DNA from: Candidatus Hydrogenedentota bacterium
GTDB lineage: Bacteria; Hydrogenedentota; Hydrogenedentia; Hydrogenedentales; CAITNO01
Length of the DNA: 60,753 nt
NCBI GenBank assembly: GCA_903822375.1
Contig: CAIJOU010000830.1
Coordinates: forward strand, 1 to 60,753
Reading direction: 5' to 3'
Numbering within the stretch: the stretch's first letter is position 1; each line of letters starts with the position of its first letter. Shown one piece after another: positions 1-60,753 of this stretch. The translations under genes were made by a program, and so were the position numbers. The notes beneath the pieces were generated by a model. It worked only from the letters and a program-made list of their open reading frames with translations, was not told the DNA's origin and ran no database searches.

Positions 1-1515
1 ATCGAGCCGCGTGGGCAATGCCCGCATGAACGCCTCGACGGGCAGGCTGTCCACAAAGTCATCGGGCAGCACGGAAGTGTCCGGCGGCGTCAGTTTGATG
101 GCGCCTCGCAGCTCCCCTGCCTGGGTAAGGCAGTAGTTGTACGCGTTGAGATTGCCTTCAGCCCCCGCAATGGCCTCAAGGCATGCGGCCAGCGCGTCTT
201 TAGCTTCCTGTGAATCCGGCTCGGCCTGCGTCCACAGTCGGGCCAGTTCCGCGCCCCAATGAAACTCCTTTGCCTCGCTTGCGGCGCGCACCTGTTCGGC
301 CAGCGGCTTGCCCGCCGCAAATGCCTGCGCATACCGCTTCGCGCGCTCGTCCGGCGGCAGCGGATTCAACTGCGCCGCGTCACCGTTGAACCAGCCCAGA
401 TACCCGTCGTAAATGCCGCGGACGGACCAAGAGACTTTTCCGTAGCGCTCCTGCAGCCAGGGATGCCGCGCCAGATGTTCCGGCAGCCGCACCGCCTGCA
501 CAATCTCGTCCGGGCTTAACCCGCGGTTCATGTTGCGCACCGTCTGGTCGTGGACAAACTGGATCGCGTCGCGGTACGCCGTCAGAACCCCGCCTATGGC
601 GTCCCTCCCCGCGAGGGGCCGCGTGTGGCAGGGGACTAGGAATTCAGGCTCAAGGTCGCGCATGGCGTCCAGGCTCCCGACCCAATGCATGACGTCGCGA
701 TAGGCCGTGCCGCGGATGGTGTAGAGATTGGGAAAGGCCTCGTAAATGTTGTCGGCCGGAATCAAGACCCTTTTGTCCGGCAGCCACACGGCGATCTGGT
801 CGGGCGTCTCGCCGGGCGCGTGGAAAAGCGCCAGCCGCACCCCGGCGACGGTCACTTCGAGTCTGTCGCGAAAGGTCACCGTGGGACGCGCAAGCGCTAT
901 GTTTTCCGGATGGTAGTCCAGCCTGGGGCCAATGGCGCAGCTTGACTGCTGCCCGGGCTCAAGAAACTGGCCGAACATGCGCAGACTGCGCACGCAGGTC
1001 GCGTTCCCCGTCACGCTGATGATCCGGTCAATCAGTTCCGACGTGGTTTCATGGGCATATACGGGAATGTCTTCGCGGCCTTCCGTGAACACGAGCCCGC
1101 CGAAGATATGGTCGGCGTGGTTGTGCGTAAGGACCAACGCCTTGACGGGTTTGGGCGTGATGGCCGCGAAAGCGGCCTTCACCTCCTCGGCCTGGGTGCG
1201 GCCCTCAAGGGCATCCACCACGACCACGCCGTCATCGCCCTCAATCAGGACTGAATTGGCGAGACCGTAGCCTATGGCGACATAGACACCGTCGGTGACC
1301 TTCTCAACCCTTTTGTAAAAGAGTTCCGGCTGTGGCGCCGCAGCCCCCACACCGACTGCGGCGGCGGGAGCCGCCGGGCGGGGTGCGCCGCCGCAGCCGG
1401 TCACGACAAGGGCCATGAGGAACACGCAGGCCAGTCCGGCCCCGACCGGAAGAAGCGGCCTGCGGACATGCCTGAACGGGGCGCATGGAATGCGCCGGTG
1501 ATCGCTATATGTCAA
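1..1515 (-). CDS. MBL-fold alkyl/aryl-sulfatase (SdsA1/Bds1-like); 3' end cut by the window edge
   Basis: Absent from the ORF track because it runs off position 1. The minus-strand frame is open across all 505 codons. It encodes a lipoprotein-like signal (..LACVFLMALVVTGCGG), VIEGDDGVVVVDAL and the metallo-beta-lactamase motif THNHADH (nt 1108-1128). It continues with HAPGETPDQ, PNLYTIRGTAYRD and a dimerisation/SCP2-like tail (YGKVSWSVRGIYDGYLGWFNGD). There is no ATG; the candidate TTG start at 1515 overlaps the upstream stop. Confidence 0.8.
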   Translation of the reverse strand, partial: MTYSDHRRIPCAPFRHVRRPLLPVGAGLACVFLMALVVTGCGGAPRPAAPAAAVGVGAAAPQPELFYKRVEKVTDGVYVAIGYGLANSVLIEGDDGVVVVDALEGRTQAEEVKAAFAAITPKPVKALVLTHNHADHIFGGLVFTEGREDIPVYAHETTSELIDRIISVTGNATCVRSLRMFGQFLEPGQQSSCAIGPRLDYHPENIALARPTVTFRDRLEVTVAGVRLALFHAPGETPDQIAVWLPDKRVLIPADNIYEAFPNLYTIRGTAYRDVMHWVGSLDAMRDLEPEFLVPCHTRPLAGRDAIGGVLTAYRDAIQFVHDQTVRNMNRGLSPDEIVQAVRLPEHLARHPWLQERYGKVSWSVRGIYDGYLGWFNGDAAQLNPLPPDERAKRYAQAFAAGKPLAEQVRAASEAKEFHWGAELARLWTQAEPDSQEAKDALAACLEAIAGAEGNLNAYNYCLTQAGELRGAIKLTPPDTSVLPDDFVDSLPVEAFMRALPTRLD

Positions 1516-3121
1516 AGACATAGAGGTCGTCGCCAAAGCGAAGCTCATTGCGCGCGGGACTTGGCCACAGCGGGGCAACAAGCCCCTTTTCCCATTCCGC
1601 CAGTGCCGCCTGCAGTTCGGCGACCTTTTCCGGGTTCTTCCGTGACAGGTCGGTGGTTTCGGACTTGTCGCTGGCCAGATTGTACAGCCAGGTTCTGTCG
1701 CTCTTGCCGCTGATGACCAGTTTCCACTCCCCTTTGCGCACCGCCTTCGCGCTGCCCGACCGCCAGAACAGCGCCTCGTGGGCGGGCTCATTCTTGAGCA
1801 CCTTGTCAACCAGATCCACGCCGTCGTACTGCCTGTCCTGCGGCAGCGGTGCGCCGATGTTCGCGGCGATGGTGGTAAAGATGTCCAGGGTGCTCACGGG
1901 CTGCCCATACACGGTGCCGGGCTCTATCCTTCCCTTCCAGCTCATCAGGAAGGGAACGTTTATACCGCCCTCAAACTGGGTAAGCTTCCCTCCCTTCAGG
2001 GGAGCGTTTGAGGTGGCCCGAGTATAGGCAGCCCCGCCGTTGTCACTCGAGAAGACAATCAGGGTCTTCTCTTCGAGCCCGTCCTCACGCACTTTCTTCA
2101 CAATTCTCCCGACGGCGTCGTCCAGGGCACTGATCATGGCATAGTAAACGCGTTTGTTCTCGTCTTGAACCTTTGAGAACCGGTCGTAGTATTCGGTGGG
2201 CACTTGGAACGGTGTATGCGGGGCGTTGAATGGCACGTAAAGGACAAAGGGGTTGTTCTTGTTCTTGTCGATAAACTCCTCGGCTTCCAGCGCAAACCTT
2301 TCGGTCAGGTAGTCCTTTTCGTCCAGGATTTCCTCGTTCCTGCGAATGAGTCCTGTGCCAACCCGCCCGTTCTTCCAGATAAAGCTGTCGGTCACGTCCT
2401 GGTGATGGTGACTGATGATGTTCGGTGTGCCGACGGGCACATACAGTGAGAATGCCTGATAGAAACCGAAGTGGTAGTCGAAACCTCTTTCCAGCGGTGC
2501 GAAACCCTTCGTGTGTCCGAGATGCCATTTGCCGATGGCCCCGGTTGCGTATCCTTGGGTCTTGGCCAGTTCCGCGAAGGTGATTTCCGACTGGGGCAGG
2601 CCCTGCGAATCCATAGAGGCCCTGGTGGGATAACTTTCCCTTTCGTTGATCTTCCAGTCTCCGGTGAGAATGAAATTCTTGGCAATATAATACTCAAGCA
2701 GGCAGGAGGGATACTGATCGCCCGGCTGCAATTCGTGGCCGAAACGCTGCTGGTACCTGCCGGTCAGCAAAGCCGCTCTGGACGGCGAGCATATCGGGGC
2801 CGTCACATAACCGTCCGTAAAAGTGACGCCTGACGCTGCCAGGGCATCGATGTTTGGCGTGGGCACGTCTTTGCCACCATAGAGTGAAACGTCGTACTTT
2901 CCCAGGTCATCGGCGAGCAGGATGATCACATTGGTCTTTTGTCCGGTGACCTCCGGCACGGGACCGCCAAGAAACGCTTTTCTGCCTGCCAGCAGTTTTT
3001 TGTCCGGCACAAGGATCGTGTTATCCGTGTTAATCGGCCGCAGGAGATAGACGAGAAGGGGCACAATAATTACTGCGACGATAAAGATGAACTTGACGGT
3101 CTTCTTTTTCAGAAATGCCAT
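1505..3121 (-). CDS. Arylsulfatase (Cys-type, formylglycine-dependent)
   Basis: Sulfatase signature APICSPSRAALLTGRY (C-x-P-x-R) plus LLADDLG and GKWHLG motifs. N-terminal anchor MAFLKKKTVKFIFIVAVIIVPLL. The start was trimmed from the ORF-track 3181 to the ATG at 3121. Confidence 0.9.
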   Translation of the reverse strand: MAFLKKKTVKFIFIVAVIIVPLLVYLLRPINTDNTILVPDKKLLAGRKAFLGGPVPEVTGQKTNVIILLADDLGKYDVSLYGGKDVPTPNIDALAASGVTFTDGYVTAPICSPSRAALLTGRYQQRFGHELQPGDQYPSCLLEYYIAKNFILTGDWKINERESYPTRASMDSQGLPQSEITFAELAKTQGYATGAIGKWHLGHTKGFAPLERGFDYHFGFYQAFSLYVPVGTPNIISHHHQDVTDSFIWKNGRVGTGLIRRNEEILDEKDYLTERFALEAEEFIDKNKNNPFVLYVPFNAPHTPFQVPTEYYDRFSKVQDENKRVYYAMISALDDAVGRIVKKVREDGLEEKTLIVFSSDNGGAAYTRATSNAPLKGGKLTQFEGGINVPFLMSWKGRIEPGTVYGQPVSTLDIFTTIAANIGAPLPQDRQYDGVDLVDKVLKNEPAHEALFWRSGSAKAVRKGEWKLVISGKSDRTWLYNLASDKSETTDLSRKNPEKVAELQAALAEWEKGLVAPLWPSPARNELRFGDDLYVFDI

Positions 3122-3292
3122 TGCTGCATACTCCGTTCTTCTTTCCGTGGACCGGCTTTCACACCTGGGAGAGTCCCGCAAAGACGACGCCGGGGGTTGG
3201 ACCCGGCGCGACCTGCGCCTCTGGATGTTCTTGCGTTGACGGGTGGCGAGGGGTGACCGCGCCGGGAGGCGCCGGCCACTTCGCCGCTCGGC

Positions 3293-4252
3293 TCATGAAA
3301 TGTTTGTGGCCGCAAAGGTGAACAGTCCCGCAATGCGGCTGTTCACGGGGGCATCCCCCTTTTCGTTGTACTTGAGAAACTCCACGTGACCGTCCAGATA
3401 CAGGTAGTTGGAGCCGCCCGGCAGGTGGTTGTAGATCGAGGTCTTGGCACCCAGTCCGATATTGTCTCCCTGTATCCAGATCTGGCTCTGGGCCTTGGAA
3501 CTGGCGGCTGCATTGTTGATGTCCGTGATCAGGAAACGCTCGATGCCTTCCCGCAGACGGTACAGTGTGTTGCCGCCGCCGTTCCCCAGGCCGGAAGTTT
3601 CGGTCAGGTCGTTGTCCAGACCCGCCGCCGCAGGACCGGTTGCCGCCAGCGTGCTTACTCCCGCATAGGCAACAAGCAGGGGCAGCAGGGGCTGGAATAG
3701 TTGTGTGGGCAGCTCAACGCCGGAATAGGGGGTGACGGGGTCCCCGTAGTTGGCCCGGTCGACCAGGTAGCCAAGGTAATTGTAGTTGGTTTCTATCAGC
3801 GTCTGGCCGCGGCCGGTGCCAATGCCGGACTGCACACTGCGCTTGCATGCAGTCCCAAATTCATTCACACCGGTGACCTTGTTTATTAAGGGGTACTGAC
3901 CGTGCGAGGCGGCAGACGGGCAGAAAATGATGTTCGGGTCGGTCAGATACTCGGGGTAAAGCACCGTAACTTTGGGTCCCGTCGCCAACTGCCCAATTTT
4001 CCCCGTGGGGGTGCCGGTGTCGCAGTCAATCACCGCGTCGGTGGTCGCGTGTATCGGGGGCAGCTTGCCGCCTCCCGACTCATTGGCGTACATCTTGTAA
4101 ATCACACCGAACTGTTTGAGGTTGTTGGCACAGGAGGCGCGCCGGGCGGCTTCACGTGCCCTCGCCAGCGCGGGCAACAGGATCGCCGCCAAAATGCCGA
4201 TGATGGCAATGACGACCAGCAGTTCAATGAGTGTGAAACCGTGCTTCTTCAT
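3293..4252 (-). CDS. DUF1559-family prepilin-type N-terminal cleavage/methylation domain protein
   Basis: [47 protein letters not shown] is a class-III signal with a pseudopilin helix. C-terminal [14 protein letters not shown] motif. Start trimmed to MKKHGF. Confidence 0.85.
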
Positions 4253-4370
4253 AAGTCTTGCTCCTTTCGTGTTTGGCCGATGCACCATCGGTATATACGA
4301 CTATTCCGCTCTGTTTACATGTATCTTACCAGCTTCAAGATTAGAATGTCAAGCGTCTTTATCGTGTATA

Positions 4371-4399
4371 TTGAAATGCGCTTGGGGATATGCTATAAC
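4371..4399 (+). promoter_or_regulatory. Putative sigma70-type promoter for the MFS gene
   Basis: TTGAAA (4371-4376), a 17-nt spacer and TATAAC (4394-4399) lie in the AT-rich divergent intergenic region. AGGAAGGAAG RBS at 4431-4440. Confidence 0.3.
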
Positions 4400-4447
4400 T
4401 TAGTAAGTTGACCGGAATTATAGTATTGCAAGGAAGGAAGAAATATC

Positions 4448-6118
4448 ATGGAAAACAGCCCATATCGCAAGCGCGTCATATACGGGATGGGGGGGCTTAC
4501 CATCAGCCTCTCCGACCTGATAGTTATGCAGTGGCTGCTGGTCAGGTATTTGCCCCCCGACAAACCCCATCTCGTTCCTGCGGCCTTTTTCGGTGCGCTC
4601 ATGCTCTTGGGCCGTTTGACCGAGGGCGTCGGTTTCGCGTTCTTTGCGCACTGGAGCGACAATTGCCATGCGAAAAGCGGAAGACGGCTTCCGTTCATGC
4701 GGCTTTCCATCGTGCCCTTCGCGGTGACATTTTTCCTGCTGTTCATGCCCCCCGTGGACCATGCGCACTGGCTGAACATGGTCTATGCAGCAGTAACCAT
4801 TCCCGTGTACTTCGGACTGTACGGTGCGGTCGTGGTCCCTTATCTGGCCTTACTTCCCGAACTAAGCAAGGGCGGCAAAGAGCGCATTAACCTGAGCACC
4901 TGCCAATCCCTCTTCATCCTCCTGTCGACCATCTTTTTTGGCCTGAGCGGGCCCGCCCTGAACCATTTCGGCTGGGCCTTCGTGATGGGCGCCGCGGCGG
5001 TGCTGGGCGTTGCCTTCTTCATGCCCGCCTGCCTGCTGCTGCGCGAGACCAAAGAGACTGAAAAATCACCGCAGGAGCGTCTTCCGCTTTGGCCGTCCGT
5101 TGCGGATGTGCTAAGGAGCCAGCCTTTTCGGCGCGCGCTGATTTCCATAGGATTGTTCTGGTTTGCGCTCAACGCGCTCACCGCATTGGTGCCCTACTGG
5201 ACGGTCATCACCCTGGGACGCAGCGAGGATGACGTGGCCAAACTTATGGGCCTCTATCTGTTGGTCAGTTTTGGTGCGTCACTGGCCATCAACCGTTTTG
5301 CCAAACGCCATGGCAAATACGCGACCCTGCTCGGCGTCTATCTGGCCGGCGCGGTGATATTTCCATCGCTGGCGCTGGTGGGACACCTGCCCTTCGGCGA
5401 TGAATTCACGCAGAGTCTCGTGGTGCTCGCGCTGTGCGGCATACCGGTGGCCGGGTTTCTCATCCTGCCCTTTGCCATTCTGGCGGACGTGGTCGATCAT
5501 GATACAAGACTCACGGGACGCCGCCGGGAGGCGACTTTCTACGGTGTCAGGGGTGTGCTGCAAAAGCTGCTCATCGGCGTGTCCGTGCTCACCTTCACCG
5601 TCGTCCCCTACTTGGGAAGCGATGGAAGCCGTGTCCTGCGGCAGGACGGCTGGGTATCATTCTCCGCAAGCTATTCCCCCCTTCCGGACAGCCCGGCACC
5701 CATGGACAGCACCCTTCCGTCCGATGCAGCGAGGCAGCGCCCCGCCGGGCGCAGCATTCACCTGACAGTAAAGCCTGCGGGACTCCCCGCTCCATGGTCA
5801 TTGTCGGGACCCGATGGGTTTCAGTTGAACGGCAAGGGGGATGCCATGCTCCCCGACATGGTGCCGGCCGCCTATTCAGTGGCTTGGGGCGACCTGCCCG
5901 GGTGGACCGCCCCAACGCCCCAGCGCATTCCAACCCCCGGCGGGCTCAAGTTCATGGCGCTGCTCTGCGGCGTGTTCAGCGCCGCCGCGTTCATTGTCTT
6001 CCTGAAATATCCCCTGCGGGAACAGGGAATACGCGCGCACACGGGGCGCGCAGCCTGGAGAAGTGAAATGGATTCAACCGCGGAACTCGCCCCGTTGGGC
6101 GGCGAGGTGGGCGTATGA
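4448..6118 (+). CDS. MFS transporter, glycoside-pentoside-hexuronide (MelB-like) type, with a ~110-aa insertion before the last TM
   Basis: Multi-TM profile typical of GPH symporters. The non-hydrophobic segment at 5614-5940 sits between ..VLTFTVVPYLG and GLKFMALLCGVFSAAAFIVFL. Confidence 0.75.
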   Translation: MENSPYRKRVIYGMGGLTISLSDLIVMQWLLVRYLPPDKPHLVPAAFFGALMLLGRLTEGVGFAFFAHWSDNCHAKSGRRLPFMRLSIVPFAVTFFLLFMPPVDHAHWLNMVYAAVTIPVYFGLYGAVVVPYLALLPELSKGGKERINLSTCQSLFILLSTIFFGLSGPALNHFGWAFVMGAAAVLGVAFFMPACLLLRETKETEKSPQERLPLWPSVADVLRSQPFRRALISIGLFWFALNALTALVPYWTVITLGRSEDDVAKLMGLYLLVSFGASLAINRFAKRHGKYATLLGVYLAGAVIFPSLALVGHLPFGDEFTQSLVVLALCGIPVAGFLILPFAILADVVDHDTRLTGRRREATFYGVRGVLQKLLIGVSVLTFTVVPYLGSDGSRVLRQDGWVSFSASYSPLPDSPAPMDSTLPSDAARQRPAGRSIHLTVKPAGLPAPWSLSGPDGFQLNGKGDAMLPDMVPAAYSVAWGDLPGWTAPTPQRIPTPGGLKFMALLCGVFSAAAFIVFLKYPLREQGIRAHTGRAAWRSEMDSTAELAPLGGEVGV

Positions 6119-6194
6119 CGCCCATCGCCTGGAACCAAACTTGACCGTTCTCAACGTGCCAGCCAATTGCGGCAAAACATCCTTGGAGGTTGCC

Positions 6195-7385
6195 ATGAAT
6201 ATTAACCGCAGACAATTCCTGAAAACCGCAGGGGCCGGAATCGCGGCCGTTGCCGCCTTTGAGGTGGTAGGCCGCGCCGGGCTGTTCCCGTTGACAGGCG
6301 CCTCCGCGGCACCGAATATCCCGCTCGCCGACCAGGTGCTCGGTCCCATACCCAAAGATCCCCAGGCGCGGTCGATTTTGCGCATGTCCGAGTTGAACCG
6401 GCTCCCCTGGTTCGAAAAGGGCGAGGCGGGGCAGTTGCGGCTGGCATCGGGTGCCGGAATCCCCCCCGTGATTGACGTGCACACCCACGTTGGCTGGAGC
6501 CAGGGGCTGGGCGAGGACATTGACATGACGGCGCGCAGTCCGGTCCGCTACTTCTGGAACTACGAAATAGCCCAGGATTTCCTCAACATACAGCTCCATC
6601 CGACGCCGGGCGAGGCGGAAGCGATGGCCGATGAAACGAAGTACCTGGTCTTCAAGACACCGGAGCGCAACAAGACCCACACCGCCGCCAACCTCGTGGC
6701 GGAAATGGCGCGTTTCAACCATGCCCGGTCGGTAATGCTGCCCGTCGAGATACCCGTTCGGTCCCGTCATGCGGAACAGACCCGGCAGGCCGCCAGGGTG
6801 GACGATCGGCTCATCGCCTTCTCAGGCATCCACCCCTGGCACTGGTCGGAGGAAAAGGAAAAGCAGCTTGCAGCAACGCTTGGCGGCACCGTGCGCGGGC
6901 TCAAGTTTCATCCGGTGTTCCAGTTCATGGGGCCTGACCACCCCGATGCGATGAAGATGTTCGAATGGTGCGCGGCGCATGACGTGGTGGTGCTGGCGCA
7001 CACGGGCTTTACCGGCAGCGAGCCCGGCTTCATGCAGGCCTTTGCCGAACCGGAACGTTTTGCCGCCCCGCTCAAGGCCTTTCCCAAACTCAAGATGGTC
7101 TTCGGACACACCGGGTCGCGAAAGCGCTTTCACGAAACCCTCGCCGTGGCCAGAAGACATGAGGACCAGGTGTGGCTCGAATTCTCAGGCCAGCCGGTTC
7201 CCCATATCCGCACGGTCATCGACCATTATGACAAGTCGAAAATTGTCTACGGTTCCGACTGGCCCTACTACCCGCTTGCGGTGGCGCTGGCCCGCTTCCT
7301 GGTGGCCACGGAAGACCAGCAAGACCTCCGGCAGGCGATCCTTCATGACAATGCCGCCAGACTGCTGGGGCTGCCCCTGGCGTGA
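6195..7385 (+). CDS. Tat-exported amidohydrolase-family metal hydrolase
   Basis: MNINRRQFLKTAGAGIAAVAA twin-arginine signal. VIDVHTHVGW, VFGHTGS and YGSDWPY motifs of the amidohydrolase_2 type. GGAGG RBS at 6186-6190. Start trimmed from 6063. Confidence 0.8.
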   Translation: MNINRRQFLKTAGAGIAAVAAFEVVGRAGLFPLTGASAAPNIPLADQVLGPIPKDPQARSILRMSELNRLPWFEKGEAGQLRLASGAGIPPVIDVHTHVGWSQGLGEDIDMTARSPVRYFWNYEIAQDFLNIQLHPTPGEAEAMADETKYLVFKTPERNKTHTAANLVAEMARFNHARSVMLPVEIPVRSRHAEQTRQAARVDDRLIAFSGIHPWHWSEEKEKQLAATLGGTVRGLKFHPVFQFMGPDHPDAMKMFEWCAAHDVVVLAHTGFTGSEPGFMQAFAEPERFAAPLKAFPKLKMVFGHTGSRKRFHETLAVARRHEDQVWLEFSGQPVPHIRTVIDHYDKSKIVYGSDWPYYPLAVALARFLVATEDQQDLRQAILHDNAARLLGLPLA

Positions 7386-7410
7386 TGCGCGGCGCCTCCA
7401 CCAACACCCC

Positions 7411-8382
7411 CTAGATTTCGCGGCGCAAATTCAGCGCCGCGAAATTGTCGAAGGCTTCGCGGCTGGAAAACCGGGGCGCATAGCCGAAGCGCGTCTTGAG
7501 CCGGTCATTGGCAAGGACGGGCCGGTAGCGCAGGAAATTCACCTGTTCAGGGCCGTATTGGGAAATGCCAAGTTTATGGAAGAACCACAACGCGCTGCGC
7601 AACAGGGAGGGCGGAATGGCAAGGTAGGGTTTGCCGATCAGCCTGGCGATTTGACGCAGGGTCACTTGGCCGTCACCGGCAACGTTGTACACCCCCTCGG
7701 CGCGGTCCAGAATGCCTTTCACAATGCATTCGACCAGGTCCTGATCCCAGATGAAAACAAAGGGGGTCTCGGTCCCCGCAATGCCGGTGATTAGAGCTTT
7801 GCGGAAAATGTCCGTAATCTGGTTGTCTGTCTGTTCACCCAGGATCGTGCACACGCGGAACACCAACTGCCGCAGGCCGGGTTGGTCGCGCCGAAAAGTG
7901 GCCAGCATTTCCTCCACGCGCCGCTTGTGGTCGGAATAGGCAAATTCGGGATTCCCGCGCAGCGCGTCATCCTCGGTGAGGGGCTGCGGATTGTCGGCAT
8001 AATAACCGTAGGCCGCGCCGCTGCTGGTCACAATAATCTGCTTCACATTGGCCCCCACGCAGGACTGCAGCACGTTGCGGGTGCCTTCAACATCGACGGA
8101 GCAGGCAAATGCACGGGTCATCTCCTTTGTCGGAGTGACTATCGAGGCGAGATGCACGACCGTGTCCATGGGATTGGCGTGCAGTGCCCGCTCCAGGGTG
8201 TCGTCGCGGATATCACCAACCACGTAATTCACGCCGGGCAATTCGCTTGCTTTGGAGGGGGGACGGACGTCAAAGGCCGTCACCGCCGCAAAGAGTCCCC
8301 GCTGTCGTGCAATTCTTTGCAGCAGCAGGGATCCGACGTAGCCCGAAGCGCCTGTAATGAGGATGGACGGCTTTGTGTCCAT
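7411..8382 (-). CDS. NAD-dependent epimerase/dehydratase (extended SDR)
   Basis: ILITGASGYVGSLL Rossmann motif and YSDHK (YxxxK) catalytic motif. Confidence 0.85.
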   Translation of the reverse strand: MDTKPSILITGASGYVGSLLLQRIARQRGLFAAVTAFDVRPPSKASELPGVNYVVGDIRDDTLERALHANPMDTVVHLASIVTPTKEMTRAFACSVDVEGTRNVLQSCVGANVKQIIVTSSGAAYGYYADNPQPLTEDDALRGNPEFAYSDHKRRVEEMLATFRRDQPGLRQLVFRVCTILGEQTDNQITDIFRKALITGIAGTETPFVFIWDQDLVECIVKGILDRAEGVYNVAGDGQVTLRQIARLIGKPYLAIPPSLLRSALWFFHKLGISQYGPEQVNFLRYRPVLANDRLKTRFGYAPRFSSREAFDNFAALNLRREI

Positions 8383-8386
8383 GGTG

Positions 8387-10138
8387 CTACCTCCCCGCGG
8401 GTTCCTGGTGCATCTTTTTGAAGGTCATCAGGTTGGGCGCCCAGAGATGCTTGACCGGGTCCACGTCGATGTGGATGACGGCGGTTGTGCCGGACTGGAG
8501 CGCGTTGCCAATGGCCTCTTTGAGTGCCACGGGTGACTGCACGCGCGCGCCGAAAGCGCCCATGGCCTCGGCAACCCGGTCGAAGCGAATTTCACCCAAC
8601 TCGGTGTTGACGGTTTCCTCCGGCTTGAGCGTCTTGAACAGGATGGTCTTCCATGGGTGTGTCGCGAACTGCTGCGTCATCTTGACCATGCCCCATTGCT
8701 TGTCGCAGCAGACGAGAAACACGACCCGAAGCCGGTTGCGCACGGCGGTTTCGATCTCCTGAATGTTGAAACCCATTGCCCCGTCGCCGATGATGCAGTA
8801 AACCTGTCTTTCGGGAAAGGCGGCCGCAGCGCCCAGCGCCTGCGGAACGCCCGCGCCGAGCATGCCGAATTTGGCGGTCATAAGCAGTGTGTTGGGCTCC
8901 TTCACGTCGTGAAAGAACTGTCCCCAGATGGTCGTGTTGCCGCCGTCGAGTACGCATACGGCGTCCCGGGAAAACTCGTTTCCGCACACGTCCGCCACGT
9001 GTGCCGTGTTAAGCGGCTCCGCACGGTCTTCCAGGTGCTCATCGAGCTTTGTGCGCCGCGCCGACCGTTCCCTGGCATAGGCATCAAGGCGTTGTTTTCT
9101 GTCACACACGAAAACCTGTTTCATGCGTTCACTGACCGCGTCATGCAGCGCCGCAAGAAAGGCCTTCGCATCGGCCAGAATGGCCACATCCACGGGCTTG
9201 TTCAGACCGAGCATGTCCTCGTCGTTGTCCACCTGGATGGTGCTTTGTTTTGGTGCCTGCGCCCAGTTGGGCGCCTTGCCCCACCAGTCCGTTTCACCCA
9301 GGCGCGAGCCCACCACAAGCAGTACGTCGGCCTCGTTGCGCACCCGGTCCAGCAGGTCCACATAGGGCATGGGGATGGCGGTGTGGGACTCCTCCGACAG
9401 GGCCGCCCGCGCCCCCCAGCTTGTGGACACCGGCGCATGCAGCAGTTCGGCCACCTTGCGCAGTTCCTCAAAGGCCTGTGCGTGAATCACGCCGCTGCCC
9501 GCATGAATCAGCGGCGCCTCGGCCGATGTGAGCAAGTCCGCCGCCCGCGCCACGAGCGCCGGGTCGGGTTGAATGCGCCCCGTGAGACGGTACGTTTCCG
9601 GCAAGGGCAACGGTACCGGCGCATCTTTGCCGTTGATAATGTTCTCTGGAATGTCCACATGCACCACGCCCGGCCTGCCTTTGAAGGAATGGCGGAAAGC
9701 GCGCCTCATGAATTCCGGAAGGCGGGCAAAGGCCGGGACACTCCCGCTCCATTTGGCCGTGGGCGCAATCACACCCACCTGGTCGAAATACTGGTACGTG
9801 CCGCCGCGGTCGGGATTGCTGACGCCCACACGGCGCGAACTGGTAATGAGCAGCACCCGGTTCCCCTCGGCCTGCTCGACCACCACGCCCGGAAGAACAT
9901 TGGCAACGCCGGGGCCGCTGCTCGCCAGACACACGCCCAAACGGCCCGTGAGCCGCGCATAGGCACCCGCCATGTGCGCGGCGCAGGCCTCATGACGCGG
10001 GGTAATCAGTCGTATGCCCTGTCTGCGCAGCGCGAAATTCAGCGCCAGATAGGACCCGTCGATGATGCCGAACACCGTGTCCACGCCTTCGTTCTTGAGC
10101 ATGCGTGCGATGATTTCACCGCCGGAAACTTTGTCCAT
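8387..10138 (-). CDS. Thiamine-pyrophosphate enzyme (acetolactate synthase-like family)
   Basis: GGEIIARMLKNEGVDTVFGI, SSGPGVANVLPGV and the GDGAMGFNIQEIETAVRN TPP-binding motif. Start trimmed to MDKVSGG (10138). 4-nt gap to the SDR gene. Confidence 0.85.
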   Translation of the reverse strand: MDKVSGGEIIARMLKNEGVDTVFGIIDGSYLALNFALRRQGIRLITPRHEACAAHMAGAYARLTGRLGVCLASSGPGVANVLPGVVVEQAEGNRVLLITSSRRVGVSNPDRGGTYQYFDQVGVIAPTAKWSGSVPAFARLPEFMRRAFRHSFKGRPGVVHVDIPENIINGKDAPVPLPLPETYRLTGRIQPDPALVARAADLLTSAEAPLIHAGSGVIHAQAFEELRKVAELLHAPVSTSWGARAALSEESHTAIPMPYVDLLDRVRNEADVLLVVGSRLGETDWWGKAPNWAQAPKQSTIQVDNDEDMLGLNKPVDVAILADAKAFLAALHDAVSERMKQVFVCDRKQRLDAYARERSARRTKLDEHLEDRAEPLNTAHVADVCGNEFSRDAVCVLDGGNTTIWGQFFHDVKEPNTLLMTAKFGMLGAGVPQALGAAAAFPERQVYCIIGDGAMGFNIQEIETAVRNRLRVVFLVCCDKQWGMVKMTQQFATHPWKTILFKTLKPEETVNTELGEIRFDRVAEAMGAFGARVQSPVALKEAIGNALQSGTTAVIHIDVDPVKHLWAPNLMTFKKMHQEPAGR

Positions 10139-10274
10139 ATGCGACTCCCTTCTCTGAGAAACCTGTTGGTCCGAAATGCGCCGAAAGACAGTCGGCTGTT
10201 GGGGGTTTTTCACCACAACCCGAAAGCGTGTCGGGGTTATCTGACGTTTTGCGCCCGAGACAACCGGACAACCC

Positions 10275-11219
10275 CTATATTTGCCAGTCGGGTGGCACTT
10301 CCTGCTTGAAGGTCTGGGGTTTTCGGTCACGGTACTGCAGTTCCGGATTCTTGACGGTCACGCGCGTGTTGGGTGGCACGGACTGCGTGACGAACACGTT
10401 GCTGCTGATGATGACGCCTTTACGAATTACCGTTTCGCCGCCCAGGATGGATGCGCCCGAATAGACCGTAACCTCATCCTCCAGCATGGGGTGCCGTCTC
10501 ACTCCGCGCAGTTTCTGCCCGCCCCGCGTGGAAAGCGCTCCCAGCGTTACACCCTGGTACACCTTGACATGGTTGCCGATGCGGCTGGTTTCCCCTATCA
10601 CAACACCCGTGCCGTGGTCGATGAAGAAATACTCCCCAATGTGCGCCCCCGGATGTATGTCGACGCCCGTGACGCTGTGGGCATACTCGGTCATGATGCG
10701 CGGAATCAGGGGCACGCCCTGCAAATGCAGCTCATGCGCCAGACGATACACGGTGATGGCGAAGAACCCGGGATAGGAAAAGATGATTTCGTCCATGTCC
10801 GCAGCGGCCGGGTCGCCGTCGAAAGCCGCCTGCACATCGGTCGCCAGCACTTCCCGCAGCCCGGGAAGGGTCCTGAGAAAACCGGTCACTATCCGGTCGG
10901 CATGACCCTCACTGTCAGGGATGGATTCACCGCGGTGGGCGGCTTCGTGGATAAGCGCGTTTTGCACCTGTTTCAAAAGGCTGGCGTGAATGCTCACCAG
11001 CAAATCGCCAACGTGATACTCCAGGGTGCCCGCAACCAGATTCTGCTTGCCAAAATAGCCTGGAAACAGGAGTTGGCGCAGCAGCTGGATGATTTCGACG
11101 ATGGCATCGTGATTGGGCAGCCTGCCCGAATCTATATGGCAGGTTCTGGGCTCCGCGTGATAGCTGGCAACAATTGTTGCGACTAGGTCGGAGAACTTGT
11201 TGGAGGCATTGGGGCCCAT
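10275..11219 (-). CDS. cysE: Serine O-acetyltransferase
   Basis: SAT N-terminal domain followed by hexapeptide repeats: DIHPGAHIGEYFFIDHGTGVVIGETSRIGNHVKVYQGVTLG. Confidence 0.9.
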   Translation of the reverse strand: MGPNASNKFSDLVATIVASYHAEPRTCHIDSGRLPNHDAIVEIIQLLRQLLFPGYFGKQNLVAGTLEYHVGDLLVSIHASLLKQVQNALIHEAAHRGESIPDSEGHADRIVTGFLRTLPGLREVLATDVQAAFDGDPAAADMDEIIFSYPGFFAITVYRLAHELHLQGVPLIPRIMTEYAHSVTGVDIHPGAHIGEYFFIDHGTGVVIGETSRIGNHVKVYQGVTLGALSTRGGQKLRGVRRHPMLEDEVTVYSGASILGGETVIRKGVIISSNVFVTQSVPPNTRVTVKNPELQYRDRKPQTFKQEVPPDWQI

Positions 11220-11509
11220 TCGTATTTCCTTTCATAATAGGACTGCAACCGAAACTTGACATACATAATCATGATATGGTACTTTAATCGCGTGAAGTAT
11301 ACCACAGGTCAACTGGTCAGATGTATAGTATTTGTTTTCCGGTCGGAATAGAATGGTACCGCTCATGAGTTCTGCTAAAAACAATTGGTCCATGCAATAT
11401 CGAATTTTGGCGCGGGAGAGTCATCGCAACGAACGGTTGCAAGACCGCGAGGCGCGGCCGGAACGACACCGAACACTGAACGTCTTTTGGAAAAGGGGGT
11501 AACTCAGAG

Positions 11510-12478
11510 ATGCCTCTCCTTCAGGAAATCAATGAGGCGCCCACAGTGGCTGGCACATCGCCCGGCCCAAATGACTTGGCGGCCCGGATAGGAAACACCC
11601 CGCTCATTCTGCTGTCCCGTCTCGTGCCGGACCTGCCCGCAGGGGTGCAGGTCTATGCCAAGGCCGAGCACCTGAACCCCGGCGGGTCCGTGAAGGACCG
11701 CGCAGCCTGGTCGATGATAGGCGACGGTATCCGTACGGGCCGGCTCCGCCCGGGAATGACCATTCTGGACGCCACCAGCGGTAACACCGGAATTGCCTAC
11801 GCCATGATCGCCGCCACACTGGGCTACCCGGTCACACTGTGCCTGCCCAGGAACACCAGCGCGGAGCGCAAACGAATCATGCGGGCTTACGGGGCGGAAC
11901 TCATCGAGACCGACCCATTGCAGAGTTCCGACGGCGCGCAAATTCGCGCCATGGAACTGGCCGCCCAGGCACCGGACAGGTATTTCTACCCGGACCAGTA
12001 CAACAACGACGCCAATTGGCGTGCCCACTATGAGACCACCGCACCGGAGATTTGGGAACAGACCGGCGGGCGCGTTACCCATTTTATTGCCGGCATGGGC
12101 ACCTCGGGCACCTTTACCGGCACGACACGCCGGCTCAAGGAACTGAACCCCGGCCTGCATGCCGTGCGCATGCAGCCCGATTCGCCCCTGCACGGTTTGG
12201 AGGGGATGAAGCACATGGAAACCACCATCGTGCCCGGCATCTATGACGCCTCCCTGGCCGACGAGGAAGTCGAGGTCGCGACAGAAGACGCCCAGGCGAC
12301 CGCCCTGCAGTTGGCGCGAAGGGAAGGCTTGTTCGTTGGCGTAAGTTCAGGAGCGAACGTTTTCGCCGCCGTCCGGCTTGCCCGCAGGCTGTCCAGCGGT
12401 GCGGTCGTGGTAACCGTCCTGTGTGATACCGGCGCGCGTTACCTGGGGGATACGTTTTGGGAGGCCGTTGACCCATGA
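11510..12478 (+). CDS. cysM: Cysteine synthase, CysM-like (PLP-dependent; candidate CysO-thiocarboxylate-dependent type)
   Basis: IGNTPLI, the NPGGSVKDRAA PLP-lysine motif, TSGNTGIA and GTSGTFTG. Its stop overlaps the next start (ATGA at 12475-12478). Confidence 0.9.
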   Translation: MPLLQEINEAPTVAGTSPGPNDLAARIGNTPLILLSRLVPDLPAGVQVYAKAEHLNPGGSVKDRAAWSMIGDGIRTGRLRPGMTILDATSGNTGIAYAMIAATLGYPVTLCLPRNTSAERKRIMRAYGAELIETDPLQSSDGAQIRAMELAAQAPDRYFYPDQYNNDANWRAHYETTAPEIWEQTGGRVTHFIAGMGTSGTFTGTTRRLKELNPGLHAVRMQPDSPLHGLEGMKHMETTIVPGIYDASLADEEVEVATEDAQATALQLARREGLFVGVSSGANVFAAVRLARRLSSGAVVVTVLCDTGARYLGDTFWEAVDP

Positions 12479-12903
12479 TCCGCGTCACCCCCCAACACCT
12501 TGCTGACATCGGCCTGCACGGCGAGGCGGATTATCCGCACGAATGTTGCGGCCTGCTGATCGGCCATATCGACGCGCAGGGGGTGAAGACCGTTGTGGAT
12601 ACGGCCCCCATTTCCAACGCCCGCGAAGAGGAGGCCAAACGCAACCGCTTCCTCATAACGCCTGCCGAATTGATGGCCGGCGAACGGCTCGCCCGGCAGA
12701 ACGGGTTGGACATTGTGGGTTTCTACCACTCCCACCCCGACCAGCCGGCAACGCCCTCGCAATTCGACCTAGAGCACGCTTGGCCGACCTATTCCTATGT
12801 CATCGTTTCTGTGGGGCGGGGAAGCGCGGGCGAACTGCTTTCCTGGGAGTTGCGGGAAGATCGAACGTGCTTTGACAGCGAACCCATTTCGAAAGGAGGC
12901 TGA
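12475..12903 (+). CDS. mec: JAMM/MPN+ metalloprotease (Mec+-like)
   Basis: HECCGLLIG together with the FYHSHPDQPATPSQFD JAMM motif (H-x-H-x7-S-xx-D). Confidence 0.85.
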   Translation: MIRVTPQHLADIGLHGEADYPHECCGLLIGHIDAQGVKTVVDTAPISNAREEEAKRNRFLITPAELMAGERLARQNGLDIVGFYHSHPDQPATPSQFDLEHAWPTYSYVIVSVGRGSAGELLSWELREDRTCFDSEPISKGG

Positions 12904-12907
12904 GAAT

Positions 12908-14386
12908 ATGCCCGTTTCCATTCTGATACCAACCGCCCTGCGCCGCTTTTCCGGCGACCAGTCCGAGTTCGTCGTGGAGGCGAAAACCGCGGGGGATGCC
13001 CTGGCGCAGCTGACCGCAGCGCATCCAGACCTGCGCAAGCATCTTCTGAACGATCAGGGCGCGCTGCGCAGCTTCGTCAACGTGTACGTGAACGACGAAG
13101 ACATACGCCACCAGGCGGGTCTGGACACGCCCGTGGCCGACGGGGCCACGGTCATGATCGTGCCGTCGATTGCAGGCGGCGCCTGTTCGCTGGCGCCAGC
13201 TTCGGAAAGCGCGGACGAACTGCCTGAACTCACCAACCAGGAACTCTCCCGGTACAGCCGCCACTTGATCCTTCCGGAGGTCGGTCTTGCGGGCCAGCGC
13301 AAACTCAAGAACGCCCGCGTGCTGATCGTCGGTGCAGGCGGTCTGGGTGCACCGGTTGGCCTGTACCTGGCTGCGGCCGGCGTGGGCCACCTGGGCCTGG
13401 TGGATTTCGACGTGGTCGATGAGTCCAACCTTCACCGCCAGGTAATCCACGGCACACGCGACGTGGGCCGGGCCAAGGTGTCCTCGGCAGCCGATCGGCT
13501 CTATGACGTGAACCCCAAGGTGCATGTGGAGGCCTATGAAACGCGCCTGACCAGCCAGAACGCGCTCGAACTGTTGGCCGAATATGACGTCATCGTGGAC
13601 GGCACGGACAATTTCCCGACACGCTACCTGGTCAATGATGCCTGCGTGCTGTTGGGCAAGCCGAATGTGTACGGTTCAATCTTCCGTTTCGAGGGCCAGG
13701 CCAGCGTTTTCTGGGCCAGGGCCGGGGCGTGCTACCGGTGCCTCTATCAGGAACCGCCGCCGCCGGGACTGGTGCCCTCCTGCGCCGAGGGCGGCGTGCT
13801 GGGCGTGCTGCCCGGCATCATCGGCTCGATCCAGGCCAACGAAACGATCAAGCTGATCCTGGGCGGCGGCGACACGCTCATCAACCGGCTGCTGCTGTTT
13901 GATGCATGGAAGTTGCGTTTCCGCGAAATGAAGCTGCGCAGGGACCCCGCGTGCCCCATCTGCGGCGAACACCCGACCATCCACGAATTGATCGACTATG
14001 AGGCGTTCTGCGGCCTGCGCCAGCCCGTGTCGGACGCGGGTGAATCGGGCGCGGACAACGCCGCGCCGGATGAGATCACCGCCACAGAGTTGAAGCAGTG
14101 GATCGACGAGCAGCGCGATATCCAGCTCATCGACGTGCGCGAGGCGCACGAGTACGCCATTGCCAACCTGCCCTATGAAAAGCTCATACCGCTGGGCCAA
14201 ATAGTCACCCGCATGTCTGATATCGATCCCACCCGCGAAGCGGTGGTCTTCTGCAAGGGGGGCAACCGCAGCGCAAAGGCAATTATGGAACTGCGTTCGG
14301 CGGGCTTCGCCGGCCGGCTCATCAATCTGCAGGGCGGAATTCTCGCGTGGTCCGATCAGGTGGACCACAGCGTTCCGAAATATTGA
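12908..14386 (+). CDS. cysO-moeZ: Fusion of a CysO/MoaD-like sulfur carrier (aa 1-91, ending ..IAGG) with a MoeZ-type E1-like adenylyltransferase and a C-terminal rhodanese
   Basis: The N-terminus (SILIPTALRRF...FVNVYVNDEDIRHQAGLDTPVADGATVMIVPSIAGG) is a full ubiquitin-like carrier. It is followed by YSRHLILPEVG..GAGGLG (ThiF/MoeB), CxxC pairs and the rhodanese loop CKGGNRS. AGGAGG RBS at 12894-12899. Start trimmed from 12797. Confidence 0.85.
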   Translation: MPVSILIPTALRRFSGDQSEFVVEAKTAGDALAQLTAAHPDLRKHLLNDQGALRSFVNVYVNDEDIRHQAGLDTPVADGATVMIVPSIAGGACSLAPASESADELPELTNQELSRYSRHLILPEVGLAGQRKLKNARVLIVGAGGLGAPVGLYLAAAGVGHLGLVDFDVVDESNLHRQVIHGTRDVGRAKVSSAADRLYDVNPKVHVEAYETRLTSQNALELLAEYDVIVDGTDNFPTRYLVNDACVLLGKPNVYGSIFRFEGQASVFWARAGACYRCLYQEPPPPGLVPSCAEGGVLGVLPGIIGSIQANETIKLILGGGDTLINRLLLFDAWKLRFREMKLRRDPACPICGEHPTIHELIDYEAFCGLRQPVSDAGESGADNAAPDEITATELKQWIDEQRDIQLIDVREAHEYAIANLPYEKLIPLGQIVTRMSDIDPTREAVVFCKGGNRSAKAIMELRSAGFAGRLINLQGGILAWSDQVDHSVPKY

Positions 14387-14473
14387 GGATCGTTTTCTAC
14401 AAGCGTTGTGGGCCGTTAAGGCGGGGTATCCGCTGACCGACAGCGCAAGACATCAACCCAAGGAGAAACAATC

Positions 14474-15415
14474 ATGGCCGAAACCAAAATCCAGGGTCAC
14501 GTGCTGGGCGATGCTGCGGCATTCCAGCTCGCCGACGTCACGAAGACCGCGCCGCAGTATGGCGCAATAACCCCGCGGTGGCTGGTCCGCCTGCTGGACT
14601 GGAAGCCGCTGGAGGCGGGCACGTTTCGCCTCAACCGCGTTGCCGAGGACAAGCCCATTGAGTTGTGCTGCGGACAGAAGGACGAGCGCGCCCTGTCCCG
14701 GACCTACGTCAATTATGTGGACAAGCCGCGCGAGTACACCCTGAACAACATCAGCACCATACTGGATGTGCACACGCGCGTTTCCGACATCTACAGCAGC
14801 CCGTTCGACCAGATCCAGGAACAGCTCCGGCTGACCATTGAGAGCATCAAGGAGAAGCAGGAAAACGAACTGATCAACAGCCCGGACTACGGCCTGCTTA
14901 AGAACGTCCCCCGGGAACAGCGCATCCCGACCCGCAAGGGCCCCCCGACCCCCGATGACCTGGACGACCTGATTTCCAAGGTGTGGAAAGACCCGTCGTT
15001 CTTCCTGGCCCATCCGCGCGCCATCGCGGCGTTCGGCAGGGAATGCACGCGGCGCGGCGTTCCGCCCCCCACAGTCACGCTGTTCGGCGCCCCCTTCCTG
15101 ACTTGGCGCGGCATCCCGCTCATTCCCACCAACAAGCTGCTGGTGGACGGCAAAGCGGAACCGACGGGCAACGGCGGCAAGACCAACATTCTGCTCGTCC
15201 GCGTCGGCGAGAAAAAGCAGGGCGTGGTCGGCCTCTATCAGCCCAACCTTCCGGGCGAGCAGACGCCGGGCCTGTCCGTGCGCTTCATGGGCCTCAACGG
15301 ACAGGGCATCGGGTCCTACCTGATTTCGCTCTATTGCTCCGCCGCTATACTGGTGGACGACGCCATTGCCGCGCTTGAGCAGGTCGATGTTGGCAACTAC
15401 TATGACTACAAGTAA
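14474..15415 (+). CDS. Family 2A encapsulin shell protein (HK97 fold, no cNMP insertion)
   Basis: 313 aa with blocks I recognise from SrpI-type shells: ITPRWLVRLLDWKP, HTRVSDIYSSPFDQIQEQLRLTIE, FFLAHPRAIAAFGRECTRRGVPP and VVGLYQPNLPGEQ. Sits directly upstream of a desulfurase that has a disordered N-terminus. Confidence 0.85.
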   Translation: MAETKIQGHVLGDAAAFQLADVTKTAPQYGAITPRWLVRLLDWKPLEAGTFRLNRVAEDKPIELCCGQKDERALSRTYVNYVDKPREYTLNNISTILDVHTRVSDIYSSPFDQIQEQLRLTIESIKEKQENELINSPDYGLLKNVPREQRIPTRKGPPTPDDLDDLISKVWKDPSFFLAHPRAIAAFGRECTRRGVPPPTVTLFGAPFLTWRGIPLIPTNKLLVDGKAEPTGNGGKTNILLVRVGEKKQGVVGLYQPNLPGEQTPGLSVRFMGLNGQGIGSYLISLYCSAAILVDDAIAALEQVDVGNYYDYK

Positions 15416-17399
15416 CCTGGACAAGGCCGCACAGGCGTTCGCGCCGGAGTCGCTGCCCGACTTGGACCAGTTGAGCGCCCTGAGTGCAATCGAGGCGGGT
15501 CTTCCCGACCCGGCCGCACTCGCCCGGTTGGCCAACGAGTACTTCAGCTCGGTACCGACGGCAGACCCGACGGGTGGGGCTGTTGCCTCGCCGCCGGAAG
15601 ATGCCGCGCTGCTGCCGTCACAACCGGGTACAACGCCCATCGCGCCGGTGATCACGCCGGTTCCGCTGACCTCGGCACCTGCCGATGTCGCGTTGCCGAC
15701 GGTCGGCACAGTGTCGGAACCGGAACTGGCCGCGCTGCCCGCTTCGCTCACCGGCGTGCCGGATACCAAGGCGTACGGCGTTCCCGGTGGGATTTCAGCG
15801 GGTGATTTTTCCTCGGTGCCGTCCTTCGGGTTTGTCGACGAGGCACGGTCCCTTTACGGCACGGTGCCCACTGCCGCCGTTCTTGCAGCGCCTGCCTTGG
15901 AAACGATCAAGTTTCCCGCGGAGACGGAGGTGAACACTCCGGCGCCGCTCCCTGGCTCGGTTCCGACGGTTCACTTCCCGAAACCCGCCGAGGCGTCCGC
16001 GCCCCAGGTTTCCGGCGTTGTTGCCCACGATATCCAGCGTGGTCGTCCCGCGACCTACGGTTTCATCGACAGCGTCCGGTCGCTGGACCCGGTGGATGTG
16101 GTGCCGCGCCTGGAGCCGCTGGCGGCATCATCGGCGGCGGGCCCGATTGCCGGCGCGGTTGCCGCACCATTCGACCTGGGTGCGGTCCGGCGGGACTTCC
16201 CCATCCTGCAGGAACGGGTCAGCGGCGGCAAGCCGCTGATCTGGCTCGACAACGCCGCCACGACGCAAAAGCCCCAGGCGGTCATCGACCGTTTGGCGTT
16301 CTTCTATGAGCACGAGAACTCCAACGTGCATCGTGCCGCCCATGAGTTGGCAGCGCGGTCCACCGACGCCTATGAGGGCGCGCGGGATAGGGTTGCCAGG
16401 TTCCTAAACGCCTCCTCTTCCAGTGACATCATCTTCGTGCGGGGTGCCACCGAAGGCATCAACCTTGTTGCGCAAAGTTGGGGACGCCGCAATATTCAGC
16501 AGGGCGACGAGATCATTGTCACCTGGCTGGAGCACCATGCGAACATCGTCCCCTGGCAGCAGTTGGCCGCCGAGAAAGGCGCGCGCCTGCGCGTTGCCCC
16601 GGTGGATGACCGTGGCCAGGTCCTGCTCGACCAGTACGAGGCGCTATTCACGCCGCGCACGCGGTTCGTTTCGCTGGCGCACGTGTCCAACGCACTCGGG
16701 ACGGTGACACCGGCTGCGGAGATGGTCGCCATCTCCCACCGCCACGGCGCGAGAGTGCTGGTCGACGGTGCGCAGGCAGTCTCGCACATGCCCGTGGACG
16801 TGCAGGCACTAAACCCCGACTTCTATGTGTTTTCGGGGCACAAGGTTTTCGGACCCACCGGTATAGGCGTGGTTTACGGAAAGCCCGACGTGCTCGCGGA
16901 AACCCCGCCGTGGCAGGGCGGCGGCAACATGATCGCCGATGTGACCTTTGAAAAGACGGTCTACCAGGCGGCGCCGGCCCGGTTTGAGGCGGGCACCGGC
17001 AGTATCGCCGACGCGGTCGGCCTTGGCGCGGCGATTGATTACATCAACCGCCTCGGCATGGCCAACATCGCACGCTACGAGCACAACCTGCTGCAGTACG
17101 GCATCGAGGCACTCCAGCGCATTCCGGGCCTGCGCCTGATCGGCACGGCACGGGAGAAGGCCAGCGTGCTGTCCTTCGTGCTGGACGGCTTCAGCACCGA
17201 GGAAGTGGGTAAGGCGCTCAGCCGCGAAGGCATCGCGGTGCGTTCCGGCCATCACTGCGCACAGCCCATCCTGCGCCGCTTCGGTCTGGAGAGCACCGTG
17301 CGCCCGTCGCTGGCGTTCTACAACACCTGCGAGGAAATAGACACGCTTGTTGCCACCGTCTGGAATCTGAAGATCGGACGCGGTTCGGGACTGAGATGA
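15402..17399 (+). CDS. Cysteine desulfurase (SufS-like) with a ~265-aa disordered N-terminal encapsulin cargo-loading domain
   Basis: Pro/Ala-rich N-terminus containing LARLANEYFS (15519-15548). The SufS core follows: FPILQE...WLDNAATTQKP, SGHKVFGPTGIG (PLP lysine) and SGHHCAQP (catalytic Cys). The start is ambiguous (15366, 15387 or 15402). All three candidates overlap the shell gene's 3' end. Confidence 0.9.
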   Translation: MTTSNLDKAAQAFAPESLPDLDQLSALSAIEAGLPDPAALARLANEYFSSVPTADPTGGAVASPPEDAALLPSQPGTTPIAPVITPVPLTSAPADVALPTVGTVSEPELAALPASLTGVPDTKAYGVPGGISAGDFSSVPSFGFVDEARSLYGTVPTAAVLAAPALETIKFPAETEVNTPAPLPGSVPTVHFPKPAEASAPQVSGVVAHDIQRGRPATYGFIDSVRSLDPVDVVPRLEPLAASSAAGPIAGAVAAPFDLGAVRRDFPILQERVSGGKPLIWLDNAATTQKPQAVIDRLAFFYEHENSNVHRAAHELAARSTDAYEGARDRVARFLNASSSSDIIFVRGATEGINLVAQSWGRRNIQQGDEIIVTWLEHHANIVPWQQLAAEKGARLRVAPVDDRGQVLLDQYEALFTPRTRFVSLAHVSNALGTVTPAAEMVAISHRHGARVLVDGAQAVSHMPVDVQALNPDFYVFSGHKVFGPTGIGVVYGKPDVLAETPPWQGGGNMIADVTFEKTVYQAAPARFEAGTGSIADAVGLGAAIDYINRLGMANIARYEHNLLQYGIEALQRIPGLRLIGTAREKASVLSFVLDGFSTEEVGKALSREGIAVRSGHHCAQPILRRFGLESTVRPSLAFYNTCEEIDTLVATVWNLKIGRGSGLR

Positions 17400-17448
17400 C
17401 ATAGATTGTAATTGACTGCCGTAGTGCAAAAGACAACCTGTAATGCAA

Positions 17449-17504
17449 GTGCGCGGAGAACGCGAAGCTAAACCCTTCGAAGTCCTCCGCGCACATCGTT
17501 TTTT
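17449..17504 (+). terminator. Rho-independent terminator after the desulfurase
   Basis: GTGCGCGGAG (17449-17458) pairs with CTCCGCGCAC (17485-17494). An inner CGAAG/CTTCG stem is present, and ATCGTTTTTT follows. Confidence 0.55.
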
Positions 17505-17542
17505 CCTAACCCTTTGCTCCCATGGGAACGAGAATAGCGCTG

Positions 17543-17878
17543 TCAGACCGGGTTCGTTTTCTCGTGCACGACGGGAGGGGTTGGCTGTTCATTCACGGTC
17601 AGGCGAAAGATATCGGGCCTGCTGTAGTGGCCGACCACGTCGAAATCAAACATGCCCCTGCCAATGTCGTTCAGGTCCAAGTCCGCAGTCAGAATGGTCT
17701 CGCCATGGAAGCGCGGCCCGGCCAGAATCTCGCCCAAAGAATTGATAATGGCGCTCCCGCCGCGTATCAACCCGCTGTCGGGTAGGTCACCCCGGCGGAG
17801 GATCTGGCAGGCCGTCAGCACAAGGCAGCGCCCCGTCGGACACTGGTAGCGCTCGTGAGTCCCGTGAAGGCTGAAGCG
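17543..17878 (-). pseudogene. C-terminal remnant of a nitrilase/CN-hydrolase gene
   Basis: GRCLVLTACQILRR...GGSAIINSLGEILAGP..ILTADLDLNDIGRGMFDFDVVGHYSRPDIF matches only the last ~110 aa of nitrilases. An in-frame TGA lies at 17879-17881. No room remains for the catalytic E-K-C region before the next gene. Confidence 0.6.
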
Positions 17879-18018
17879 TCACTGGCGGCTGCCTGAGTTT
17901 CAAAAACCATAACGGCGCAACGCATTCAGCGTCGCGCCGATGTGGAACGGGCATGTCGATTCGACACGGGCGTTGCGGTTCGTTCCCGCAGCGCTCCCGG
18001 AAAGAAAAGAGCCCTACC

Positions 18019-20472
18019 CTACGGGGCTGCCAGCCGGATGTAGTCGCTGTAGACGGCAGAGTAATTGCCAACCCGGTCAAGGAACTGCACACGTACCGTG
18101 TGGTAGCCGAGCCCGGCCGGAAGCGTGTGGGCGTAAACGGCGGCGGGTGCAACCCAGGCGGACCATGTCGAACCGTTGTCGCTGAAGCGCATGCCTGCCA
18201 CGCCGGTACCCGAGTCCGACCAGGTCAGCTTCAGCGTCACCGACTGGGTGGTTGTGGCCGACGCACCGTCGTTGATGATAATCGTGCCCGTCGGTGGCGT
18301 TGAGTCCAGCAGGATATAGTCGCTGAATACGGCCGAACGGTTGCTGCCGCTGTCGAGATACTGCACGCGCACCGTCCTGTAGCCGTCGCCGGGAAGCAGC
18401 GTGTGTGAAAACGTCGGGCTCAAAGGCAGCCAGCCGGTCCATGTTGCACCGTCATTGCTGAAGCGCATCCGTACCACGCCTGTGCCCGTGCCGCCGGCCC
18501 ACGCCAGGGAAAGCGTGACCGCGGTACTCTTCGTAAGGGGGCTGTTGCCGTTGATGACAATGGAACCCGTCATGGGGGGGGCGACACCCTTCGACACCGC
18601 CAAAGCCACCGCAGCACCGGGCGTCACTTCTCCGCCCGCCGCGGGGTTCTGGCTGATGACCAGGCCTGCCGCCACCGTTCCGCTGTACTGCAGGGTCACC
18701 GCGCCCGTGACCAGACCGGCGTTGGCAAGCGCGGTGCCCGCCGCCGTCTGTGTCATGCCCACCACATCGGGGACAATTGCGGGGATGGTGACACTAACCG
18801 TGCACGTGGCGGTTCCGCCGTGGCCGTCGTCCACGCCCACCGAGAAGGTGTCGTCTCCCACATAGTGCATGCCGGGCGTATACCCGATGGTCTTCACCGC
18901 ACCGGTGCCCGACACGTCTGCCGTGCCGTGGCTGGCGGCCGTTGTGACACTCCAGGTCAGGACGTCGCTTTCCGCATCGGTGGCATGAAGCGTCAGGCTG
19001 AACGGCGTCGGGGACCCGTCCTCCGACATGGTGACCGACACGGAACTGCCCTCGGTGATCACGGGGGCGGTGTTGTAATCCAGTATCCACGGCTCCCGTC
19101 CGTTACCCGCCGTGGTGGCGGCGAACACGAGACGCCCCCGCACTTCAACAAAACTGTCGGGGTCGGAACCGGCTGCGCTCGGACTGTCCTGATTAATGTT
19201 CAGTGTTCGGAAGGTACCGGCCGGGGTTCCGTCCGTTTGCCACAGCTCCCGTCCTTCCGACGCTGTCGTGGCGGCGAAATACAGGATGCTCCGATACGCG
19301 AAGAACGGTCCCGGCTGTGAGCCGGAAGAGCCGGAACTGATATCCTTAACCCGTGTGGTGCCGGCCGCCGTGCCGTTGGACTTCCATAACTCGTTGTCAA
19401 ATGCGCCGTCTGCCGCCGAGAAGATGAGGGACCCGTTGTAGGCGGTAAGAAATGCCGGGTTGCTGCCGTTTGGTCCCGGCAGGATATCGCCAACGAGTCC
19501 GAGATTGCCGACCGCGCCGGTGGTCGACCACAATTCCGTTCCAGTGGGCGCTCCTCCGGCATCTCCCCGGGAGGCCAGAAAGAGAGTGTTGCCCACGGGG
19601 GTCAGCCGGGACGGCAGGGCAAAGTCGCCGGGTTCGGTCAGGACATCCACCGTCTGGACATTGCCCGCCTGTCCGTTGGACACCCAAAGCTGGCTTCCGT
19701 TCACGCCGTCATCCGCCGCAAAGTAAAGATTGCCGTTGAAAGCCGTCAGACTGGACGGGGAAGACGACGCCGCGCCGACACGGATATCGGCCAGCAGAGT
19801 GGTCGCTGTCCCGTCCGACATCCAGACTTCGCGGCCGTGGGCGCCGTCATCGGCCGTAAAATAGATTTCTGACCCGAGAACGGTGAAATCGGCCGGATTG
19901 GAACTTCCGGCGCCGGGATTGATATCAACCGTGCCCAACGCTGCTCCGTCGGTGTGGCACAGCTCGATACCGTTGCCCCTGTTGGCCGCGAAGAAAAGAA
20001 GTCCGTTTGCCACAGTGAGATACTTTGGATTCGCATCGTTGCCGGGATACACACCCAGTGGGGTGAAATTCCCCGCGGTTCCCGTGGTAACCCACAGGTC
20101 CCTGCCTGCCGACCCGTCAGATGCGGAAAAGTAAAGCTTGTTGTTGTATGCCGTGAAGTTCGCGGGAAACGAACCTCCCGTGCCGGGGACGATGTCCGCA
20201 AACAGCACCGTGCCGTTCGCAGTGGTGTCACTGACCCAGACTTCTGCCCCGTTGGTCGGATCGGTTGCCTGGAAGAAAAGCTGGCCGTTAAACGCGCAAA
20301 AATCGCGGGGGTCCGAGGCCGCAGTCCCGGCGGCAATTTCCTTGAGCAGGTGGATCGGCACCACCGCATGGCCTGGAACCGCCCAAAGCACCAGTCCCGC
20401 TGTGAGGACCGCTGCGATTCCCTGCCTGAATTCGAAGGCGCGATGCCTGGCATAAGTCGGAGGCTGTGTCAT
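18019..20472 (-). CDS. Secreted ELWxxDGT-repeat protein with an Ig-like region, one PASTA domain and two C-terminal ~95-aa repeats
   Basis: About 9 repeats such as GRELWQTDGTPAGT, NELWKSNGTAAGT and GREVWMSDGTATT. PASTA domain IVPDVVGMTQTAAGTALANAGL..VISQNPAAG. Duplicated module ..MRFSNDGATW..GYRTVRVQYLDSGSNRS. Start trimmed to MTQPPTY (20472). Confidence 0.85.
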   Translation of the reverse strand: MTQPPTYARHRAFEFRQGIAAVLTAGLVLWAVPGHAVVPIHLLKEIAAGTAASDPRDFCAFNGQLFFQATDPTNGAEVWVSDTTANGTVLFADIVPGTGGSFPANFTAYNNKLYFSASDGSAGRDLWVTTGTAGNFTPLGVYPGNDANPKYLTVANGLLFFAANRGNGIELCHTDGAALGTVDINPGAGSSNPADFTVLGSEIYFTADDGAHGREVWMSDGTATTLLADIRVGAASSSPSSLTAFNGNLYFAADDGVNGSQLWVSNGQAGNVQTVDVLTEPGDFALPSRLTPVGNTLFLASRGDAGGAPTGTELWSTTGAVGNLGLVGDILPGPNGSNPAFLTAYNGSLIFSAADGAFDNELWKSNGTAAGTTRVKDISSGSSGSQPGPFFAYRSILYFAATTASEGRELWQTDGTPAGTFRTLNINQDSPSAAGSDPDSFVEVRGRLVFAATTAGNGREPWILDYNTAPVITEGSSVSVTMSEDGSPTPFSLTLHATDAESDVLTWSVTTAASHGTADVSGTGAVKTIGYTPGMHYVGDDTFSVGVDDGHGGTATCTVSVTIPAIVPDVVGMTQTAAGTALANAGLVTGAVTLQYSGTVAAGLVISQNPAAGGEVTPGAAVALAVSKGVAPPMTGSIVINGNSPLTKSTAVTLSLAWAGGTGTGVVRMRFSNDGATWTGWLPLSPTFSHTLLPGDGYRTVRVQYLDSGSNRSAVFSDYILLDSTPPTGTIIINDGASATTTQSVTLKLTWSDSGTGVAGMRFSDNGSTWSAWVAPAAVYAHTLPAGLGYHTVRVQFLDRVGNYSAVYSDYIRLAAP

Positions 20473-20494
20473 AGAAGCCACTCCACGGGTTGTG

Positions 20495-21013
20495 TTACGA
20501 ACGCGCCGGAAAGATCCCCTGCAGCGCAATGATGAACCTGACCGTCAGATACGGCATGAGATTGTTGTGCGGTTGCTCCCCTCCGGCGGGCGTAACCGCA
20601 GACGACGATAGGGGCGTGTCCGCGGGACCTGACGCATATAGGGACGCGGCCCCCGAATTCGCCAGAGCGTTTCCGGACGGGCTTGCGGTGTTGGCCACGG
20701 TCGAGGACGCGTGAAGCGTGTGGGTGTGCGGGGGGGCCTGGGCCGGAGAAATGGTTACTGACTCGGCACCGGCGCTTTCCCCGAGGCTGCGCGGGGTCAG
20801 GCCGGGGCCGTCGCCCGCATGCATGGGTGCGCGGCTTCTCAGGTCGGGCAGCGCAAAGTTGCTGGTTCCATTGCCGCCGTAGGTGGTGCCGAGGAGGCTG
20901 AACAGGGCCGTGTTCTGCGAGATGGAAAGCAGTCGCCCATCGCAGAACGCCCACCCGGTCGGCTCAAAATTGCCTGCAAAAGGTCTTATTTCGGCAACAA
21001 AAGGTTCACTCAT
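20495..21013 (-). CDS. Phage tail collar domain protein (MdpB-like), paralog C
   Basis: MSEPFVAEIRPFAGNFEPTGWAFCDGRLLSISQNTALFSLLGTTYGGNG..FALPDLR is the canonical collar-domain N-terminus. Confidence 0.85.
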   Translation of the reverse strand: MSEPFVAEIRPFAGNFEPTGWAFCDGRLLSISQNTALFSLLGTTYGGNGTSNFALPDLRSRAPMHAGDGPGLTPRSLGESAGAESVTISPAQAPPHTHTLHASSTVANTASPSGNALANSGAASLYASGPADTPLSSSAVTPAGGEQPHNNLMPYLTVRFIIALQGIFPARS

Positions 21014-21040
21014 ATCCCAGTCTCCTTCGTCCGCGCCGTG

Positions 21041-21556
21041 CTAGTTCTGGCTTGGAAAAATGCCCTGAAGGGCAATCACGTAGTTCAAAGTAAGAAAAGG
21101 CTGCCTGTTCTCGTGTGCCTGCGAGCCTGGACTCCCGCCCGTCATGCTGGCGGCGTTAAGGACGGTGTCGGGGCCGGCCGTGCTGTAGGCCTCAGTCCCA
21201 ACGGCCGGCAGCGCCCCGTTCGGCACCGCGGTGTTTCCGTCGACGCGGGTGCCGTTAAGCACGTGGCTGTGGCTGACCCATTCATCCAGCGTCAGCGTGT
21301 GTGCCTCCTCGCCGCCCGATTGTCCCAGCGTGTAACTGTTCAGCCCGGGTCCCTGGCCGGCATCGACCGGAACACGGCCCTGAAGATTGGGTAATGCGAA
21401 CGTGGTTTGACCGTTGCCGCCGTACGTGGTTCCCAGTATGGCAAACAGGGCCTGATTCTGGTTGATGGGGAGCAACTGTCCGTTGCACAACGCCCATCCC
21501 TTGGGCGGGAACGCGAATGACATCAGCCTGATTTCACCCAAAAACGGCTCGGACAT
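21041..21556 (-). CDS. Phage tail collar domain protein, paralog B
   Basis: MSEPFLGEIRLMSFAFPPKGWALCNGQLLPINQNQALFAILGTTYGGNGQTTFALPNLQGR. Confidence 0.85.
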   Translation of the reverse strand: MSEPFLGEIRLMSFAFPPKGWALCNGQLLPINQNQALFAILGTTYGGNGQTTFALPNLQGRVPVDAGQGPGLNSYTLGQSGGEEAHTLTLDEWVSHSHVLNGTRVDGNTAVPNGALPAVGTEAYSTAGPDTVLNAASMTGGSPGSQAHENRQPFLTLNYVIALQGIFPSQN

Positions 21557-21589
21557 GTGTGAACCTCCTTGACTCGCGTTGGAGCCTCG

Positions 21590-22099
21590 TCAAGATTGCG
21601 AAGGGAAAATCCCATAAAGCGAAATGATGAAATTTACGCACAGGAACGGCTGCAGGTTGTCATGAGCCTGCTGGGCGGGAGCGCCGGCACTGCCCACCGC
21701 GGCCGCAGCCAAATTCACGTCAGGAGCCCCGGTGGAATAGACCTGCGCGGTGCCTGAACCCGCCGGCACGGCGCCTTCCGGCGTGCGGGCGCGGCCCGTA
21801 CCCGAAGCGGCCATGACCGCGTGCGTGTGGCTGGGGATGTGGGACGGCGTCAACATCACCTGCTCCACCCCCCCGCTCTCCCCCTGCACATAACCAGAAC
21901 CCTGGTGGATGGGCAGGCGGCCCCGAAGGTCGGGAAGGGCAAAGGTGTTCTGGCCGTCCCCGCCGTAGGTGGTGCCTATCAACTGGAACAGGGTGTCGTT
22001 TTCCGATATGGACAACAGTTGCCCACTGCAAAACGCCCAGCCCAAGGGGGCAAAATTGCCTCCAAACATCCGTATTTCACCAACGTAGGGATTGCTCAT
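21590..22099 (-). CDS. Phage tail collar domain protein, paralog A
   Basis: MSNPYVGEIRMFGGNFAPLGWAFCSGQLLSISENDTLFQLIGTTYGGDGQNTFALPDLRGR. Confidence 0.85.
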   Translation of the reverse strand: MSNPYVGEIRMFGGNFAPLGWAFCSGQLLSISENDTLFQLIGTTYGGDGQNTFALPDLRGRLPIHQGSGYVQGESGGVEQVMLTPSHIPSHTHAVMAASGTGRARTPEGAVPAGSGTAQVYSTGAPDVNLAAAAVGSAGAPAQQAHDNLQPFLCVNFIISLYGIFPSQS

Positions 22100-22130
22100 T
22101 GTTGCAGCTCCTTTGGTTCAGCCGCGCCGC

Positions 22131-22871
22131 TCATGCGCGCAATTCCGCGCTGTCGTTCGAATAGTCAACCGTCATTGCCAGGCAGGGAAAATCGGCGGCC
22201 GTCGGAGCGCCGTCCGACCCGGTGGGCCGGACAAGCCGTGGACGGGCGTTGTCCCCCAGGCTCCATGCAAGGCCGCGCCATGCAGACGCATCGTACGGCG
22301 CCAGCGCGTAGAGCCCCCGCAGGAGCTTGGGCAACCCGGATTCGGCTCCAACGGTAAAGCGGCACAGGTTACGCCGCCTCACCCCCGCTCCGTCTTCAGT
22401 TTCCAGGACCAGGGTCAGGCCCGAATCGCGTCCAACGGGCACCACAAACGAGTTGCCGGGGCTGACGTGCGCCACCGGACCTTTCGCAAAGCGCCACGCG
22501 TGAACCAGAATCGATTGCGCGCCGTCGCTTCCGGGATAGACCACATCAACTGAAAGCGACTTCATGCCGCCCGAAACAAGCGTTGATTCCAAACCCTCCA
22601 GACCGAGAATCGTCAACCGGGCGCCCAATCGGACGAACTCGGAATCACCTGCCGACAAGGAGCCGGCCTCGATAATGCTCGAGGCGGCCGCCAGCACGGG
22701 AGCACCGTATCCGACGGAAGTCATCACCTCGGCCTGCGCATTTTCCGCAGCGAGTGCTGGCAACGTGGGCGACGCGAACGTCTTACTCCCCAACGCACCC
22801 ACGGCAAACATCGAACCCCACGCCAGGAATGCGCGCCGCGGCATTTGGATAATCTGTACGGGTTCCTGCAT
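22131..22871 (-). CDS. Hypothetical Tat-signal protein, first gene of the tail-collar operon
   Basis: MPRRAFLAWGSMFAVGALGS twin-arginine-like signal. No recognisable domain. 31-nt gap to the next gene. The start could be 22916, 22871 or 22844. Confidence 0.6.
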   Translation of the reverse strand: MQEPVQIIQMPRRAFLAWGSMFAVGALGSKTFASPTLPALAAENAQAEVMTSVGYGAPVLAAASSIIEAGSLSAGDSEFVRLGARLTILGLEGLESTLVSGGMKSLSVDVVYPGSDGAQSILVHAWRFAKGPVAHVSPGNSFVVPVGRDSGLTLVLETEDGAGVRRRNLCRFTVGAESGLPKLLRGLYALAPYDASAWRGLAWSLGDNARPRLVRPTGSDGAPTAADFPCLAMTVDYSNDSAELRA

Positions 22872-23084
22872 CAGGTCTTCTCCTTCTCGCCTTGTATAGG
22901 AAGACTTAAGATCCAAATTGGTAAAGAAACCCGGGGCTTTCAGGAATTATTCCTTATAGGGTTCACAAGAGACCCCTTACGGGAAATGGCCTTGCCTGAG
23001 ACCAGCGCGGGAACTGTATACTGATGCCGGAATTCGACGCAGAATCTGAATTGCAGGAGGAGCACGCGTGTGGAAACAATCTCG

Positions 23085-23564
23085 ATGAATCCCGGCAACC
23101 TTGTGCTTCGTCCCTGTGATGACCGCGACAAGGACTTTCTGTTTGCCTTGTTTGTGAGCGTGAGAATGGACGAGTTTTCCGCCCTGAACTGGTCTCCAGC
23201 ACAGCTTGAACCGTTGTTGCGCGTTCAGTTCGCCGCCCAGTCCCAATCGTATGCCTCGGCGTTCCCGCAGGCCGCGCACGAAATCATCTGCCTCGGGCAG
23301 GAACCCGTGGGGCGCATGATCATGGACGACTCGGCGGAGGCGATGCACCTCGTGGATATCGCTTTGATTCCCGCATGCCGTGGCCGGGGGCTTGGCACCA
23401 CACTGATCCGGAAACTGCAGGCACAGTGTACCGTCCTCCGAAAGCCCCTGAGATTGCACGTGGCGGGAAGCAATCGCGCAATTAACTTGTACGAACGGCT
23501 CGGATTCGTTGCCGCCGCCGACACGGAGATGTACCGTTTCATGGAGTGGAATCCGGCGCAATGA
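23085..23564 (+). CDS. GNAT-family N-acetyltransferase
   Basis: Acetyl-CoA motif A (IPACRGRGLGTTLIRKL) followed by NRAINLYERLGF. An alternative GTG start lies at 23070. Confidence 0.8.
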   Translation: MNPGNLVLRPCDDRDKDFLFALFVSVRMDEFSALNWSPAQLEPLLRVQFAAQSQSYASAFPQAAHEIICLGQEPVGRMIMDDSAEAMHLVDIALIPACRGRGLGTTLIRKLQAQCTVLRKPLRLHVAGSNRAINLYERLGFVAAADTEMYRFMEWNPAQ

Positions 23565-23838
23565 GCGTCCACACCGCCGGACGTCGGGCCCTTTGGATTC
23601 GCATGTAACCGGCCGCGCCGCACGCTCAACCCGCACGGCCTCCCATTCCGTTTTCCTGCCGGCCTTGCCGTCCTGTTCGGCCACAGTTCGCTTCGCTGCG
23701 CTTTATCTTCTTGACTCCGGTCCGATTCCAACTCATACTGATTGCCGGCATACAGGCGGCGTGCCTCAGTCAAACGTTGGCGGTAACGGAACTTGCAATA
23801 CTGTGCAACAGGGTGCGCCACAGAGGAGTGTGTGTGTG

Positions 23839-26800
23839 ATGAAGAGGCTGACATGGGTGCTGGGAATTGGGCTGCTGGCAGCCGCGGGGTGTCAGCTGGT
23901 CTCCATTTCCGTCCCCGACGTGGTGGGCTTGGTGCAGTCTGCGACAGTGTCGGCCATCACCAATGCCGGGCTCACGGTGGGCACGGTGACGGAAGAGTAC
24001 AGCGCCACCGTTCCGCCGGGCAAAGTCATCCGCCAGAGCCCGCCTGCAGGGAACAGCGTGTTGGCGGGTTCCGTAGTTAACCTTGTTTTGTCCAAGGGTC
24101 CACAGTCGGTGACCGTTCCGGACGTGGTGGGCCTGTCCGGAACGGATGCCTATTTGGCACTGTCCAACGCGGGACTCGCGCTGGACGCGGTGGCTGAGGA
24201 GTACAGCGACACCGTTCCTGCGGGCAGGGTCATCAGCCAAAACCCACCCGCAGGAAACAGCGTGTCGCCGGGCTCCACGGTGGACTTGGTCGTGTCCAAG
24301 GGGCCACAGTTCGTAACCGTGCCAAACGTGGTGGGCCTGTCTGGAACGGATGCGTTCACGGCATTGTCCAATGCGGGGCTCTCGGTGGGCACCGTGGCCG
24401 AGGAGTACAGTGCGACTGTTCCGGCGGGAAAGGTCATCAGCCAGAACCCGATTGCAGGGAACAACGTATCGCCGAGTTCGGCGGTTGATCTTGTTTTGTC
24501 CAGGGGTGGCACACAGCCGGGAACCGTGCCGAACGTGGTGGGAATGACCCAAGCAGCGGCCGCTGCGGCAATAACCAGCTCGGGACTTACGGTGGGCACC
24601 GTGGCTGAGATGCCCAGCGCCACGGTCCCTGCGGGCAACGTCATCAGTCAGTCCCCGCTTGCGGGCAACAACGCATCGCCGGGCTCCGCAGTTGACCTTG
24701 TTTTGTCCAAGGGACCACAGCCGGTGACTGTGCCAAACGTGGTGGGCCTGTCCGGAACGGATGCCTTCACGGCATTAACCAATGCCGGACTCGCGGTGGG
24801 CACCGTGGCTGAAGTCTATAGCGACGCAGTTCCTGCGGGCAGGGTGATCAGCCAAAACCCGCTTGCAGGGAACAGCGTATCGCCGGGCTCTGCGGTGAAC
24901 TTGGTCGTGTCCAAGGGGCCACAGTCGGTGACCGCGCCGGATGTGGTGGGCCTGTCCGGAACGGATGCGTTCACGGCATTGTCCAATGCAGGGCTCACGG
25001 TGGGTACCGTGACGGAAGCGTACAGCGCCACGGTCCCCGCGGGAAAGGTCATCAGCCAGAACCCGCCTGCAGGTAACCATGTATCACCGGGCTCCGCGGT
25101 CAATCTTGTTGTGTCCAGAGGCACACAGCCGGGAACCGTGCCAAACGTGGTGGGAATGACGCAGGCGCAGGCCGCTGCGGCGATAACCGGCGCGGGACTC
25201 ACGGTGGGAACCGTTGCTGAACAGACCAGCACCACCGTCCCCGCGGGCCGCATCATCAGCCAAGACCCGCCTGCGGGCAACAGTGTGCCGCCGGGCTCCG
25301 CGGTGGACTTGATCGTGTCCAAGGCGGCGCAGATAGTGACCGTTCCGGATGTGGTGGGTCTGTCCGGAACGGACGCCTTTACTGCGTTATCCAATGCAGG
25401 ACTCTCGTTGGGAACCGTGGCTGAAGCGTACAGTGCCGCAGTTCCTGCGGGCAGCGTCTTCAGCCAGTCCCCGCTTGCAGGGAACAGCGTGCCGCCGGGC
25501 ACCGCAGTGAACCTTGTCGTGTCCAGGGGGCCACAGCCCGTGACCGTGCCGGGCGTGGTGGGCATGACACAGGCAACCGCCGAAACCACACTCCTCGGCG
25601 CGGGACTGACGGTGGGCGTGGTGAGCGGGCACTACAGCGCCACGGTCCCGGTTGGCGGCATCATCAGCCAGTCCCCGCCCGCGGGTGACAGCGCATCGCC
25701 GGGCTCCGCGGTGGACTTGGTCGTGTCCACTGGAGCGCAGATAGCGGCCGTCCCGGACCTGGTGGGCCTGTCCCGAGAGGATGCGCTTGCGGCATTATCC
25801 GATGCGGGACTCGCGGGGGGCACGGTGACGGAAGCTTTCAGCGCAGGGGTTCCCGCGGGCAATGTCATCAGCCAGTCCCCGCTCGCGGGTGACAGTGTGC
25901 CGCCGGGCACCACGGTGGACTTGGTCGTGTCCAAGGGCCCGCAGCCGGTAATCGTGCCAAACGTGGTGGGCCTGTCCGGAACGAATGCCTTTACGGCGGT
26001 TTCCGGCGCGGGACTCACCGTGGGCACGGTGACCGAAGTGCCCAGTGCCACCGTCCCCGCCGGCAGCGTCATCAGCCAGTCCCCGCTTGCCGGTGACAGC
26101 GTGCCGCCGGGCACCGCGGTGGACTTGGTCATGTCCAAGGGAGTGCAGATAGTGACCGTTCCGGACGTGGTGGGCATGTCCGGAACGGATGCCTTTACGG
26201 CGCTCTCCAATGCGGGGCTCGCATTGGGCACGGTAACTGAAGCGTACAGTTCCACCGTTCCGGCGGGCAGGGTCATCAGCCAAAGCCCGCTTGCAGGGAA
26301 CAGCGTATCGCCAAGCACCGCCGTCAATCTGGTCACGTCCCTCGGACCCAGGCCCGTGCCCGTGCCGAACGTGGTGGGCATGACACAGGCAGACGCCGAA
26401 ACCGCAATCCTCGGTGCGGGACTGGCGGTGGGCGTGGTGAGCGGGCACTACAGCGCCACGGTCCCGGTTGGCGGCATCATCAGCCAGTCCCCGCCTGCGG
26501 GCGAAAGCGCGCTGCCGGGCTCCGCGGTGGACTTGGTCGTGTCCAGCGGAACGCAGGTGGTAACCGTTCCAAACCTGGTGGGCCTGTCCCGAAGCGATGC
26601 GTTTACGGCGTTAACCGGCGCAGGACTCGCGATGGGCACGGTGGCTGAAGCGTACAGCGCCACGGTCCCCGCAGGCAGTGTCATCAGCCAGTCCCCGCTC
26701 GCGGGGGACAGCGTGCCGCCGGATTCCGCGGTGGACTTGGTCATGTCCAGGGGGCCGCAACCCGTGACCGTGCCAAACGTGGTGGGCCTGTCCGGAACGG

Positions 26801-27375
26801 ATGCCTTCACGGCGTTATCCGGCGCGGATCTCAAGGTGGGCACCGTGACTGAGCTGCCCAGCGCCACGGTCCCCGCGGGCAACCTCATCAGCCAGTCCCC
26901 GCTCGCGGGGGACAGCGTGCCGCCGGGCACCGCGGTGGATTTGGTCGTGTCCAAGGGAGTGCAGATAGTGACCGTCCCGGACGTGGGGGGCCTGTCCGGA
27001 ACGGATGCCTTCACGGCATTGTCCAATGCCGGACTTGGATTGGGCACGGTGACGGAGGCGTTCAGCGCCACCATCGCTTTGGGCAGGGTCATCAGCCAGT
27101 CCCCGCTCGCGGGAGACAGCGTGCCGCCTGCCACGGTGGTAAATCTTGTCGTGTCCAAAGGGCCGCAACCCGTGACCGTGCCGGACGTGGCGGGCATGGC
27201 ACAGGCAGACGCCGAAACCGCACTCCTCGGCGCGGGACTGACGGTGGGCGTGGTGAGCGGGCAGTCCAGCGGCACGGTTCCGGTTGGCAGCATCATCAGC
27301 CAAAACCCGTCGGCGGGCGAAAGCGTGGCACCGGGCACCGCGGTGGATTTGGTTGTTTCGGTGCCGGAGAAGTAA
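23839..27375 (+). CDS. Lipoprotein built of 17 tandem PASTA domains
   Basis: MKRLTWVLGIGLLAAAGC lipobox, then 17 units of ~68 aa, each of the form VP(D/N)VVG(L/M)..A...L..AGL.VG.V.E..S..VP.G.VISQ.P.AG..V..G..V.LV.S.G. Start trimmed from 23509. Confidence 0.85.
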   Translation: MKRLTWVLGIGLLAAAGCQLVSISVPDVVGLVQSATVSAITNAGLTVGTVTEEYSATVPPGKVIRQSPPAGNSVLAGSVVNLVLSKGPQSVTVPDVVGLSGTDAYLALSNAGLALDAVAEEYSDTVPAGRVISQNPPAGNSVSPGSTVDLVVSKGPQFVTVPNVVGLSGTDAFTALSNAGLSVGTVAEEYSATVPAGKVISQNPIAGNNVSPSSAVDLVLSRGGTQPGTVPNVVGMTQAAAAAAITSSGLTVGTVAEMPSATVPAGNVISQSPLAGNNASPGSAVDLVLSKGPQPVTVPNVVGLSGTDAFTALTNAGLAVGTVAEVYSDAVPAGRVISQNPLAGNSVSPGSAVNLVVSKGPQSVTAPDVVGLSGTDAFTALSNAGLTVGTVTEAYSATVPAGKVISQNPPAGNHVSPGSAVNLVVSRGTQPGTVPNVVGMTQAQAAAAITGAGLTVGTVAEQTSTTVPAGRIISQDPPAGNSVPPGSAVDLIVSKAAQIVTVPDVVGLSGTDAFTALSNAGLSLGTVAEAYSAAVPAGSVFSQSPLAGNSVPPGTAVNLVVSRGPQPVTVPGVVGMTQATAETTLLGAGLTVGVVSGHYSATVPVGGIISQSPPAGDSASPGSAVDLVVSTGAQIAAVPDLVGLSREDALAALSDAGLAGGTVTEAFSAGVPAGNVISQSPLAGDSVPPGTTVDLVVSKGPQPVIVPNVVGLSGTNAFTAVSGAGLTVGTVTEVPSATVPAGSVISQSPLAGDSVPPGTAVDLVMSKGVQIVTVPDVVGMSGTDAFTALSNAGLALGTVTEAYSSTVPAGRVISQSPLAGNSVSPSTAVNLVTSLGPRPVPVPNVVGMTQADAETAILGAGLAVGVVSGHYSATVPVGGIISQSPPAGESALPGSAVDLVVSSGTQVVTVPNLVGLSRSDAFTALTGAGLAMGTVAEAYSATVPAGSVISQSPLAGDSVPPDSAVDLVMSRGPQPVTVPNVVGLSGTDAFTALSGADLKVGTVTELPSATVPAGNLISQSPLAGDSVPPGTAVDLVVSKGVQIVTVPDVGGLSGTDAFTALSNAGLGLGTVTEAFSATIALGRVISQSPLAGDSVPPATVVNLVVSKGPQPVTVPDVAGMAQADAETALLGAGLTVGVVSGQSSGTVPVGSIISQNPSAGESVAPGTAVDLVVSVPEK
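25543..27372 (+). repeat. 816-bp (4-PASTA) higher-order tandem repeat inside the PASTA gene
   Basis: Copies at 25543-26358 and 26359-27174, plus a partial copy at 27175-27372. GTGAGCGGGC recurs at 25621, 26437 and 27253. In the first two copies the identical run extends as GTGAGCGGGCACTACAGCGCCACGGTCCCGGTTGGCGGCATCATCAGCCAGTCCCCGCC; the third diverges right after the 10-mer. The offset is exactly 816. Confidence 0.8.
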
Positions 27376-27472
27376 GTGACGGTGATGCTGGCGGGAAACG
27401 CGCTTGGCGATGGAGTGAATACCGGGCAGGACCTTCACCAGGGGAAACCCGGGCACCAAGCGTTTACGGAAA

Positions 27473-29065
27473 TCAGGGGCGCCGCGCGTCGTAGTGGTAC
27501 ACGCGCGTGTAGGGCTGAATGGCATCGCCAAAGCGGGCGGTGCGCCACTCGCGCAGCCGGCCGGATATGCGCAACCCCTGGGCCACGGCTTCGCCGACAA
27601 GGCCAAGGCGGCCGAACTCTGCCTCAATGCGCCCGCGGACGTCCCGCGCCTGTTCGCGCATGAAGGGTGTGGGCGCGAGCATCTCGGTGGCCCGGAGCAG
27701 TATGCGCGCCTTGAGCAGGGTGCCGCGCATGGCCGCGGCACGCCGTTGCAGCACGGGATTCTCCGAGTTCTTCATGTTCACATAGGCGCCGATGTCCGTG
27801 TCGAACCAGCGCGTCAGGCTCGGTCCCAATTCATGGTAATCGCGCAGGTAGGCCTGTTCCTGCACACGCTCCGCCTCTTCCAGCGTAAAGTGGGGATGGG
27901 TGTGCCAGGGCTGTTTGAATGCGTGCATTTCCTCAAAGGCGATCCCCCCGAGCAAACGCCCCTCTGATTTGAGACGGTCGTTCAGCGGCGTGCCGGAAAC
28001 CGGCGAGAGAAAGGAAAACTGGCTGAAGTCCGGCCGGCAGGCGATATGCGCCGAAATGTCGTCGTTGATGTTGTCCTTGGTGTGCTCATCGAGCAGCAGG
28101 ATGGTGGAAAGGATCACTTTGATGCCGTGCGCCTGCAGGCACCGCACCAGGTCGGGCATGTCGACGCCGCGGTTTTTCGCATAGGGGGTGATGCTGCTTT
28201 CGCGCCCGATCCAGATCTGGCTGGCGCCCATCTCCGCCAGCGCCTCCACGCCGAAACGCTCGACGCAGTCCGCCGTGCCGAAAAGAAAGATTCTGAAATT
28301 CTGGCCGCCCTCCACAATGGCGTCCCGGAGTTCGCGGGCGCGCTGCAGGTTCGCCAGAAAATTGTCGTCGCCGATGAAACTCACCACGTCCGTCCAATAG
28401 CGCTTGGACAGGCGAACCATTTCCTCGTAGAGTTCACGGCCGGTTTTGAAATACGCGATGTGCTTCTTCCCAAAGAAATGGCTGGGATTGCAGAAATCGC
28501 ATCCGTAGGGACAGCCCAGCCCCACCGGGATGTGCGGGGCCTTGATGCCCATCAGGGGCACGCCAAGGATTTCGCGCACCTCGTGAAACATGGGCGGATT
28601 GCGAAAGGTAAACTCGACGGGCTGGCCGAGCAACTCGCGCATGAATGAAATGCCCTCTCCATGGCAGACGTAATCCACATCCAGGCGTTCGCGGATGTTG
28701 TCGATGGTCGCGCAAAACCCGCCCAGAATAATCTTGCTTTGGGGCGAGAGGCGGCGGACTTCATGGACCATGCGCCGGACTTTCTCGAAATTGGGCGCGA
28801 TCGAACCGATGCCCACGTAGTCATAACCCTTCTTGACCTCGCGACGGAAACGCTCGATGGAGGGGAATTCGAGCACGGTCACCGGGTTGTCGAGATTGTT
28901 GGCGATGGTGTGCAGACCGTAGGTGAGAAAGTGCGTCCGGATGCTGAACACGCCCTGATACTTGGTGAGTTGGTTGTGAAACAACTCGATTCTTGAGTCT
29001 TGCCGACTGTAAAGATTGTCCACGCCAAAGGGCTTAAACACGGAACTCAAAAGCACTTTTTTCAT
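27473..29065 (-). CDS. Cobalamin-binding-domain radical SAM protein (class B)
   Basis: N-terminal B12-binding-like domain (..YDYVGIGSIAPNFEKV..KIILGG) and the radical SAM cluster motif GCPYGCDFC. Start trimmed to MKKVLL. Confidence 0.8.
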   Translation of the reverse strand: MKKVLLSSVFKPFGVDNLYSRQDSRIELFHNQLTKYQGVFSIRTHFLTYGLHTIANNLDNPVTVLEFPSIERFRREVKKGYDYVGIGSIAPNFEKVRRMVHEVRRLSPQSKIILGGFCATIDNIRERLDVDYVCHGEGISFMRELLGQPVEFTFRNPPMFHEVREILGVPLMGIKAPHIPVGLGCPYGCDFCNPSHFFGKKHIAYFKTGRELYEEMVRLSKRYWTDVVSFIGDDNFLANLQRARELRDAIVEGGQNFRIFLFGTADCVERFGVEALAEMGASQIWIGRESSITPYAKNRGVDMPDLVRCLQAHGIKVILSTILLLDEHTKDNINDDISAHIACRPDFSQFSFLSPVSGTPLNDRLKSEGRLLGGIAFEEMHAFKQPWHTHPHFTLEEAERVQEQAYLRDYHELGPSLTRWFDTDIGAYVNMKNSENPVLQRRAAAMRGTLLKARILLRATEMLAPTPFMREQARDVRGRIEAEFGRLGLVGEAVAQGLRISGRLREWRTARFGDAIQPYTRVYHYDARRP

Positions 29066-29284
29066 GCGGGCGAGTATAACAACGGCCAAAAAAGCTTGTC
29101 AACAGCCCCAAAGACGCCACAGGAAAGAAAGGAACCCTTTCCACAGACCGCTGCCCGGAAATTCCCCTCGATGTTTCCGCTCTCGTGTCTTGGCGATCCC
29201 CTTTTTTGCATGGAGATCGCCGTCTTGTGTTCTGCCTTGTCTGTCTTCTTCTGGATTCTGACTCCTGGATTCTGGATTCTCCAC

Positions 29285-30061
29285 TCATTCCCCTGCGGGA
29301 GTCTTCGGCGCGTTGGTGCGGTGGAGGTTCCAGATCTTGGCGTACTTCAGGAAAACGCTGAAGGCGGAGAGTCCGCAAAGCACAGCCCCGTGGTAGCCGT
29401 CCAGAAAACCGAGCCGCCAGACGTACATCTTGAGGAACTTCTGCACGGGGCGCAGGGTGAGGTCGATGAGACGGGTCCGCTTGCCGCGGTCATAGGCGTC
29501 CTGCGCGCCCCAGGTGGTGAAGCGCATCGACGTGTTGAAGTACTCGTCGAAGTTGCGGTAGGTGTCGTGGTACATGACGTCGTTGATCTTTCCGACGCCG
29601 CCCTCAACGACAACCTTGGAATGCACGCGCCGGTTGAGATAACGGCCCTTGGCCGTGCGGAACAGGCGCAAATTGTAGTCGTGATGCCAGCCGCAGTGCT
29701 TGATCAGTTTGCCGAAGAAGTAGGAATGGCGCAGAATGTCGTACCCGTCGAGGCTGGCCGGGTCCTTGATGATGAGCCTGATGCGCTCGGCGAGCGCATC
29801 GGACAGAAACTCGTCCGCGTCGAGAACCAGGGTCCATTCGGTGGTGATTTGGGGCAGCGCCCAGTTGCGCTGCGCGGCGGCGTTGACGTACTCATGCACG
29901 ACCACATGGCTGCTGAAGCCGCGCGCGGCCTCGTCGGACCCGTCGTTGCACCTGGGATCGACAACGCAAAATATATCGTCGGCCCAGCGCACGCTTTCGA
30001 GGCAGCGCTCGATGCGGTCGCGGGCGTTGGGCACGAGTATCAGCACGGTCAGGTCGTTCAA
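29285..30061 (-). CDS. Family 2 glycosyltransferase (LPS-core WaaE/KdtX-like)
   Basis: LTVLILVPNARDRIERCLESV...VVDPRCNDGS...LVLDADEF (DxD). Confidence 0.8.
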   Translation of the reverse strand: MNDLTVLILVPNARDRIERCLESVRWADDIFCVVDPRCNDGSDEAARGFSSHVVVHEYVNAAAQRNWALPQITTEWTLVLDADEFLSDALAERIRLIIKDPASLDGYDILRHSYFFGKLIKHCGWHHDYNLRLFRTAKGRYLNRRVHSKVVVEGGVGKINDVMYHDTYRNFDEYFNTSMRFTTWGAQDAYDRGKRTRLIDLTLRPVQKFLKMYVWRLGFLDGYHGAVLCGLSAFSVFLKYAKIWNLHRTNAPKTPAGE

Positions 30062-30085
30062 CGGGCGGTCGCTCCATCGGTCGGG

Positions 30086-31198
30086 TTACTTCGGACCATC
30101 CTTCAACAATTGTGCATACACTTCGAGGGTGCGTTCCACCATGCGCGGCGCGGTGAATTCCGCCTCCACCAGACGCCGTCCCTCGGCGGCCATGCGCAGC
30201 GCCTCGTCCCGGTGCCGGAGGCATTCCACAAGCGCCTTGCCCAGCGCGGCGGAATCGCGCACGGGCACAAGCCAGCCGGTGCGGCCGGGAATGACCATTT
30301 CGTCGGCTCCGCCGGCACGGGTGGCCACCACGGGCGTTCCGGCGGCCAGCGCCTCCAATATGGAGGTGCCCAGTCCTTCGGACCAGCTTGACGAGACGTA
30401 GACCGTGCCGGCGCGAATCACGCGCGGCGCGTCTTTGCGCTGGCCCAGAAAACGGACATGGTCCGCAATGCCAAGCCTTGCCGCCTTCGATTCCAGGTCG
30501 GCGCGCAGGGGGCCTTCACCGGCGATAACGAGCCACAGGTCCGGGAAAGACTGGCGCGCATGCGCCACGGCCTCAAGCAGGTTGGCATGGTCCTTGTGGC
30601 CGACGAGCGAACCCGCGGAGACGACAAGGGGAACATGCTCGGGAACGCCCATCTCGGGGCGGGACAGGGGATCAACGTCAACGCGGGCAAGGTCAACGGC
30701 ACTGTGGACTACGGTGAGCCGATTCTCCACGGTGCCAAATTCGCGCATGACCTCGGCGACCTTGTAGGACACGCAGACGATGCGGTCCGGCCGGCCGTAT
30801 TTCCAACGGTTGAGCCTGTGCCCTTTTGGCGGAAAGCTAACCCGGCGCGCGGCGATAACCTTGGGGCCGGTCTTGCCGGAAAGCCGCACGGCGAGCACGG
30901 CAATGCCGTGGGCATGGCTGCTGTGGGCATGGATGATGTCGATATGCTCGCGCGCGCAAATCCGGGCCAGGCGCCAGGCACTGTACAGGTCAAATTCTCC
31001 GTGAAGGGGCAGGGCTTGGCGAGTCAGCCGGGCGCCGCCGTGCTTGCTGGTCAAAAAGGGCGAACCCTTCTTCCCCACCACCCACACCTCGTGCCCGCGG
31101 CTGGCCAGGCCCTGGACAAGCCAACTGGCCTGCTGTTCGCCGCCGCGCCAGCCGGTCTGTTCGTCAAGGTGGAGGATCTTCACGGTTTGCGTTCCCAT
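30086..31198 (-). CDS. Family 4 (GT-B) glycosyltransferase
   Basis: KILHLDEQTGWRGGEQQ N-terminus and C-terminal SSWSEGLGTSILEALAAGTPVVAT (EX7E-type). Confidence 0.85.
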   Translation of the reverse strand: MGTQTVKILHLDEQTGWRGGEQQASWLVQGLASRGHEVWVVGKKGSPFLTSKHGGARLTRQALPLHGEFDLYSAWRLARICAREHIDIIHAHSSHAHGIAVLAVRLSGKTGPKVIAARRVSFPPKGHRLNRWKYGRPDRIVCVSYKVAEVMREFGTVENRLTVVHSAVDLARVDVDPLSRPEMGVPEHVPLVVSAGSLVGHKDHANLLEAVAHARQSFPDLWLVIAGEGPLRADLESKAARLGIADHVRFLGQRKDAPRVIRAGTVYVSSSWSEGLGTSILEALAAGTPVVATRAGGADEMVIPGRTGWLVPVRDSAALGKALVECLRHRDEALRMAAEGRRLVEAEFTAPRMVERTLEVYAQLLKDGPK

Positions 31199-31348
31199 GT
31201 GGGACAGCCGCCCTCGGCTGTCAGCCTAAACAAGTATCTCGAACGTCAGGCGGGGCGCCTGACCTACAAAGCCCCTGTGGGACAGCCGCCCTCGGCTGTC
31301 CGGGCTAATCCAATGTTAAAGCATGTCAGGCGGGGCGCCTGACCTACA
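31198..31348. repeat. Twice-repeated pair of GC-rich hairpins (REP-like) between two glycosyltransferase genes
   Basis: TGTGGGACAGCCGCCCTCGGCTGTC occurs at 31198-31222 and 31276-31300 (stem GACAGCCG/CGGCTGTC). GTCAGGCGGGGCGCCTGACCTACA occurs at 31245-31268 and 31325-31348 (stem GTCAGGCG/CGCCTGAC). Confidence 0.7.
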
Positions 31349-32504
31349 TCTTCTTGCCGCGCCGTTGTCGGTGAACCTCGATGGCGCGCCGGTAGGCATG
31401 CTCGGTGCGCCGGGCAAACACCTCCAGGGTAAAGTCGGCAAGCACGCGCTGGCGCCCCATGCGCCCCATGCGCGCGCGCAGGTCGGGGGCAATGACCATG
31501 CGCCGCAGCGCCGCGGCAAGCGGCTCCACCGTGCCCGCATGCACCACAAAGCCCTCGACGCCGTCCGAGACGATTTCCTTGAGTCCGCCATAGTCGGAGG
31601 CGATAACGGGGATTTCCAGCGCCATCATCTCTTTGAGACTGAAGGAGGATGTGTCACAGTCGATGGACGGCTGCACGCCGATGTCCACGGCGTGAAGGCA
31701 CTCTTCCATGTCCTGTCGGAATCCGGCAAAATGAATCCGCTCGGCGATGTGCAGGTCGGCGGCCAGTTTCTTCAGGTCTTCCTCAAGCGCCCCCTGCCCC
31801 AGGCAAAGAATCTTGAGCGCGGGATAGTTCTTCGTCAACTGGGCCACGGCGCGAAACAGGAACTGGTGCCCCTTGGCGGGCACCATGCGCGCGACGATGC
31901 CGCATACCAGGTCGTCGTCCGTGTAGCCGAACGCTGCGCGCGCCGCGGCGCGCCGCTCGGGGTCGGGACGGTATCTTTCGGCGTCCACGCCGTTGTGTAT
32001 GGAGCAAAGCCGGGCGTGGTCGAAGGCGCGCTGCAGGGAAAGGGTTCGTCGCACCACATCACAGACAACTATCTGGAAGTCCGTCCACTGACGGTTGAGC
32101 AGACGGTTGGGCAGGTGGTCCTTGACCGTGTAGGTGTTGTGGCGGGTGCGCACCAGGCAAACCGGGAACCCAAGACCGCGGTTGGCCAGGGCCAGGGACC
32201 AGTGGTCCTGGGATCCGTTGACATGCAGGATGTCGGGTTTTTCGCGGCGAATATAACTCTTGCCGCGGCGCAAGTCTTCGGCCCACGCCAACGGCCGGAG
32301 TCCCCCGCGGAAATTGAACCGGTCAATCACCTCGCAGCCGGCCTCGCGCGCCGCATCAACAAGCACGCTGCCGGAGCGGCAACCCACCGTGACCCGGTGA
32401 CCGAAACGGACCAGTTCGCGGGCGAGACTGACCACATAGCGCACCTGTCCTCCGCCCTGCAGGTGAAAGTCGGCGATGAGAATGTTCAGTCGCGAATCGT
32501 CCAT
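31344..32504 (-). CDS. Family 4 (GT-B) glycosyltransferase
   Basis: MDDSRLNILIADFHLQGGGQVRYV.. and the C-terminal E-x7-E region (SSFSLKEMMALEIPVIAS). Start trimmed from 32777. Confidence 0.85.
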   Translation of the reverse strand: MDDSRLNILIADFHLQGGGQVRYVVSLARELVRFGHRVTVGCRSGSVLVDAAREAGCEVIDRFNFRGGLRPLAWAEDLRRGKSYIRREKPDILHVNGSQDHWSLALANRGLGFPVCLVRTRHNTYTVKDHLPNRLLNRQWTDFQIVVCDVVRRTLSLQRAFDHARLCSIHNGVDAERYRPDPERRAAARAAFGYTDDDLVCGIVARMVPAKGHQFLFRAVAQLTKNYPALKILCLGQGALEEDLKKLAADLHIAERIHFAGFRQDMEECLHAVDIGVQPSIDCDTSSFSLKEMMALEIPVIASDYGGLKEIVSDGVEGFVVHAGTVEPLAAALRRMVIAPDLRARMGRMGRQRVLADFTLEVFARRTEHAYRRAIEVHRQRRGKKM

Positions 32505-32553
32505 GAACTGCTGGCTTTCCACCGGTTGCGCACGATCCCAAATCAGGGGGTGA

Positions 32554-32769
32554 CTATGCGGTCTGCTCCACGGCGTCCGGCACGGCCGCGGCGGCCTCAT
32601 CGGCCGTGTCAGCCGCCGGGGACTCGCCCATAATGGCCGTTTCGGACTCAAGCAGCGCCTGGATGCGCAGATTGGCGTTCTCGAGTTCGTCCACCGCCGC
32701 CGCGAGTTCGTCCTCGACAGATGCAAATTCCTCTGAACGAATGATGGATATCTTGTCTTTGCGGGACAT
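32554..32769 (-). CDS. Small acidic coiled-coil protein (hypothetical)
   Basis: 71 aa (MSRKDKISIIRSEEFASVEDELAAAVDELENANLRIQALLESE..) with host-like codon bias. The competing frame, the 5' extension of the GT4 ORF, is Arg/Pro-rich nonsense. Confidence 0.5.
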   Translation of the reverse strand: MSRKDKISIIRSEEFASVEDELAAAVDELENANLRIQALLESETAIMGESPAADTADEAAAAVPDAVEQTA

Positions 32770-32934
32770 GGGGGCAACCTCGGACTAATGATTATGGGTT
32801 ATTCCAGCGACGGCAAATGATAGCATGCGGAAGGGGGATCGGCAAAGCCGGAGCTTTTCCGGAAAGAAAGGACGGAAAGGACAAAGGGTGGAAAAGGACG
32901 CCCTGTGCCGTGCCGGAAAGAAGCGTTTGAATGT

Positions 32935-33906
32935 TCAGCCGCCCCCGCTCAATTTCCTTGCGGCATCCAGCGCGAAGCTCAGAATGCTTTGCGCCTGTTT
33001 CGGACTCGTCTTGTAGCCCGTGCCCGCCGTCTCCTGGCGAAATACCATGACCTCCGCCTCGGCGTTCACTTCGGACTCGATGACGATCTTGGTTCCGTCC
33101 ACTTTGACGGCCGGCCCGGGGTTTACGTTCACCCGGGCCAGCTTGTCGGCCAGGCCGAACCCGGGCTTCGCCACAAGCACGCAGTAGGCGTAGGGATAGT
33201 CGCTGCCCTGCACGCTGTTGATGGCAATCTGAATCTGGAGCCCGTGGAACCCCTCGGGCGCCTTGGGAAACCGGACCATGGCCTTGACGTCCCGCGGCAC
33301 CTTCCCCCCCGTCTCGACGGGAGCGGTCTGCATCTGAAACTGAAACTGCTCGTCGGACTGCGCCTGAGCGTTATAAGACGCGTGCAATTGCAGTATCAGG
33401 TTGGTCTTGATGACGAGTGCATTGTTCTTGAGAACGGAGCGCAGGCCGGTCACCCAAAAGGGCAGCAGCGCCGCGGCGGAATCAAACGCGATTATCTGTC
33501 CAAGGCTCGTGCCCAGCCCGCCCATGCGATAAGACAACCAGCCCAATCCGGCGGCCAGTGCGGCAAGGGTGACAAAACCCAGACCGTTCGAAATGTCCAC
33601 GGCGTCGACATCCCATCGGCTCTGTTTGCTGTCAATATCGAGAATGCGCTGCACGTCCTCCGGGCGCACGGAACTCCATTCCGTGCTTCCGGCCACCGGC
33701 CGGGCAACGTTCTGATAGCCGCGCGTGGTCAGCAGCAGCACGCCGGCGAAAATGGCCACGACGCCCGCCCAGAGCACGCCGTAGGCCTGGACCATCACGC
33801 CCGAGAGAAGCAGCGACCCGGAGAGCAGTATGCGCACCGGGTAGGGCAGGTTGCGCAGGACATGAAAAACGATCTCCTGCTTTCGGTCAGCCGCAGACAT
33901 CAGCAT
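32935..33906 (-). CDS. Polytopic membrane protein of unknown function, third gene of the Cys/His-tail operon
   Basis: About 4 TM segments followed by a ~170-aa soluble C-terminal domain. GAGGAGG RBS 6 nt upstream of the ATG at 33906. 20-nt overlap with the radical SAM gene's end. Confidence 0.7.
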   Translation of the reverse strand: MLMSAADRKQEIVFHVLRNLPYPVRILLSGSLLLSGVMVQAYGVLWAGVVAIFAGVLLLTTRGYQNVARPVAGSTEWSSVRPEDVQRILDIDSKQSRWDVDAVDISNGLGFVTLAALAAGLGWLSYRMGGLGTSLGQIIAFDSAAALLPFWVTGLRSVLKNNALVIKTNLILQLHASYNAQAQSDEQFQFQMQTAPVETGGKVPRDVKAMVRFPKAPEGFHGLQIQIAINSVQGSDYPYAYCVLVAKPGFGLADKLARVNVNPGPAVKVDGTKIVIESEVNAEAEVMVFRQETAGTGYKTSPKQAQSILSFALDAARKLSGGG

Positions 33907-35218
33907 GACAGGCCTCCTCAAGTTCGGCGCAGCCGAAATGCCGCCAGTACAGGGGGCAGGCCCCCTGGCACAGCGCAAAGTCTTCACAGGTTTGGCATGA
34001 TTCCGGGGCAAAACGCTTTTCGCGCAGCCACTTGCCCTGAACGGAATTCCAGACGCTTCGAAAATCGTCGCGCAACAGGTTGCCGACCGGTTCGGGCCAG
34101 CTGGAGCAGGGCAGCACGTCACCGGACGGCGATACCGACAGCAGCCCGTCGCAGGCCGCACAGCCCTTGTTGCCCAGCCGGTGCAGTATCGGATTGAACA
34201 GGCAGACGGGCGTGGGCGAGTACCACATGAATTTGACACCCGCCGCCTCGGCGGCCTGCTGGACCTTCAGCACGTGGTCGCCGATTTCGGTGTATGTCAC
34301 ATTAATGTCGTCGCTGGTGGCGGCGGCCGCCGTGGGAATCACGAGGTTCATCGACAACCGGGTGAGGCCGAGTCCCTGGATGAACGCGGGCATGGCTGCG
34401 GCGGAGTCGAGATTCATGCGGTTCAGCGTGGTGTTTGTGTGCACGCGGATGCCGCGGTCCTTGAGCAACCCGACCGCGCGCACGGCCCGCTCATGGGCGC
34501 CTTCGCACCGCACGAGCGCATCGTGCACCGCCGCCAGCGGCGCCTCGACGCTCACCTGGGCGCTGTGCAGACCGGCCTCCGCAAGCGCATCGGCCAGCGG
34601 TTCGTCAATCTTCGTGCCGTTGGTGATCAGATTCACCCGCATGCCCAGATCATGCCGCGCGTGGCGCACCCATGCGGACAGTTCGGGCCGCAGCGTGGGT
34701 TCGCCGCCGGTGAAGCTGACGCTGGGCACCTGGGCATCCTCGCGGATGATGCGCAGAATGCGCCGAATCTCCCCGTCGCTCATGTCCCCGGCAGTGCCCT
34801 TCTTGCAGGAACAGCCGGCGTAACAGAAGCGGCAGGCCAGGTTGCACCGGTAGGTGACCGCCACCTCGCTGAGCACGGGCAGGCTGTTGAAGCCGAGGCC
34901 GAAAGGGCGCACGGTGACGGCGCGCGGAAGGTCCCGCTCGTTCACGCAGCCCTGCAGCAGGCGCTTGAGCGCGACGAAAAAGTCGTAAATGTCGCGGCGC
35001 ACCGCCGGGGTGCCGCCGTGGCGCTTCCAGTAATCGGCCACGCTTGCGCCGTCGAGCAGCGCCTTGAGCATGCGCGCGCCGGACGGGTTCAGCTTGTGCG
35101 CCTCGTTGGGCACCTTGATCAGCAGGCAGTCCTCCTCGCGCACGAAAATGAATTCGCGCAGCCGCGCCGCGTAGGCGTCGATCCAGTCGAGCGGACAGCT
35201 TTCACAATCGTCGCCCAT
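33887..35218 (-). CDS. Radical SAM/SPASM enzyme with an N-terminal PqqD-like RRE domain
   Basis: RRE-like segment LLIKVPNEAHKLNPSGARMLKALLDGASVADYW.. (nt ~34948-35146). Radical SAM motif YRCNLACRFC with SFTGGEPTLRPEL. SPASM Cys clusters (GCAACDG..SPSGDVLPCSS..CQTCEDFALCQGACP). Its ATG overlaps the upstream stop (TGATG at 35216-35220). Confidence 0.85.
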   Translation of the reverse strand: MGDDCESCPLDWIDAYAARLREFIFVREEDCLLIKVPNEAHKLNPSGARMLKALLDGASVADYWKRHGGTPAVRRDIYDFFVALKRLLQGCVNERDLPRAVTVRPFGLGFNSLPVLSEVAVTYRCNLACRFCYAGCSCKKGTAGDMSDGEIRRILRIIREDAQVPSVSFTGGEPTLRPELSAWVRHARHDLGMRVNLITNGTKIDEPLADALAEAGLHSAQVSVEAPLAAVHDALVRCEGAHERAVRAVGLLKDRGIRVHTNTTLNRMNLDSAAAMPAFIQGLGLTRLSMNLVIPTAAAATSDDINVTYTEIGDHVLKVQQAAEAAGVKFMWYSPTPVCLFNPILHRLGNKGCAACDGLLSVSPSGDVLPCSSWPEPVGNLLRDDFRSVWNSVQGKWLREKRFAPESCQTCEDFALCQGACPLYWRHFGCAELEEACHADVCG

Positions 35219-36888
35219 CAGTGTGAATCCCCGCTGACGCAGGCCGAATGGCAGGCGGAATGGCAGGCGTCGTGGCACGCCGAGTGGCAGGCCGAATGGC
35301 AGGCGTCATGACACGCCGAGTGGCACGCATCGTGGCAGGCCGTGTGCTCGAAGCACCCCTTTACGGTGGCGCCGGAAATCGTAGGATTGGTGTACTGCGT
35401 GTAGGTCATGTTGCCATAGTCCTGGCCGAAATAGGTCCCGTAGTAGAAGGGGGACCTCCCCCACTGCATGCCGCCGTAGTCCATCTGCCGGGCATCCTCT
35501 TGACGCGCCGTTTCATCCCGCCGGGCCGTCTGTCCGGCCGGGGCGTTCAACTCGCCCACCATGTCGCGGTAGAAAGCCTTGGTGGCTTCCAGGTCGCAAT
35601 CCCACGCCTCGGTTTGCAGGTTCTTGCACAGCAGCCGGTAGACTTCGTCCATCTCGGGACGGGTCAGGTCGCCGTCATTCTGCACAAACTGGAACACGGC
35701 CTTTTCGTAGGCGTTGGGCAGGTCGGGATTGGGCTGAAGCGCCCTGCACTGGAACGGCGACTGGCTGGTGACCTCAATGGCCCCCAGCGTTTCCAACCGC
35801 ACCACAATCGCGCTCAGGATGTCGCCAAAGCGCACATCGCACAGGGTGCAGGCCTCGTAGAGGTCAAGTTTGGCCACCTTGCCGGGCTTGCGGAAAGTGG
35901 ACACCTCAATCTGCGGCGGCACCCAGTCCTCGCGCGCCCACTGGATTTCCTGGAGCCCGTCGCGCGCGCGAAGCATCGACCGGTTCTTAAGCTGCGACAC
36001 GATCATGACCAGCAGCACGAGAAATACACCGAAACCGACGACGTAGAGCTTGTAGCGCACCCTGGCACTCGCAGGCAGAGCGTCGCCCCCTGGCGGGGTG
36101 AAGCCAATGCGCGAACTGGAAACGGGTGAGCTGTCTGTCGGCGCCCCCACAGGCTGCGTTTCCACCGGTTGCACTTCTTTCGGGGCAGTTTCCGGGAAAA
36201 TCGAGGCGTCGATGTATTGCTTGATCTGGAAGTGGTAGAGGCTGGGAACATCCTTCCGGTGGAACCGAACCGTCAGCAGGTTCTTGTCCTTGAACGGCTG
36301 TCCGTAATAAGAGATGAGGTATTCCGTATTCATGAACTTCTCGGTCATGAACTTGTACGGTTTCATCTGTTCCAGCGTGAGTTCCCCGGCGGGTATCTCT
36401 TTGGGATACATCACGCGCACGGTGTAGTGTTCCAGCGGGTCCTTCCACTGCACGGGCGCCCAGTCCAGATAGGCCAGGGATTCATCTTTGGCCTGCGTGA
36501 ACCCGGCCTCACCGGTATCCCGCAGGTTGATATAGTAAGAGAATCGGTAGACCACGTCGCCGGAATCGATAGCGCGCCCGCCCGCGAGGACGATGTCCCA
36601 TTTCCTGTCGCCGACCGCCGTGATGGTCACGGGGATGCCGTCGCCCTTGCCGTCAAGGAAGGCCTTGGCGGTGTCGGTGTAGAACTGCGGCAGGCCCCCG
36701 ACCCCTTCAAAGTAAAAACCGTGCAGGCCGCCCAGCGACTGGTAGCAGACGTTGTACACGACGATCGCGCTCATGTCCGGATTGAGGAGCATGTTCGCCT
36801 CGGCCCAGCGCGCCTTGCCCGCCGCAAACCCGATGCTGGCATGCAGCACGACCGCCAGCAGAATCACGATTGTCCGAATACGACCCAT
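35218..36888 (-). CDS. DUF2207-like single-pass membrane protein ending in an (A-C-H-D/S)n Cys/His repeat tail
   Basis: Signal peptide MGRIRTIVILLAVVLHASIGFAAG, a ~250-aa exported domain, a Pro-rich linker and one TM (YKLYVVGFGVFLVLLVMIVSQL). A ~215-aa predicted cytoplasmic region follows. The tail is GCFEHTACHDACHSACHDACHSACHSACHDACHSACHSACVSGDSH. Start trimmed from 37149. The DUF2207 assignment is by resemblance only. Confidence 0.75.
   Translation of the reverse strand: MGRIRTIVILLAVVLHASIGFAAGKARWAEANMLLNPDMSAIVVYNVCYQSLGGLHGFYFEGVGGLPQFYTDTAKAFLDGKGDGIPVTITAVGDRKWDIVLAGGRAIDSGDVVYRFSYYINLRDTGEAGFTQAKDESLAYLDWAPVQWKDPLEHYTVRVMYPKEIPAGELTLEQMKPYKFMTEKFMNTEYLISYYGQPFKDKNLLTVRFHRKDVPSLYHFQIKQYIDASIFPETAPKEVQPVETQPVGAPTDSSPVSSSRIGFTPPGGDALPASARVRYKLYVVGFGVFLVLLVMIVSQLKNRSMLRARDGLQEIQWAREDWVPPQIEVSTFRKPGKVAKLDLYEACTLCDVRFGDILSAIVVRLETLGAIEVTSQSPFQCRALQPNPDLPNAYEKAVFQFVQNDGDLTRPEMDEVYRLLCKNLQTEAWDCDLEATKAFYRDMVGELNAPAGQTARRDETARQEDARQMDYGGMQWGRSPFYYGTYFGQDYGNMTYTQYTNPTISGATVKGCFEHTACHDACHSACHDACHSACHSACHDACHSACHSACVSGDSH
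35239..35346 (-). repeat. 12-nt-period coding tandem repeat (9 x C-A-x-H read on the minus strand)
   Basis: On the plus strand the sequence reads GCAGGC(C/G)GA(A/G)TG / GCA(C/G)GC(C/G)(T/G)(C/A)(G/A)TG repeated with period 12 from 35239 to 35346. Confidence 0.85.
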
Positions 36889-37080
36889 TCTTCCGCCCTT
36901 TCCATGCCCAATGATGGGGAACACGGTTTGGGGTAAGTATAATGCAACACATGAATTTTGCCAAATTGACCGGCAACGTCCGTGGGAATTGACAAATCTA
37001 CGAAAAAGGGGTAATATTCGCCTGCGCTTTGTCGGAGTAATTTGGGAACAGCACAGAGGAGGTGCTTCCAGCCAGCCGGG

Positions 37081-37417
37081 TTGACGGCCTCTGGTACGCC
37101 GGAAATAACACTCCCAACACCGTAAAGGCAGTGGGTGGAAAACTGCCAAAAATGGAATCGTCTAGTACGGCATAAATGGCCATGTGACAGAGTGGGTCTG
37201 CGGTTACTGGCGCTACGGCTACATAGATGCGCCGCCAGATGGCCGCGCATGGACCGACTCTCCCCCGGTTCTGCTCGGGTATGCGCCCCGGTGGGGCATA
37301 CCATGTGGACGTCTTCAACTGCCGCTCGCCATCCGCGTTACCGGTCAACCGGACTTGGCATGCGACAACATCGGCTTTCGCGTAGCGCTGGACCTAAAGA
37401 CGGCACAGCCCACATAG
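37081..37417 (+). pseudogene. Decayed FGE/SUMF1-domain gene fragment
   Basis: VDGLWYAGNNTPNTVKAVGGK is followed by a frameshift, an in-frame TAG (37163-37165), then YGINGHVTEWVCGYW...DNIGFRVA. The fragment parallels VNYLWYVGNNDPGGTKAVGTK...MNGNAHEWVEDDF...TGFRVA of the intact paralog downstream. Confidence 0.55.
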
Positions 37418-37492
37418 AAAGGTTCAACCCGACCCGACCGCTGAAGTTCATGGGAACACGCACGAAAACACAACCCAGGAGGACCTCTCGAC

Positions 37493-38635
37493 ATGAACAG
37501 ACTGTTAATTTCTGCTGTGCTCGTCTTGGCAACCGCCGTCATCTGCCTGGGGGCCGGCTGCAAGCCGGGCGAGCCCGTGGCCGGATTCGACATGGACCGC
37601 ACCACGGGCACGGCGCCGCTGACCGTACAGTTCACAGACATGTCTTACATTGACAATGCCTCGCACATTGTCTTCTGGAATTGGGAGTTCGGTGACGGCG
37701 GCGTCTCAAACGTTCAGAATCCGTCACACACATACGTCGCGCCGGGCACATATCACCCGCGTCTGACCGTGGGTTCCAACAACGGCCCAACGGGCACTGC
37801 CTCACCCTCCACCGTGATCACGGCGCTGGCCGCTGTGCCCACCGAGGTCACCATCAATCTGCCGGGCGGTGTGCCCCTGGTGCTGGTGCGCGTGGCCGCC
37901 GGCAGTTTCATGATGGGCAACGCCGCCGGTGAACGGGGCGCGCAGTACTGGCAGATGCCCCAGCATTCCGTAAACATTGACTCCGCGTTCTACATGGGCA
38001 AGTACGAGGTGACCCAGGCGCAATGGCTGGCCCTTATGCATTCCTGGCCCCACGGGGCGCCCTACGACCTAAACGGGTTTGGGGACAACTATCCCGCCTA
38101 CGCCCTGACCTGGGACGATGCCAAGGACTTCGTGGTCGCGCTCAACACGCATATTCTGGCCACGGTCCAAGGGTCGGCAAACATGCGCCTGCCCTCGGAG
38201 GCCGAGTGGGAGTATGCCTGCCGCGCCGGCACAACCACCCGCTTCTTCTTTGGCGATTCCCTGGACTGCGGCGACCTCGATGAAAACTGCACGGCCGGCG
38301 TGCTGGCCGGTGACCGGGTCAACTACCTGTGGTACGTCGGAAACAACGACCCCGGCGGCACAAAGGCCGTGGGCACGAAATGGGCAAACCAGTTTGGCCT
38401 CTTTGACATGAACGGCAATGCGCACGAGTGGGTGGAGGACGACTTCCACGACAGCTACACCGGCGCGCCGTCCGGCCGTGCGGCATGGAACGATTCACCC
38501 CGCGCCGGTGAACGGGTGCTTCGCGGCGGTGCATACGACCAGAATATCGTCTACTGCACGTCTTCCAGCCGGGCTTCCTCCGCCCCGAACAATTGGTCGC
38601 TCAGCACCGGTTTCCGCGTCGCGCGGAACCCCTGA
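37493..38635 (+). CDS. Lipoprotein with a PKD domain and a formylglycine-generating-enzyme (SUMF1) domain
   Basis: Lipobox LGAGC. PKD domain (TGTAPLTVQFTD..WNWEFGDGG..NPSHTYVAPGTY). FGE domain (FYMGKYEVTQAQW, RLPSEAEWEYACRAGT, GNAHEWVEDD, RVLRGGAY). Confidence 0.85.
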   Translation: MNRLLISAVLVLATAVICLGAGCKPGEPVAGFDMDRTTGTAPLTVQFTDMSYIDNASHIVFWNWEFGDGGVSNVQNPSHTYVAPGTYHPRLTVGSNNGPTGTASPSTVITALAAVPTEVTINLPGGVPLVLVRVAAGSFMMGNAAGERGAQYWQMPQHSVNIDSAFYMGKYEVTQAQWLALMHSWPHGAPYDLNGFGDNYPAYALTWDDAKDFVVALNTHILATVQGSANMRLPSEAEWEYACRAGTTTRFFFGDSLDCGDLDENCTAGVLAGDRVNYLWYVGNNDPGGTKAVGTKWANQFGLFDMNGNAHEWVEDDFHDSYTGAPSGRAAWNDSPRAGERVLRGGAYDQNIVYCTSSSRASSAPNNWSLSTGFRVARNP

Positions 38636-38682
38636 GCGCCAACGGCGCGCTGCACGCCGCCGCCCATCCGGACTGCCCTGTT

Positions 38683-38711
38683 ACGCCCGCCCTCGCGGCG
38701 GGCGTTCTTTC
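38683..38711 (+). terminator. Rho-independent terminator after the PKD-FGE gene
   Basis: ACGCCCGCC (38683-38691), loop CTCGC, GGCGGGCGT (38697-38705), then TCTTTCT. Confidence 0.5.
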
Positions 38712-38807
38712 TCCCACCCACCGGCAGAGGGTGGACAGACTCGGGGTTACCCGCCAACAGCCTCCGTTTTGCGAAACTGGTTCGTTCCGCCGCGCCGCGC
38801 GGCACAC

Positions 38808-38915
38808 TTACCGGTTCCGCGCGAAATCCCGCATGGCCCGCACGTTCTCCAGCGGTGTGTCGCGCACGACCTCGCACCCGGCGCTGACCACATAGCGGTC
38901 GCCGCAGGCCGCATG
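38808..38915 (-). pseudogene. Orphan 3'-terminal fragment (last ~35 codons) of an MtaA/UroD-family gene
   Basis: Encodes ..HAACGDRYVVSAGCEVVRDTPLENVRAMRDFARNR*. The 105 nt at 38811-38915 match 41547-41651 (the end of the intact gene) at 97/105 positions with no indels. Confidence 0.65.
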
Positions 38916-38979
38916 CCCGGAACTCCGACCGTGGAAGCCTGCATGGATTAGGCGGCGATGCGGGATGTAAAATGCGGCC

Positions 38980-41490
38980 ATGAACAGCAAGGCAAGGGCG
39001 TCTTTGTGGGAGAGAATCCGGATGCGGCACGTTGATGCACCACCGTTCGCATCCACCCGCGCAGCGTTGGTTTCCTATGAGATGGGCCGGGCAAGATGGT
39101 ATCTCCCCAAGATGACGCTGCTGTTCTGGGTCTTGGGGATCGGGCTGTACTGGATTATAACCATGGGGCTTACCGACCCAGCCATGCAAGCCCGTTGGCG
39201 CGCGAATGCGTTCTTCTTCATTACGCAGGCGCTACCCTCGCTGGCGCTGTTGCTGCCGGCGCTGAGTTGGCAGTTCGTCATGGAATGGTGCCCGCGGAAG
39301 AAGAAGAAACTCCGCCGTCTGGATTGGATGGCAAGGATTCCGGTGAGCAAGCAGGAACAGGCGCGGGCACGCGTCCTGGCGGCCGCAGTGAATCTTGGCG
39401 TGACGCTGGTCGGAATCGCCATGCTGAACGTGCTGTCCTTCCTGCTGGCGGACCATTCGGCCGCAGCCGGTCTGTTGAGCGACGCCTGGGCGCATGGCGA
39501 GACCAGTGTCCGCGAGATCATGCTGATATGTCTTGGCCCGGTGCTGGTCACCGGGCTGCTCGCGTGGATCGCCATGACCAACGTGGCGGGCATCCTTGGA
39601 CTGTTCATGGTTACATGGCTGGGATTCCAATGCATGGTAATGCCCGCAGTCTGCACGGAACGGGGTTGTTCCTGCGGACCCTTTGAAATGGCGTTCCTCG
39701 TGTCTGCAACCTGGTTCAGCCTGTTGCATCCCACGTTGTCCACGTTTTCCTTCTTTGTCGCTTCAGCCTGCCACAACATGATATCCCGCCGTGCTGCATG
39801 GCTCTCAACGGCGGTCTGGGCTTTTATTGCGCTGGCGCTGTATCCCTTGGCCCAACTCTCCCGCCCGTCCTGGTCCGTCCACTGGGTAAATCCGGCCGGG
39901 CTGGCAATCGCCTGCCTCTGCCTGTCGGGGTGGCTCGTGCTCGGCTGGGTGACCATTGTGTTCCGCATGCGTGGTTACGAGATGTGGGCCGTGCCGCAGG
40001 AGAACCCCGTGCAGCACGAACGATTCAAGGTGTCGCACTCAACATTCCATCAAGTGGGCTGCGCGGCAGCGGTACTCCTGATTGCCGTGTTCTGGGCATG
40101 GTTACAGTGGCCGGTGGAACCGGCCGTCAAGACAACCCTGCGAAGCCAGGGCCTTCCCGCCGATTCGAACGAGTTGAACCGCTGGTATGCGAGTGTGCCG
40201 CCAGAGGAGAACGTCGCACTGAGATATCAAGCGGCTGCGGACACGGAATTTTGCCAATATGTCGCGTGGCTCAAGTCCCTCGATTCCAAAGCGGGGGCTG
40301 CGTCAACGCCGGAACGCAAAGCGCTGGAAGACAATGTGCTCATGTTCGGACACCCGGAAGTGGAGCGCACAAAGCCCATACCGGCAGAGGTGTGGGCTGC
40401 CACACAGAACTACCGGAATATAGTAGGCCGGCCGGTGGCGGAAATGCTGCATGAGATAGCTCGGTCTGGCCTGTGGAAGAGTCGCTATCCAGTCGATTTG
40501 GGGCAGGGGTATTCCGCTGAACTTGGTCACCTGGCGCGGTTGCGCAGGCTGGCGCGCGCTATGGCAATCGAGGGATGGACGGCTGCGGTGGAACGCCGCC
40601 CGGAAGACGCAGTAAATTCGGTTCGCGACATTCTTCCCATCGCCAACTCCTTGAGCGAGGAACCGATCGTCCTCTCTCAACTGGTGCGCACGGCCATCAC
40701 GGGGATTGCCGTCCAGAATCTGGAGAACATCCTCAACCGCATGGAGCTGTCCGATCCTTTGCTGGCCCGTATGCAAGAGACCCTGGCCAACGCCCTGCCC
40801 CCGTTGTGGCAGGGGCCGTTTATCAACAGGGCACTGGCAGGAGAATGCGCGACTTCCCTCGACTACGCCGGGGAGTATTATTTGTCGTTGGCGGCAAACG
40901 ACAAAGCGGAACCAGTCGAAGGGGTGGTTCCGGCCATCAGTGTTGCGCTGCCCCTAATCAATTTACTGGGCTCGGACGCCTTTGAACGGGCCGTGTTCGC
41001 CAATTCCTTCAGACTGATTCAAAACGCCGCGGACAACGCGGCCCGGACAGACACTCTGCCTGACATCCTGGCCGCACTGCACTGGAAGGAGAAATCTTTT
41101 TTGGCGTTCCGAACACCCATGGTCAACGCGCTCATGCCGGCATTCGACCGTGTCTTCGCGTCGGAACTGCGCATCCGTACACAATTGAGCCTGGCACAAA
41201 CGGCGCTGGCGGTGGAGCGGTTCCGGTTGGCGAACGGACGATTGGCGGAGCGCTTGGAGGAAGTGGTGCCCACGTTTCTCGACCGCGTCCCCACAGACCC
41301 GTGGAACGGCGGGAAGCACATTTCGTACCGGGTGAAGGAGAACGGCGAATTTGTTGTCTACAGCTACGGCAAGAACAAGACCGACGAAAAAGGCGAGGAG
41401 ATGAAGGACTGGTGGGACAAGGGGGACGTCACGTTTACCGTCGCGCCGGTGGCGGCGCGGGAGCAGCCGCAGGTGGCGGGAACAGTGTAG
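38980..41490 (+). CDS. Large membrane protein: N-terminal polytopic region, helical-repeat middle and a GspG/pseudopilin-like C-terminal fold
   Basis: About 8 TM segments in the first ~350 aa. The C-terminus (VPTDPWNGGKHISYRVKENGEFVVYSYGKNKTDEKG) resembles the type II secretion G-pseudopilin globular end. Function unknown. Confidence 0.7.
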   Translation: MNSKARASLWERIRMRHVDAPPFASTRAALVSYEMGRARWYLPKMTLLFWVLGIGLYWIITMGLTDPAMQARWRANAFFFITQALPSLALLLPALSWQFVMEWCPRKKKKLRRLDWMARIPVSKQEQARARVLAAAVNLGVTLVGIAMLNVLSFLLADHSAAAGLLSDAWAHGETSVREIMLICLGPVLVTGLLAWIAMTNVAGILGLFMVTWLGFQCMVMPAVCTERGCSCGPFEMAFLVSATWFSLLHPTLSTFSFFVASACHNMISRRAAWLSTAVWAFIALALYPLAQLSRPSWSVHWVNPAGLAIACLCLSGWLVLGWVTIVFRMRGYEMWAVPQENPVQHERFKVSHSTFHQVGCAAAVLLIAVFWAWLQWPVEPAVKTTLRSQGLPADSNELNRWYASVPPEENVALRYQAAADTEFCQYVAWLKSLDSKAGAASTPERKALEDNVLMFGHPEVERTKPIPAEVWAATQNYRNIVGRPVAEMLHEIARSGLWKSRYPVDLGQGYSAELGHLARLRRLARAMAIEGWTAAVERRPEDAVNSVRDILPIANSLSEEPIVLSQLVRTAITGIAVQNLENILNRMELSDPLLARMQETLANALPPLWQGPFINRALAGECATSLDYAGEYYLSLAANDKAEPVEGVVPAISVALPLINLLGSDAFERAVFANSFRLIQNAADNAARTDTLPDILAALHWKEKSFLAFRTPMVNALMPAFDRVFASELRIRTQLSLAQTALAVERFRLANGRLAERLEEVVPTFLDRVPTDPWNGGKHISYRVKENGEFVVYSYGKNKTDEKGEEMKDWWDKGDVTFTVAPVAAREQPQVAGTV

Positions 41491-41540
41491 TCAGCGGCAG
41501 TATTCGAGAAAGACGACACCCCCCGACCGCCTTTCGGAGG

Positions 41541-42554
41541 TCAGTCCCGGTTCCGCGCGAAATCCCGCATGGCCCGCACATTCTCCAGCGGCGTGTCGCG
41601 CACAACCTCGCAGCCCGCGCTGACCACGTAGGGCTCGCCGCAGGCCGCATGGCAGACGCTGAGCGCCGAGCGAATGGTCTCGGGCGTGCCGCCGCGCAGC
41701 ACGGACACGGGGTCGATGTTGCCGAGCAGAACCTGGTTGGGGCCCATGGCGGTGCGGGCGTCGGCCATGCTGACCATGTGGTCAAGGTCGACAATTTCGC
41801 AACCCAGTTTGCCCATGCTCTCAAGAATGGGCGAGGTGTTGCCGCAAATGTGCAGCCGCGCCATGCCGCCTGCCGCGTGAATCCCCTCAACAAGCTCTTT
41901 CTCGTATTGCCAAACGTACTCGTCGTAGACCATCGGGCCCACCAGCGACGCGGCCGCGTCGCCGACGCCGATGATGTCCACGCCCGCGTCGATCTGCGCT
42001 TTGGCAAAGGCGAGCCCGGTCTCCGCGGCAAAAGCCATGAGGTCGCGCACGAAATCGGGCTCCTCGAAAAAGTCCATCATCAGGTGGTTGATGCCGCGCA
42101 GGTCGGCCGCCAGCGCGATGGGTCCCTCAACCCAGCCCTCGATGAGTCTCTCGCCGCCAATCTTCCCGCGAAACAATGCCGCGGCATTGACGCGGTCGGT
42201 CATGCGCCCGCCGCCAAGGGGGTCGGGCTGCTTCAGCCCGGCCAGCGCGGTCTTGTCCGCCAGCAGGGCGTTGCCCTCGTCGAGCGCGGGCGGCTGGTCG
42301 TCGAACCAGACAACCGGCGCGCCGCAGTCGGCCGATTCGCGGGCGGGATCGGAGATGCAGGAGACGAAATCGAAATCATACGCCTCGGCCACGCGCAACT
42401 GGCCCTCGACCAGCAGGCGGTAATCGGCGGCGTATTTCCCGTAGGGCACGCCGATGTGGTCCGCCGCAAACATCATGGTGATGGGCATAAAGGGTGTGGC
42501 GTCGACGGGTTTGCCGTCGATGCAGGCGCGGACGCGTTCAAAGCCGTTCATCAT
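41541..42554 (-). CDS. Uroporphyrinogen-decarboxylase-family methyltransferase (MtaA/MT2-like)
   Basis: URO-D family profile with the zinc motif RLHICGNT (H-x-C) and C-terminal YVVSAGCEV. Start trimmed to MMNGFERV. Confidence 0.8.
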   Translation of the reverse strand: MMNGFERVRACIDGKPVDATPFMPITMMFAADHIGVPYGKYAADYRLLVEGQLRVAEAYDFDFVSCISDPARESADCGAPVVWFDDQPPALDEGNALLADKTALAGLKQPDPLGGGRMTDRVNAAALFRGKIGGERLIEGWVEGPIALAADLRGINHLMMDFFEEPDFVRDLMAFAAETGLAFAKAQIDAGVDIIGVGDAAASLVGPMVYDEYVWQYEKELVEGIHAAGGMARLHICGNTSPILESMGKLGCEIVDLDHMVSMADARTAMGPNQVLLGNIDPVSVLRGGTPETIRSALSVCHAACGEPYVVSAGCEVVRDTPLENVRAMRDFARNRD

Positions 42555-42607
42555 GCAGTCTCCAATGGTGGCGGTGCCGAGAAGTATCACTTCGCGGCGT
42601 TGCGGAA

Positions 42608-44926
42608 TCAAGCCGCCTTTGCCAAACGACGGCGCTTGCGGATGGTCCACGCGCCGGCGGCGGCGAGTGTCGCCCAACCCAGCGCCGCAACGTAGCATCC
42701 CAGATAGAAGTCCCAGGGCCAGTACCATACACGAATCTCATGGTCACCGGGACCAACGCAGACACCGACAAAGTCGTAGTTGACCCGCCGCACCTCCACC
42801 AATTGGCCGTGGTCCGTGGCCCGCCAGTCCGGATGCCATGCCTGCGAAATGACAACCACGCCACCCTTGTCGCTCGTGAACCGCGTGGTCAAATCACTGG
42901 GCGACTGCCGCTCAAACGGCAGGGGCCGGAACGGCTCTCCGCCCTGATAGGGACGGTCCTCCACGAGGCAACCCGTTCTCGGATCATGGGAGCACAGCGC
43001 ATCAAGGAAAGGCACTCCCTGGGCGGGCACGTCGGCGCCGGGAACGATGCAGACACGGGGCAGCGCGGAATCGCGCCGGTAAACCTTGATCTCCGGCCCC
43101 CCCTGCACATCGGGAAACACCAACGCCTTTTCCCCCGGCAAGCCGCCATCCTTTGGCCCGGCGGCGATATACTCCACATTCATAAGATCCAGTATGGCGG
43201 GGCATCCAATCTGGTCCGACGAGTGCAGGCGGAGGGCGGCGCTCGTGGACTCGTCTGAAGTCCATATCTTTCTGTATAGATCGAAATAGCGGCCGGAAAT
43301 TCCAGGATGATATCCGGCCACGATTTCGATGCCGTATTTCGCCGCAGAGGTCTGGTTCAAGCCCCGTTCCGTCCCCAGCACTCGGAACTCCTCTTTGCGT
43401 TCCTGTTCCACAAGATACGCCATGGCCGGAGTCTTTGGCAGGAGGTCCTTGGTCTTGGCAACCACAATGTGGTCCTGCCAGACAATGAACAAATCAGCGC
43501 TGACCAGAAGCAGTATGGCCGCTTTCCACAGATCCTCCGAAAGGCTCCCCCGCATCCAAAGCAGAATCACCGGCACGAAAAGCACCAGAAGGGCGATGGG
43601 AAGCCAGACAAAACGTATCGGCGCATCCCCTTTCCACCAGAACAACAGCACGGCGCCCATAGCCGCCGTCAGCAGCGCGCCTGAAATGGCCAGGAGCGGC
43701 CATTTTCTGGTTGTCGCCCCGCCTCCGGACACGTAGAGTCCGACCAGCAGACCCACCAGAAAGGCTGTGTAGAAGAACATTCTCCCCGGGCAACGGAATA
43801 ACACAAAACCGGGAATCGCCCGGGTGGCCAGCCACAACAGCGGACCATGGTCTCCCAAGGAGAGCAGAAACGTAATGACGGCAAGGAAAGCCAGGACAAC
43901 CACAGACCTCCGGTTCTTTCCCGGCCACAGGCATGCGGGCAGGATCAGCACCAGGGGAATGACCCCGAAGTACACCGTCCTTTCCCAGAAGTACTCCGTC
44001 TCTTCCAGAATCTTCTCCGTGGCCAGCAGCGGAACGCCGCGCAAAGGCCAGAGGAGGTGGAGCAGGTCCGTGTACCGCGGACTGTATGCGGCGGCGAAAT
44101 CGTAGCCGGTGCCCCGCGCCCGCGCGGAAAGCAGCAGTGTCTGGGAAATGATCGGAAGCCACCACGGCGCCGCAAAGACAAGAAACGACAAGGAACCGGC
44201 CGCAAAGGCAAACGCGGACCGGAGGGTGGCGAGCCATCCCCGCCGGGATAATCCGGCCAGCAGCCACAACAGGGCGTAGGCGCCGAGAAACAGGCAATGC
44301 CAGTACAGTATTTGAATGCTGCCGCAGGTGGACGTCAGGGCCAATGCACCCCCGAAGACTCCCGCCCGGACAAAGGAAGGTTTTTCCAGCACCCCCTCCG
44401 CCGCGAGCATGAGCCAGGGAAGGCACAGCATTGTGATGAGCACCTCGACATGCCCCGCGTAGAGATGCCCCGCCGTCTTGCCGCCCAGAACGAATACCAC
44501 CGCCGCCAGCATGGCCCCCTGCGGGTCGCACCCCTTCCTCTTTGCAAAGAGGAACATGCCCCACGCGCCGAGGGTGGCATAGAACCACAGGATATACCCG
44601 AAAAGGGCCGGCGTGGGTGTAATCCAGAAAAGCCATTGCGGGAAATTCAGCACCGCCGGCAGCGAGTCGCCGACTATTGACTTGCCGCAAAACACCGTGG
44701 GGTCCCAAAGCGGAAAACGTCCCCAGTCGGAAAAACTGTGCCACTGCACGAATTTGTATTCGCTTTGCGCGGCAACAATGTCAAACGAGGTGAGCGTATT
44801 GCCGGGATGGAAAACAAGGCGGTAAAAGAACACTGTGGTGACGGCGGTCAAAAGGGCAAAACACAGGATCGTTGTCCAACGCTGACGAGAGGGACCGGCC
44901 ACAACTGTACCTCCATTGAGCGGCAT
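42608..44926 (-). CDS. YfhO-like large polytopic membrane protein (putative glycosyltransferase-C type), paralog 1
   Basis: FFYRLVFHPGNTL..SEYKFVQWHSF..FPLWDPTVFCGKSIVGDS, many TM segments and a conserved C-terminal beta domain (WHPDWRATDHGQLVEVRRVNYDFVGVCVGPGDHEIRVWY). Start trimmed to 44926. Confidence 0.75.
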   Translation of the reverse strand: MPLNGGTVVAGPSRQRWTTILCFALLTAVTTVFFYRLVFHPGNTLTSFDIVAAQSEYKFVQWHSFSDWGRFPLWDPTVFCGKSIVGDSLPAVLNFPQWLFWITPTPALFGYILWFYATLGAWGMFLFAKRKGCDPQGAMLAAVVFVLGGKTAGHLYAGHVEVLITMLCLPWLMLAAEGVLEKPSFVRAGVFGGALALTSTCGSIQILYWHCLFLGAYALLWLLAGLSRRGWLATLRSAFAFAAGSLSFLVFAAPWWLPIISQTLLLSARARGTGYDFAAAYSPRYTDLLHLLWPLRGVPLLATEKILEETEYFWERTVYFGVIPLVLILPACLWPGKNRRSVVVLAFLAVITFLLSLGDHGPLLWLATRAIPGFVLFRCPGRMFFYTAFLVGLLVGLYVSGGGATTRKWPLLAISGALLTAAMGAVLLFWWKGDAPIRFVWLPIALLVLFVPVILLWMRGSLSEDLWKAAILLLVSADLFIVWQDHIVVAKTKDLLPKTPAMAYLVEQERKEEFRVLGTERGLNQTSAAKYGIEIVAGYHPGISGRYFDLYRKIWTSDESTSAALRLHSSDQIGCPAILDLMNVEYIAAGPKDGGLPGEKALVFPDVQGGPEIKVYRRDSALPRVCIVPGADVPAQGVPFLDALCSHDPRTGCLVEDRPYQGGEPFRPLPFERQSPSDLTTRFTSDKGGVVVISQAWHPDWRATDHGQLVEVRRVNYDFVGVCVGPGDHEIRVWYWPWDFYLGCYVAALGWATLAAAGAWTIRKRRRLAKAA

Positions 44927-45071
44927 TCTTGCTGGTATGCATGCACCAGGGTGCCCGCCAGAAGACTGAAAAGAACCGGGGAGCACCCCCACAGACCCGC
45001 ACCCCGGCCCCGAGGCCCCCTGCGGCGCGGGCACACATCACTGAAAAGTATCGTTTTGCGGCGCTGCGAAG

Positions 45072-47471
45072 TCAAGTGGCTTTCGTTGATCGCCGTCTCT
45101 GGCGCACAGCCCACACGCCGGCAACGGCAAGCACCGTCCAGGACGCCGCCGCGACCCAGCATCCCAGATAGAAGTCCCAGGGGCGGTACCAGATTCGGAG
45201 TTCATGGTCGCCGGGGCCGACACACACGCCGACAAAGTTGTAGTTGACCCGCCGCAGTTCCACCGGCCTGCCGTGATCCGTGGCCCGCCAGTCGGGATGC
45301 CATGCCTGGGACACCACGACCACGCCGCCCTTCTCGCTTGTAAACCGCGTGGTCAGACTGCTGGGGGACTGTCGCTCAAAAGGCAGCGGCTTGAAGGCGT
45401 CCCCGCCGGAAAAGGGCCGGTCCTCCACGAGACACCCCGCCCTCGGGTCCATGGAGCACACCGCATCCAGCAGAGAAACGCCCGGGGCGGGCAAGGCGGC
45501 CTTGGGAACAATGCAAACCCGGGGCAGCGCCGAATCACGCCGGTAGATTCTCTCATGCAACCCGCCCTCCTCGGTGACGAATTCCAGCGCCTTCACGCCG
45601 GGCAACCCGCGGTCCGTCGGCACGGCAAGAAGATAGCGCACGTTCATCAGGTCGAGTATGACCGGGTGCGCGATGTACTGCGGGGAGTGTTCCTTGAGAA
45701 GGGTGGACGTGGACCTGTCTGATTTCCAGATGGCCCTGTAAAGATCAAAGTAGCGGCCGGAAATGCCGGGATGATATCCACCCGCAATTTCAAGACCCAA
45801 TCTCGCCGCGCAGGTCTGGTCCAATATGCTCTTCGGCGCCAGCAGCCTGAACTCCCCCTGTTGCTTCTGCTCCGTCAGGAATTTCATGGCAGGCGTAGTC
45901 TTGAAAAGTCCCTGCGTTTGGGCAACCACCATGTGATCCTGCCAGACTACGAACAGGTCACAGCAGGCAAGAAGCAGGACCGCCGCCTTCCACAGGTGGT
46001 CCGGCAATATCCTGCACAGCCAGAGCAGCGTTGCCGCCGTGAAGGCCGTCAACAGGACGATGGGAAGCCAGACGTGGGGTATCGGTTTGTGTTCGGTCTG
46101 CCAGAGCAGCAGTGTCCCTGCAATCACCGCCGGCAGCAGTGCGCCTGAAATGACGGGAAGTATCCATTTTCTTCTCATTGCGCCCCCCTCGGACGCGAAC
46201 AATCCGACGAGCAGGGCTCCCGAGAAGGCGGTGTAGAAGAACAGCCTTCCGGGACATCGGAACATCTCAAACCCGGGGATTGCGCGCGCGGCCAGCCAGA
46301 ACAGCGGGCCGTTGTCGCCCAAGGCCAGAAGGAAGCTGAGCGCGGTGAGGAAGGCCGCAATAATGACACCTGACCGGTTCTTTGTGGAGCACAGGCATGC
46401 CGATGGAATCAAGGCCAGCGGAACAACCCCGAAATAGAGTGTTCTTTCCCAAAAGGCCCTTCCAACCGGCGTCAGTGTCAGCGGAGGAACTCCGTGGAAC
46501 GGCCAAATGAGATGGAGCAAATCCGAATACTGCGGGCTGAAAGAGGCGGCAAACTGATAGTCGGTCCCCCGCGCGCGCGCGGACAGCAACAGGGTTTGGC
46601 GCACGATGGGAAACCACCAGGGAGCGGCAAAGACGAGGAAGGACAGGATGCCCGCCGCAAAGGCAAGCGCGGCCCGCCGCGTGGCCGGCCACCCCTTCGA
46701 ACGGAATCCGGCGAGCAACCACAGCCCAGCGTAAGCGGCCACAAACAGGAAATGCCAATAGATGATCTGAACACTGCCGCAGGTGGACGCAAGGGCAAGG
46801 GTCGCTCCGAGCACGCCGCCCCGGAGGAAGGACGGCTTTTCCAGCACCCTCTCCGCGGCCAGCATGATCCAGGGAAGGCACAACATCGTGGCAAGCACTT
46901 CGAGATGTCCCGCGAAGAGATGCCCGGCCGTTTTGCCCCCCAAAATGAAGACAACCGCAGCCAGCGTCGCACCCTGCGGGTCACACCCCTTCTTCCTTGC
47001 AAAGAGGAACATCCCCCACGCGCCGATGGTCGCGTAGAACCACAGTATCCACCCAAACAGGACCGGCGAAGGCGTCAACCAGAAGAGCCATTGCGGGACA
47101 TTCAGCACCGCCGGAAGCGAGTCGCCGACAATGGACTTGCCGCAATATATGGTCGGGTCCCAGAGAGGGAAGACGCCCCAGTCCGCAAAACTGCGCCATT
47201 GAACAAATTTATACTCGCTGTGGGCGTCGGGAATATCCAGGGTCCACAGTGTCTGGTCCGGGTGAAACAGAACGCGGTGAAAGAACGCAATTGTGACGAT
47301 GGCAAGCAGGAGCAGGCGAAGGACCGTATTCCGATGCGAACGAGATAAACCGACCACAGCTTGTGTCTCCGTCACAAAGTGCCTCTTGGCGGCTTGTCCG
47401 GACCAAATCATCGGCCAGAGGAGTGAACAAACACCGGCGACAGCCGCATCAGCCCATACTTCGGGCCTCAT
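45072..47471 (-). CDS. YfhO-like membrane protein, paralog 2
   Basis: Collinear with paralog 1 throughout (FFHRVLFHPDQTL ... WHPDWRATDHGRPVELRRVNYNFVGVCVGPGDHELRIWY). The start is uncertain (47471 or 47411). Confidence 0.75.
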   Translation of the reverse strand: MRPEVWADAAVAGVCSLLWPMIWSGQAAKRHFVTETQAVVGLSRSHRNTVLRLLLLAIVTIAFFHRVLFHPDQTLWTLDIPDAHSEYKFVQWRSFADWGVFPLWDPTIYCGKSIVGDSLPAVLNVPQWLFWLTPSPVLFGWILWFYATIGAWGMFLFARKKGCDPQGATLAAVVFILGGKTAGHLFAGHLEVLATMLCLPWIMLAAERVLEKPSFLRGGVLGATLALASTCGSVQIIYWHFLFVAAYAGLWLLAGFRSKGWPATRRAALAFAAGILSFLVFAAPWWFPIVRQTLLLSARARGTDYQFAASFSPQYSDLLHLIWPFHGVPPLTLTPVGRAFWERTLYFGVVPLALIPSACLCSTKNRSGVIIAAFLTALSFLLALGDNGPLFWLAARAIPGFEMFRCPGRLFFYTAFSGALLVGLFASEGGAMRRKWILPVISGALLPAVIAGTLLLWQTEHKPIPHVWLPIVLLTAFTAATLLWLCRILPDHLWKAAVLLLACCDLFVVWQDHMVVAQTQGLFKTTPAMKFLTEQKQQGEFRLLAPKSILDQTCAARLGLEIAGGYHPGISGRYFDLYRAIWKSDRSTSTLLKEHSPQYIAHPVILDLMNVRYLLAVPTDRGLPGVKALEFVTEEGGLHERIYRRDSALPRVCIVPKAALPAPGVSLLDAVCSMDPRAGCLVEDRPFSGGDAFKPLPFERQSPSSLTTRFTSEKGGVVVVSQAWHPDWRATDHGRPVELRRVNYNFVGVCVGPGDHELRIWYRPWDFYLGCWVAAASWTVLAVAGVWAVRQRRRSTKAT

Positions 47472-47526
47472 CGCCTGTACGGCATGGCCTTTGCTGCAGG
47501 AAGTATCTTTCCGCGACGTTGCGAAA

Positions 47527-49836
47527 TCAAGCGGCTTTCGCTAATTGCTGCCTTTTGCGCACAGTCCGCACTCCGGAAATGACAAGCACCGCCCATGCCG
47601 CTGCCGCAATCCAGCAGCCCAGATAAAAGTCCCAGGGCCGGTACCAAACCCGGATTTCATGGTCACCCGAACCAACGCAGACGCCCACAAAGTCGTAATT
47701 GACCCGCCGGACTTCGACCGGCCTGCCGTGGTCGGTGGCCCGCCAGTCGGGATGCCATGCCTGCGAGATGACGACCACCCCCCCCTTCTCGCTTGTGAAC
47801 CGTGTGGTCAGGTCACTGGGTGATTTGCGCTCCCATGTCAGCGGCCGGTAGGCGTCGCCGCCCTCAAAGGGCCGGTCCTCCACGAGACACCCCGCCCTCG
47901 GGTCCATGGCGCACACGGCATCAAGCATGGGAACACCCGGCGCGGGCAGTGCGGCGCCGGGCACCATGCAGACGCGGGGCAGCGCCGAATCGCGCCGGTA
48001 TATTTTGGCGCGGGGATTTCCGGGAACCGCAAGCGCCTTCTTGCCCTCGAGTCCAGGTTCCGGCGGCGCAACAACGACATAGACCACGTTCATAAGGTCT
48101 AGAATGACAGGCTGGGCACAGTCATGGATAAAATGCGTTTGAAGTCCGGTGCTTTCGGAAGTGTCAGATTTCCATATTCTCCTGTAAAGGTCCAGATAGC
48201 GGCCATAGACACCGGGATGATATCCATTGATTATTTCCAGACCGTCTCGCGCCGCGCGGGTTTGATCGATTACCCCCGGGGCCATCATTCTGAATTCCTC
48301 ACCGTGCTTCAGCCCCACAAGATACTCCGCGATCAATCCGCTTGGGACCAGGTCATCTGCCTTGGCAACCACGATGTGATCCTGCCAAACGACAAACAGG
48401 TCACAGCAGACGAGAAGAAGCACCGCAGCCTGCCAGAGTTTGCCCGGCAGAATACCGAACGCCCACAGGATGGCAAGCGGGGTGAAAACGCCCAGAAGAA
48501 TAACGGGAAGCCAGACGTCCGTTATCGGGGCGCCCTCCATCCGCGGCAAAAGAACCGCCATGGCCGCCACGGCCGCCAGCAGCATGCCCGACAGGGCAGG
48601 CACGACCCATTTTCGCGCCGTTGCCCCCCCGCCCGACACAAACAACCCCACCAGCAGGGCCGCGAGAAAGGTGGTATAGAAGAAGAGTCTTCCCGGACAG
48701 CGGAACAATCCAAAGCCGGGAATAATCTTCGTGGCCAGCCAGAACAGCGGGCCATGGTTTCCCATACCCAAGGTGAAGGTGAGGGCCATGAGAACAACCG
48801 GGATCATGACAACGGAACGGTTCTTCCGTGACCACAGGCACGCGGGCAGGAGCAAGGCCAGCGGAATTACGCCAACATAGATTGTCTTCTCCCAAAAGCA
48901 GAAGGCCATTGGGTCGGTTCCCTTGCTGAATTCCGATGCAGTCGGCGGCAGGATTCCATGAAAGGGCCAAACGAGATGAAAGAGATCGCCGTACTCCGGG
49001 CTGAAAGCACTGGCAAACGCATAGTCGGTGCCGCGGGCCCGGGCGGACAGCAACAAGGTCTGCCGGACTATGGGCAGCCACCATGGGCCCGCAAGAACAA
49101 TAAAGGACAATATTCCTCCCGCAAAAGCGACTGCAGACCCTATTGTGGCGCGCCAACCTCTCTGGAAGATTCCAACCGACAGCCACAGCAGGGCGTACGT
49201 GCATACAAAGAGGAAATGCCAATACATTATCTGGATGCACCCGCAGGTGGAGGTGAGGGCGAACACGGCGCCCAGCAGGGCCGCCCGAAAGAAAGAGGGG
49301 CCCGACAGCACGTTCTCGGCGGCAAGCATAATCCAGGGAAGACAAAGCATGGTGGCAAGCACTTCCACATGCCCCGCGTAGAGATGCCCCGCCGTCTTCC
49401 CCCCCAAAGCGAAGATTACCGCGGCCAGCATCGCACCCAGCGGATCGCACCCCTTCTTCTTTGCAAGGAGAAACATCCCCCACGCGCCAATGACAGCGTA
49501 GAACCACAGGAGATAGCCGAACAGGGCCAGCGACGGTATTCCCCAGAAGAGCCATTGGGGCGGGTTAAGCAGCGCCGGAAGCGAATCCCCGATGATGGAT
49601 TTCCCGCAGAACACGGTCGGGTCCCACAGTGGAAAGAGTCCCCAATCCCTGAAAGCGCGCCATTGCACGAATTTGTATTCACTGTGGGCGCTGACAATAT
49701 CCACCGAGGCAAGAGCGCTGTCGGGATGGAACACAACCCGGTGAAAGAACAGAACCGCAATGCAGGCCAGAATGAAAAGACAAAGGACCGTGCTCCAACG
49801 CAAGCGGGAGAAACACGCCCCAACAGGAATACGCAT
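47527..49836 (-). CDS. YfhO-like membrane protein, paralog 3
   Basis: Collinear with paralogs 1 and 2 (FFHRVVFHPDSAL ... WHPDWRATDHGRPVEVRRVNYDFVGVCVGSGDHEIRVWY). Start trimmed to MRIPVGA (49836). Confidence 0.75.
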   Translation of the reverse strand: MRIPVGACFSRLRWSTVLCLFILACIAVLFFHRVVFHPDSALASVDIVSAHSEYKFVQWRAFRDWGLFPLWDPTVFCGKSIIGDSLPALLNPPQWLFWGIPSLALFGYLLWFYAVIGAWGMFLLAKKKGCDPLGAMLAAVIFALGGKTAGHLYAGHVEVLATMLCLPWIMLAAENVLSGPSFFRAALLGAVFALTSTCGCIQIMYWHFLFVCTYALLWLSVGIFQRGWRATIGSAVAFAGGILSFIVLAGPWWLPIVRQTLLLSARARGTDYAFASAFSPEYGDLFHLVWPFHGILPPTASEFSKGTDPMAFCFWEKTIYVGVIPLALLLPACLWSRKNRSVVMIPVVLMALTFTLGMGNHGPLFWLATKIIPGFGLFRCPGRLFFYTTFLAALLVGLFVSGGGATARKWVVPALSGMLLAAVAAMAVLLPRMEGAPITDVWLPVILLGVFTPLAILWAFGILPGKLWQAAVLLLVCCDLFVVWQDHIVVAKADDLVPSGLIAEYLVGLKHGEEFRMMAPGVIDQTRAARDGLEIINGYHPGVYGRYLDLYRRIWKSDTSESTGLQTHFIHDCAQPVILDLMNVVYVVVAPPEPGLEGKKALAVPGNPRAKIYRRDSALPRVCMVPGAALPAPGVPMLDAVCAMDPRAGCLVEDRPFEGGDAYRPLTWERKSPSDLTTRFTSEKGGVVVISQAWHPDWRATDHGRPVEVRRVNYDFVGVCVGSGDHEIRVWYRPWDFYLGCWIAAAAWAVLVISGVRTVRKRQQLAKAA

Positions 49837-50187
49837 CGGGCCGGAACCTGTCAAAGCCGTTTGGGTTTTCTCAGGACCCTTTTGCAGCTGCTTCCCCTCG
49901 CTCACGACATGCCCTTTCGCGAAGTTTTCGGGTGTTGGTGCGCCGGCGTGTGCAACTGTTTCAGCCGCCCCGCCATCTCGGCGCATTTCCAAAGATTTTG
50001 TGCGCCCAGGGCATCCCTCACCCGACTTGGGAACGCTCCAGTTGCGCCTATGTCATCCTATCGCGGTGAATAACACCCACCGCGTATCGCGTGCAGTGAG
50101 ACTCTTCCCGACGTGCCGCATTGCCGCGTTGGGATGCGGCCGACCGCAGACCACCTCCGCTCCCATTCCCGCCACGACAACGGTGGC

Positions 50188-51603
50188 CTACTGTGCGTTC
50201 TTCTGGGGTCCGAGAACCTGCACAGACTGCGCCGCCATCGGCAGGGCAATCTTGCCCTGTTCCACAGTTACCTCGACGCCCGCGGCGGTGTCGGCAAGCG
50301 TCGTGCCGTTCAGCTTCTCCAGCCCTTCCATGGTGTATTGGACCGGATCAATGCACTCATTGACGACGATCAACCAGGTCTTGCCATCGACGTCCTTGGG
50401 CAGGACCAGCACCTCGCGGTCGACCGAACCCCAGGTGGGGGCAAGGCTGAGTTTCGGGGACAGTTTCGCATCGGGCGCGGAAAGCACCGGCTGGAGTGCG
50501 GACAGTTCGGCTGCGACCGAGAGCAGGTCTTTCCAGCACTGGGAATCCTTTTCGATGTATGCGCTGCCCCAGTAAAGAATACCGCGTGCTCCGCGCACAA
50601 TTGTGTCGTAGGCCATGAACTGGGTCTCTTCACGGGTGGGTCGGCGCTCTTCCTTCTTGCACTCGGGCGTTGCGGTGGGCTGAATGTCGGCCCAGCCGAA
50701 ACCCTGCAGCACCATCCACACGGGTTTGCCGGGGGCGGCGGCCTGCATGCGCGTGGTGTAGGCGCCCACGGCGGCCGCGGTCTGTTCCATGAGGTCGGAA
50801 TGGCCGACATAGGTGCATTTGGGAATGGGATAGATGTCACAGCCGGCGATGTCGGCGGCGGCGTTGAACATGGCAAGCTGGTTCACCTGGTTGCGCGGCG
50901 CGTGGTTCATCCACACCGGATGGGCGGGGTCAATCTCACGCAGCAGCTTGTAGCCCTTGACCATGCCCGCGGCCATTTTCTCGGAACGCTGCCGGGCGGT
51001 GGAAAAGCTCCATTCGGGATGGGGTTGTTCCTCGCCCAATGCCAGCCAAATGGAGTCGGCCACGGCCTCCGCCTCGACCGGGCGCCCCTGCGCGAAGAGT
51101 CTCGAAACTTGGGCGCGGTCCCTGTCCAGTTTTTCAGCAAGAGCCTTGTCCTGAAGCGCCGCAATCTTGTCGCGCTGCTGGACGGGCTCGGCGCCGCGGC
51201 GCCATTCCGTGGCGGAATACCAGCAATTCCACAGGGCCTCATCGGGCACTTCCCACACCATGAGCGCCGGATGGGACGCGTACTTGCCGGCCATTTCCCG
51301 CAGGGCGGCGTCGCCGCCCGCATCGAGGTCGATGTAACCGCCGGTATTCACCCATGCCCGGAGTCCGTGCGCGTGCAGCCGGTCCATCGCGGCCGTATCG
51401 GCCCCGGCGAAGACGAGATTGAACCCGGCCTTGGCAACCTCGTCCAGAACCGTGTCGTCCTTGGGGTATTCATACAGGCCAAGAACAAAGCAGCGCTGGC
51501 CGTCCACCACGGCCATCCGGTCCGGGGCAATCTTGAAGTCCGCCGCCTGGACGGAGATGCAGATCGGCATCAGAATCATGGCAAGGAAAGGCATGCGCAT
51601 CAT
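50188..51603 (-). CDS. Secreted protein, probable TIM-barrel glycoside hydrolase (family not assigned)
   Basis: Signal peptide MMRMPFLAMILMPICISVQA. Contains LMVWEVPDEALWN and VWMVLQGFGW, which resemble acid/base and nucleophile strands of clan GH-A enzymes. The functional call is weak. Confidence 0.45.
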   Translation of the reverse strand: MMRMPFLAMILMPICISVQAADFKIAPDRMAVVDGQRCFVLGLYEYPKDDTVLDEVAKAGFNLVFAGADTAAMDRLHAHGLRAWVNTGGYIDLDAGGDAALREMAGKYASHPALMVWEVPDEALWNCWYSATEWRRGAEPVQQRDKIAALQDKALAEKLDRDRAQVSRLFAQGRPVEAEAVADSIWLALGEEQPHPEWSFSTARQRSEKMAAGMVKGYKLLREIDPAHPVWMNHAPRNQVNQLAMFNAAADIAGCDIYPIPKCTYVGHSDLMEQTAAAVGAYTTRMQAAAPGKPVWMVLQGFGWADIQPTATPECKKEERRPTREETQFMAYDTIVRGARGILYWGSAYIEKDSQCWKDLLSVAAELSALQPVLSAPDAKLSPKLSLAPTWGSVDREVLVLPKDVDGKTWLIVVNECIDPVQYTMEGLEKLNGTTLADTAAGVEVTVEQGKIALPMAAQSVQVLGPQKNAQ

Positions 51604-51800
51604 GTGTGGCTCCCGTGGGTTGGGAAAGTCCTGTTGGGTACGCACGCCATGATAATGAAATGTGCGGGCTGAACGCCACAGTGACTGGCAGCAGCTCGTA
51701 GGGTGGGTGAAGTTTTGCAAAGCAAAACGCAACCCACCGGTTCCGGATCAACAGGAGGCGGGTTCCGTTGCGCTTCGCTCCACTCCACCCACCCTGCAAA

Positions 51801-53183
51801 TCACAACTCGTACTCCGCGGCGATGAACTTGGTCTTGTCCACCTCGTCCATGCAGGCGGCGATAAACGCGTCCTCGTCGTCGGGCATGTCGAGCAAATCC
51901 GCCTCGATCATGGCGAGATAGGGCACTTCGCGGTCGGGGATGCGGAGAAGACCCGCCTCATAGGCCCCGCCCAGCGAACGCACGGCGGCCAGGGCCACAT
52001 TGCGTCCGGCGAGATAGTCGGACGGCGCGGCGACAATCTCCGCCGCAAAAGCAACCGCGTTCTGGGGCGTGAGCACCCACGCCTGCGGGTCGAGCGCGGC
52101 GTCCGATTCCACCAGCCAGCGCTGAAGCGTGGCCGCGCCGGCGGGCCCGTCGGCGGAGGCGCGGTTGAACAGGCGGCAGTCGTACTCCAGGCTTTCGAGG
52201 TAGCAGGTCGGGGCCATGTCGGCAAGCAGGCGCAGGTGCTGCACCGACTCGTTGCTCCACAGGTCGCAGGTGGAACCGGCGATGTTGCCGACCGGGCTGA
52301 GATGGGCGCAGGTGGCCGACTTGCCCTCCATGGCCATGGGGCTGCCGGTGATGGCCTTCAGGATGGGGTTCTCGTAGCCGCAGTCCTTGCCGGGGCCGAC
52401 GGCCCCGCACTCGTAGGCGGCCAGCGAGCGCACCGCCGTCACGGCGCGCACCACGGCGGCAAAGGTGCGCGGGATCATGCCCTGCTCGGCCAGCACCATG
52501 GCCGTGTTGCCGAAGCCGCAGGCCGTGTCGCCGGCGGCGTGCACGCCGTTGCGCCCGGCGATCTCGGCGATGCGCGTCCACAGGAAGCGCATGTCGCGCG
52601 CGCCCATGATGCACAGCGCAAAGATGACGTGGCGGATGTTGCACATGGTGAGCGCGTCGTCGTGAACCTCCTTGCCGCCGACGGACTCGATGCTGAGCAG
52701 GTCCGCGCCTAGCGCCGCACAGCGCTCGAAGGATTCGATCATGTTTCCCCAGTAGGGCCCGGACCGCATGACGGGCGGACGCACCATCTCGCGGTTGTCA
52801 TTAGGCGTCATGCGCAACGCCGCGACAAGGCCGTGCTTCGCGTGCGCATCCTCAATGCCGTCGAGCAGAACCTTGCAGAGTTCCTCCGCCCAGAGCGGGT
52901 TGTGCGTCATGGGCGGCAGCGTTTCACATTCCAGCACCACGCCCGGCGCGCCCAGTTCGGACGCGCGCTTGAGCGCGCCCTTGACGATCTGCTCATAGTG
53001 GCGGCGCACCTGCGGCCACGTATTCTCCGAAAGTTCCATCGTCGGCAGTGTGAAGTTCAGTTCGGGGTAGACCTTTCCCCCGCCGATAACGAGGCCTTTG
53101 CGCGTGGTGACCGGTTTGGGCGCGTGGCCAAACACAAGGTCCGCGGGGTTGGCGATGGCAAGCTGGCTGTAACGGGTGGTCAT
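51801..53183 (-). CDS. mtaB: MtaB-family methanol:corrinoid methyltransferase homolog
   Basis: GPGKDCGYENPILKAITGSPMAMEGKSATCAHLSPVGN...CDLWSNESV closely parallels the Methanosarcina MtaB core as I recall it. 460 aa after trimming the start from 53588 to MTTRYSQ (AAGGA RBS). Confidence 0.8.
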   Translation of the reverse strand: MTTRYSQLAIANPADLVFGHAPKPVTTRKGLVIGGGKVYPELNFTLPTMELSENTWPQVRRHYEQIVKGALKRASELGAPGVVLECETLPPMTHNPLWAEELCKVLLDGIEDAHAKHGLVAALRMTPNDNREMVRPPVMRSGPYWGNMIESFERCAALGADLLSIESVGGKEVHDDALTMCNIRHVIFALCIMGARDMRFLWTRIAEIAGRNGVHAAGDTACGFGNTAMVLAEQGMIPRTFAAVVRAVTAVRSLAAYECGAVGPGKDCGYENPILKAITGSPMAMEGKSATCAHLSPVGNIAGSTCDLWSNESVQHLRLLADMAPTCYLESLEYDCRLFNRASADGPAGAATLQRWLVESDAALDPQAWVLTPQNAVAFAAEIVAAPSDYLAGRNVALAAVRSLGGAYEAGLLRIPDREVPYLAMIEADLLDMPDDEDAFIAACMDEVDKTKFIAAEYEL

Positions 53184-53306
53184 GGCTAAATCCTTTCTTT
53201 GGCGCAAGGTCCATGTTTCACGCGCCTCGTATAGAAAAGGTACGCCAACTGGAAGAATAATTCCTGCACTCAGGCGGCAGATAATTGTAAATTTGTGCTC
53301 GGGTTC

Positions 53307-53446
53307 ATGGGGCAATGAGAAGTGCGGGAACAATGGGAGATATGGGGAATGTGCAATTGAAACCCCGCTTTGGGCGGACAAATGCAGACAGGCCCATCGT
53401 ATGCCCCGTTCCAGCATTCCCTTCCCATAACTCCCATTCTTCCCAT
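53307..53446. promoter_or_regulatory. Inverted arrays of phased ATGGGR / TCCCAT hexamers upstream of mtaB
   Basis: Plus strand: ATGGGG at 53307, ATGAGA at 53315, ATGGGA at 53333 and ATGGGG at 53342. The reverse complement TCCCAT occurs at 53423, 53432 and 53441 (9-bp phasing). The arrays lie 125-265 nt upstream of the mtaB ATG and just downstream of the AraC gene. Confidence 0.25.
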
Positions 53447-53490
53447 TCCTCGCATACGTCGCATCCGCCCAAAGCGGAACCCGTGCCTTA

Positions 53491-54684
53491 CTACGCCCGC
53501 CTTGCAGCCCGATACCGCGCGGGCGTCTGACCAGCATAACGACGAAACACTTTCTGGAAATAGCTCTGGTCGCTGAACCCGCAATCAAGCGCGACCAGGC
53601 ACAGTTCCCGGTCCGAGCGCGCGAGCAGTTCGCAGGCCCGGTTGACGCGCATCTGGTTCAGCAGGTCGGCAAAGCCCCGCCCCGCGTGACGCTTGAAAAT
53701 GCGGGAGAAGTGGGACGGTGAAACGCCCGCGGCGCGGGCCGCGTCGTCGCGGGTGATCATCTCGCCGCAATGTTCCCGCATGAAGCGCAGCGCGCAGGCG
53801 CACTGCGCGGACTGGTCGGGCGCGGCGCGCGAGGCGAGGTTGTCCATGACGCGCTGGAGCAGATCGATAAGCCACGCCAGCAGTTCCTCCTCTGAGTCGA
53901 GCCGCGACAGCGCGGCCATCTGCTCATAGTTCGCGCCGAGCAGCGCCGCCGGACTGCCGCCCGCCTCGGCGGCGGCGCGCGACAGTGTCACGGCCAGTTC
54001 CATGCAGTAGCTCTTGATGACGTCGAACCTGCGGCCGGCGCTGAAATGGATGGCCACCAGCACGCGGTTGAGCGCGGCGCGCGCCTCGGGGGCGTCTCCC
54101 CGGCGCACGGCGTCGATCAGCGCGGGTTCCTCGCGCAGCCACGCCTCGCGCATGTCGTCGGCGCCGCGCGCCTTCCATGCGTGGATGGCTTCGGCGCGAA
54201 GCTGTTCCTGACCGTGCCGGGCGCGGTGCGCGGCGAGCAGGGCCGCGTTGAGCGCGTTAAACTCTTCGGCCAGCACCAGCAGGTCGGCGCAGGCGCCGCG
54301 CACGTCGAGCGGCGGGGTGGCGGGATCGGTCGGAAACACGCGCGACTCTTCCGCCTCGGAGACCAGCCCGCCGAGCAGTTCCTGGTTGCGCATGACGGGC
54401 ACGGCCCAAAGAATCCGGCGACGGGGACAGAACTCCACCGCCGGCTCCCCCCAGCGCAGGGACTCGGACACGGCCAGACTGCGTGCGGCACGGCAACTGT
54501 CGCAGTCATTCTTGCTGCAGGGCGGTCGTCCGGCGAGCAGCGCGCCGGCGGGAGCAACCGCGTACAGGGGCAACCCCCAGCGTTCGCGGTAGCGCGCAGC
54601 CATCCTGCGAAACACTGCAGGGTCAAGTACCACCGCAGCGAGGGGAGCTTGCTTCCCCGGGTTGTTACCATTGTCTTTGGGCAT
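53491..54684 (-). CDS. AraC-family transcriptional regulator with an N-terminal sensor domain
   Basis: C-terminal double HTH (ITRDDAARAAGVSPSHFSRIFKRH...CGFSDQSYFQKVFRRYAGQTPARYR). The N-terminal Cys-containing domain is possibly PocR-like (uncertain). Confidence 0.85.
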   Translation of the reverse strand: MPKDNGNNPGKQAPLAAVVLDPAVFRRMAARYRERWGLPLYAVAPAGALLAGRPPCSKNDCDSCRAARSLAVSESLRWGEPAVEFCPRRRILWAVPVMRNQELLGGLVSEAEESRVFPTDPATPPLDVRGACADLLVLAEEFNALNAALLAAHRARHGQEQLRAEAIHAWKARGADDMREAWLREEPALIDAVRRGDAPEARAALNRVLVAIHFSAGRRFDVIKSYCMELAVTLSRAAAEAGGSPAALLGANYEQMAALSRLDSEEELLAWLIDLLQRVMDNLASRAAPDQSAQCACALRFMREHCGEMITRDDAARAAGVSPSHFSRIFKRHAGRGFADLLNQMRVNRACELLARSDRELCLVALDCGFSDQSYFQKVFRRYAGQTPARYRAARRA

Positions 54685-54741
54685 GGTGGGAAAAGAATAG
54701 CAGAAGTGAGTGTTTGTAAGATTCAGGGAAACACATCACAC

Positions 54742-55075
54742 AGCGGACGGGTTAACTCCCGCGAGGAGAGCGCCCCGCTTCCCCGCCCCCGAAAGGGTCA
54801 CACCTGAATGGCGGACGGGTTAATTCCCACGAGGAGGGCGCCTCCCTTCTTGGCCCCGAAGGAGTCATACCTGATTGGCGGACGGGTTAATTCCCGCGAG
54901 GGTGGTACCTCCCTTCTTGGCCCCGAAGGGGTCACACCAGAATGGCGGACGGGTTCATTCCCGCGAGGGTGATGCCTCCTTCTTGGCCCCGAAAGGGTCA
55001 CGCCTGAATGGCGGACGGGTTAATTACCGCGAGGAGGGTGCCTCCTTCTTGGCCCCGAAGGGGTCACACCTGAAT
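54742..55075. repeat. Five tandem copies of a 66-68-bp non-coding repeat
   Basis: Units start at 54742, 54810, 54877, 54944 and 55010. Consensus GGCGGACGGGTTAATTCCCGCGAGG-NNNNNN-CCTCCCTTCTTGGCCCCGAAGGGGTCACACCTGAAT. The unit length is not a multiple of 3. Confidence 0.9.
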
Positions 55076-55230
55076 AGCCCCGGGTGACCGAAGGGAACCC
55101 GGGGTCAACGGCCCAAGATATCAACGTCCCCGAAAGGGGGCGAACTATTGGAAAGGACCTATCAACTTCCGGGAAGGGTTGGCTATAATCCATTGTTCCA
55201 ACAGGGTGTTCAGGAACAGGGAGACCTTCT

Positions 55231-56619
55231 ATGCATTTGACTGATGGAGTTTCGTTGCGGCGGTTTTGGGCCGCTTCGGCGGTCTGCGCGTCACTGCTGC
55301 TGACTGCGGGCTGTGCCACGATGGGCGGCGGCCAGGACGGCCCGGTAATCCGGGCCAAGGACAGGGTGGCCCCCGCACTGGTGCATATTCGGCCGGTGAA
55401 GGAAGTCTTTTCCGGGGGCAAGAAGACGGAGATGCTGGCGGTCGGCAGCGGCTTCATCATCAGCGCGGACGGCTACGTGGTGACCAACGAGCATGTGGCG
55501 GGCGAGAGCAGCTCGGTGCAGTGCGTGCTGAGCGACCACCGCGAGGTGGCCGCAAAGGTGGTGGGCGTGGACCCGGACACGGACATTGCCGTGCTCAAAC
55601 TGGACACCACGGACAAGCTTCCCTGGGTGAAGATGGGCCGGTCCGCAGACTTGCAGGCGGGCCAGACAGTGCTCGCGCTGGGCAGCCCGCACGGGCTGGC
55701 CCGGTCCGTTTCCAAGGGTATCGTGAGTGTGACCAACCGCTATCTGGGCGGGGACGGGCTCATGGAATCGCCCTACAACGACTGGATCCAGACGGACGCC
55801 GCCATCAATCCCGGCAACAGCGGCGGGCCGCTGGTGAACATCAAAGGCGAGGTCGTCGGCGTGAACGCGCGCATCTTGAACGGCGCGGAGAACGTGGGCT
55901 TTGCCATCCCCGTGGACACGGTGCGCGGCGTGGTGGAGGCGATCATCCGCGACGGCCGGGTGCACCGAAGCTGGATCGGCGTGACCTTCCAGGAAATGCT
56001 CGCCAAGACGGACGACCCGTCGCAGCATGGCGTGGTGATTTCCGATGTGGAACGGCTCTCGCCGGCGGCGGAGGCGGGGGTGAAGCCGGGCGACGTGCTC
56101 GTGGCGATCAACGGCCGCGAGATGAACGCGCGCTTTGAAGAGGATTTGCCGGCGGTGCGCAAGGCCGTGGCGGACCTGCCCGTGGGTTCCACGGCGGTCT
56201 TCGCGGTGCACCGCGGCGAGGAAAAGGTGGACATCCCGGTAAAGACGGAGGAGAAGACGGCGCAAAAGGGCAGCCAGGCCGAATTCGGCGAATGGGGCTT
56301 CACGGCGACAGAGGTCACACCGGAGATTGCACGGCGTGCGCAGCTTCCCGAACGGACGGGCATTCTCGTGTCCGGTGCGAGCCCGGGCGGGATTGCCGCA
56401 CGGGCCGGACTGCAGGAAGGCGACATTGTGCTCATGGTGGACGGGCAGAAGGCGACCGACCTGGACGCCTTCAAGGCCCTGTACAAGGAGCGCAAAGAGT
56501 CGCAGAAGAAACTGATCATGCTGTTCGTGCAGCGGGGCGCGCTGACGCGGTTTGTGCTGATAAACGCGACGGCGGAAGCGCCGCAGCCCGAAGAGGAGAA
56601 CGCCGGCCATGCGGAATAA
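55231..56619 (+). CDS. htrA: HtrA/DegP-family serine protease with two PDZ domains (lipoprotein signal)
   Basis: Lipobox LLLTAGC. Catalytic triad contexts VVTNEHVA, DTDIAVLKL and NPGNSGGPLVN. Two PDZ segments. Confidence 0.9.
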   Translation: MHLTDGVSLRRFWAASAVCASLLLTAGCATMGGGQDGPVIRAKDRVAPALVHIRPVKEVFSGGKKTEMLAVGSGFIISADGYVVTNEHVAGESSSVQCVLSDHREVAAKVVGVDPDTDIAVLKLDTTDKLPWVKMGRSADLQAGQTVLALGSPHGLARSVSKGIVSVTNRYLGGDGLMESPYNDWIQTDAAINPGNSGGPLVNIKGEVVGVNARILNGAENVGFAIPVDTVRGVVEAIIRDGRVHRSWIGVTFQEMLAKTDDPSQHGVVISDVERLSPAAEAGVKPGDVLVAINGREMNARFEEDLPAVRKAVADLPVGSTAVFAVHRGEEKVDIPVKTEEKTAQKGSQAEFGEWGFTATEVTPEIARRAQLPERTGILVSGASPGGIAARAGLQEGDIVLMVDGQKATDLDAFKALYKERKESQKKLIMLFVQRGALTRFVLINATAEAPQPEEENAGHAE

Positions 56620-57988
56620 GACCCTTCTGAACCTTCTCGCGGCGGCGGCCGCATTTGCCGCGGCGGCGCAGGACGACTTCTCCGTCCAGGCGCTGCAGGG
56701 CGACTATGACAGAATCATTCCGTCCATCTGCCAGGTGCTCTTCACGCAGGAGGTGACCGATCCCCGCACGGGCGAGACCGTGCGGCGCAACGGAAACTGC
56801 CTGGGTCTCATTGTGCGCGCCGACGGGCTGGTAATGGCGCAGGGCCATCTTTCCGTCGAAAACGCGACGCCGGTGGACCTGCGGGTGCGCGTGGGCCGCG
56901 GCGGCGCCGAGAAAGAATACCCGGCGGTGGCGCTGCACAAGCCGGGCGACATAAACGTGATGTTCGTGCAGGCGCAGTCCGACACGCCGCTGAACCTGCC
57001 GCACGTGACCTTCACGCCGCAGCCGCTGCGGCTGGGCGAACCGGTGGCCATTCTGGGGCTCACGGGCGAAACCCTCGATTTCGAGCCGGGGGTGTTCACG
57101 GACCGGATCGCGGCAATAATCACCCAGCCGCGCACAACCTACTGCCTGGCGAACAACCTGCGCTTCGGCTGCATCACGGGGCCCGTGGTGAACGCCCGCG
57201 GCGCGCTGGTCGGCGTGGCCGGCATCGACCTGAGCCGCGCCGAGGGCGGCGAACTGTACACGCGCAGCGGCCATCCTCTCGTATATCAGGCGGAGCTGTT
57301 CCAGAAGTACATCGACAAGCCGCCGGAGCGTGAAGACGCGCACAAGGCGGAGGACAACGCATGGCTGGGCGTGTTCACGCAGCCGCTCAAGGATGATTAC
57401 GCCGAATACTGGGGCATCGAGAAGACCGGCGGGCTGATCGTGAGCACGGTCGTGCCCGATTCGCCGGCGGCCAAGGCGGGCGTGCAGGCGGGCGACGTGA
57501 TCAAGTCCTTTGACGGCAAACCGCAAACGTTCACGCAGGACCGCGACGTGCTGGCGTTCACCAAACTGGTGCGCGACACGGGCACGGGCAAGACGGTCTC
57601 CATGGGCCTGCTGCGCGACGGAAAACCGCTCACGGTGCAGATTACGCTGGCGACGCTCCCGCGCAGCGCACAGGAGGCGGACGAATTCGAGGACACGGTG
57701 CTGGGCCTGTCGGTGCGGGAGATTACCCGCGACGTGCGGATCGCGCTGAACATCGCCGAGGACGTGCGCGGTGTCATCGTGCGCAAGGTCAAGTCGGGCG
57801 GCGTGGCGCAAATCGGCAAGATGCGCCCGGGCGTCATCATTCTGGCGCTCGGCGACTATCCGGTGGCAAGCATCGCCGATTTCCAGCAGGCAATGAAAAA
57901 GCTGCGCGAGGCGAAGCCCGCCGAACTGGCCGTCTTCGCGCGGGTGGGTCCGCAGACGGGATTCTTCCGGCTGAAACCAAAGTGGTAA
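56609..57988 (+). CDS. HtrA-like protein with two PDZ domains but no catalytic serine (predicted pseudoprotease)
   Basis: Trypsin-fold region keeps His (MAQGHL) and Asp (GDINVMFV) contexts. GNSGGP is replaced by GCITGP (57167-57184), so Ser becomes Ile. PDZ segments GLIVSTVVPDSPAAKAGVQAGDVI and GVIVRKVKSGGVAQIG. 11-nt overlap with htrA. Confidence 0.8.
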   Translation: MRNKTLLNLLAAAAAFAAAAQDDFSVQALQGDYDRIIPSICQVLFTQEVTDPRTGETVRRNGNCLGLIVRADGLVMAQGHLSVENATPVDLRVRVGRGGAEKEYPAVALHKPGDINVMFVQAQSDTPLNLPHVTFTPQPLRLGEPVAILGLTGETLDFEPGVFTDRIAAIITQPRTTYCLANNLRFGCITGPVVNARGALVGVAGIDLSRAEGGELYTRSGHPLVYQAELFQKYIDKPPEREDAHKAEDNAWLGVFTQPLKDDYAEYWGIEKTGGLIVSTVVPDSPAAKAGVQAGDVIKSFDGKPQTFTQDRDVLAFTKLVRDTGTGKTVSMGLLRDGKPLTVQITLATLPRSAQEADEFEDTVLGLSVREITRDVRIALNIAEDVRGVIVRKVKSGGVAQIGKMRPGVIILALGDYPVASIADFQQAMKKLREAKPAELAVFARVGPQTGFFRLKPKW

Positions 57989-57995
57989 GACGGTC

Positions 57996-58595
57996 ATGAG
58001 CCGCCGACTGCAACAAACAGGAACGCTCCTTGCAGTTGCCGCCCTGCTGGCGGTGGTCCAGACGGGCTGCCGCCGGGAGGTAGGTCCGGAAGTGCTGCGT
58101 CAGGCCTGGAAGAACACCTCGGCGCGGCGGGTGGATGACGCCCTGCCGCTGGTGAAAGCGTATCTGTCAGAACATCCCGAAGATGCGGCCGCGCATTACG
58201 TGCTGGGCCAATGTTACCTGCACCGGCCCGATGTGAACACCACCCTGGCCAAGGGCGAGTTTGAAACGGCACTGCACTATTTCGAGAAGAACCGTGACCT
58301 CGGCATTTTCGCGCCGGAGATGACGGCAGCGCTCTTTCAGTCGGCACTGCAGCGGGACATGGCGCTGGCGCTGATGCGGGCCCTCTATGAGGGAGACGGC
58401 TTGGGCGTCCCGGGTCCGGTAATGTACCCGGTGCTGGACCAGGCACTGCAGCACGTTCGTGAAGGCCTCCGTTTCGACCCGACTTCGGGATTTCTGCGGG
58501 ACATGGAGCATTCGCTTGAGGAACTGCGCCAGGGGCGCCCCTCCCCTTCTCCGCTTCCGCTGCCCGCGCTAAAACCCGGGGAAATTACAATCTGA
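57996..58595 (+). CDS. Lipoprotein, helical/TPR-like (hypothetical)
   Basis: MSRRLQQTGTLLAVAALLAVVQTGC lipobox. Helical repeat-like sequence (AAAHYVLGQCYL...). Confidence 0.65.
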   Translation: MSRRLQQTGTLLAVAALLAVVQTGCRREVGPEVLRQAWKNTSARRVDDALPLVKAYLSEHPEDAAAHYVLGQCYLHRPDVNTTLAKGEFETALHYFEKNRDLGIFAPEMTAALFQSALQRDMALALMRALYEGDGLGVPGPVMYPVLDQALQHVREGLRFDPTSGFLRDMEHSLEELRQGRPSPSPLPLPALKPGEITI

Positions 58596-58717
58596 AGCAA
58601 AATATCGACCCGAACCGCCAAGGATGGAGGGGCTCCAAGCAAGGGTGAAATAAGCGTCTAGTTCCGAATGTTGACCTGTCTGTAAACAAATGTTGCAACG
58701 GCAGGAGTTGTGAGTGC

Positions 58718-60355
58718 ATGAACGCTGCGGAATTGTTTGTCAAGTGCTTGGAGCAGGAGGGGGTTAAGTATATTTTCGGCCTTCCGGGCGAGGAAAACGC
58801 CCATTTCATGATGGCTTTGGAAAAGTCCTCCATACAGTTCATCATGACCCGGCACGAACAGGCGGCCGCGTTCATGGCGGAGACCTACGGAAAACTGACA
58901 GGAGAATCGGGCGTGTGCCTGTCCACGCTGGGACCCGGCGCCACCAATCTGGTGACGGGCGTGGCCAGCGCCAACAGTGACCGCGCGCCGATGATCGTGA
59001 TTACCGGGCAGGCCGACTCCCAGCGCCAGCACAAGGAAAGCCACCAGCTCATCGACATCGTGTCGCTGTTCCGACCCATCACCAAGTGGGCCACCCCGAT
59101 CATCCATCCGGACAACATTCCGGAGGTCGTGCGCCGCGCGTTCAAAACGGCGGAGCGCGAGAAACCCGGCGCGTGCCATATAGAGATAGCCGACGACATT
59201 GCCGCGCTGCCGGCCACGCGGAATCCGATAAAGGTGAATTACCTGCGGCGCTCCGTCTCGGACGACAAGATCGTGAACATGGCCATGGCGACCATCCGCG
59301 CCGCGAAGAACCCGGTCATCCTGGCGGGCAACGGGGCCATCCGCACCCGGGCAAGCAAGCAGCTGCGTCTCTTCACCCAGATGACCGGCATTCCGGTCAT
59401 CAGCACCTACATGGGCAAGGGCTGCGTGTCGCGCCAGGCGGAGGAGTGCCTGTTCACCATCGGCCTCCAGCCGAGAACGCTCGCGAACGCCGTCTTCGAG
59501 ACGGCGGATGTGGTCATCACGATCGGCTACGACCTCGTGGAGTATCCGCCGCGCGCCTGGAACAAGTGGAACGACAAGAAGATCGTGCACGTTGACTTCC
59601 TGCCGGCGGTGGTGGACCACAACTACCAGTTGGAGGTGGAGGTGGTGGGCGACCTTGCCCACGCGCTGTGGATGATGAATGAGCGTTTCCGGGCGAACCC
59701 GCAGCGGTGGGAGTCTCCCTTCAACCGCGTGACCCGGAAAAAGATGCTCGACCTGCTGGCCGAGTTCAAAGACGACGACACGGAAGGCCTGGTGCGGCCG
59801 CAGAAGGCCATCTGGGACGTGCGCCAGGCGCTTGGGCCGGGCGACATTCTGCTGAGCGACGTGGGCACGCACAAAATGTGGGTGGCCCAGTTCTACCATT
59901 GCGACGAGCCCAATACCTGCCTGATCCCGAATGGATTCTGTTCCATGGGCGGTTCGCTTCCGGGCGCGATTGCCGCGAAACTGGTCTGTCCGGAGCGCCG
60001 CGTGATGGCGCTGTGCGGCGACGGCGGATTCCTGATGAATGTGCAGGAAATAGAGACCGCCGTGCGCTGCAAAACGAACATCGTTGTCATGGTGTGGGTG
60101 GACAACGCCTACAACCTGATTCAGTGGAAACAGACCAACGAATTCGGGCACCACACGAACCTGTCCTTCGGCAACCCCGATTTTGTGAAGCTGGCCGAGA
60201 GTTTCGGCTGCAAGGGAATTCTGGTGCAGCGGTCACGGGACCTTGCGGCCGCGATTGAGGAGGCTTTTGCCGCGGAGCGGCCGGCGATCATCGCCGTGCC
60301 GATAGACTACCGCGAAAATGACCGTTTGGCGGAGAAACTGCGCATCGTCGTGTGA
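58718..60355 (+). CDS. Acetolactate synthase-like TPP enzyme (catabolic AlsS-like)
   Basis: AELFVKCLEQEGVKYIFGLPGEEN, LSTLGPGATNLVTGVA and the GDGGFLMNVQEIETAVR TPP motif. Confidence 0.85.
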   Translation: MNAAELFVKCLEQEGVKYIFGLPGEENAHFMMALEKSSIQFIMTRHEQAAAFMAETYGKLTGESGVCLSTLGPGATNLVTGVASANSDRAPMIVITGQADSQRQHKESHQLIDIVSLFRPITKWATPIIHPDNIPEVVRRAFKTAEREKPGACHIEIADDIAALPATRNPIKVNYLRRSVSDDKIVNMAMATIRAAKNPVILAGNGAIRTRASKQLRLFTQMTGIPVISTYMGKGCVSRQAEECLFTIGLQPRTLANAVFETADVVITIGYDLVEYPPRAWNKWNDKKIVHVDFLPAVVDHNYQLEVEVVGDLAHALWMMNERFRANPQRWESPFNRVTRKKMLDLLAEFKDDDTEGLVRPQKAIWDVRQALGPGDILLSDVGTHKMWVAQFYHCDEPNTCLIPNGFCSMGGSLPGAIAAKLVCPERRVMALCGDGGFLMNVQEIETAVRCKTNIVVMVWVDNAYNLIQWKQTNEFGHHTNLSFGNPDFVKLAESFGCKGILVQRSRDLAAAIEEAFAAERPAIIAVPIDYRENDRLAEKLRIVV

Positions 60356-60379
60356 CCAAACGCGCGGGAGAAGAATCTG

Positions 60380-60753
60380 ATGCTTAAGGAACGCTACCCG
60401 TACTATCTTGCGAACAAGCCGGTGCAGGCCAACACCGATCTGGAGGTCATAGACAAATACACCGGCGCCGTGGCCACACGCGTGGCGATGGCCGACGCGA
60501 CCGCCATCGACGCCGCCATAGCCGCGGCCGTCAAGGCCGCGGAGCCGATGGCGCGCATGGCCGGCTATGAACGGCAGGCCGTGCTGGAACACTGCGTGAC
60601 GCGGTTCAAGGAGCGCTTCGAGGAACTTGCCTACTCCCTGTGCGTGGAGGGCGGCAAGCCGATCCGCGACAGCCGCGGCGAGGTGGCCCGCCTGATCGAC
60701 ACCTTCAAAGTGGCCGCTGAATGCGCGGTCAACATCGGCGGCGAGGTCATACC
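60380..60753 (+). CDS. Aldehyde dehydrogenase family protein, 5' part only (runs off the window)
   Basis: Absent from the ORF track (no stop in the window). MLKERYPYYLANKPVQ...LEVIDKYTGAVATRVAMAD..ERQAVLEHCVTRFKERFEELA..EGGKPIRDSRGEV is typical of the ALDH N-terminal region. GGGAGAAG RBS. Confidence 0.7.
   Translation, partial: MLKERYPYYLANKPVQANTDLEVIDKYTGAVATRVAMADATAIDAAIAAAVKAAEPMARMAGYERQAVLEHCVTRFKERFEELAYSLCVEGGKPIRDSRGEVARLIDTFKVAAECAVNIGGEVI

Follow-up and report, generated by a model that had tools for sequence, protein, structure and literature searches.

Desulfurase encapsulins of Family 2A are known from Synechococcus elongatus (SrpI, 6X8M), Acinetobacter baumannii 118362 (8T6R), and Mycobacterium smegmatis (Mmp1/Enc-CD). 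The published operons contain only a shell gene, a desulfurase gene, an optional stand-alone rhodanese gene, and an optional serine O-acetyltransferase (SAT) gene (PMC10836720). These encapsulins store elemental sulfur. How the sulfur is remobilised is an open question, and a rhodanese has been proposed to take part (PMC10836720).

The CysO pathway of Mycobacterium tuberculosis is comprised of CysO (Rv1335), CysM (Rv1336), Mec (Rv1334), and MoeZR (Rv3206c). The characterised pathway uses O-phosphoserine, unlike the O-acetylserine that a SAT supplies. A combination of ThiS/MoaD, E1-rhodanese, JAB, and cysteine synthase genes was described as gene-neighbourhood type 4c by Iyer, Burroughs and Aravind in 2006, and it is found in Acidobacteria, Chloroflexi, Proteobacteria, and other groups (PMC1779556).

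Here, we describe a locus of a Candidatus Hydrogenedentota bacterium in which both systems are present. It lies in a window (the whole stretch of DNA that was analysed) of 60,753 nucleotides. Overlapping shell and cargo genes and an adjacent SAT gene are shared with Family 2A systems, and all four activities of the M. tuberculosis pathway are encoded. The locus is unlike published Family 2A operons in two respects: cysM, a JAMM protease gene, and a CysO-E1-rhodanese fusion gene are inserted between the SAT and shell genes, and the sole rhodanese of the cluster is the C-terminal domain of that fusion. A literature search found no paper on an operon type that joins a Family 2A encapsulin with a CysO cassette.

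Gene content and layout of the locus

The features of the locus are as follows.

10275..11219, minus strand: cysE, serine O-acetyltransferase, 314 aa (SATase_N and Hexapep), divergent from cysM
11220..11509, no strand: AT-rich divergent intergenic region, 290 nt, with a conserved block at about 11250-11375
11510..12478, plus strand: cysM, PLP-dependent cysteine synthase of the B type, 322 aa (PALP, TIGR01138)
12475..12903, plus strand: mec-like JAMM/MPN+ metalloprotease, 142 aa (Prok-JAB, 87 bits)
12908..13180, plus strand: CysO-like ThiS-fold sulfur-carrier domain, fusion residues 1-91, ending in PSIAGG
13253..13957, plus strand: MoeZ/MoeB-type E1 adenylyltransferase domain, fusion residues 116-350 (ThiF, 279 bits)
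14078..14356, plus strand: C-terminal rhodanese domain, fusion residues 391-483 (Rhodanese, 47 bits)
14387..14473, plus strand: spacer between fusion and shell genes, 87 nt, without a terminator-like structure
14474..15415, plus strand: Family 2A encapsulin shell protein, 313 aa (NF041162, PF19307)
15402..16166, plus strand: N-terminal targeting domain of the cargo, residues 1-255, rich in Pro and Ala, with poor conservation among relatives
16167..17399, plus strand: SufS-type cysteine desulfurase catalytic domain of the cargo (Aminotran_5, 481 bits)
17449..17504, plus strand: terminator-like hairpin followed by UUUUUU, 50 nt past the cargo stop codon

The six open reading frames, cysE on the minus strand and cysM, mec, fusion, shell, and cargo on the plus strand, were confirmed at the coordinates given in a preliminary description of this DNA. 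All of its gene identities were borne out by intact catalytic motifs and by profile matches for each gene. The tight packing that it reported was also re-read in the sequence. The stop codon of cysM and the start codon of mec overlap in the ATGA at 12475-12478, 4 nt separate the end of mec (12903) from the fusion ATG (12908), and the cargo ATG (15402) precedes the shell stop (15415) with a 14-nt overlap. The Shine-Dalgarno sequence AAAGGAGG precedes the fusion ATG and AAGGAG lies upstream of the shell start. The shell start codon is 87 nt from the end of the fusion gene and 118 nt from the end of its rhodanese domain. A terminator-site scan found none between the fusion and shell genes; the spacer has no U-run and no extra fold stability (z -0.33 relative to shuffles), and its length and sequence vary in the related loci L002-L004. 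The hairpin that follows the cargo gene has a minimum free energy of -27.6 kcal/mol (z -4.4, with 0 of 200 shuffles equally stable), and a consensus terminator scan overlooked it because of its large loop. It probably ends the cysM-to-cargo transcription unit. The packing from cysM to cargo is operon-like. No terminator precedes the shell gene, and this hairpin follows the cargo gene.

The shell protein scores 507 bits against NF041162 (encap_f2a, cut-off 380) and 343 bits against PF19307. Its top PDB matches are the shells of A. baumannii (8t6r, E 4e-136), to which it is about 70% identical as judged by eye from the alignment, and SrpI (6x8m, E 4e-128). The cNMP-binding insertion is absent. 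Like other Family 2A cargo, the desulfurase combines a SufS-type domain with a long N-terminal domain that carries LARLANE(F/Y)FS; here it is LARLANEYFS at residue 40, matching the conserved LARLANEFFS of SrpI cargo (PMC8049743). The cargo scores 865 bits against NF041166 (f2_encap_cargo1, cut-off 800) over residues 29-656, so that the shell and the desulfurase, both assigned by NCBIfam curated cut-offs, pass the profile check that had been suggested for them. The PLP-lysine motif SGHK (478) and the catalytic cysteine motif GHHC (616) are present. The top PDB match of the desulfurase domain is 8kg1 (E 2e-181), which is labelled 'cysteine desulfurase' alone and which we take to be the mycobacterial encapsulin-associated desulfurase.

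The product of cysE scores 157 bits against TIGR01172 in a profile search, under the cut-off of 211. It is 65-68% identical to SATs that directly adjoin Family 2A shells in Phycisphaerae (L044, L068, L072), which marks it as the encapsulin-associated SAT type. In the intergenic region, CTTGACA, GATATGGTA, GTATACCACA, and TCCGGTCGGAATAGAATGG are kept in an alignment with L002-L004 while the remainder diverges. Positions 11262-11234 hold a minus-strand site that resembles a promoter, and an Rfam search of 11220..11509 gave no match. This region is a probable promoter and operator region serving both cysE and the cysM-to-cargo unit.

CysM scores 250 bits against PALP and 367 bits against TIGR01138, slightly below the cut-off of 394, and carries the PLP-lysine motif SVKDR and TSGNTG. 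It is nearer to E. coli CysM (49% identity) than to M. tuberculosis CysM (38.6%), and the mycobacterial C-terminal tail is absent. The adjacent SAT hints that its substrate may be O-acetylserine rather than O-phosphoserine. The protease contains the complete JAMM motif HSHPDQPATPSQFD (H-x-H-x7-S-x2-D) from residue 85 with the ECCG glutamate upstream, and its top PDB match is 2kcq (E 2e-27).

The fusion protein has the Pfam domains ThiS (5-91), ThiF (116-350), and Rhodanese (391-483). Residues 1-91 match residues 1-93 of M. tuberculosis CysO (3dwg_C, E 3e-15) as the top PDB hit. The E1 domain scores 522 bits against NF005902 (MoeZ), contains the GAGGLG nucleotide loop and the zinc motifs CYRC and CPIC, and matches Uba4 (6yub) and MoeB (1jw9) in the PDB. 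The rhodanese domain has the active-site loop CKGGNRS at residue 449. It occupies the slot of the stand-alone rhodaneses in L074 and L079, and its sequence shows no relationship to that of the only encapsulin-associated rhodanese to have been characterised; no PDB match at E <= 0.01 could be identified as Ab-RLD. In M. tuberculosis, the E1 gene is unlinked, whereas here it is within the operon with the carrier fused to the E1 N-terminus. The preliminary description had recognised the carrier within this fusion, but had not mentioned a processing step, which is required because the carrier is not a free protein and its Gly-Gly is internal (residues 90-91). P-[SA]-I-A-G-G occurs in 120 of 120 fusion homologues, with only the Ser/Ala position varying, and the linker that follows is variable and contains indels. 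Judging from these sequences, the carrier probably has to be released by cleavage, for which the JAMM protease is the likeliest candidate. Carriers whose Gly-Gly is exposed by a co-encoded JAMM protease include HcyS (with HcyD) of Wolinella and QbsE (with QbsD) of Pseudomonas. The internal Gly-Gly also resembles that of MoaX from M. tuberculosis, in which MoaD and MoaE are fused and cleavage takes place at Gly-Gly (PMC4326299). In contrast to MoaX, Hcy, and Qbs, the partner downstream of the carrier is here the activating E1 itself, and cleavage between the two is predicted.

Distribution of the cassette and its pairing with shells

The cysM-mec-fusion set is a widespread three-gene cassette that belongs to type 4c, although a carrier-E1 fusion is unreported in that account (PMC1779556). 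The 2006 paper predates the encapsulin literature cited here, and a neighbouring encapsulin or desulfurase could not have been noted. The cassette is not specific to encapsulins and is mostly found without them; of the 54 metagenome cassette loci whose downstream sequence is long enough to tell, just one has a shell. Elsewhere the slot 3' of the cassette holds sulfite reductase, PAPS reductase, ATP sulfurylase, and APS kinase genes (L084-87, L136) or, in about 10 loci, iscRSUA. Since sulfur-supplying genes fill this slot in other genomes, the encapsulin pair occupies a 'sulfur source' position.

A neighbourhood survey of Family 2A loci, as the preliminary description had proposed, covered the 80 nearest shell relatives, and at least 10 of them have the cassette adjoining the shell. 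A fusion-protein search added three more loci (L081-83, L096, L169), for a total of at least 13 with shell and cargo. The cassette is upstream on the same strand as the shell (L002-4, L061, L064, L081-83, L096, L169), downstream on the same strand (L016, L029), or downstream on the opposite strand (L026, L048, L051). These three gene orders span at least five shell clades, in Hydrogenedentota, several Acidobacteriota orders, and a probable Ignavibacteria lineage. Pairing is partial in Spirochaetia (L070, L080), where only an E1-rhodanese gene lies directly upstream of the shell, with no cysM, mec, or ThiS domain. The rhodanese-bearing E1 is thus the constant partner of the shell.

It could be argued that two unrelated sulfur gene sets became neighbours by chance in one lineage, as most shells and the great majority of cassettes are unpaired. 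By our estimate, a single-copy 3-kb cassette is expected within 10 kb of a given gene in about 0.4% of 5-Mb genomes, and the observed adjacency exceeds this. Because the pairing recurs across five or more shell clades and three or more phyla, and in differing gene orders, chance is effectively refuted, and we consider it very improbable. Synteny also holds among Hydrogenedentota relatives even though their cargo N-terminal domains are merely 43-49% identical. Most of the 80 nearest shells have no cassette and most cassettes have no shell, so neither partner needs the other. This comparative evidence gives good support to the view that the encapsulin/desulfurase pair is functionally linked to the CysO-type module.

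That link may be one of regulation. The genes may form a co-regulated island for sulfur starvation or oxidative stress with no direct sulfur flow, where the cassette is fed by sulfide or thiosulfate, as in other genomes, and the encapsulin separately sequesters cysteine sulfur. We regard this as a real possibility, though not our preferred one. Family 2A neighbourhoods are generally sulfur-metabolic, and include Hexapep (56%), Rhodanese (49%), ABC transporter components (30-38%), LysR (27%), and PALP (22.5%) (PMC8049743 supplement). In Acidobacteriota, the cassette is preceded by an HTH-cupin regulator and a 1-Cys peroxiredoxin and followed by sulfate-reduction genes, and it works there without an encapsulin. 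Passages in PMC10836720 and PMC8280819 describe responses of the encapsulin, and likewise of the CysO-type system, to sulfur limitation or redox stress. However, the rhodanese domain ends 43-220 nt from the shell start in all upstream arrangements, the two Spirochaetia loci keep E1-rhodanese alone beside the shell, and the assembly or retention of three gene orders argues for more than a shared promoter.

A possible sulfur bank

We prefer, with a probability of about 0.45, to read the locus as a Family 2A desulfurase-encapsulin operon whose usual stand-alone rhodanese has given way to a whole thiocarboxylate cysteine cassette, providing for both deposit and withdrawal of sulfur. Directed into a T=1 shell by its N-terminal domain, the cargo desulfurase would convert cysteine to alanine and deposit sulfane or elemental sulfur there, as its homologues do. 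The JAMM protease would cleave the fusion after Gly91 to release the CysO-like carrier, and the E1 domain would adenylate its C-terminal glycine. Sulfur would exit the shell as a small molecule (sulfide, persulfide, or polysulfide), and C449 of the rhodanese would collect sulfane sulfur and turn the carrier adenylate into a thiocarboxylate. This chemistry is known for MoeZ/CysO; we infer the flow of shell-stored sulfur into it, and a cysteine desulfurase has precedent as donor to rhodanese-E1 proteins (PMC3227635). CysM would join the thiocarboxylate with aminoacrylate derived from SAT-supplied O-acetylserine or from O-phosphoserine, and the same protease would then free cysteine, as in M. tuberculosis. 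The net outcome would be a sulfur bank, in which one arm makes deposits and the other makes withdrawals.

The cargo is sealed in the shell, and therefore a direct persulfide hand-off from desulfurase to rhodanese is excluded; a small-molecule intermediate or docking at a pore is needed. Burns and colleagues reportedly found in 2005 that sulfide alone thiocarboxylates the CysO-adenylate in vitro, so the rhodanese step may be dispensable. Deposit and withdrawal genes expressed together are a futile circuit unless gated. SATs are classically feedback-inhibited by cysteine, and for that reason one may speculate that withdrawal is tied to O-acetylserine supply, which would avoid a futile cycle.

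The carrier, E1, and rhodanese might instead use sulfur from the encapsulated desulfurase for another thio-product, such as molybdopterin or thiolated tRNA, with CysM as a bystander or a sulfide user. Mycobacterial MoeZR is bifunctional and serves both Moco and cysteine synthesis (PMC3227635), the ThiS domain scores also on SAMP1 and MoaD models, and the Spirochaetia loci have E1-rhodanese without the cysteine genes. We consider such a product unlikely. Of 51 informative cassette loci, 43 have cysM and the JAMM gene together with the fusion gene, and here these genes overlap or abut, the best structural relative of the carrier is the M. tuberculosis CysO complexed with CysM, and no MoaE, ThiG, or tRNA-thiolation genes were seen in the cluster.

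If the sulfur-bank reading is correct, the thiocarboxylate cassette may be the missing route by which shell-stored sulfur is recovered. The cassette-encapsulin operon makes the question of how encapsulins remobilise their sulfur testable.

The gene cluster and its proteins

The preliminary description had divided this part of the window into six genes. All six open reading frames lie where it had placed them, its junctions read exactly from the sequence, and every one of its family assignments is confirmed by profile searches.

Genes of the cluster, with window coordinates and strand
10275-11219, minus: cysE, encoding SAT
11510-12478, plus: cysM
12475-12903, plus: mec, the JAMM protease gene
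12908-14386, plus: the fusion gene (ThiS-ThiF-Rhodanese)
14474-15415, plus: the shell gene
15402-17399, plus: the cargo desulfurase gene

The cysM stop and the mec start have an ATGA in common, mec and the ATG of the fusion gene are 4 nt apart with a Shine-Dalgarno sequence, AAAGGAGG, preceding that ATG, and the shell and cargo genes overlap by 14 nt.

The shell and cargo had been read as a Family 2A encapsulin and its desulfurase, and both proteins pass the corresponding profile checks. The 313-aa shell scores 507 bits against the family 2A shell model NF041162 (cut-off 380) and 343 bits against PF19307. The mark that separates 2B from 2A encapsulins is a cNMP-binding insertion; a Pfam search found no cNMP domain in the shell, and the 2B encapsulin model matches its C-terminal part only (profile positions 209-449). 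The closest solved relatives of the shell are those of A. baumannii (8t6r) and Synechococcus (6x8m), and given its high similarity to them it is likely to self-assemble with T=1 icosahedral symmetry. The cargo scores 865 bits against NF041166, the family 2A cargo desulfurase model (cut-off 800). Its closest solved relative is the desulfurase 8kg1, which we take to be a mycobacterial encapsulin-associated enzyme. The SufS catalytic residues are present (SGHK at residue 478, GHHC at residue 616). The Pro/Ala-rich N-terminal domain of 255 residues carries LARLANEYFS at residues 40-49; the motif reported for SrpI cargo is LARLANEFFS (PMC8049743).

The 492-aa fusion consists of a CysO-like ThiS carrier (residues 5-91), a MoeZ/MoeB-type E1 of the ThiF family (116-350), and a rhodanese (391-483). 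Its E1 motifs GAGGLG, CYRC, and CPIC and its rhodanese loop CKGGNRS are intact, and it scores 522 bits against the MoeZ model NF005902, below the equivalog cut-off of 647. The best solved relative of the carrier domain is M. tuberculosis CysO, aligned over its full length (3dwg_C). The carrier Gly-Gly is internal, at residues 90-91, so a free carrier C-terminus requires cleavage. Every one of the 120 best database matches to the fusion is built as ThiS-ThiF-Rhodanese and shares at least 68% identity with it. Without exception their carrier domains end in P-[SA]-I-A-G-G, with an invariant Gly-Gly, and the linker that follows varies in both sequence and length. Because of the invariant Gly-Gly and of precedents such as MoaX (PMC4326299), we infer that the fusion is cut after Gly91. 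A search of the rhodanese domain against the PDB (E <= 0.01) returned no match identifiable as the A. baumannii encapsulin rhodanese.

The mec protein has a complete JAMM motif, H-x-H-x7-S-x2-D at residue 85 with a glutamate upstream. CysM retains its SVKDR and TSGNTG motifs and has no mycobacterial C-terminal tail. It shares 49% identity with E. coli CysM and 38.6% with M. tuberculosis CysM, whose sequence as used here agrees fully with the PDB chains. Arg220 of the M. tuberculosis enzyme, which has a role in O-phosphoserine binding, corresponds to Lys in the window CysM and in all CysMs encoded beside fusion and JAMM genes, and to Arg in E. coli CysM. It is therefore not discriminating, and was rejected as a marker of O-acetylserine versus O-phosphoserine.

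Recurrence of the encapsulin-cassette pairing

We refer to cysM, mec, and the fusion gene together as the cassette, and give L-numbers to homologous loci in other genomes and metagenomes. The nearest loci (L002-L004) are Hydrogenedentota metagenome-assembled genomes whose shells are 84-98% identical to that of the window. Their six-gene arrangement is identical, even with the cargo N-terminal domain down to 43-49% identity, and L169 shares it. A neighbourhood survey found a full cassette within 10 kb of the shell in at least 10 of the 80 nearest shell relatives. The cassette is upstream of the shell on the same strand in L002-4, L061, and L064, downstream on the same strand in L016 and L029, and downstream on the opposite strand in L026, L048, and L051. 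The pairing is found in Hydrogenedentota and several Acidobacteriota orders, and a partial form in Spirochaetia. A neighbour-joining tree of shells distributes the positive loci over at least five separate clades, with negatives lying in between. Linkage that was assembled or kept repeatedly argues for a functional connection between cassette and encapsulin. Adjacency by chance, which by our own estimate would place a single-copy cassette within 10 kb in ~0.4% of genomes, is effectively excluded.

In the partial form (L070, L080) an E1-rhodanese gene without the ThiS domain lies directly before the shell gene, and neither cysM nor a JAMM gene accompanies it. That Spirochaetia keep the E1-rhodanese without CysM favours the second of the rival explanations, in which the carrier system serves some other thio-product.

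The canonical four-gene Family 2A operon (Benisch 2024) comprises rhodanese, SAT, shell, and desulfurase. Its rhodanese stands alone, whereas the only rhodanese of the cluster described here is the fusion domain; like that operon this cluster has a SAT gene, here a cysE divergent from cysM. In every upstream arrangement 43-220 nt separate the end of the rhodanese domain from the start of the shell gene, and the stand-alone rhodaneses of L074 and L079 occupy the same pre-shell position. The window SAT shares 65-68% identity with Phycisphaerae SATs encoded right beside shells in divergent orientation (L044, L068, L072). Because of this rhodanese position and this likeness of the SATs, the simplest description of the locus is a canonical rhodanese/SAT/shell/desulfurase cluster with its rhodanese embedded in a whole thiocarboxylate cassette.

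Two Acidiferrales loci near Family 2A encapsulins encode 200-aa, two-domain ThiS-Rhodanese proteins without an E1, located after cysM and mec (L048 17231-17833, minus; L026 13121-13717, minus). We know of no description of such a carrier-rhodanese fusion. L048 also has a separate ThiS-domain match on the encapsulin side of an unfused E1-Rhodanese gene, 40 nt upstream of it.

The cassette is also a unit of its own. The neighbourhood of ThiS/MoaD, E1-rhodanese, JAB, and cysteine synthase is type 4c of Iyer et al. 2006 (PMC1779556), and the window cluster has all of these components. Among 80 metagenome loci surveyed from the cassette side, cysM and the JAMM gene immediately precede the fusion in 43 of the 51 with enough upstream sequence. 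A shell lies downstream in only one of the 54 with at least 1.2 kb of downstream sequence, so the cassette is not encapsulin-specific. Family 2A shell and desulfurase follow it in the lineage of the window, in L081-83 (probably an Ignavibacteria lineage, a member of the cluster being named Ignavibacteriaceae), in L096, and in L169. In L084-87 and L136 it is followed by genes for sulfite reductase, siroheme synthesis, PAPS reductase, ATP sulfurylase, and APS kinase, in about ten metagenome loci directly by iscR-iscS-iscU-iscA-hscB, and in further loci by unrelated genes. In the isc-linked loci (L109, L113, L124, L125, L127, L131, L133, L143, L153, L164), which represent another lineage, the neighbour of the rhodanese-E1 is a free cysteine desulfurase. 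Desulfurases found after other cassettes were considered as unencapsulated relatives of the cargo and rejected; they are IscS proteins of the iscR-iscS-iscU-iscA-hscB operons, with 26-31% identity. In the Acidobacteriota loci L084-L087, L136, L170, and L171, genes for an HTH-cupin regulator and a 1-Cys peroxiredoxin, and often a PLP enzyme of Cys/Met metabolism, stand before the cassette; in several of them a complete assimilatory sulfate-reduction set follows.

The strongest rival to a direct metabolic connection is co-regulation of encapsulin and cassette without direct flow of sulfur between them. The usual surroundings of Family 2A shells are sulfur genes, with PALP enzymes beside 22.5% of them (supplement of PMC8049743), and the Acidobacteriota cassette stands behind a peroxiredoxin and a regulator and ahead of sulfate-reduction genes.

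Transcription and flanking genes

The spacer between the fusion and shell genes contains nothing terminator-like by terminator scan and folding (fold z -0.33, no U-run). A consensus promoter/terminator scan and an alignment of this spacer gave no evidence either way on an internal promoter. Just 3' of the cargo gene, at 17449-17504, a stable hairpin is followed by UUUUUU (z -4.4). The spacer between cysE and cysM is AT-rich and 290 nt long, and alignment with the three closest relatives (L002-L004) revealed a conserved non-coding block at 11250-11375. It holds CTTGACA, which is TTGACA-like, together with GATATGGTA...GTATACCACA and TCCGGTCGGAATAGAATGG. The block may be an operator for a sulfur regulator; there is no regulator gene adjacent to the spacer. 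An Rfam scan of 9500-18500 (E <= 1) gave no match, and a known riboswitch or leader RNA in this spacer is thus not supported. The lack of a spacer terminator, the hairpin after the cargo gene, and the conserved block fit, rather than prove, a single transcription unit from cysM to the cargo gene with a divergent cysE.

A TPP enzyme encoded at 8387-10138 would have added a sulfur link as a sulfoacetaldehyde acetyltransferase. This identity was rejected because the score is far below the cut-off (248 bits against 676) and generic acetolactate-synthase models score equally. Upstream of cysE, at a distance of 3-9 kb, are genes for a sulfatase (1505-3181, minus), an MFS_2 transporter (4448-6118, plus), and a Tat-signal amidohydrolase (6063-7385, plus). 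These may have to do with organosulfate use; we claim no link, because related phyla are reported to have many sulfatases. On the other side, a 92-aa ORF (17543-17821, minus) resembles Nit6803-family nitrilases over their final ~65 residues only (TIGR04048 profile positions 236-300 of 301, E 6e-11). It is apparently left over from a truncated nitrilase and falls between the cargo terminator and the following gene. An 836-aa ELWxxDGT-repeat protein with PASTA-like and OmpL47-type domains (18019-20529, minus) and a 1288-aa protein with 17 PASTA repeats (23509-27375, plus) are unusual surface-protein architectures unrelated to the encapsulin cluster. The former adjoins a 172-aa protein with a phage tail collar domain (20495-21013, minus; PF07484, 97 bits). 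Three tandem paralogous genes at 42608-49992 (minus) encode proteins of ~800 aa with YfhO-family membrane-protein matches at their C-terminal ends only, and coincide with a strong positive AT skew (+0.15 to +0.23 over 42-50 kb).

A candidate exit route for encapsulated sulfur

Family 2A desulfurase systems are induced by sulfur limitation and put elemental sulfur in the shell (PMC10836720; PMC12746231), where it is stored in crystalline form (PMC10836720). Its remobilisation is described as unexplained, and a contribution of the operon rhodanese has been proposed (PMC10836720; PMC12746231). In M. smegmatis shells, thiols reduce the sulfur to sulfide (PMC11659603). On the cassette side, CysO is thiocarboxylated by MoeZR with a cysteine desulfurase as the proposed donor, and the primary sulfur donor in mycobacteria (for Moco synthesis) is still to be elucidated (PMC3227635). 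The cluster resembles the M. tuberculosis-type CysO/CysM/Mec/MoeZ pathway in having an E1 with a C-terminal rhodanese and its active-site cysteine, and a carrier of ThiS fold; it differs in that the Gly-Gly is C-terminal in the CysO pathway carrier and internal here.

The best-supported model combines this literature with the gene anatomy. In its deposit arm, the cargo packaged in the shell would lay down sulfur there. In its withdrawal arm, cleavage of the fusion after Gly91 would release the CysO carrier; the rhodanese-E1 would load it, CysM would make a CysO-cysteine adduct, and the JAMM protease would free cysteine from the adduct. The sulfur species that would cross the shell and the serine-derived substrate that CysM would use are both inferred steps. 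Constitutive co-expression of deposit and withdrawal is a futile cycle, because serine, acetyl-CoA, and ATP are spent in turning cysteine into alanine and back into cysteine. We speculate that this futility would disappear if a cysteine-inhibited SAT gated the cycle through the supply of O-acetylserine.

A further-reaching reading, to which we give a probability of roughly three in ten, is that the cassette is a dedicated exit route for Family 2A encapsulin sulfur and that with a cysteine-inhibited SAT it would form a self-regulating cysteine/sulfur buffer. The rhodanese domain, perhaps docked at the shell pores, would take sulfane sulfur leaving the lumen and commit it to cysteine via a protein thiocarboxylate. 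Deposit would occur at high cysteine, and withdrawal when O-acetylserine accumulates. The preliminary description had proposed a closed sulfur circuit. The linkage beneath that proposal is real and recurrent (at least five shell clades, three gene orders), but the closed circuit itself stays hypothetical.

The encapsulin pair and the CysO cassette are both known systems, and their joint operon type is without described precedent in the literature searched. The published operon typology contains shell, desulfurase, rhodanese, and SAT only (PMC10836720). A search for papers on encapsulins together with CysO, MoeZ, MoeB, ThiF, adenylyltransferase, or thiocarboxylate returned no relevant paper, with the neighbourhood tables of Andreas and Giessen 2021 covered in part.

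If there is no direct flow of sulfur, the locus still adds a fifth way in which Family 2A operons are organised. It also brings to notice a ThiS-ThiF-rhodanese fusion that is very widespread and is not known to have had its processing studied. The recurrent joining of rhodanese-E1, carrier, cysteine synthase, and SAT to a shell offers a concrete sulfur-recovery pathway that can be reconstituted in vitro. With its parts named, the question of remobilisation can be put to such an experiment. The pairing also bears on the gap in the CysO pathway, the sulfur donor to MoeZR (PMC3227635). If the exit-route reading is true, the locus would encode the first pathway to be defined for remobilising sulfur from a store bounded by protein, and would suggest that rhodaneses standing alone in other operon types feed analogous carriers.
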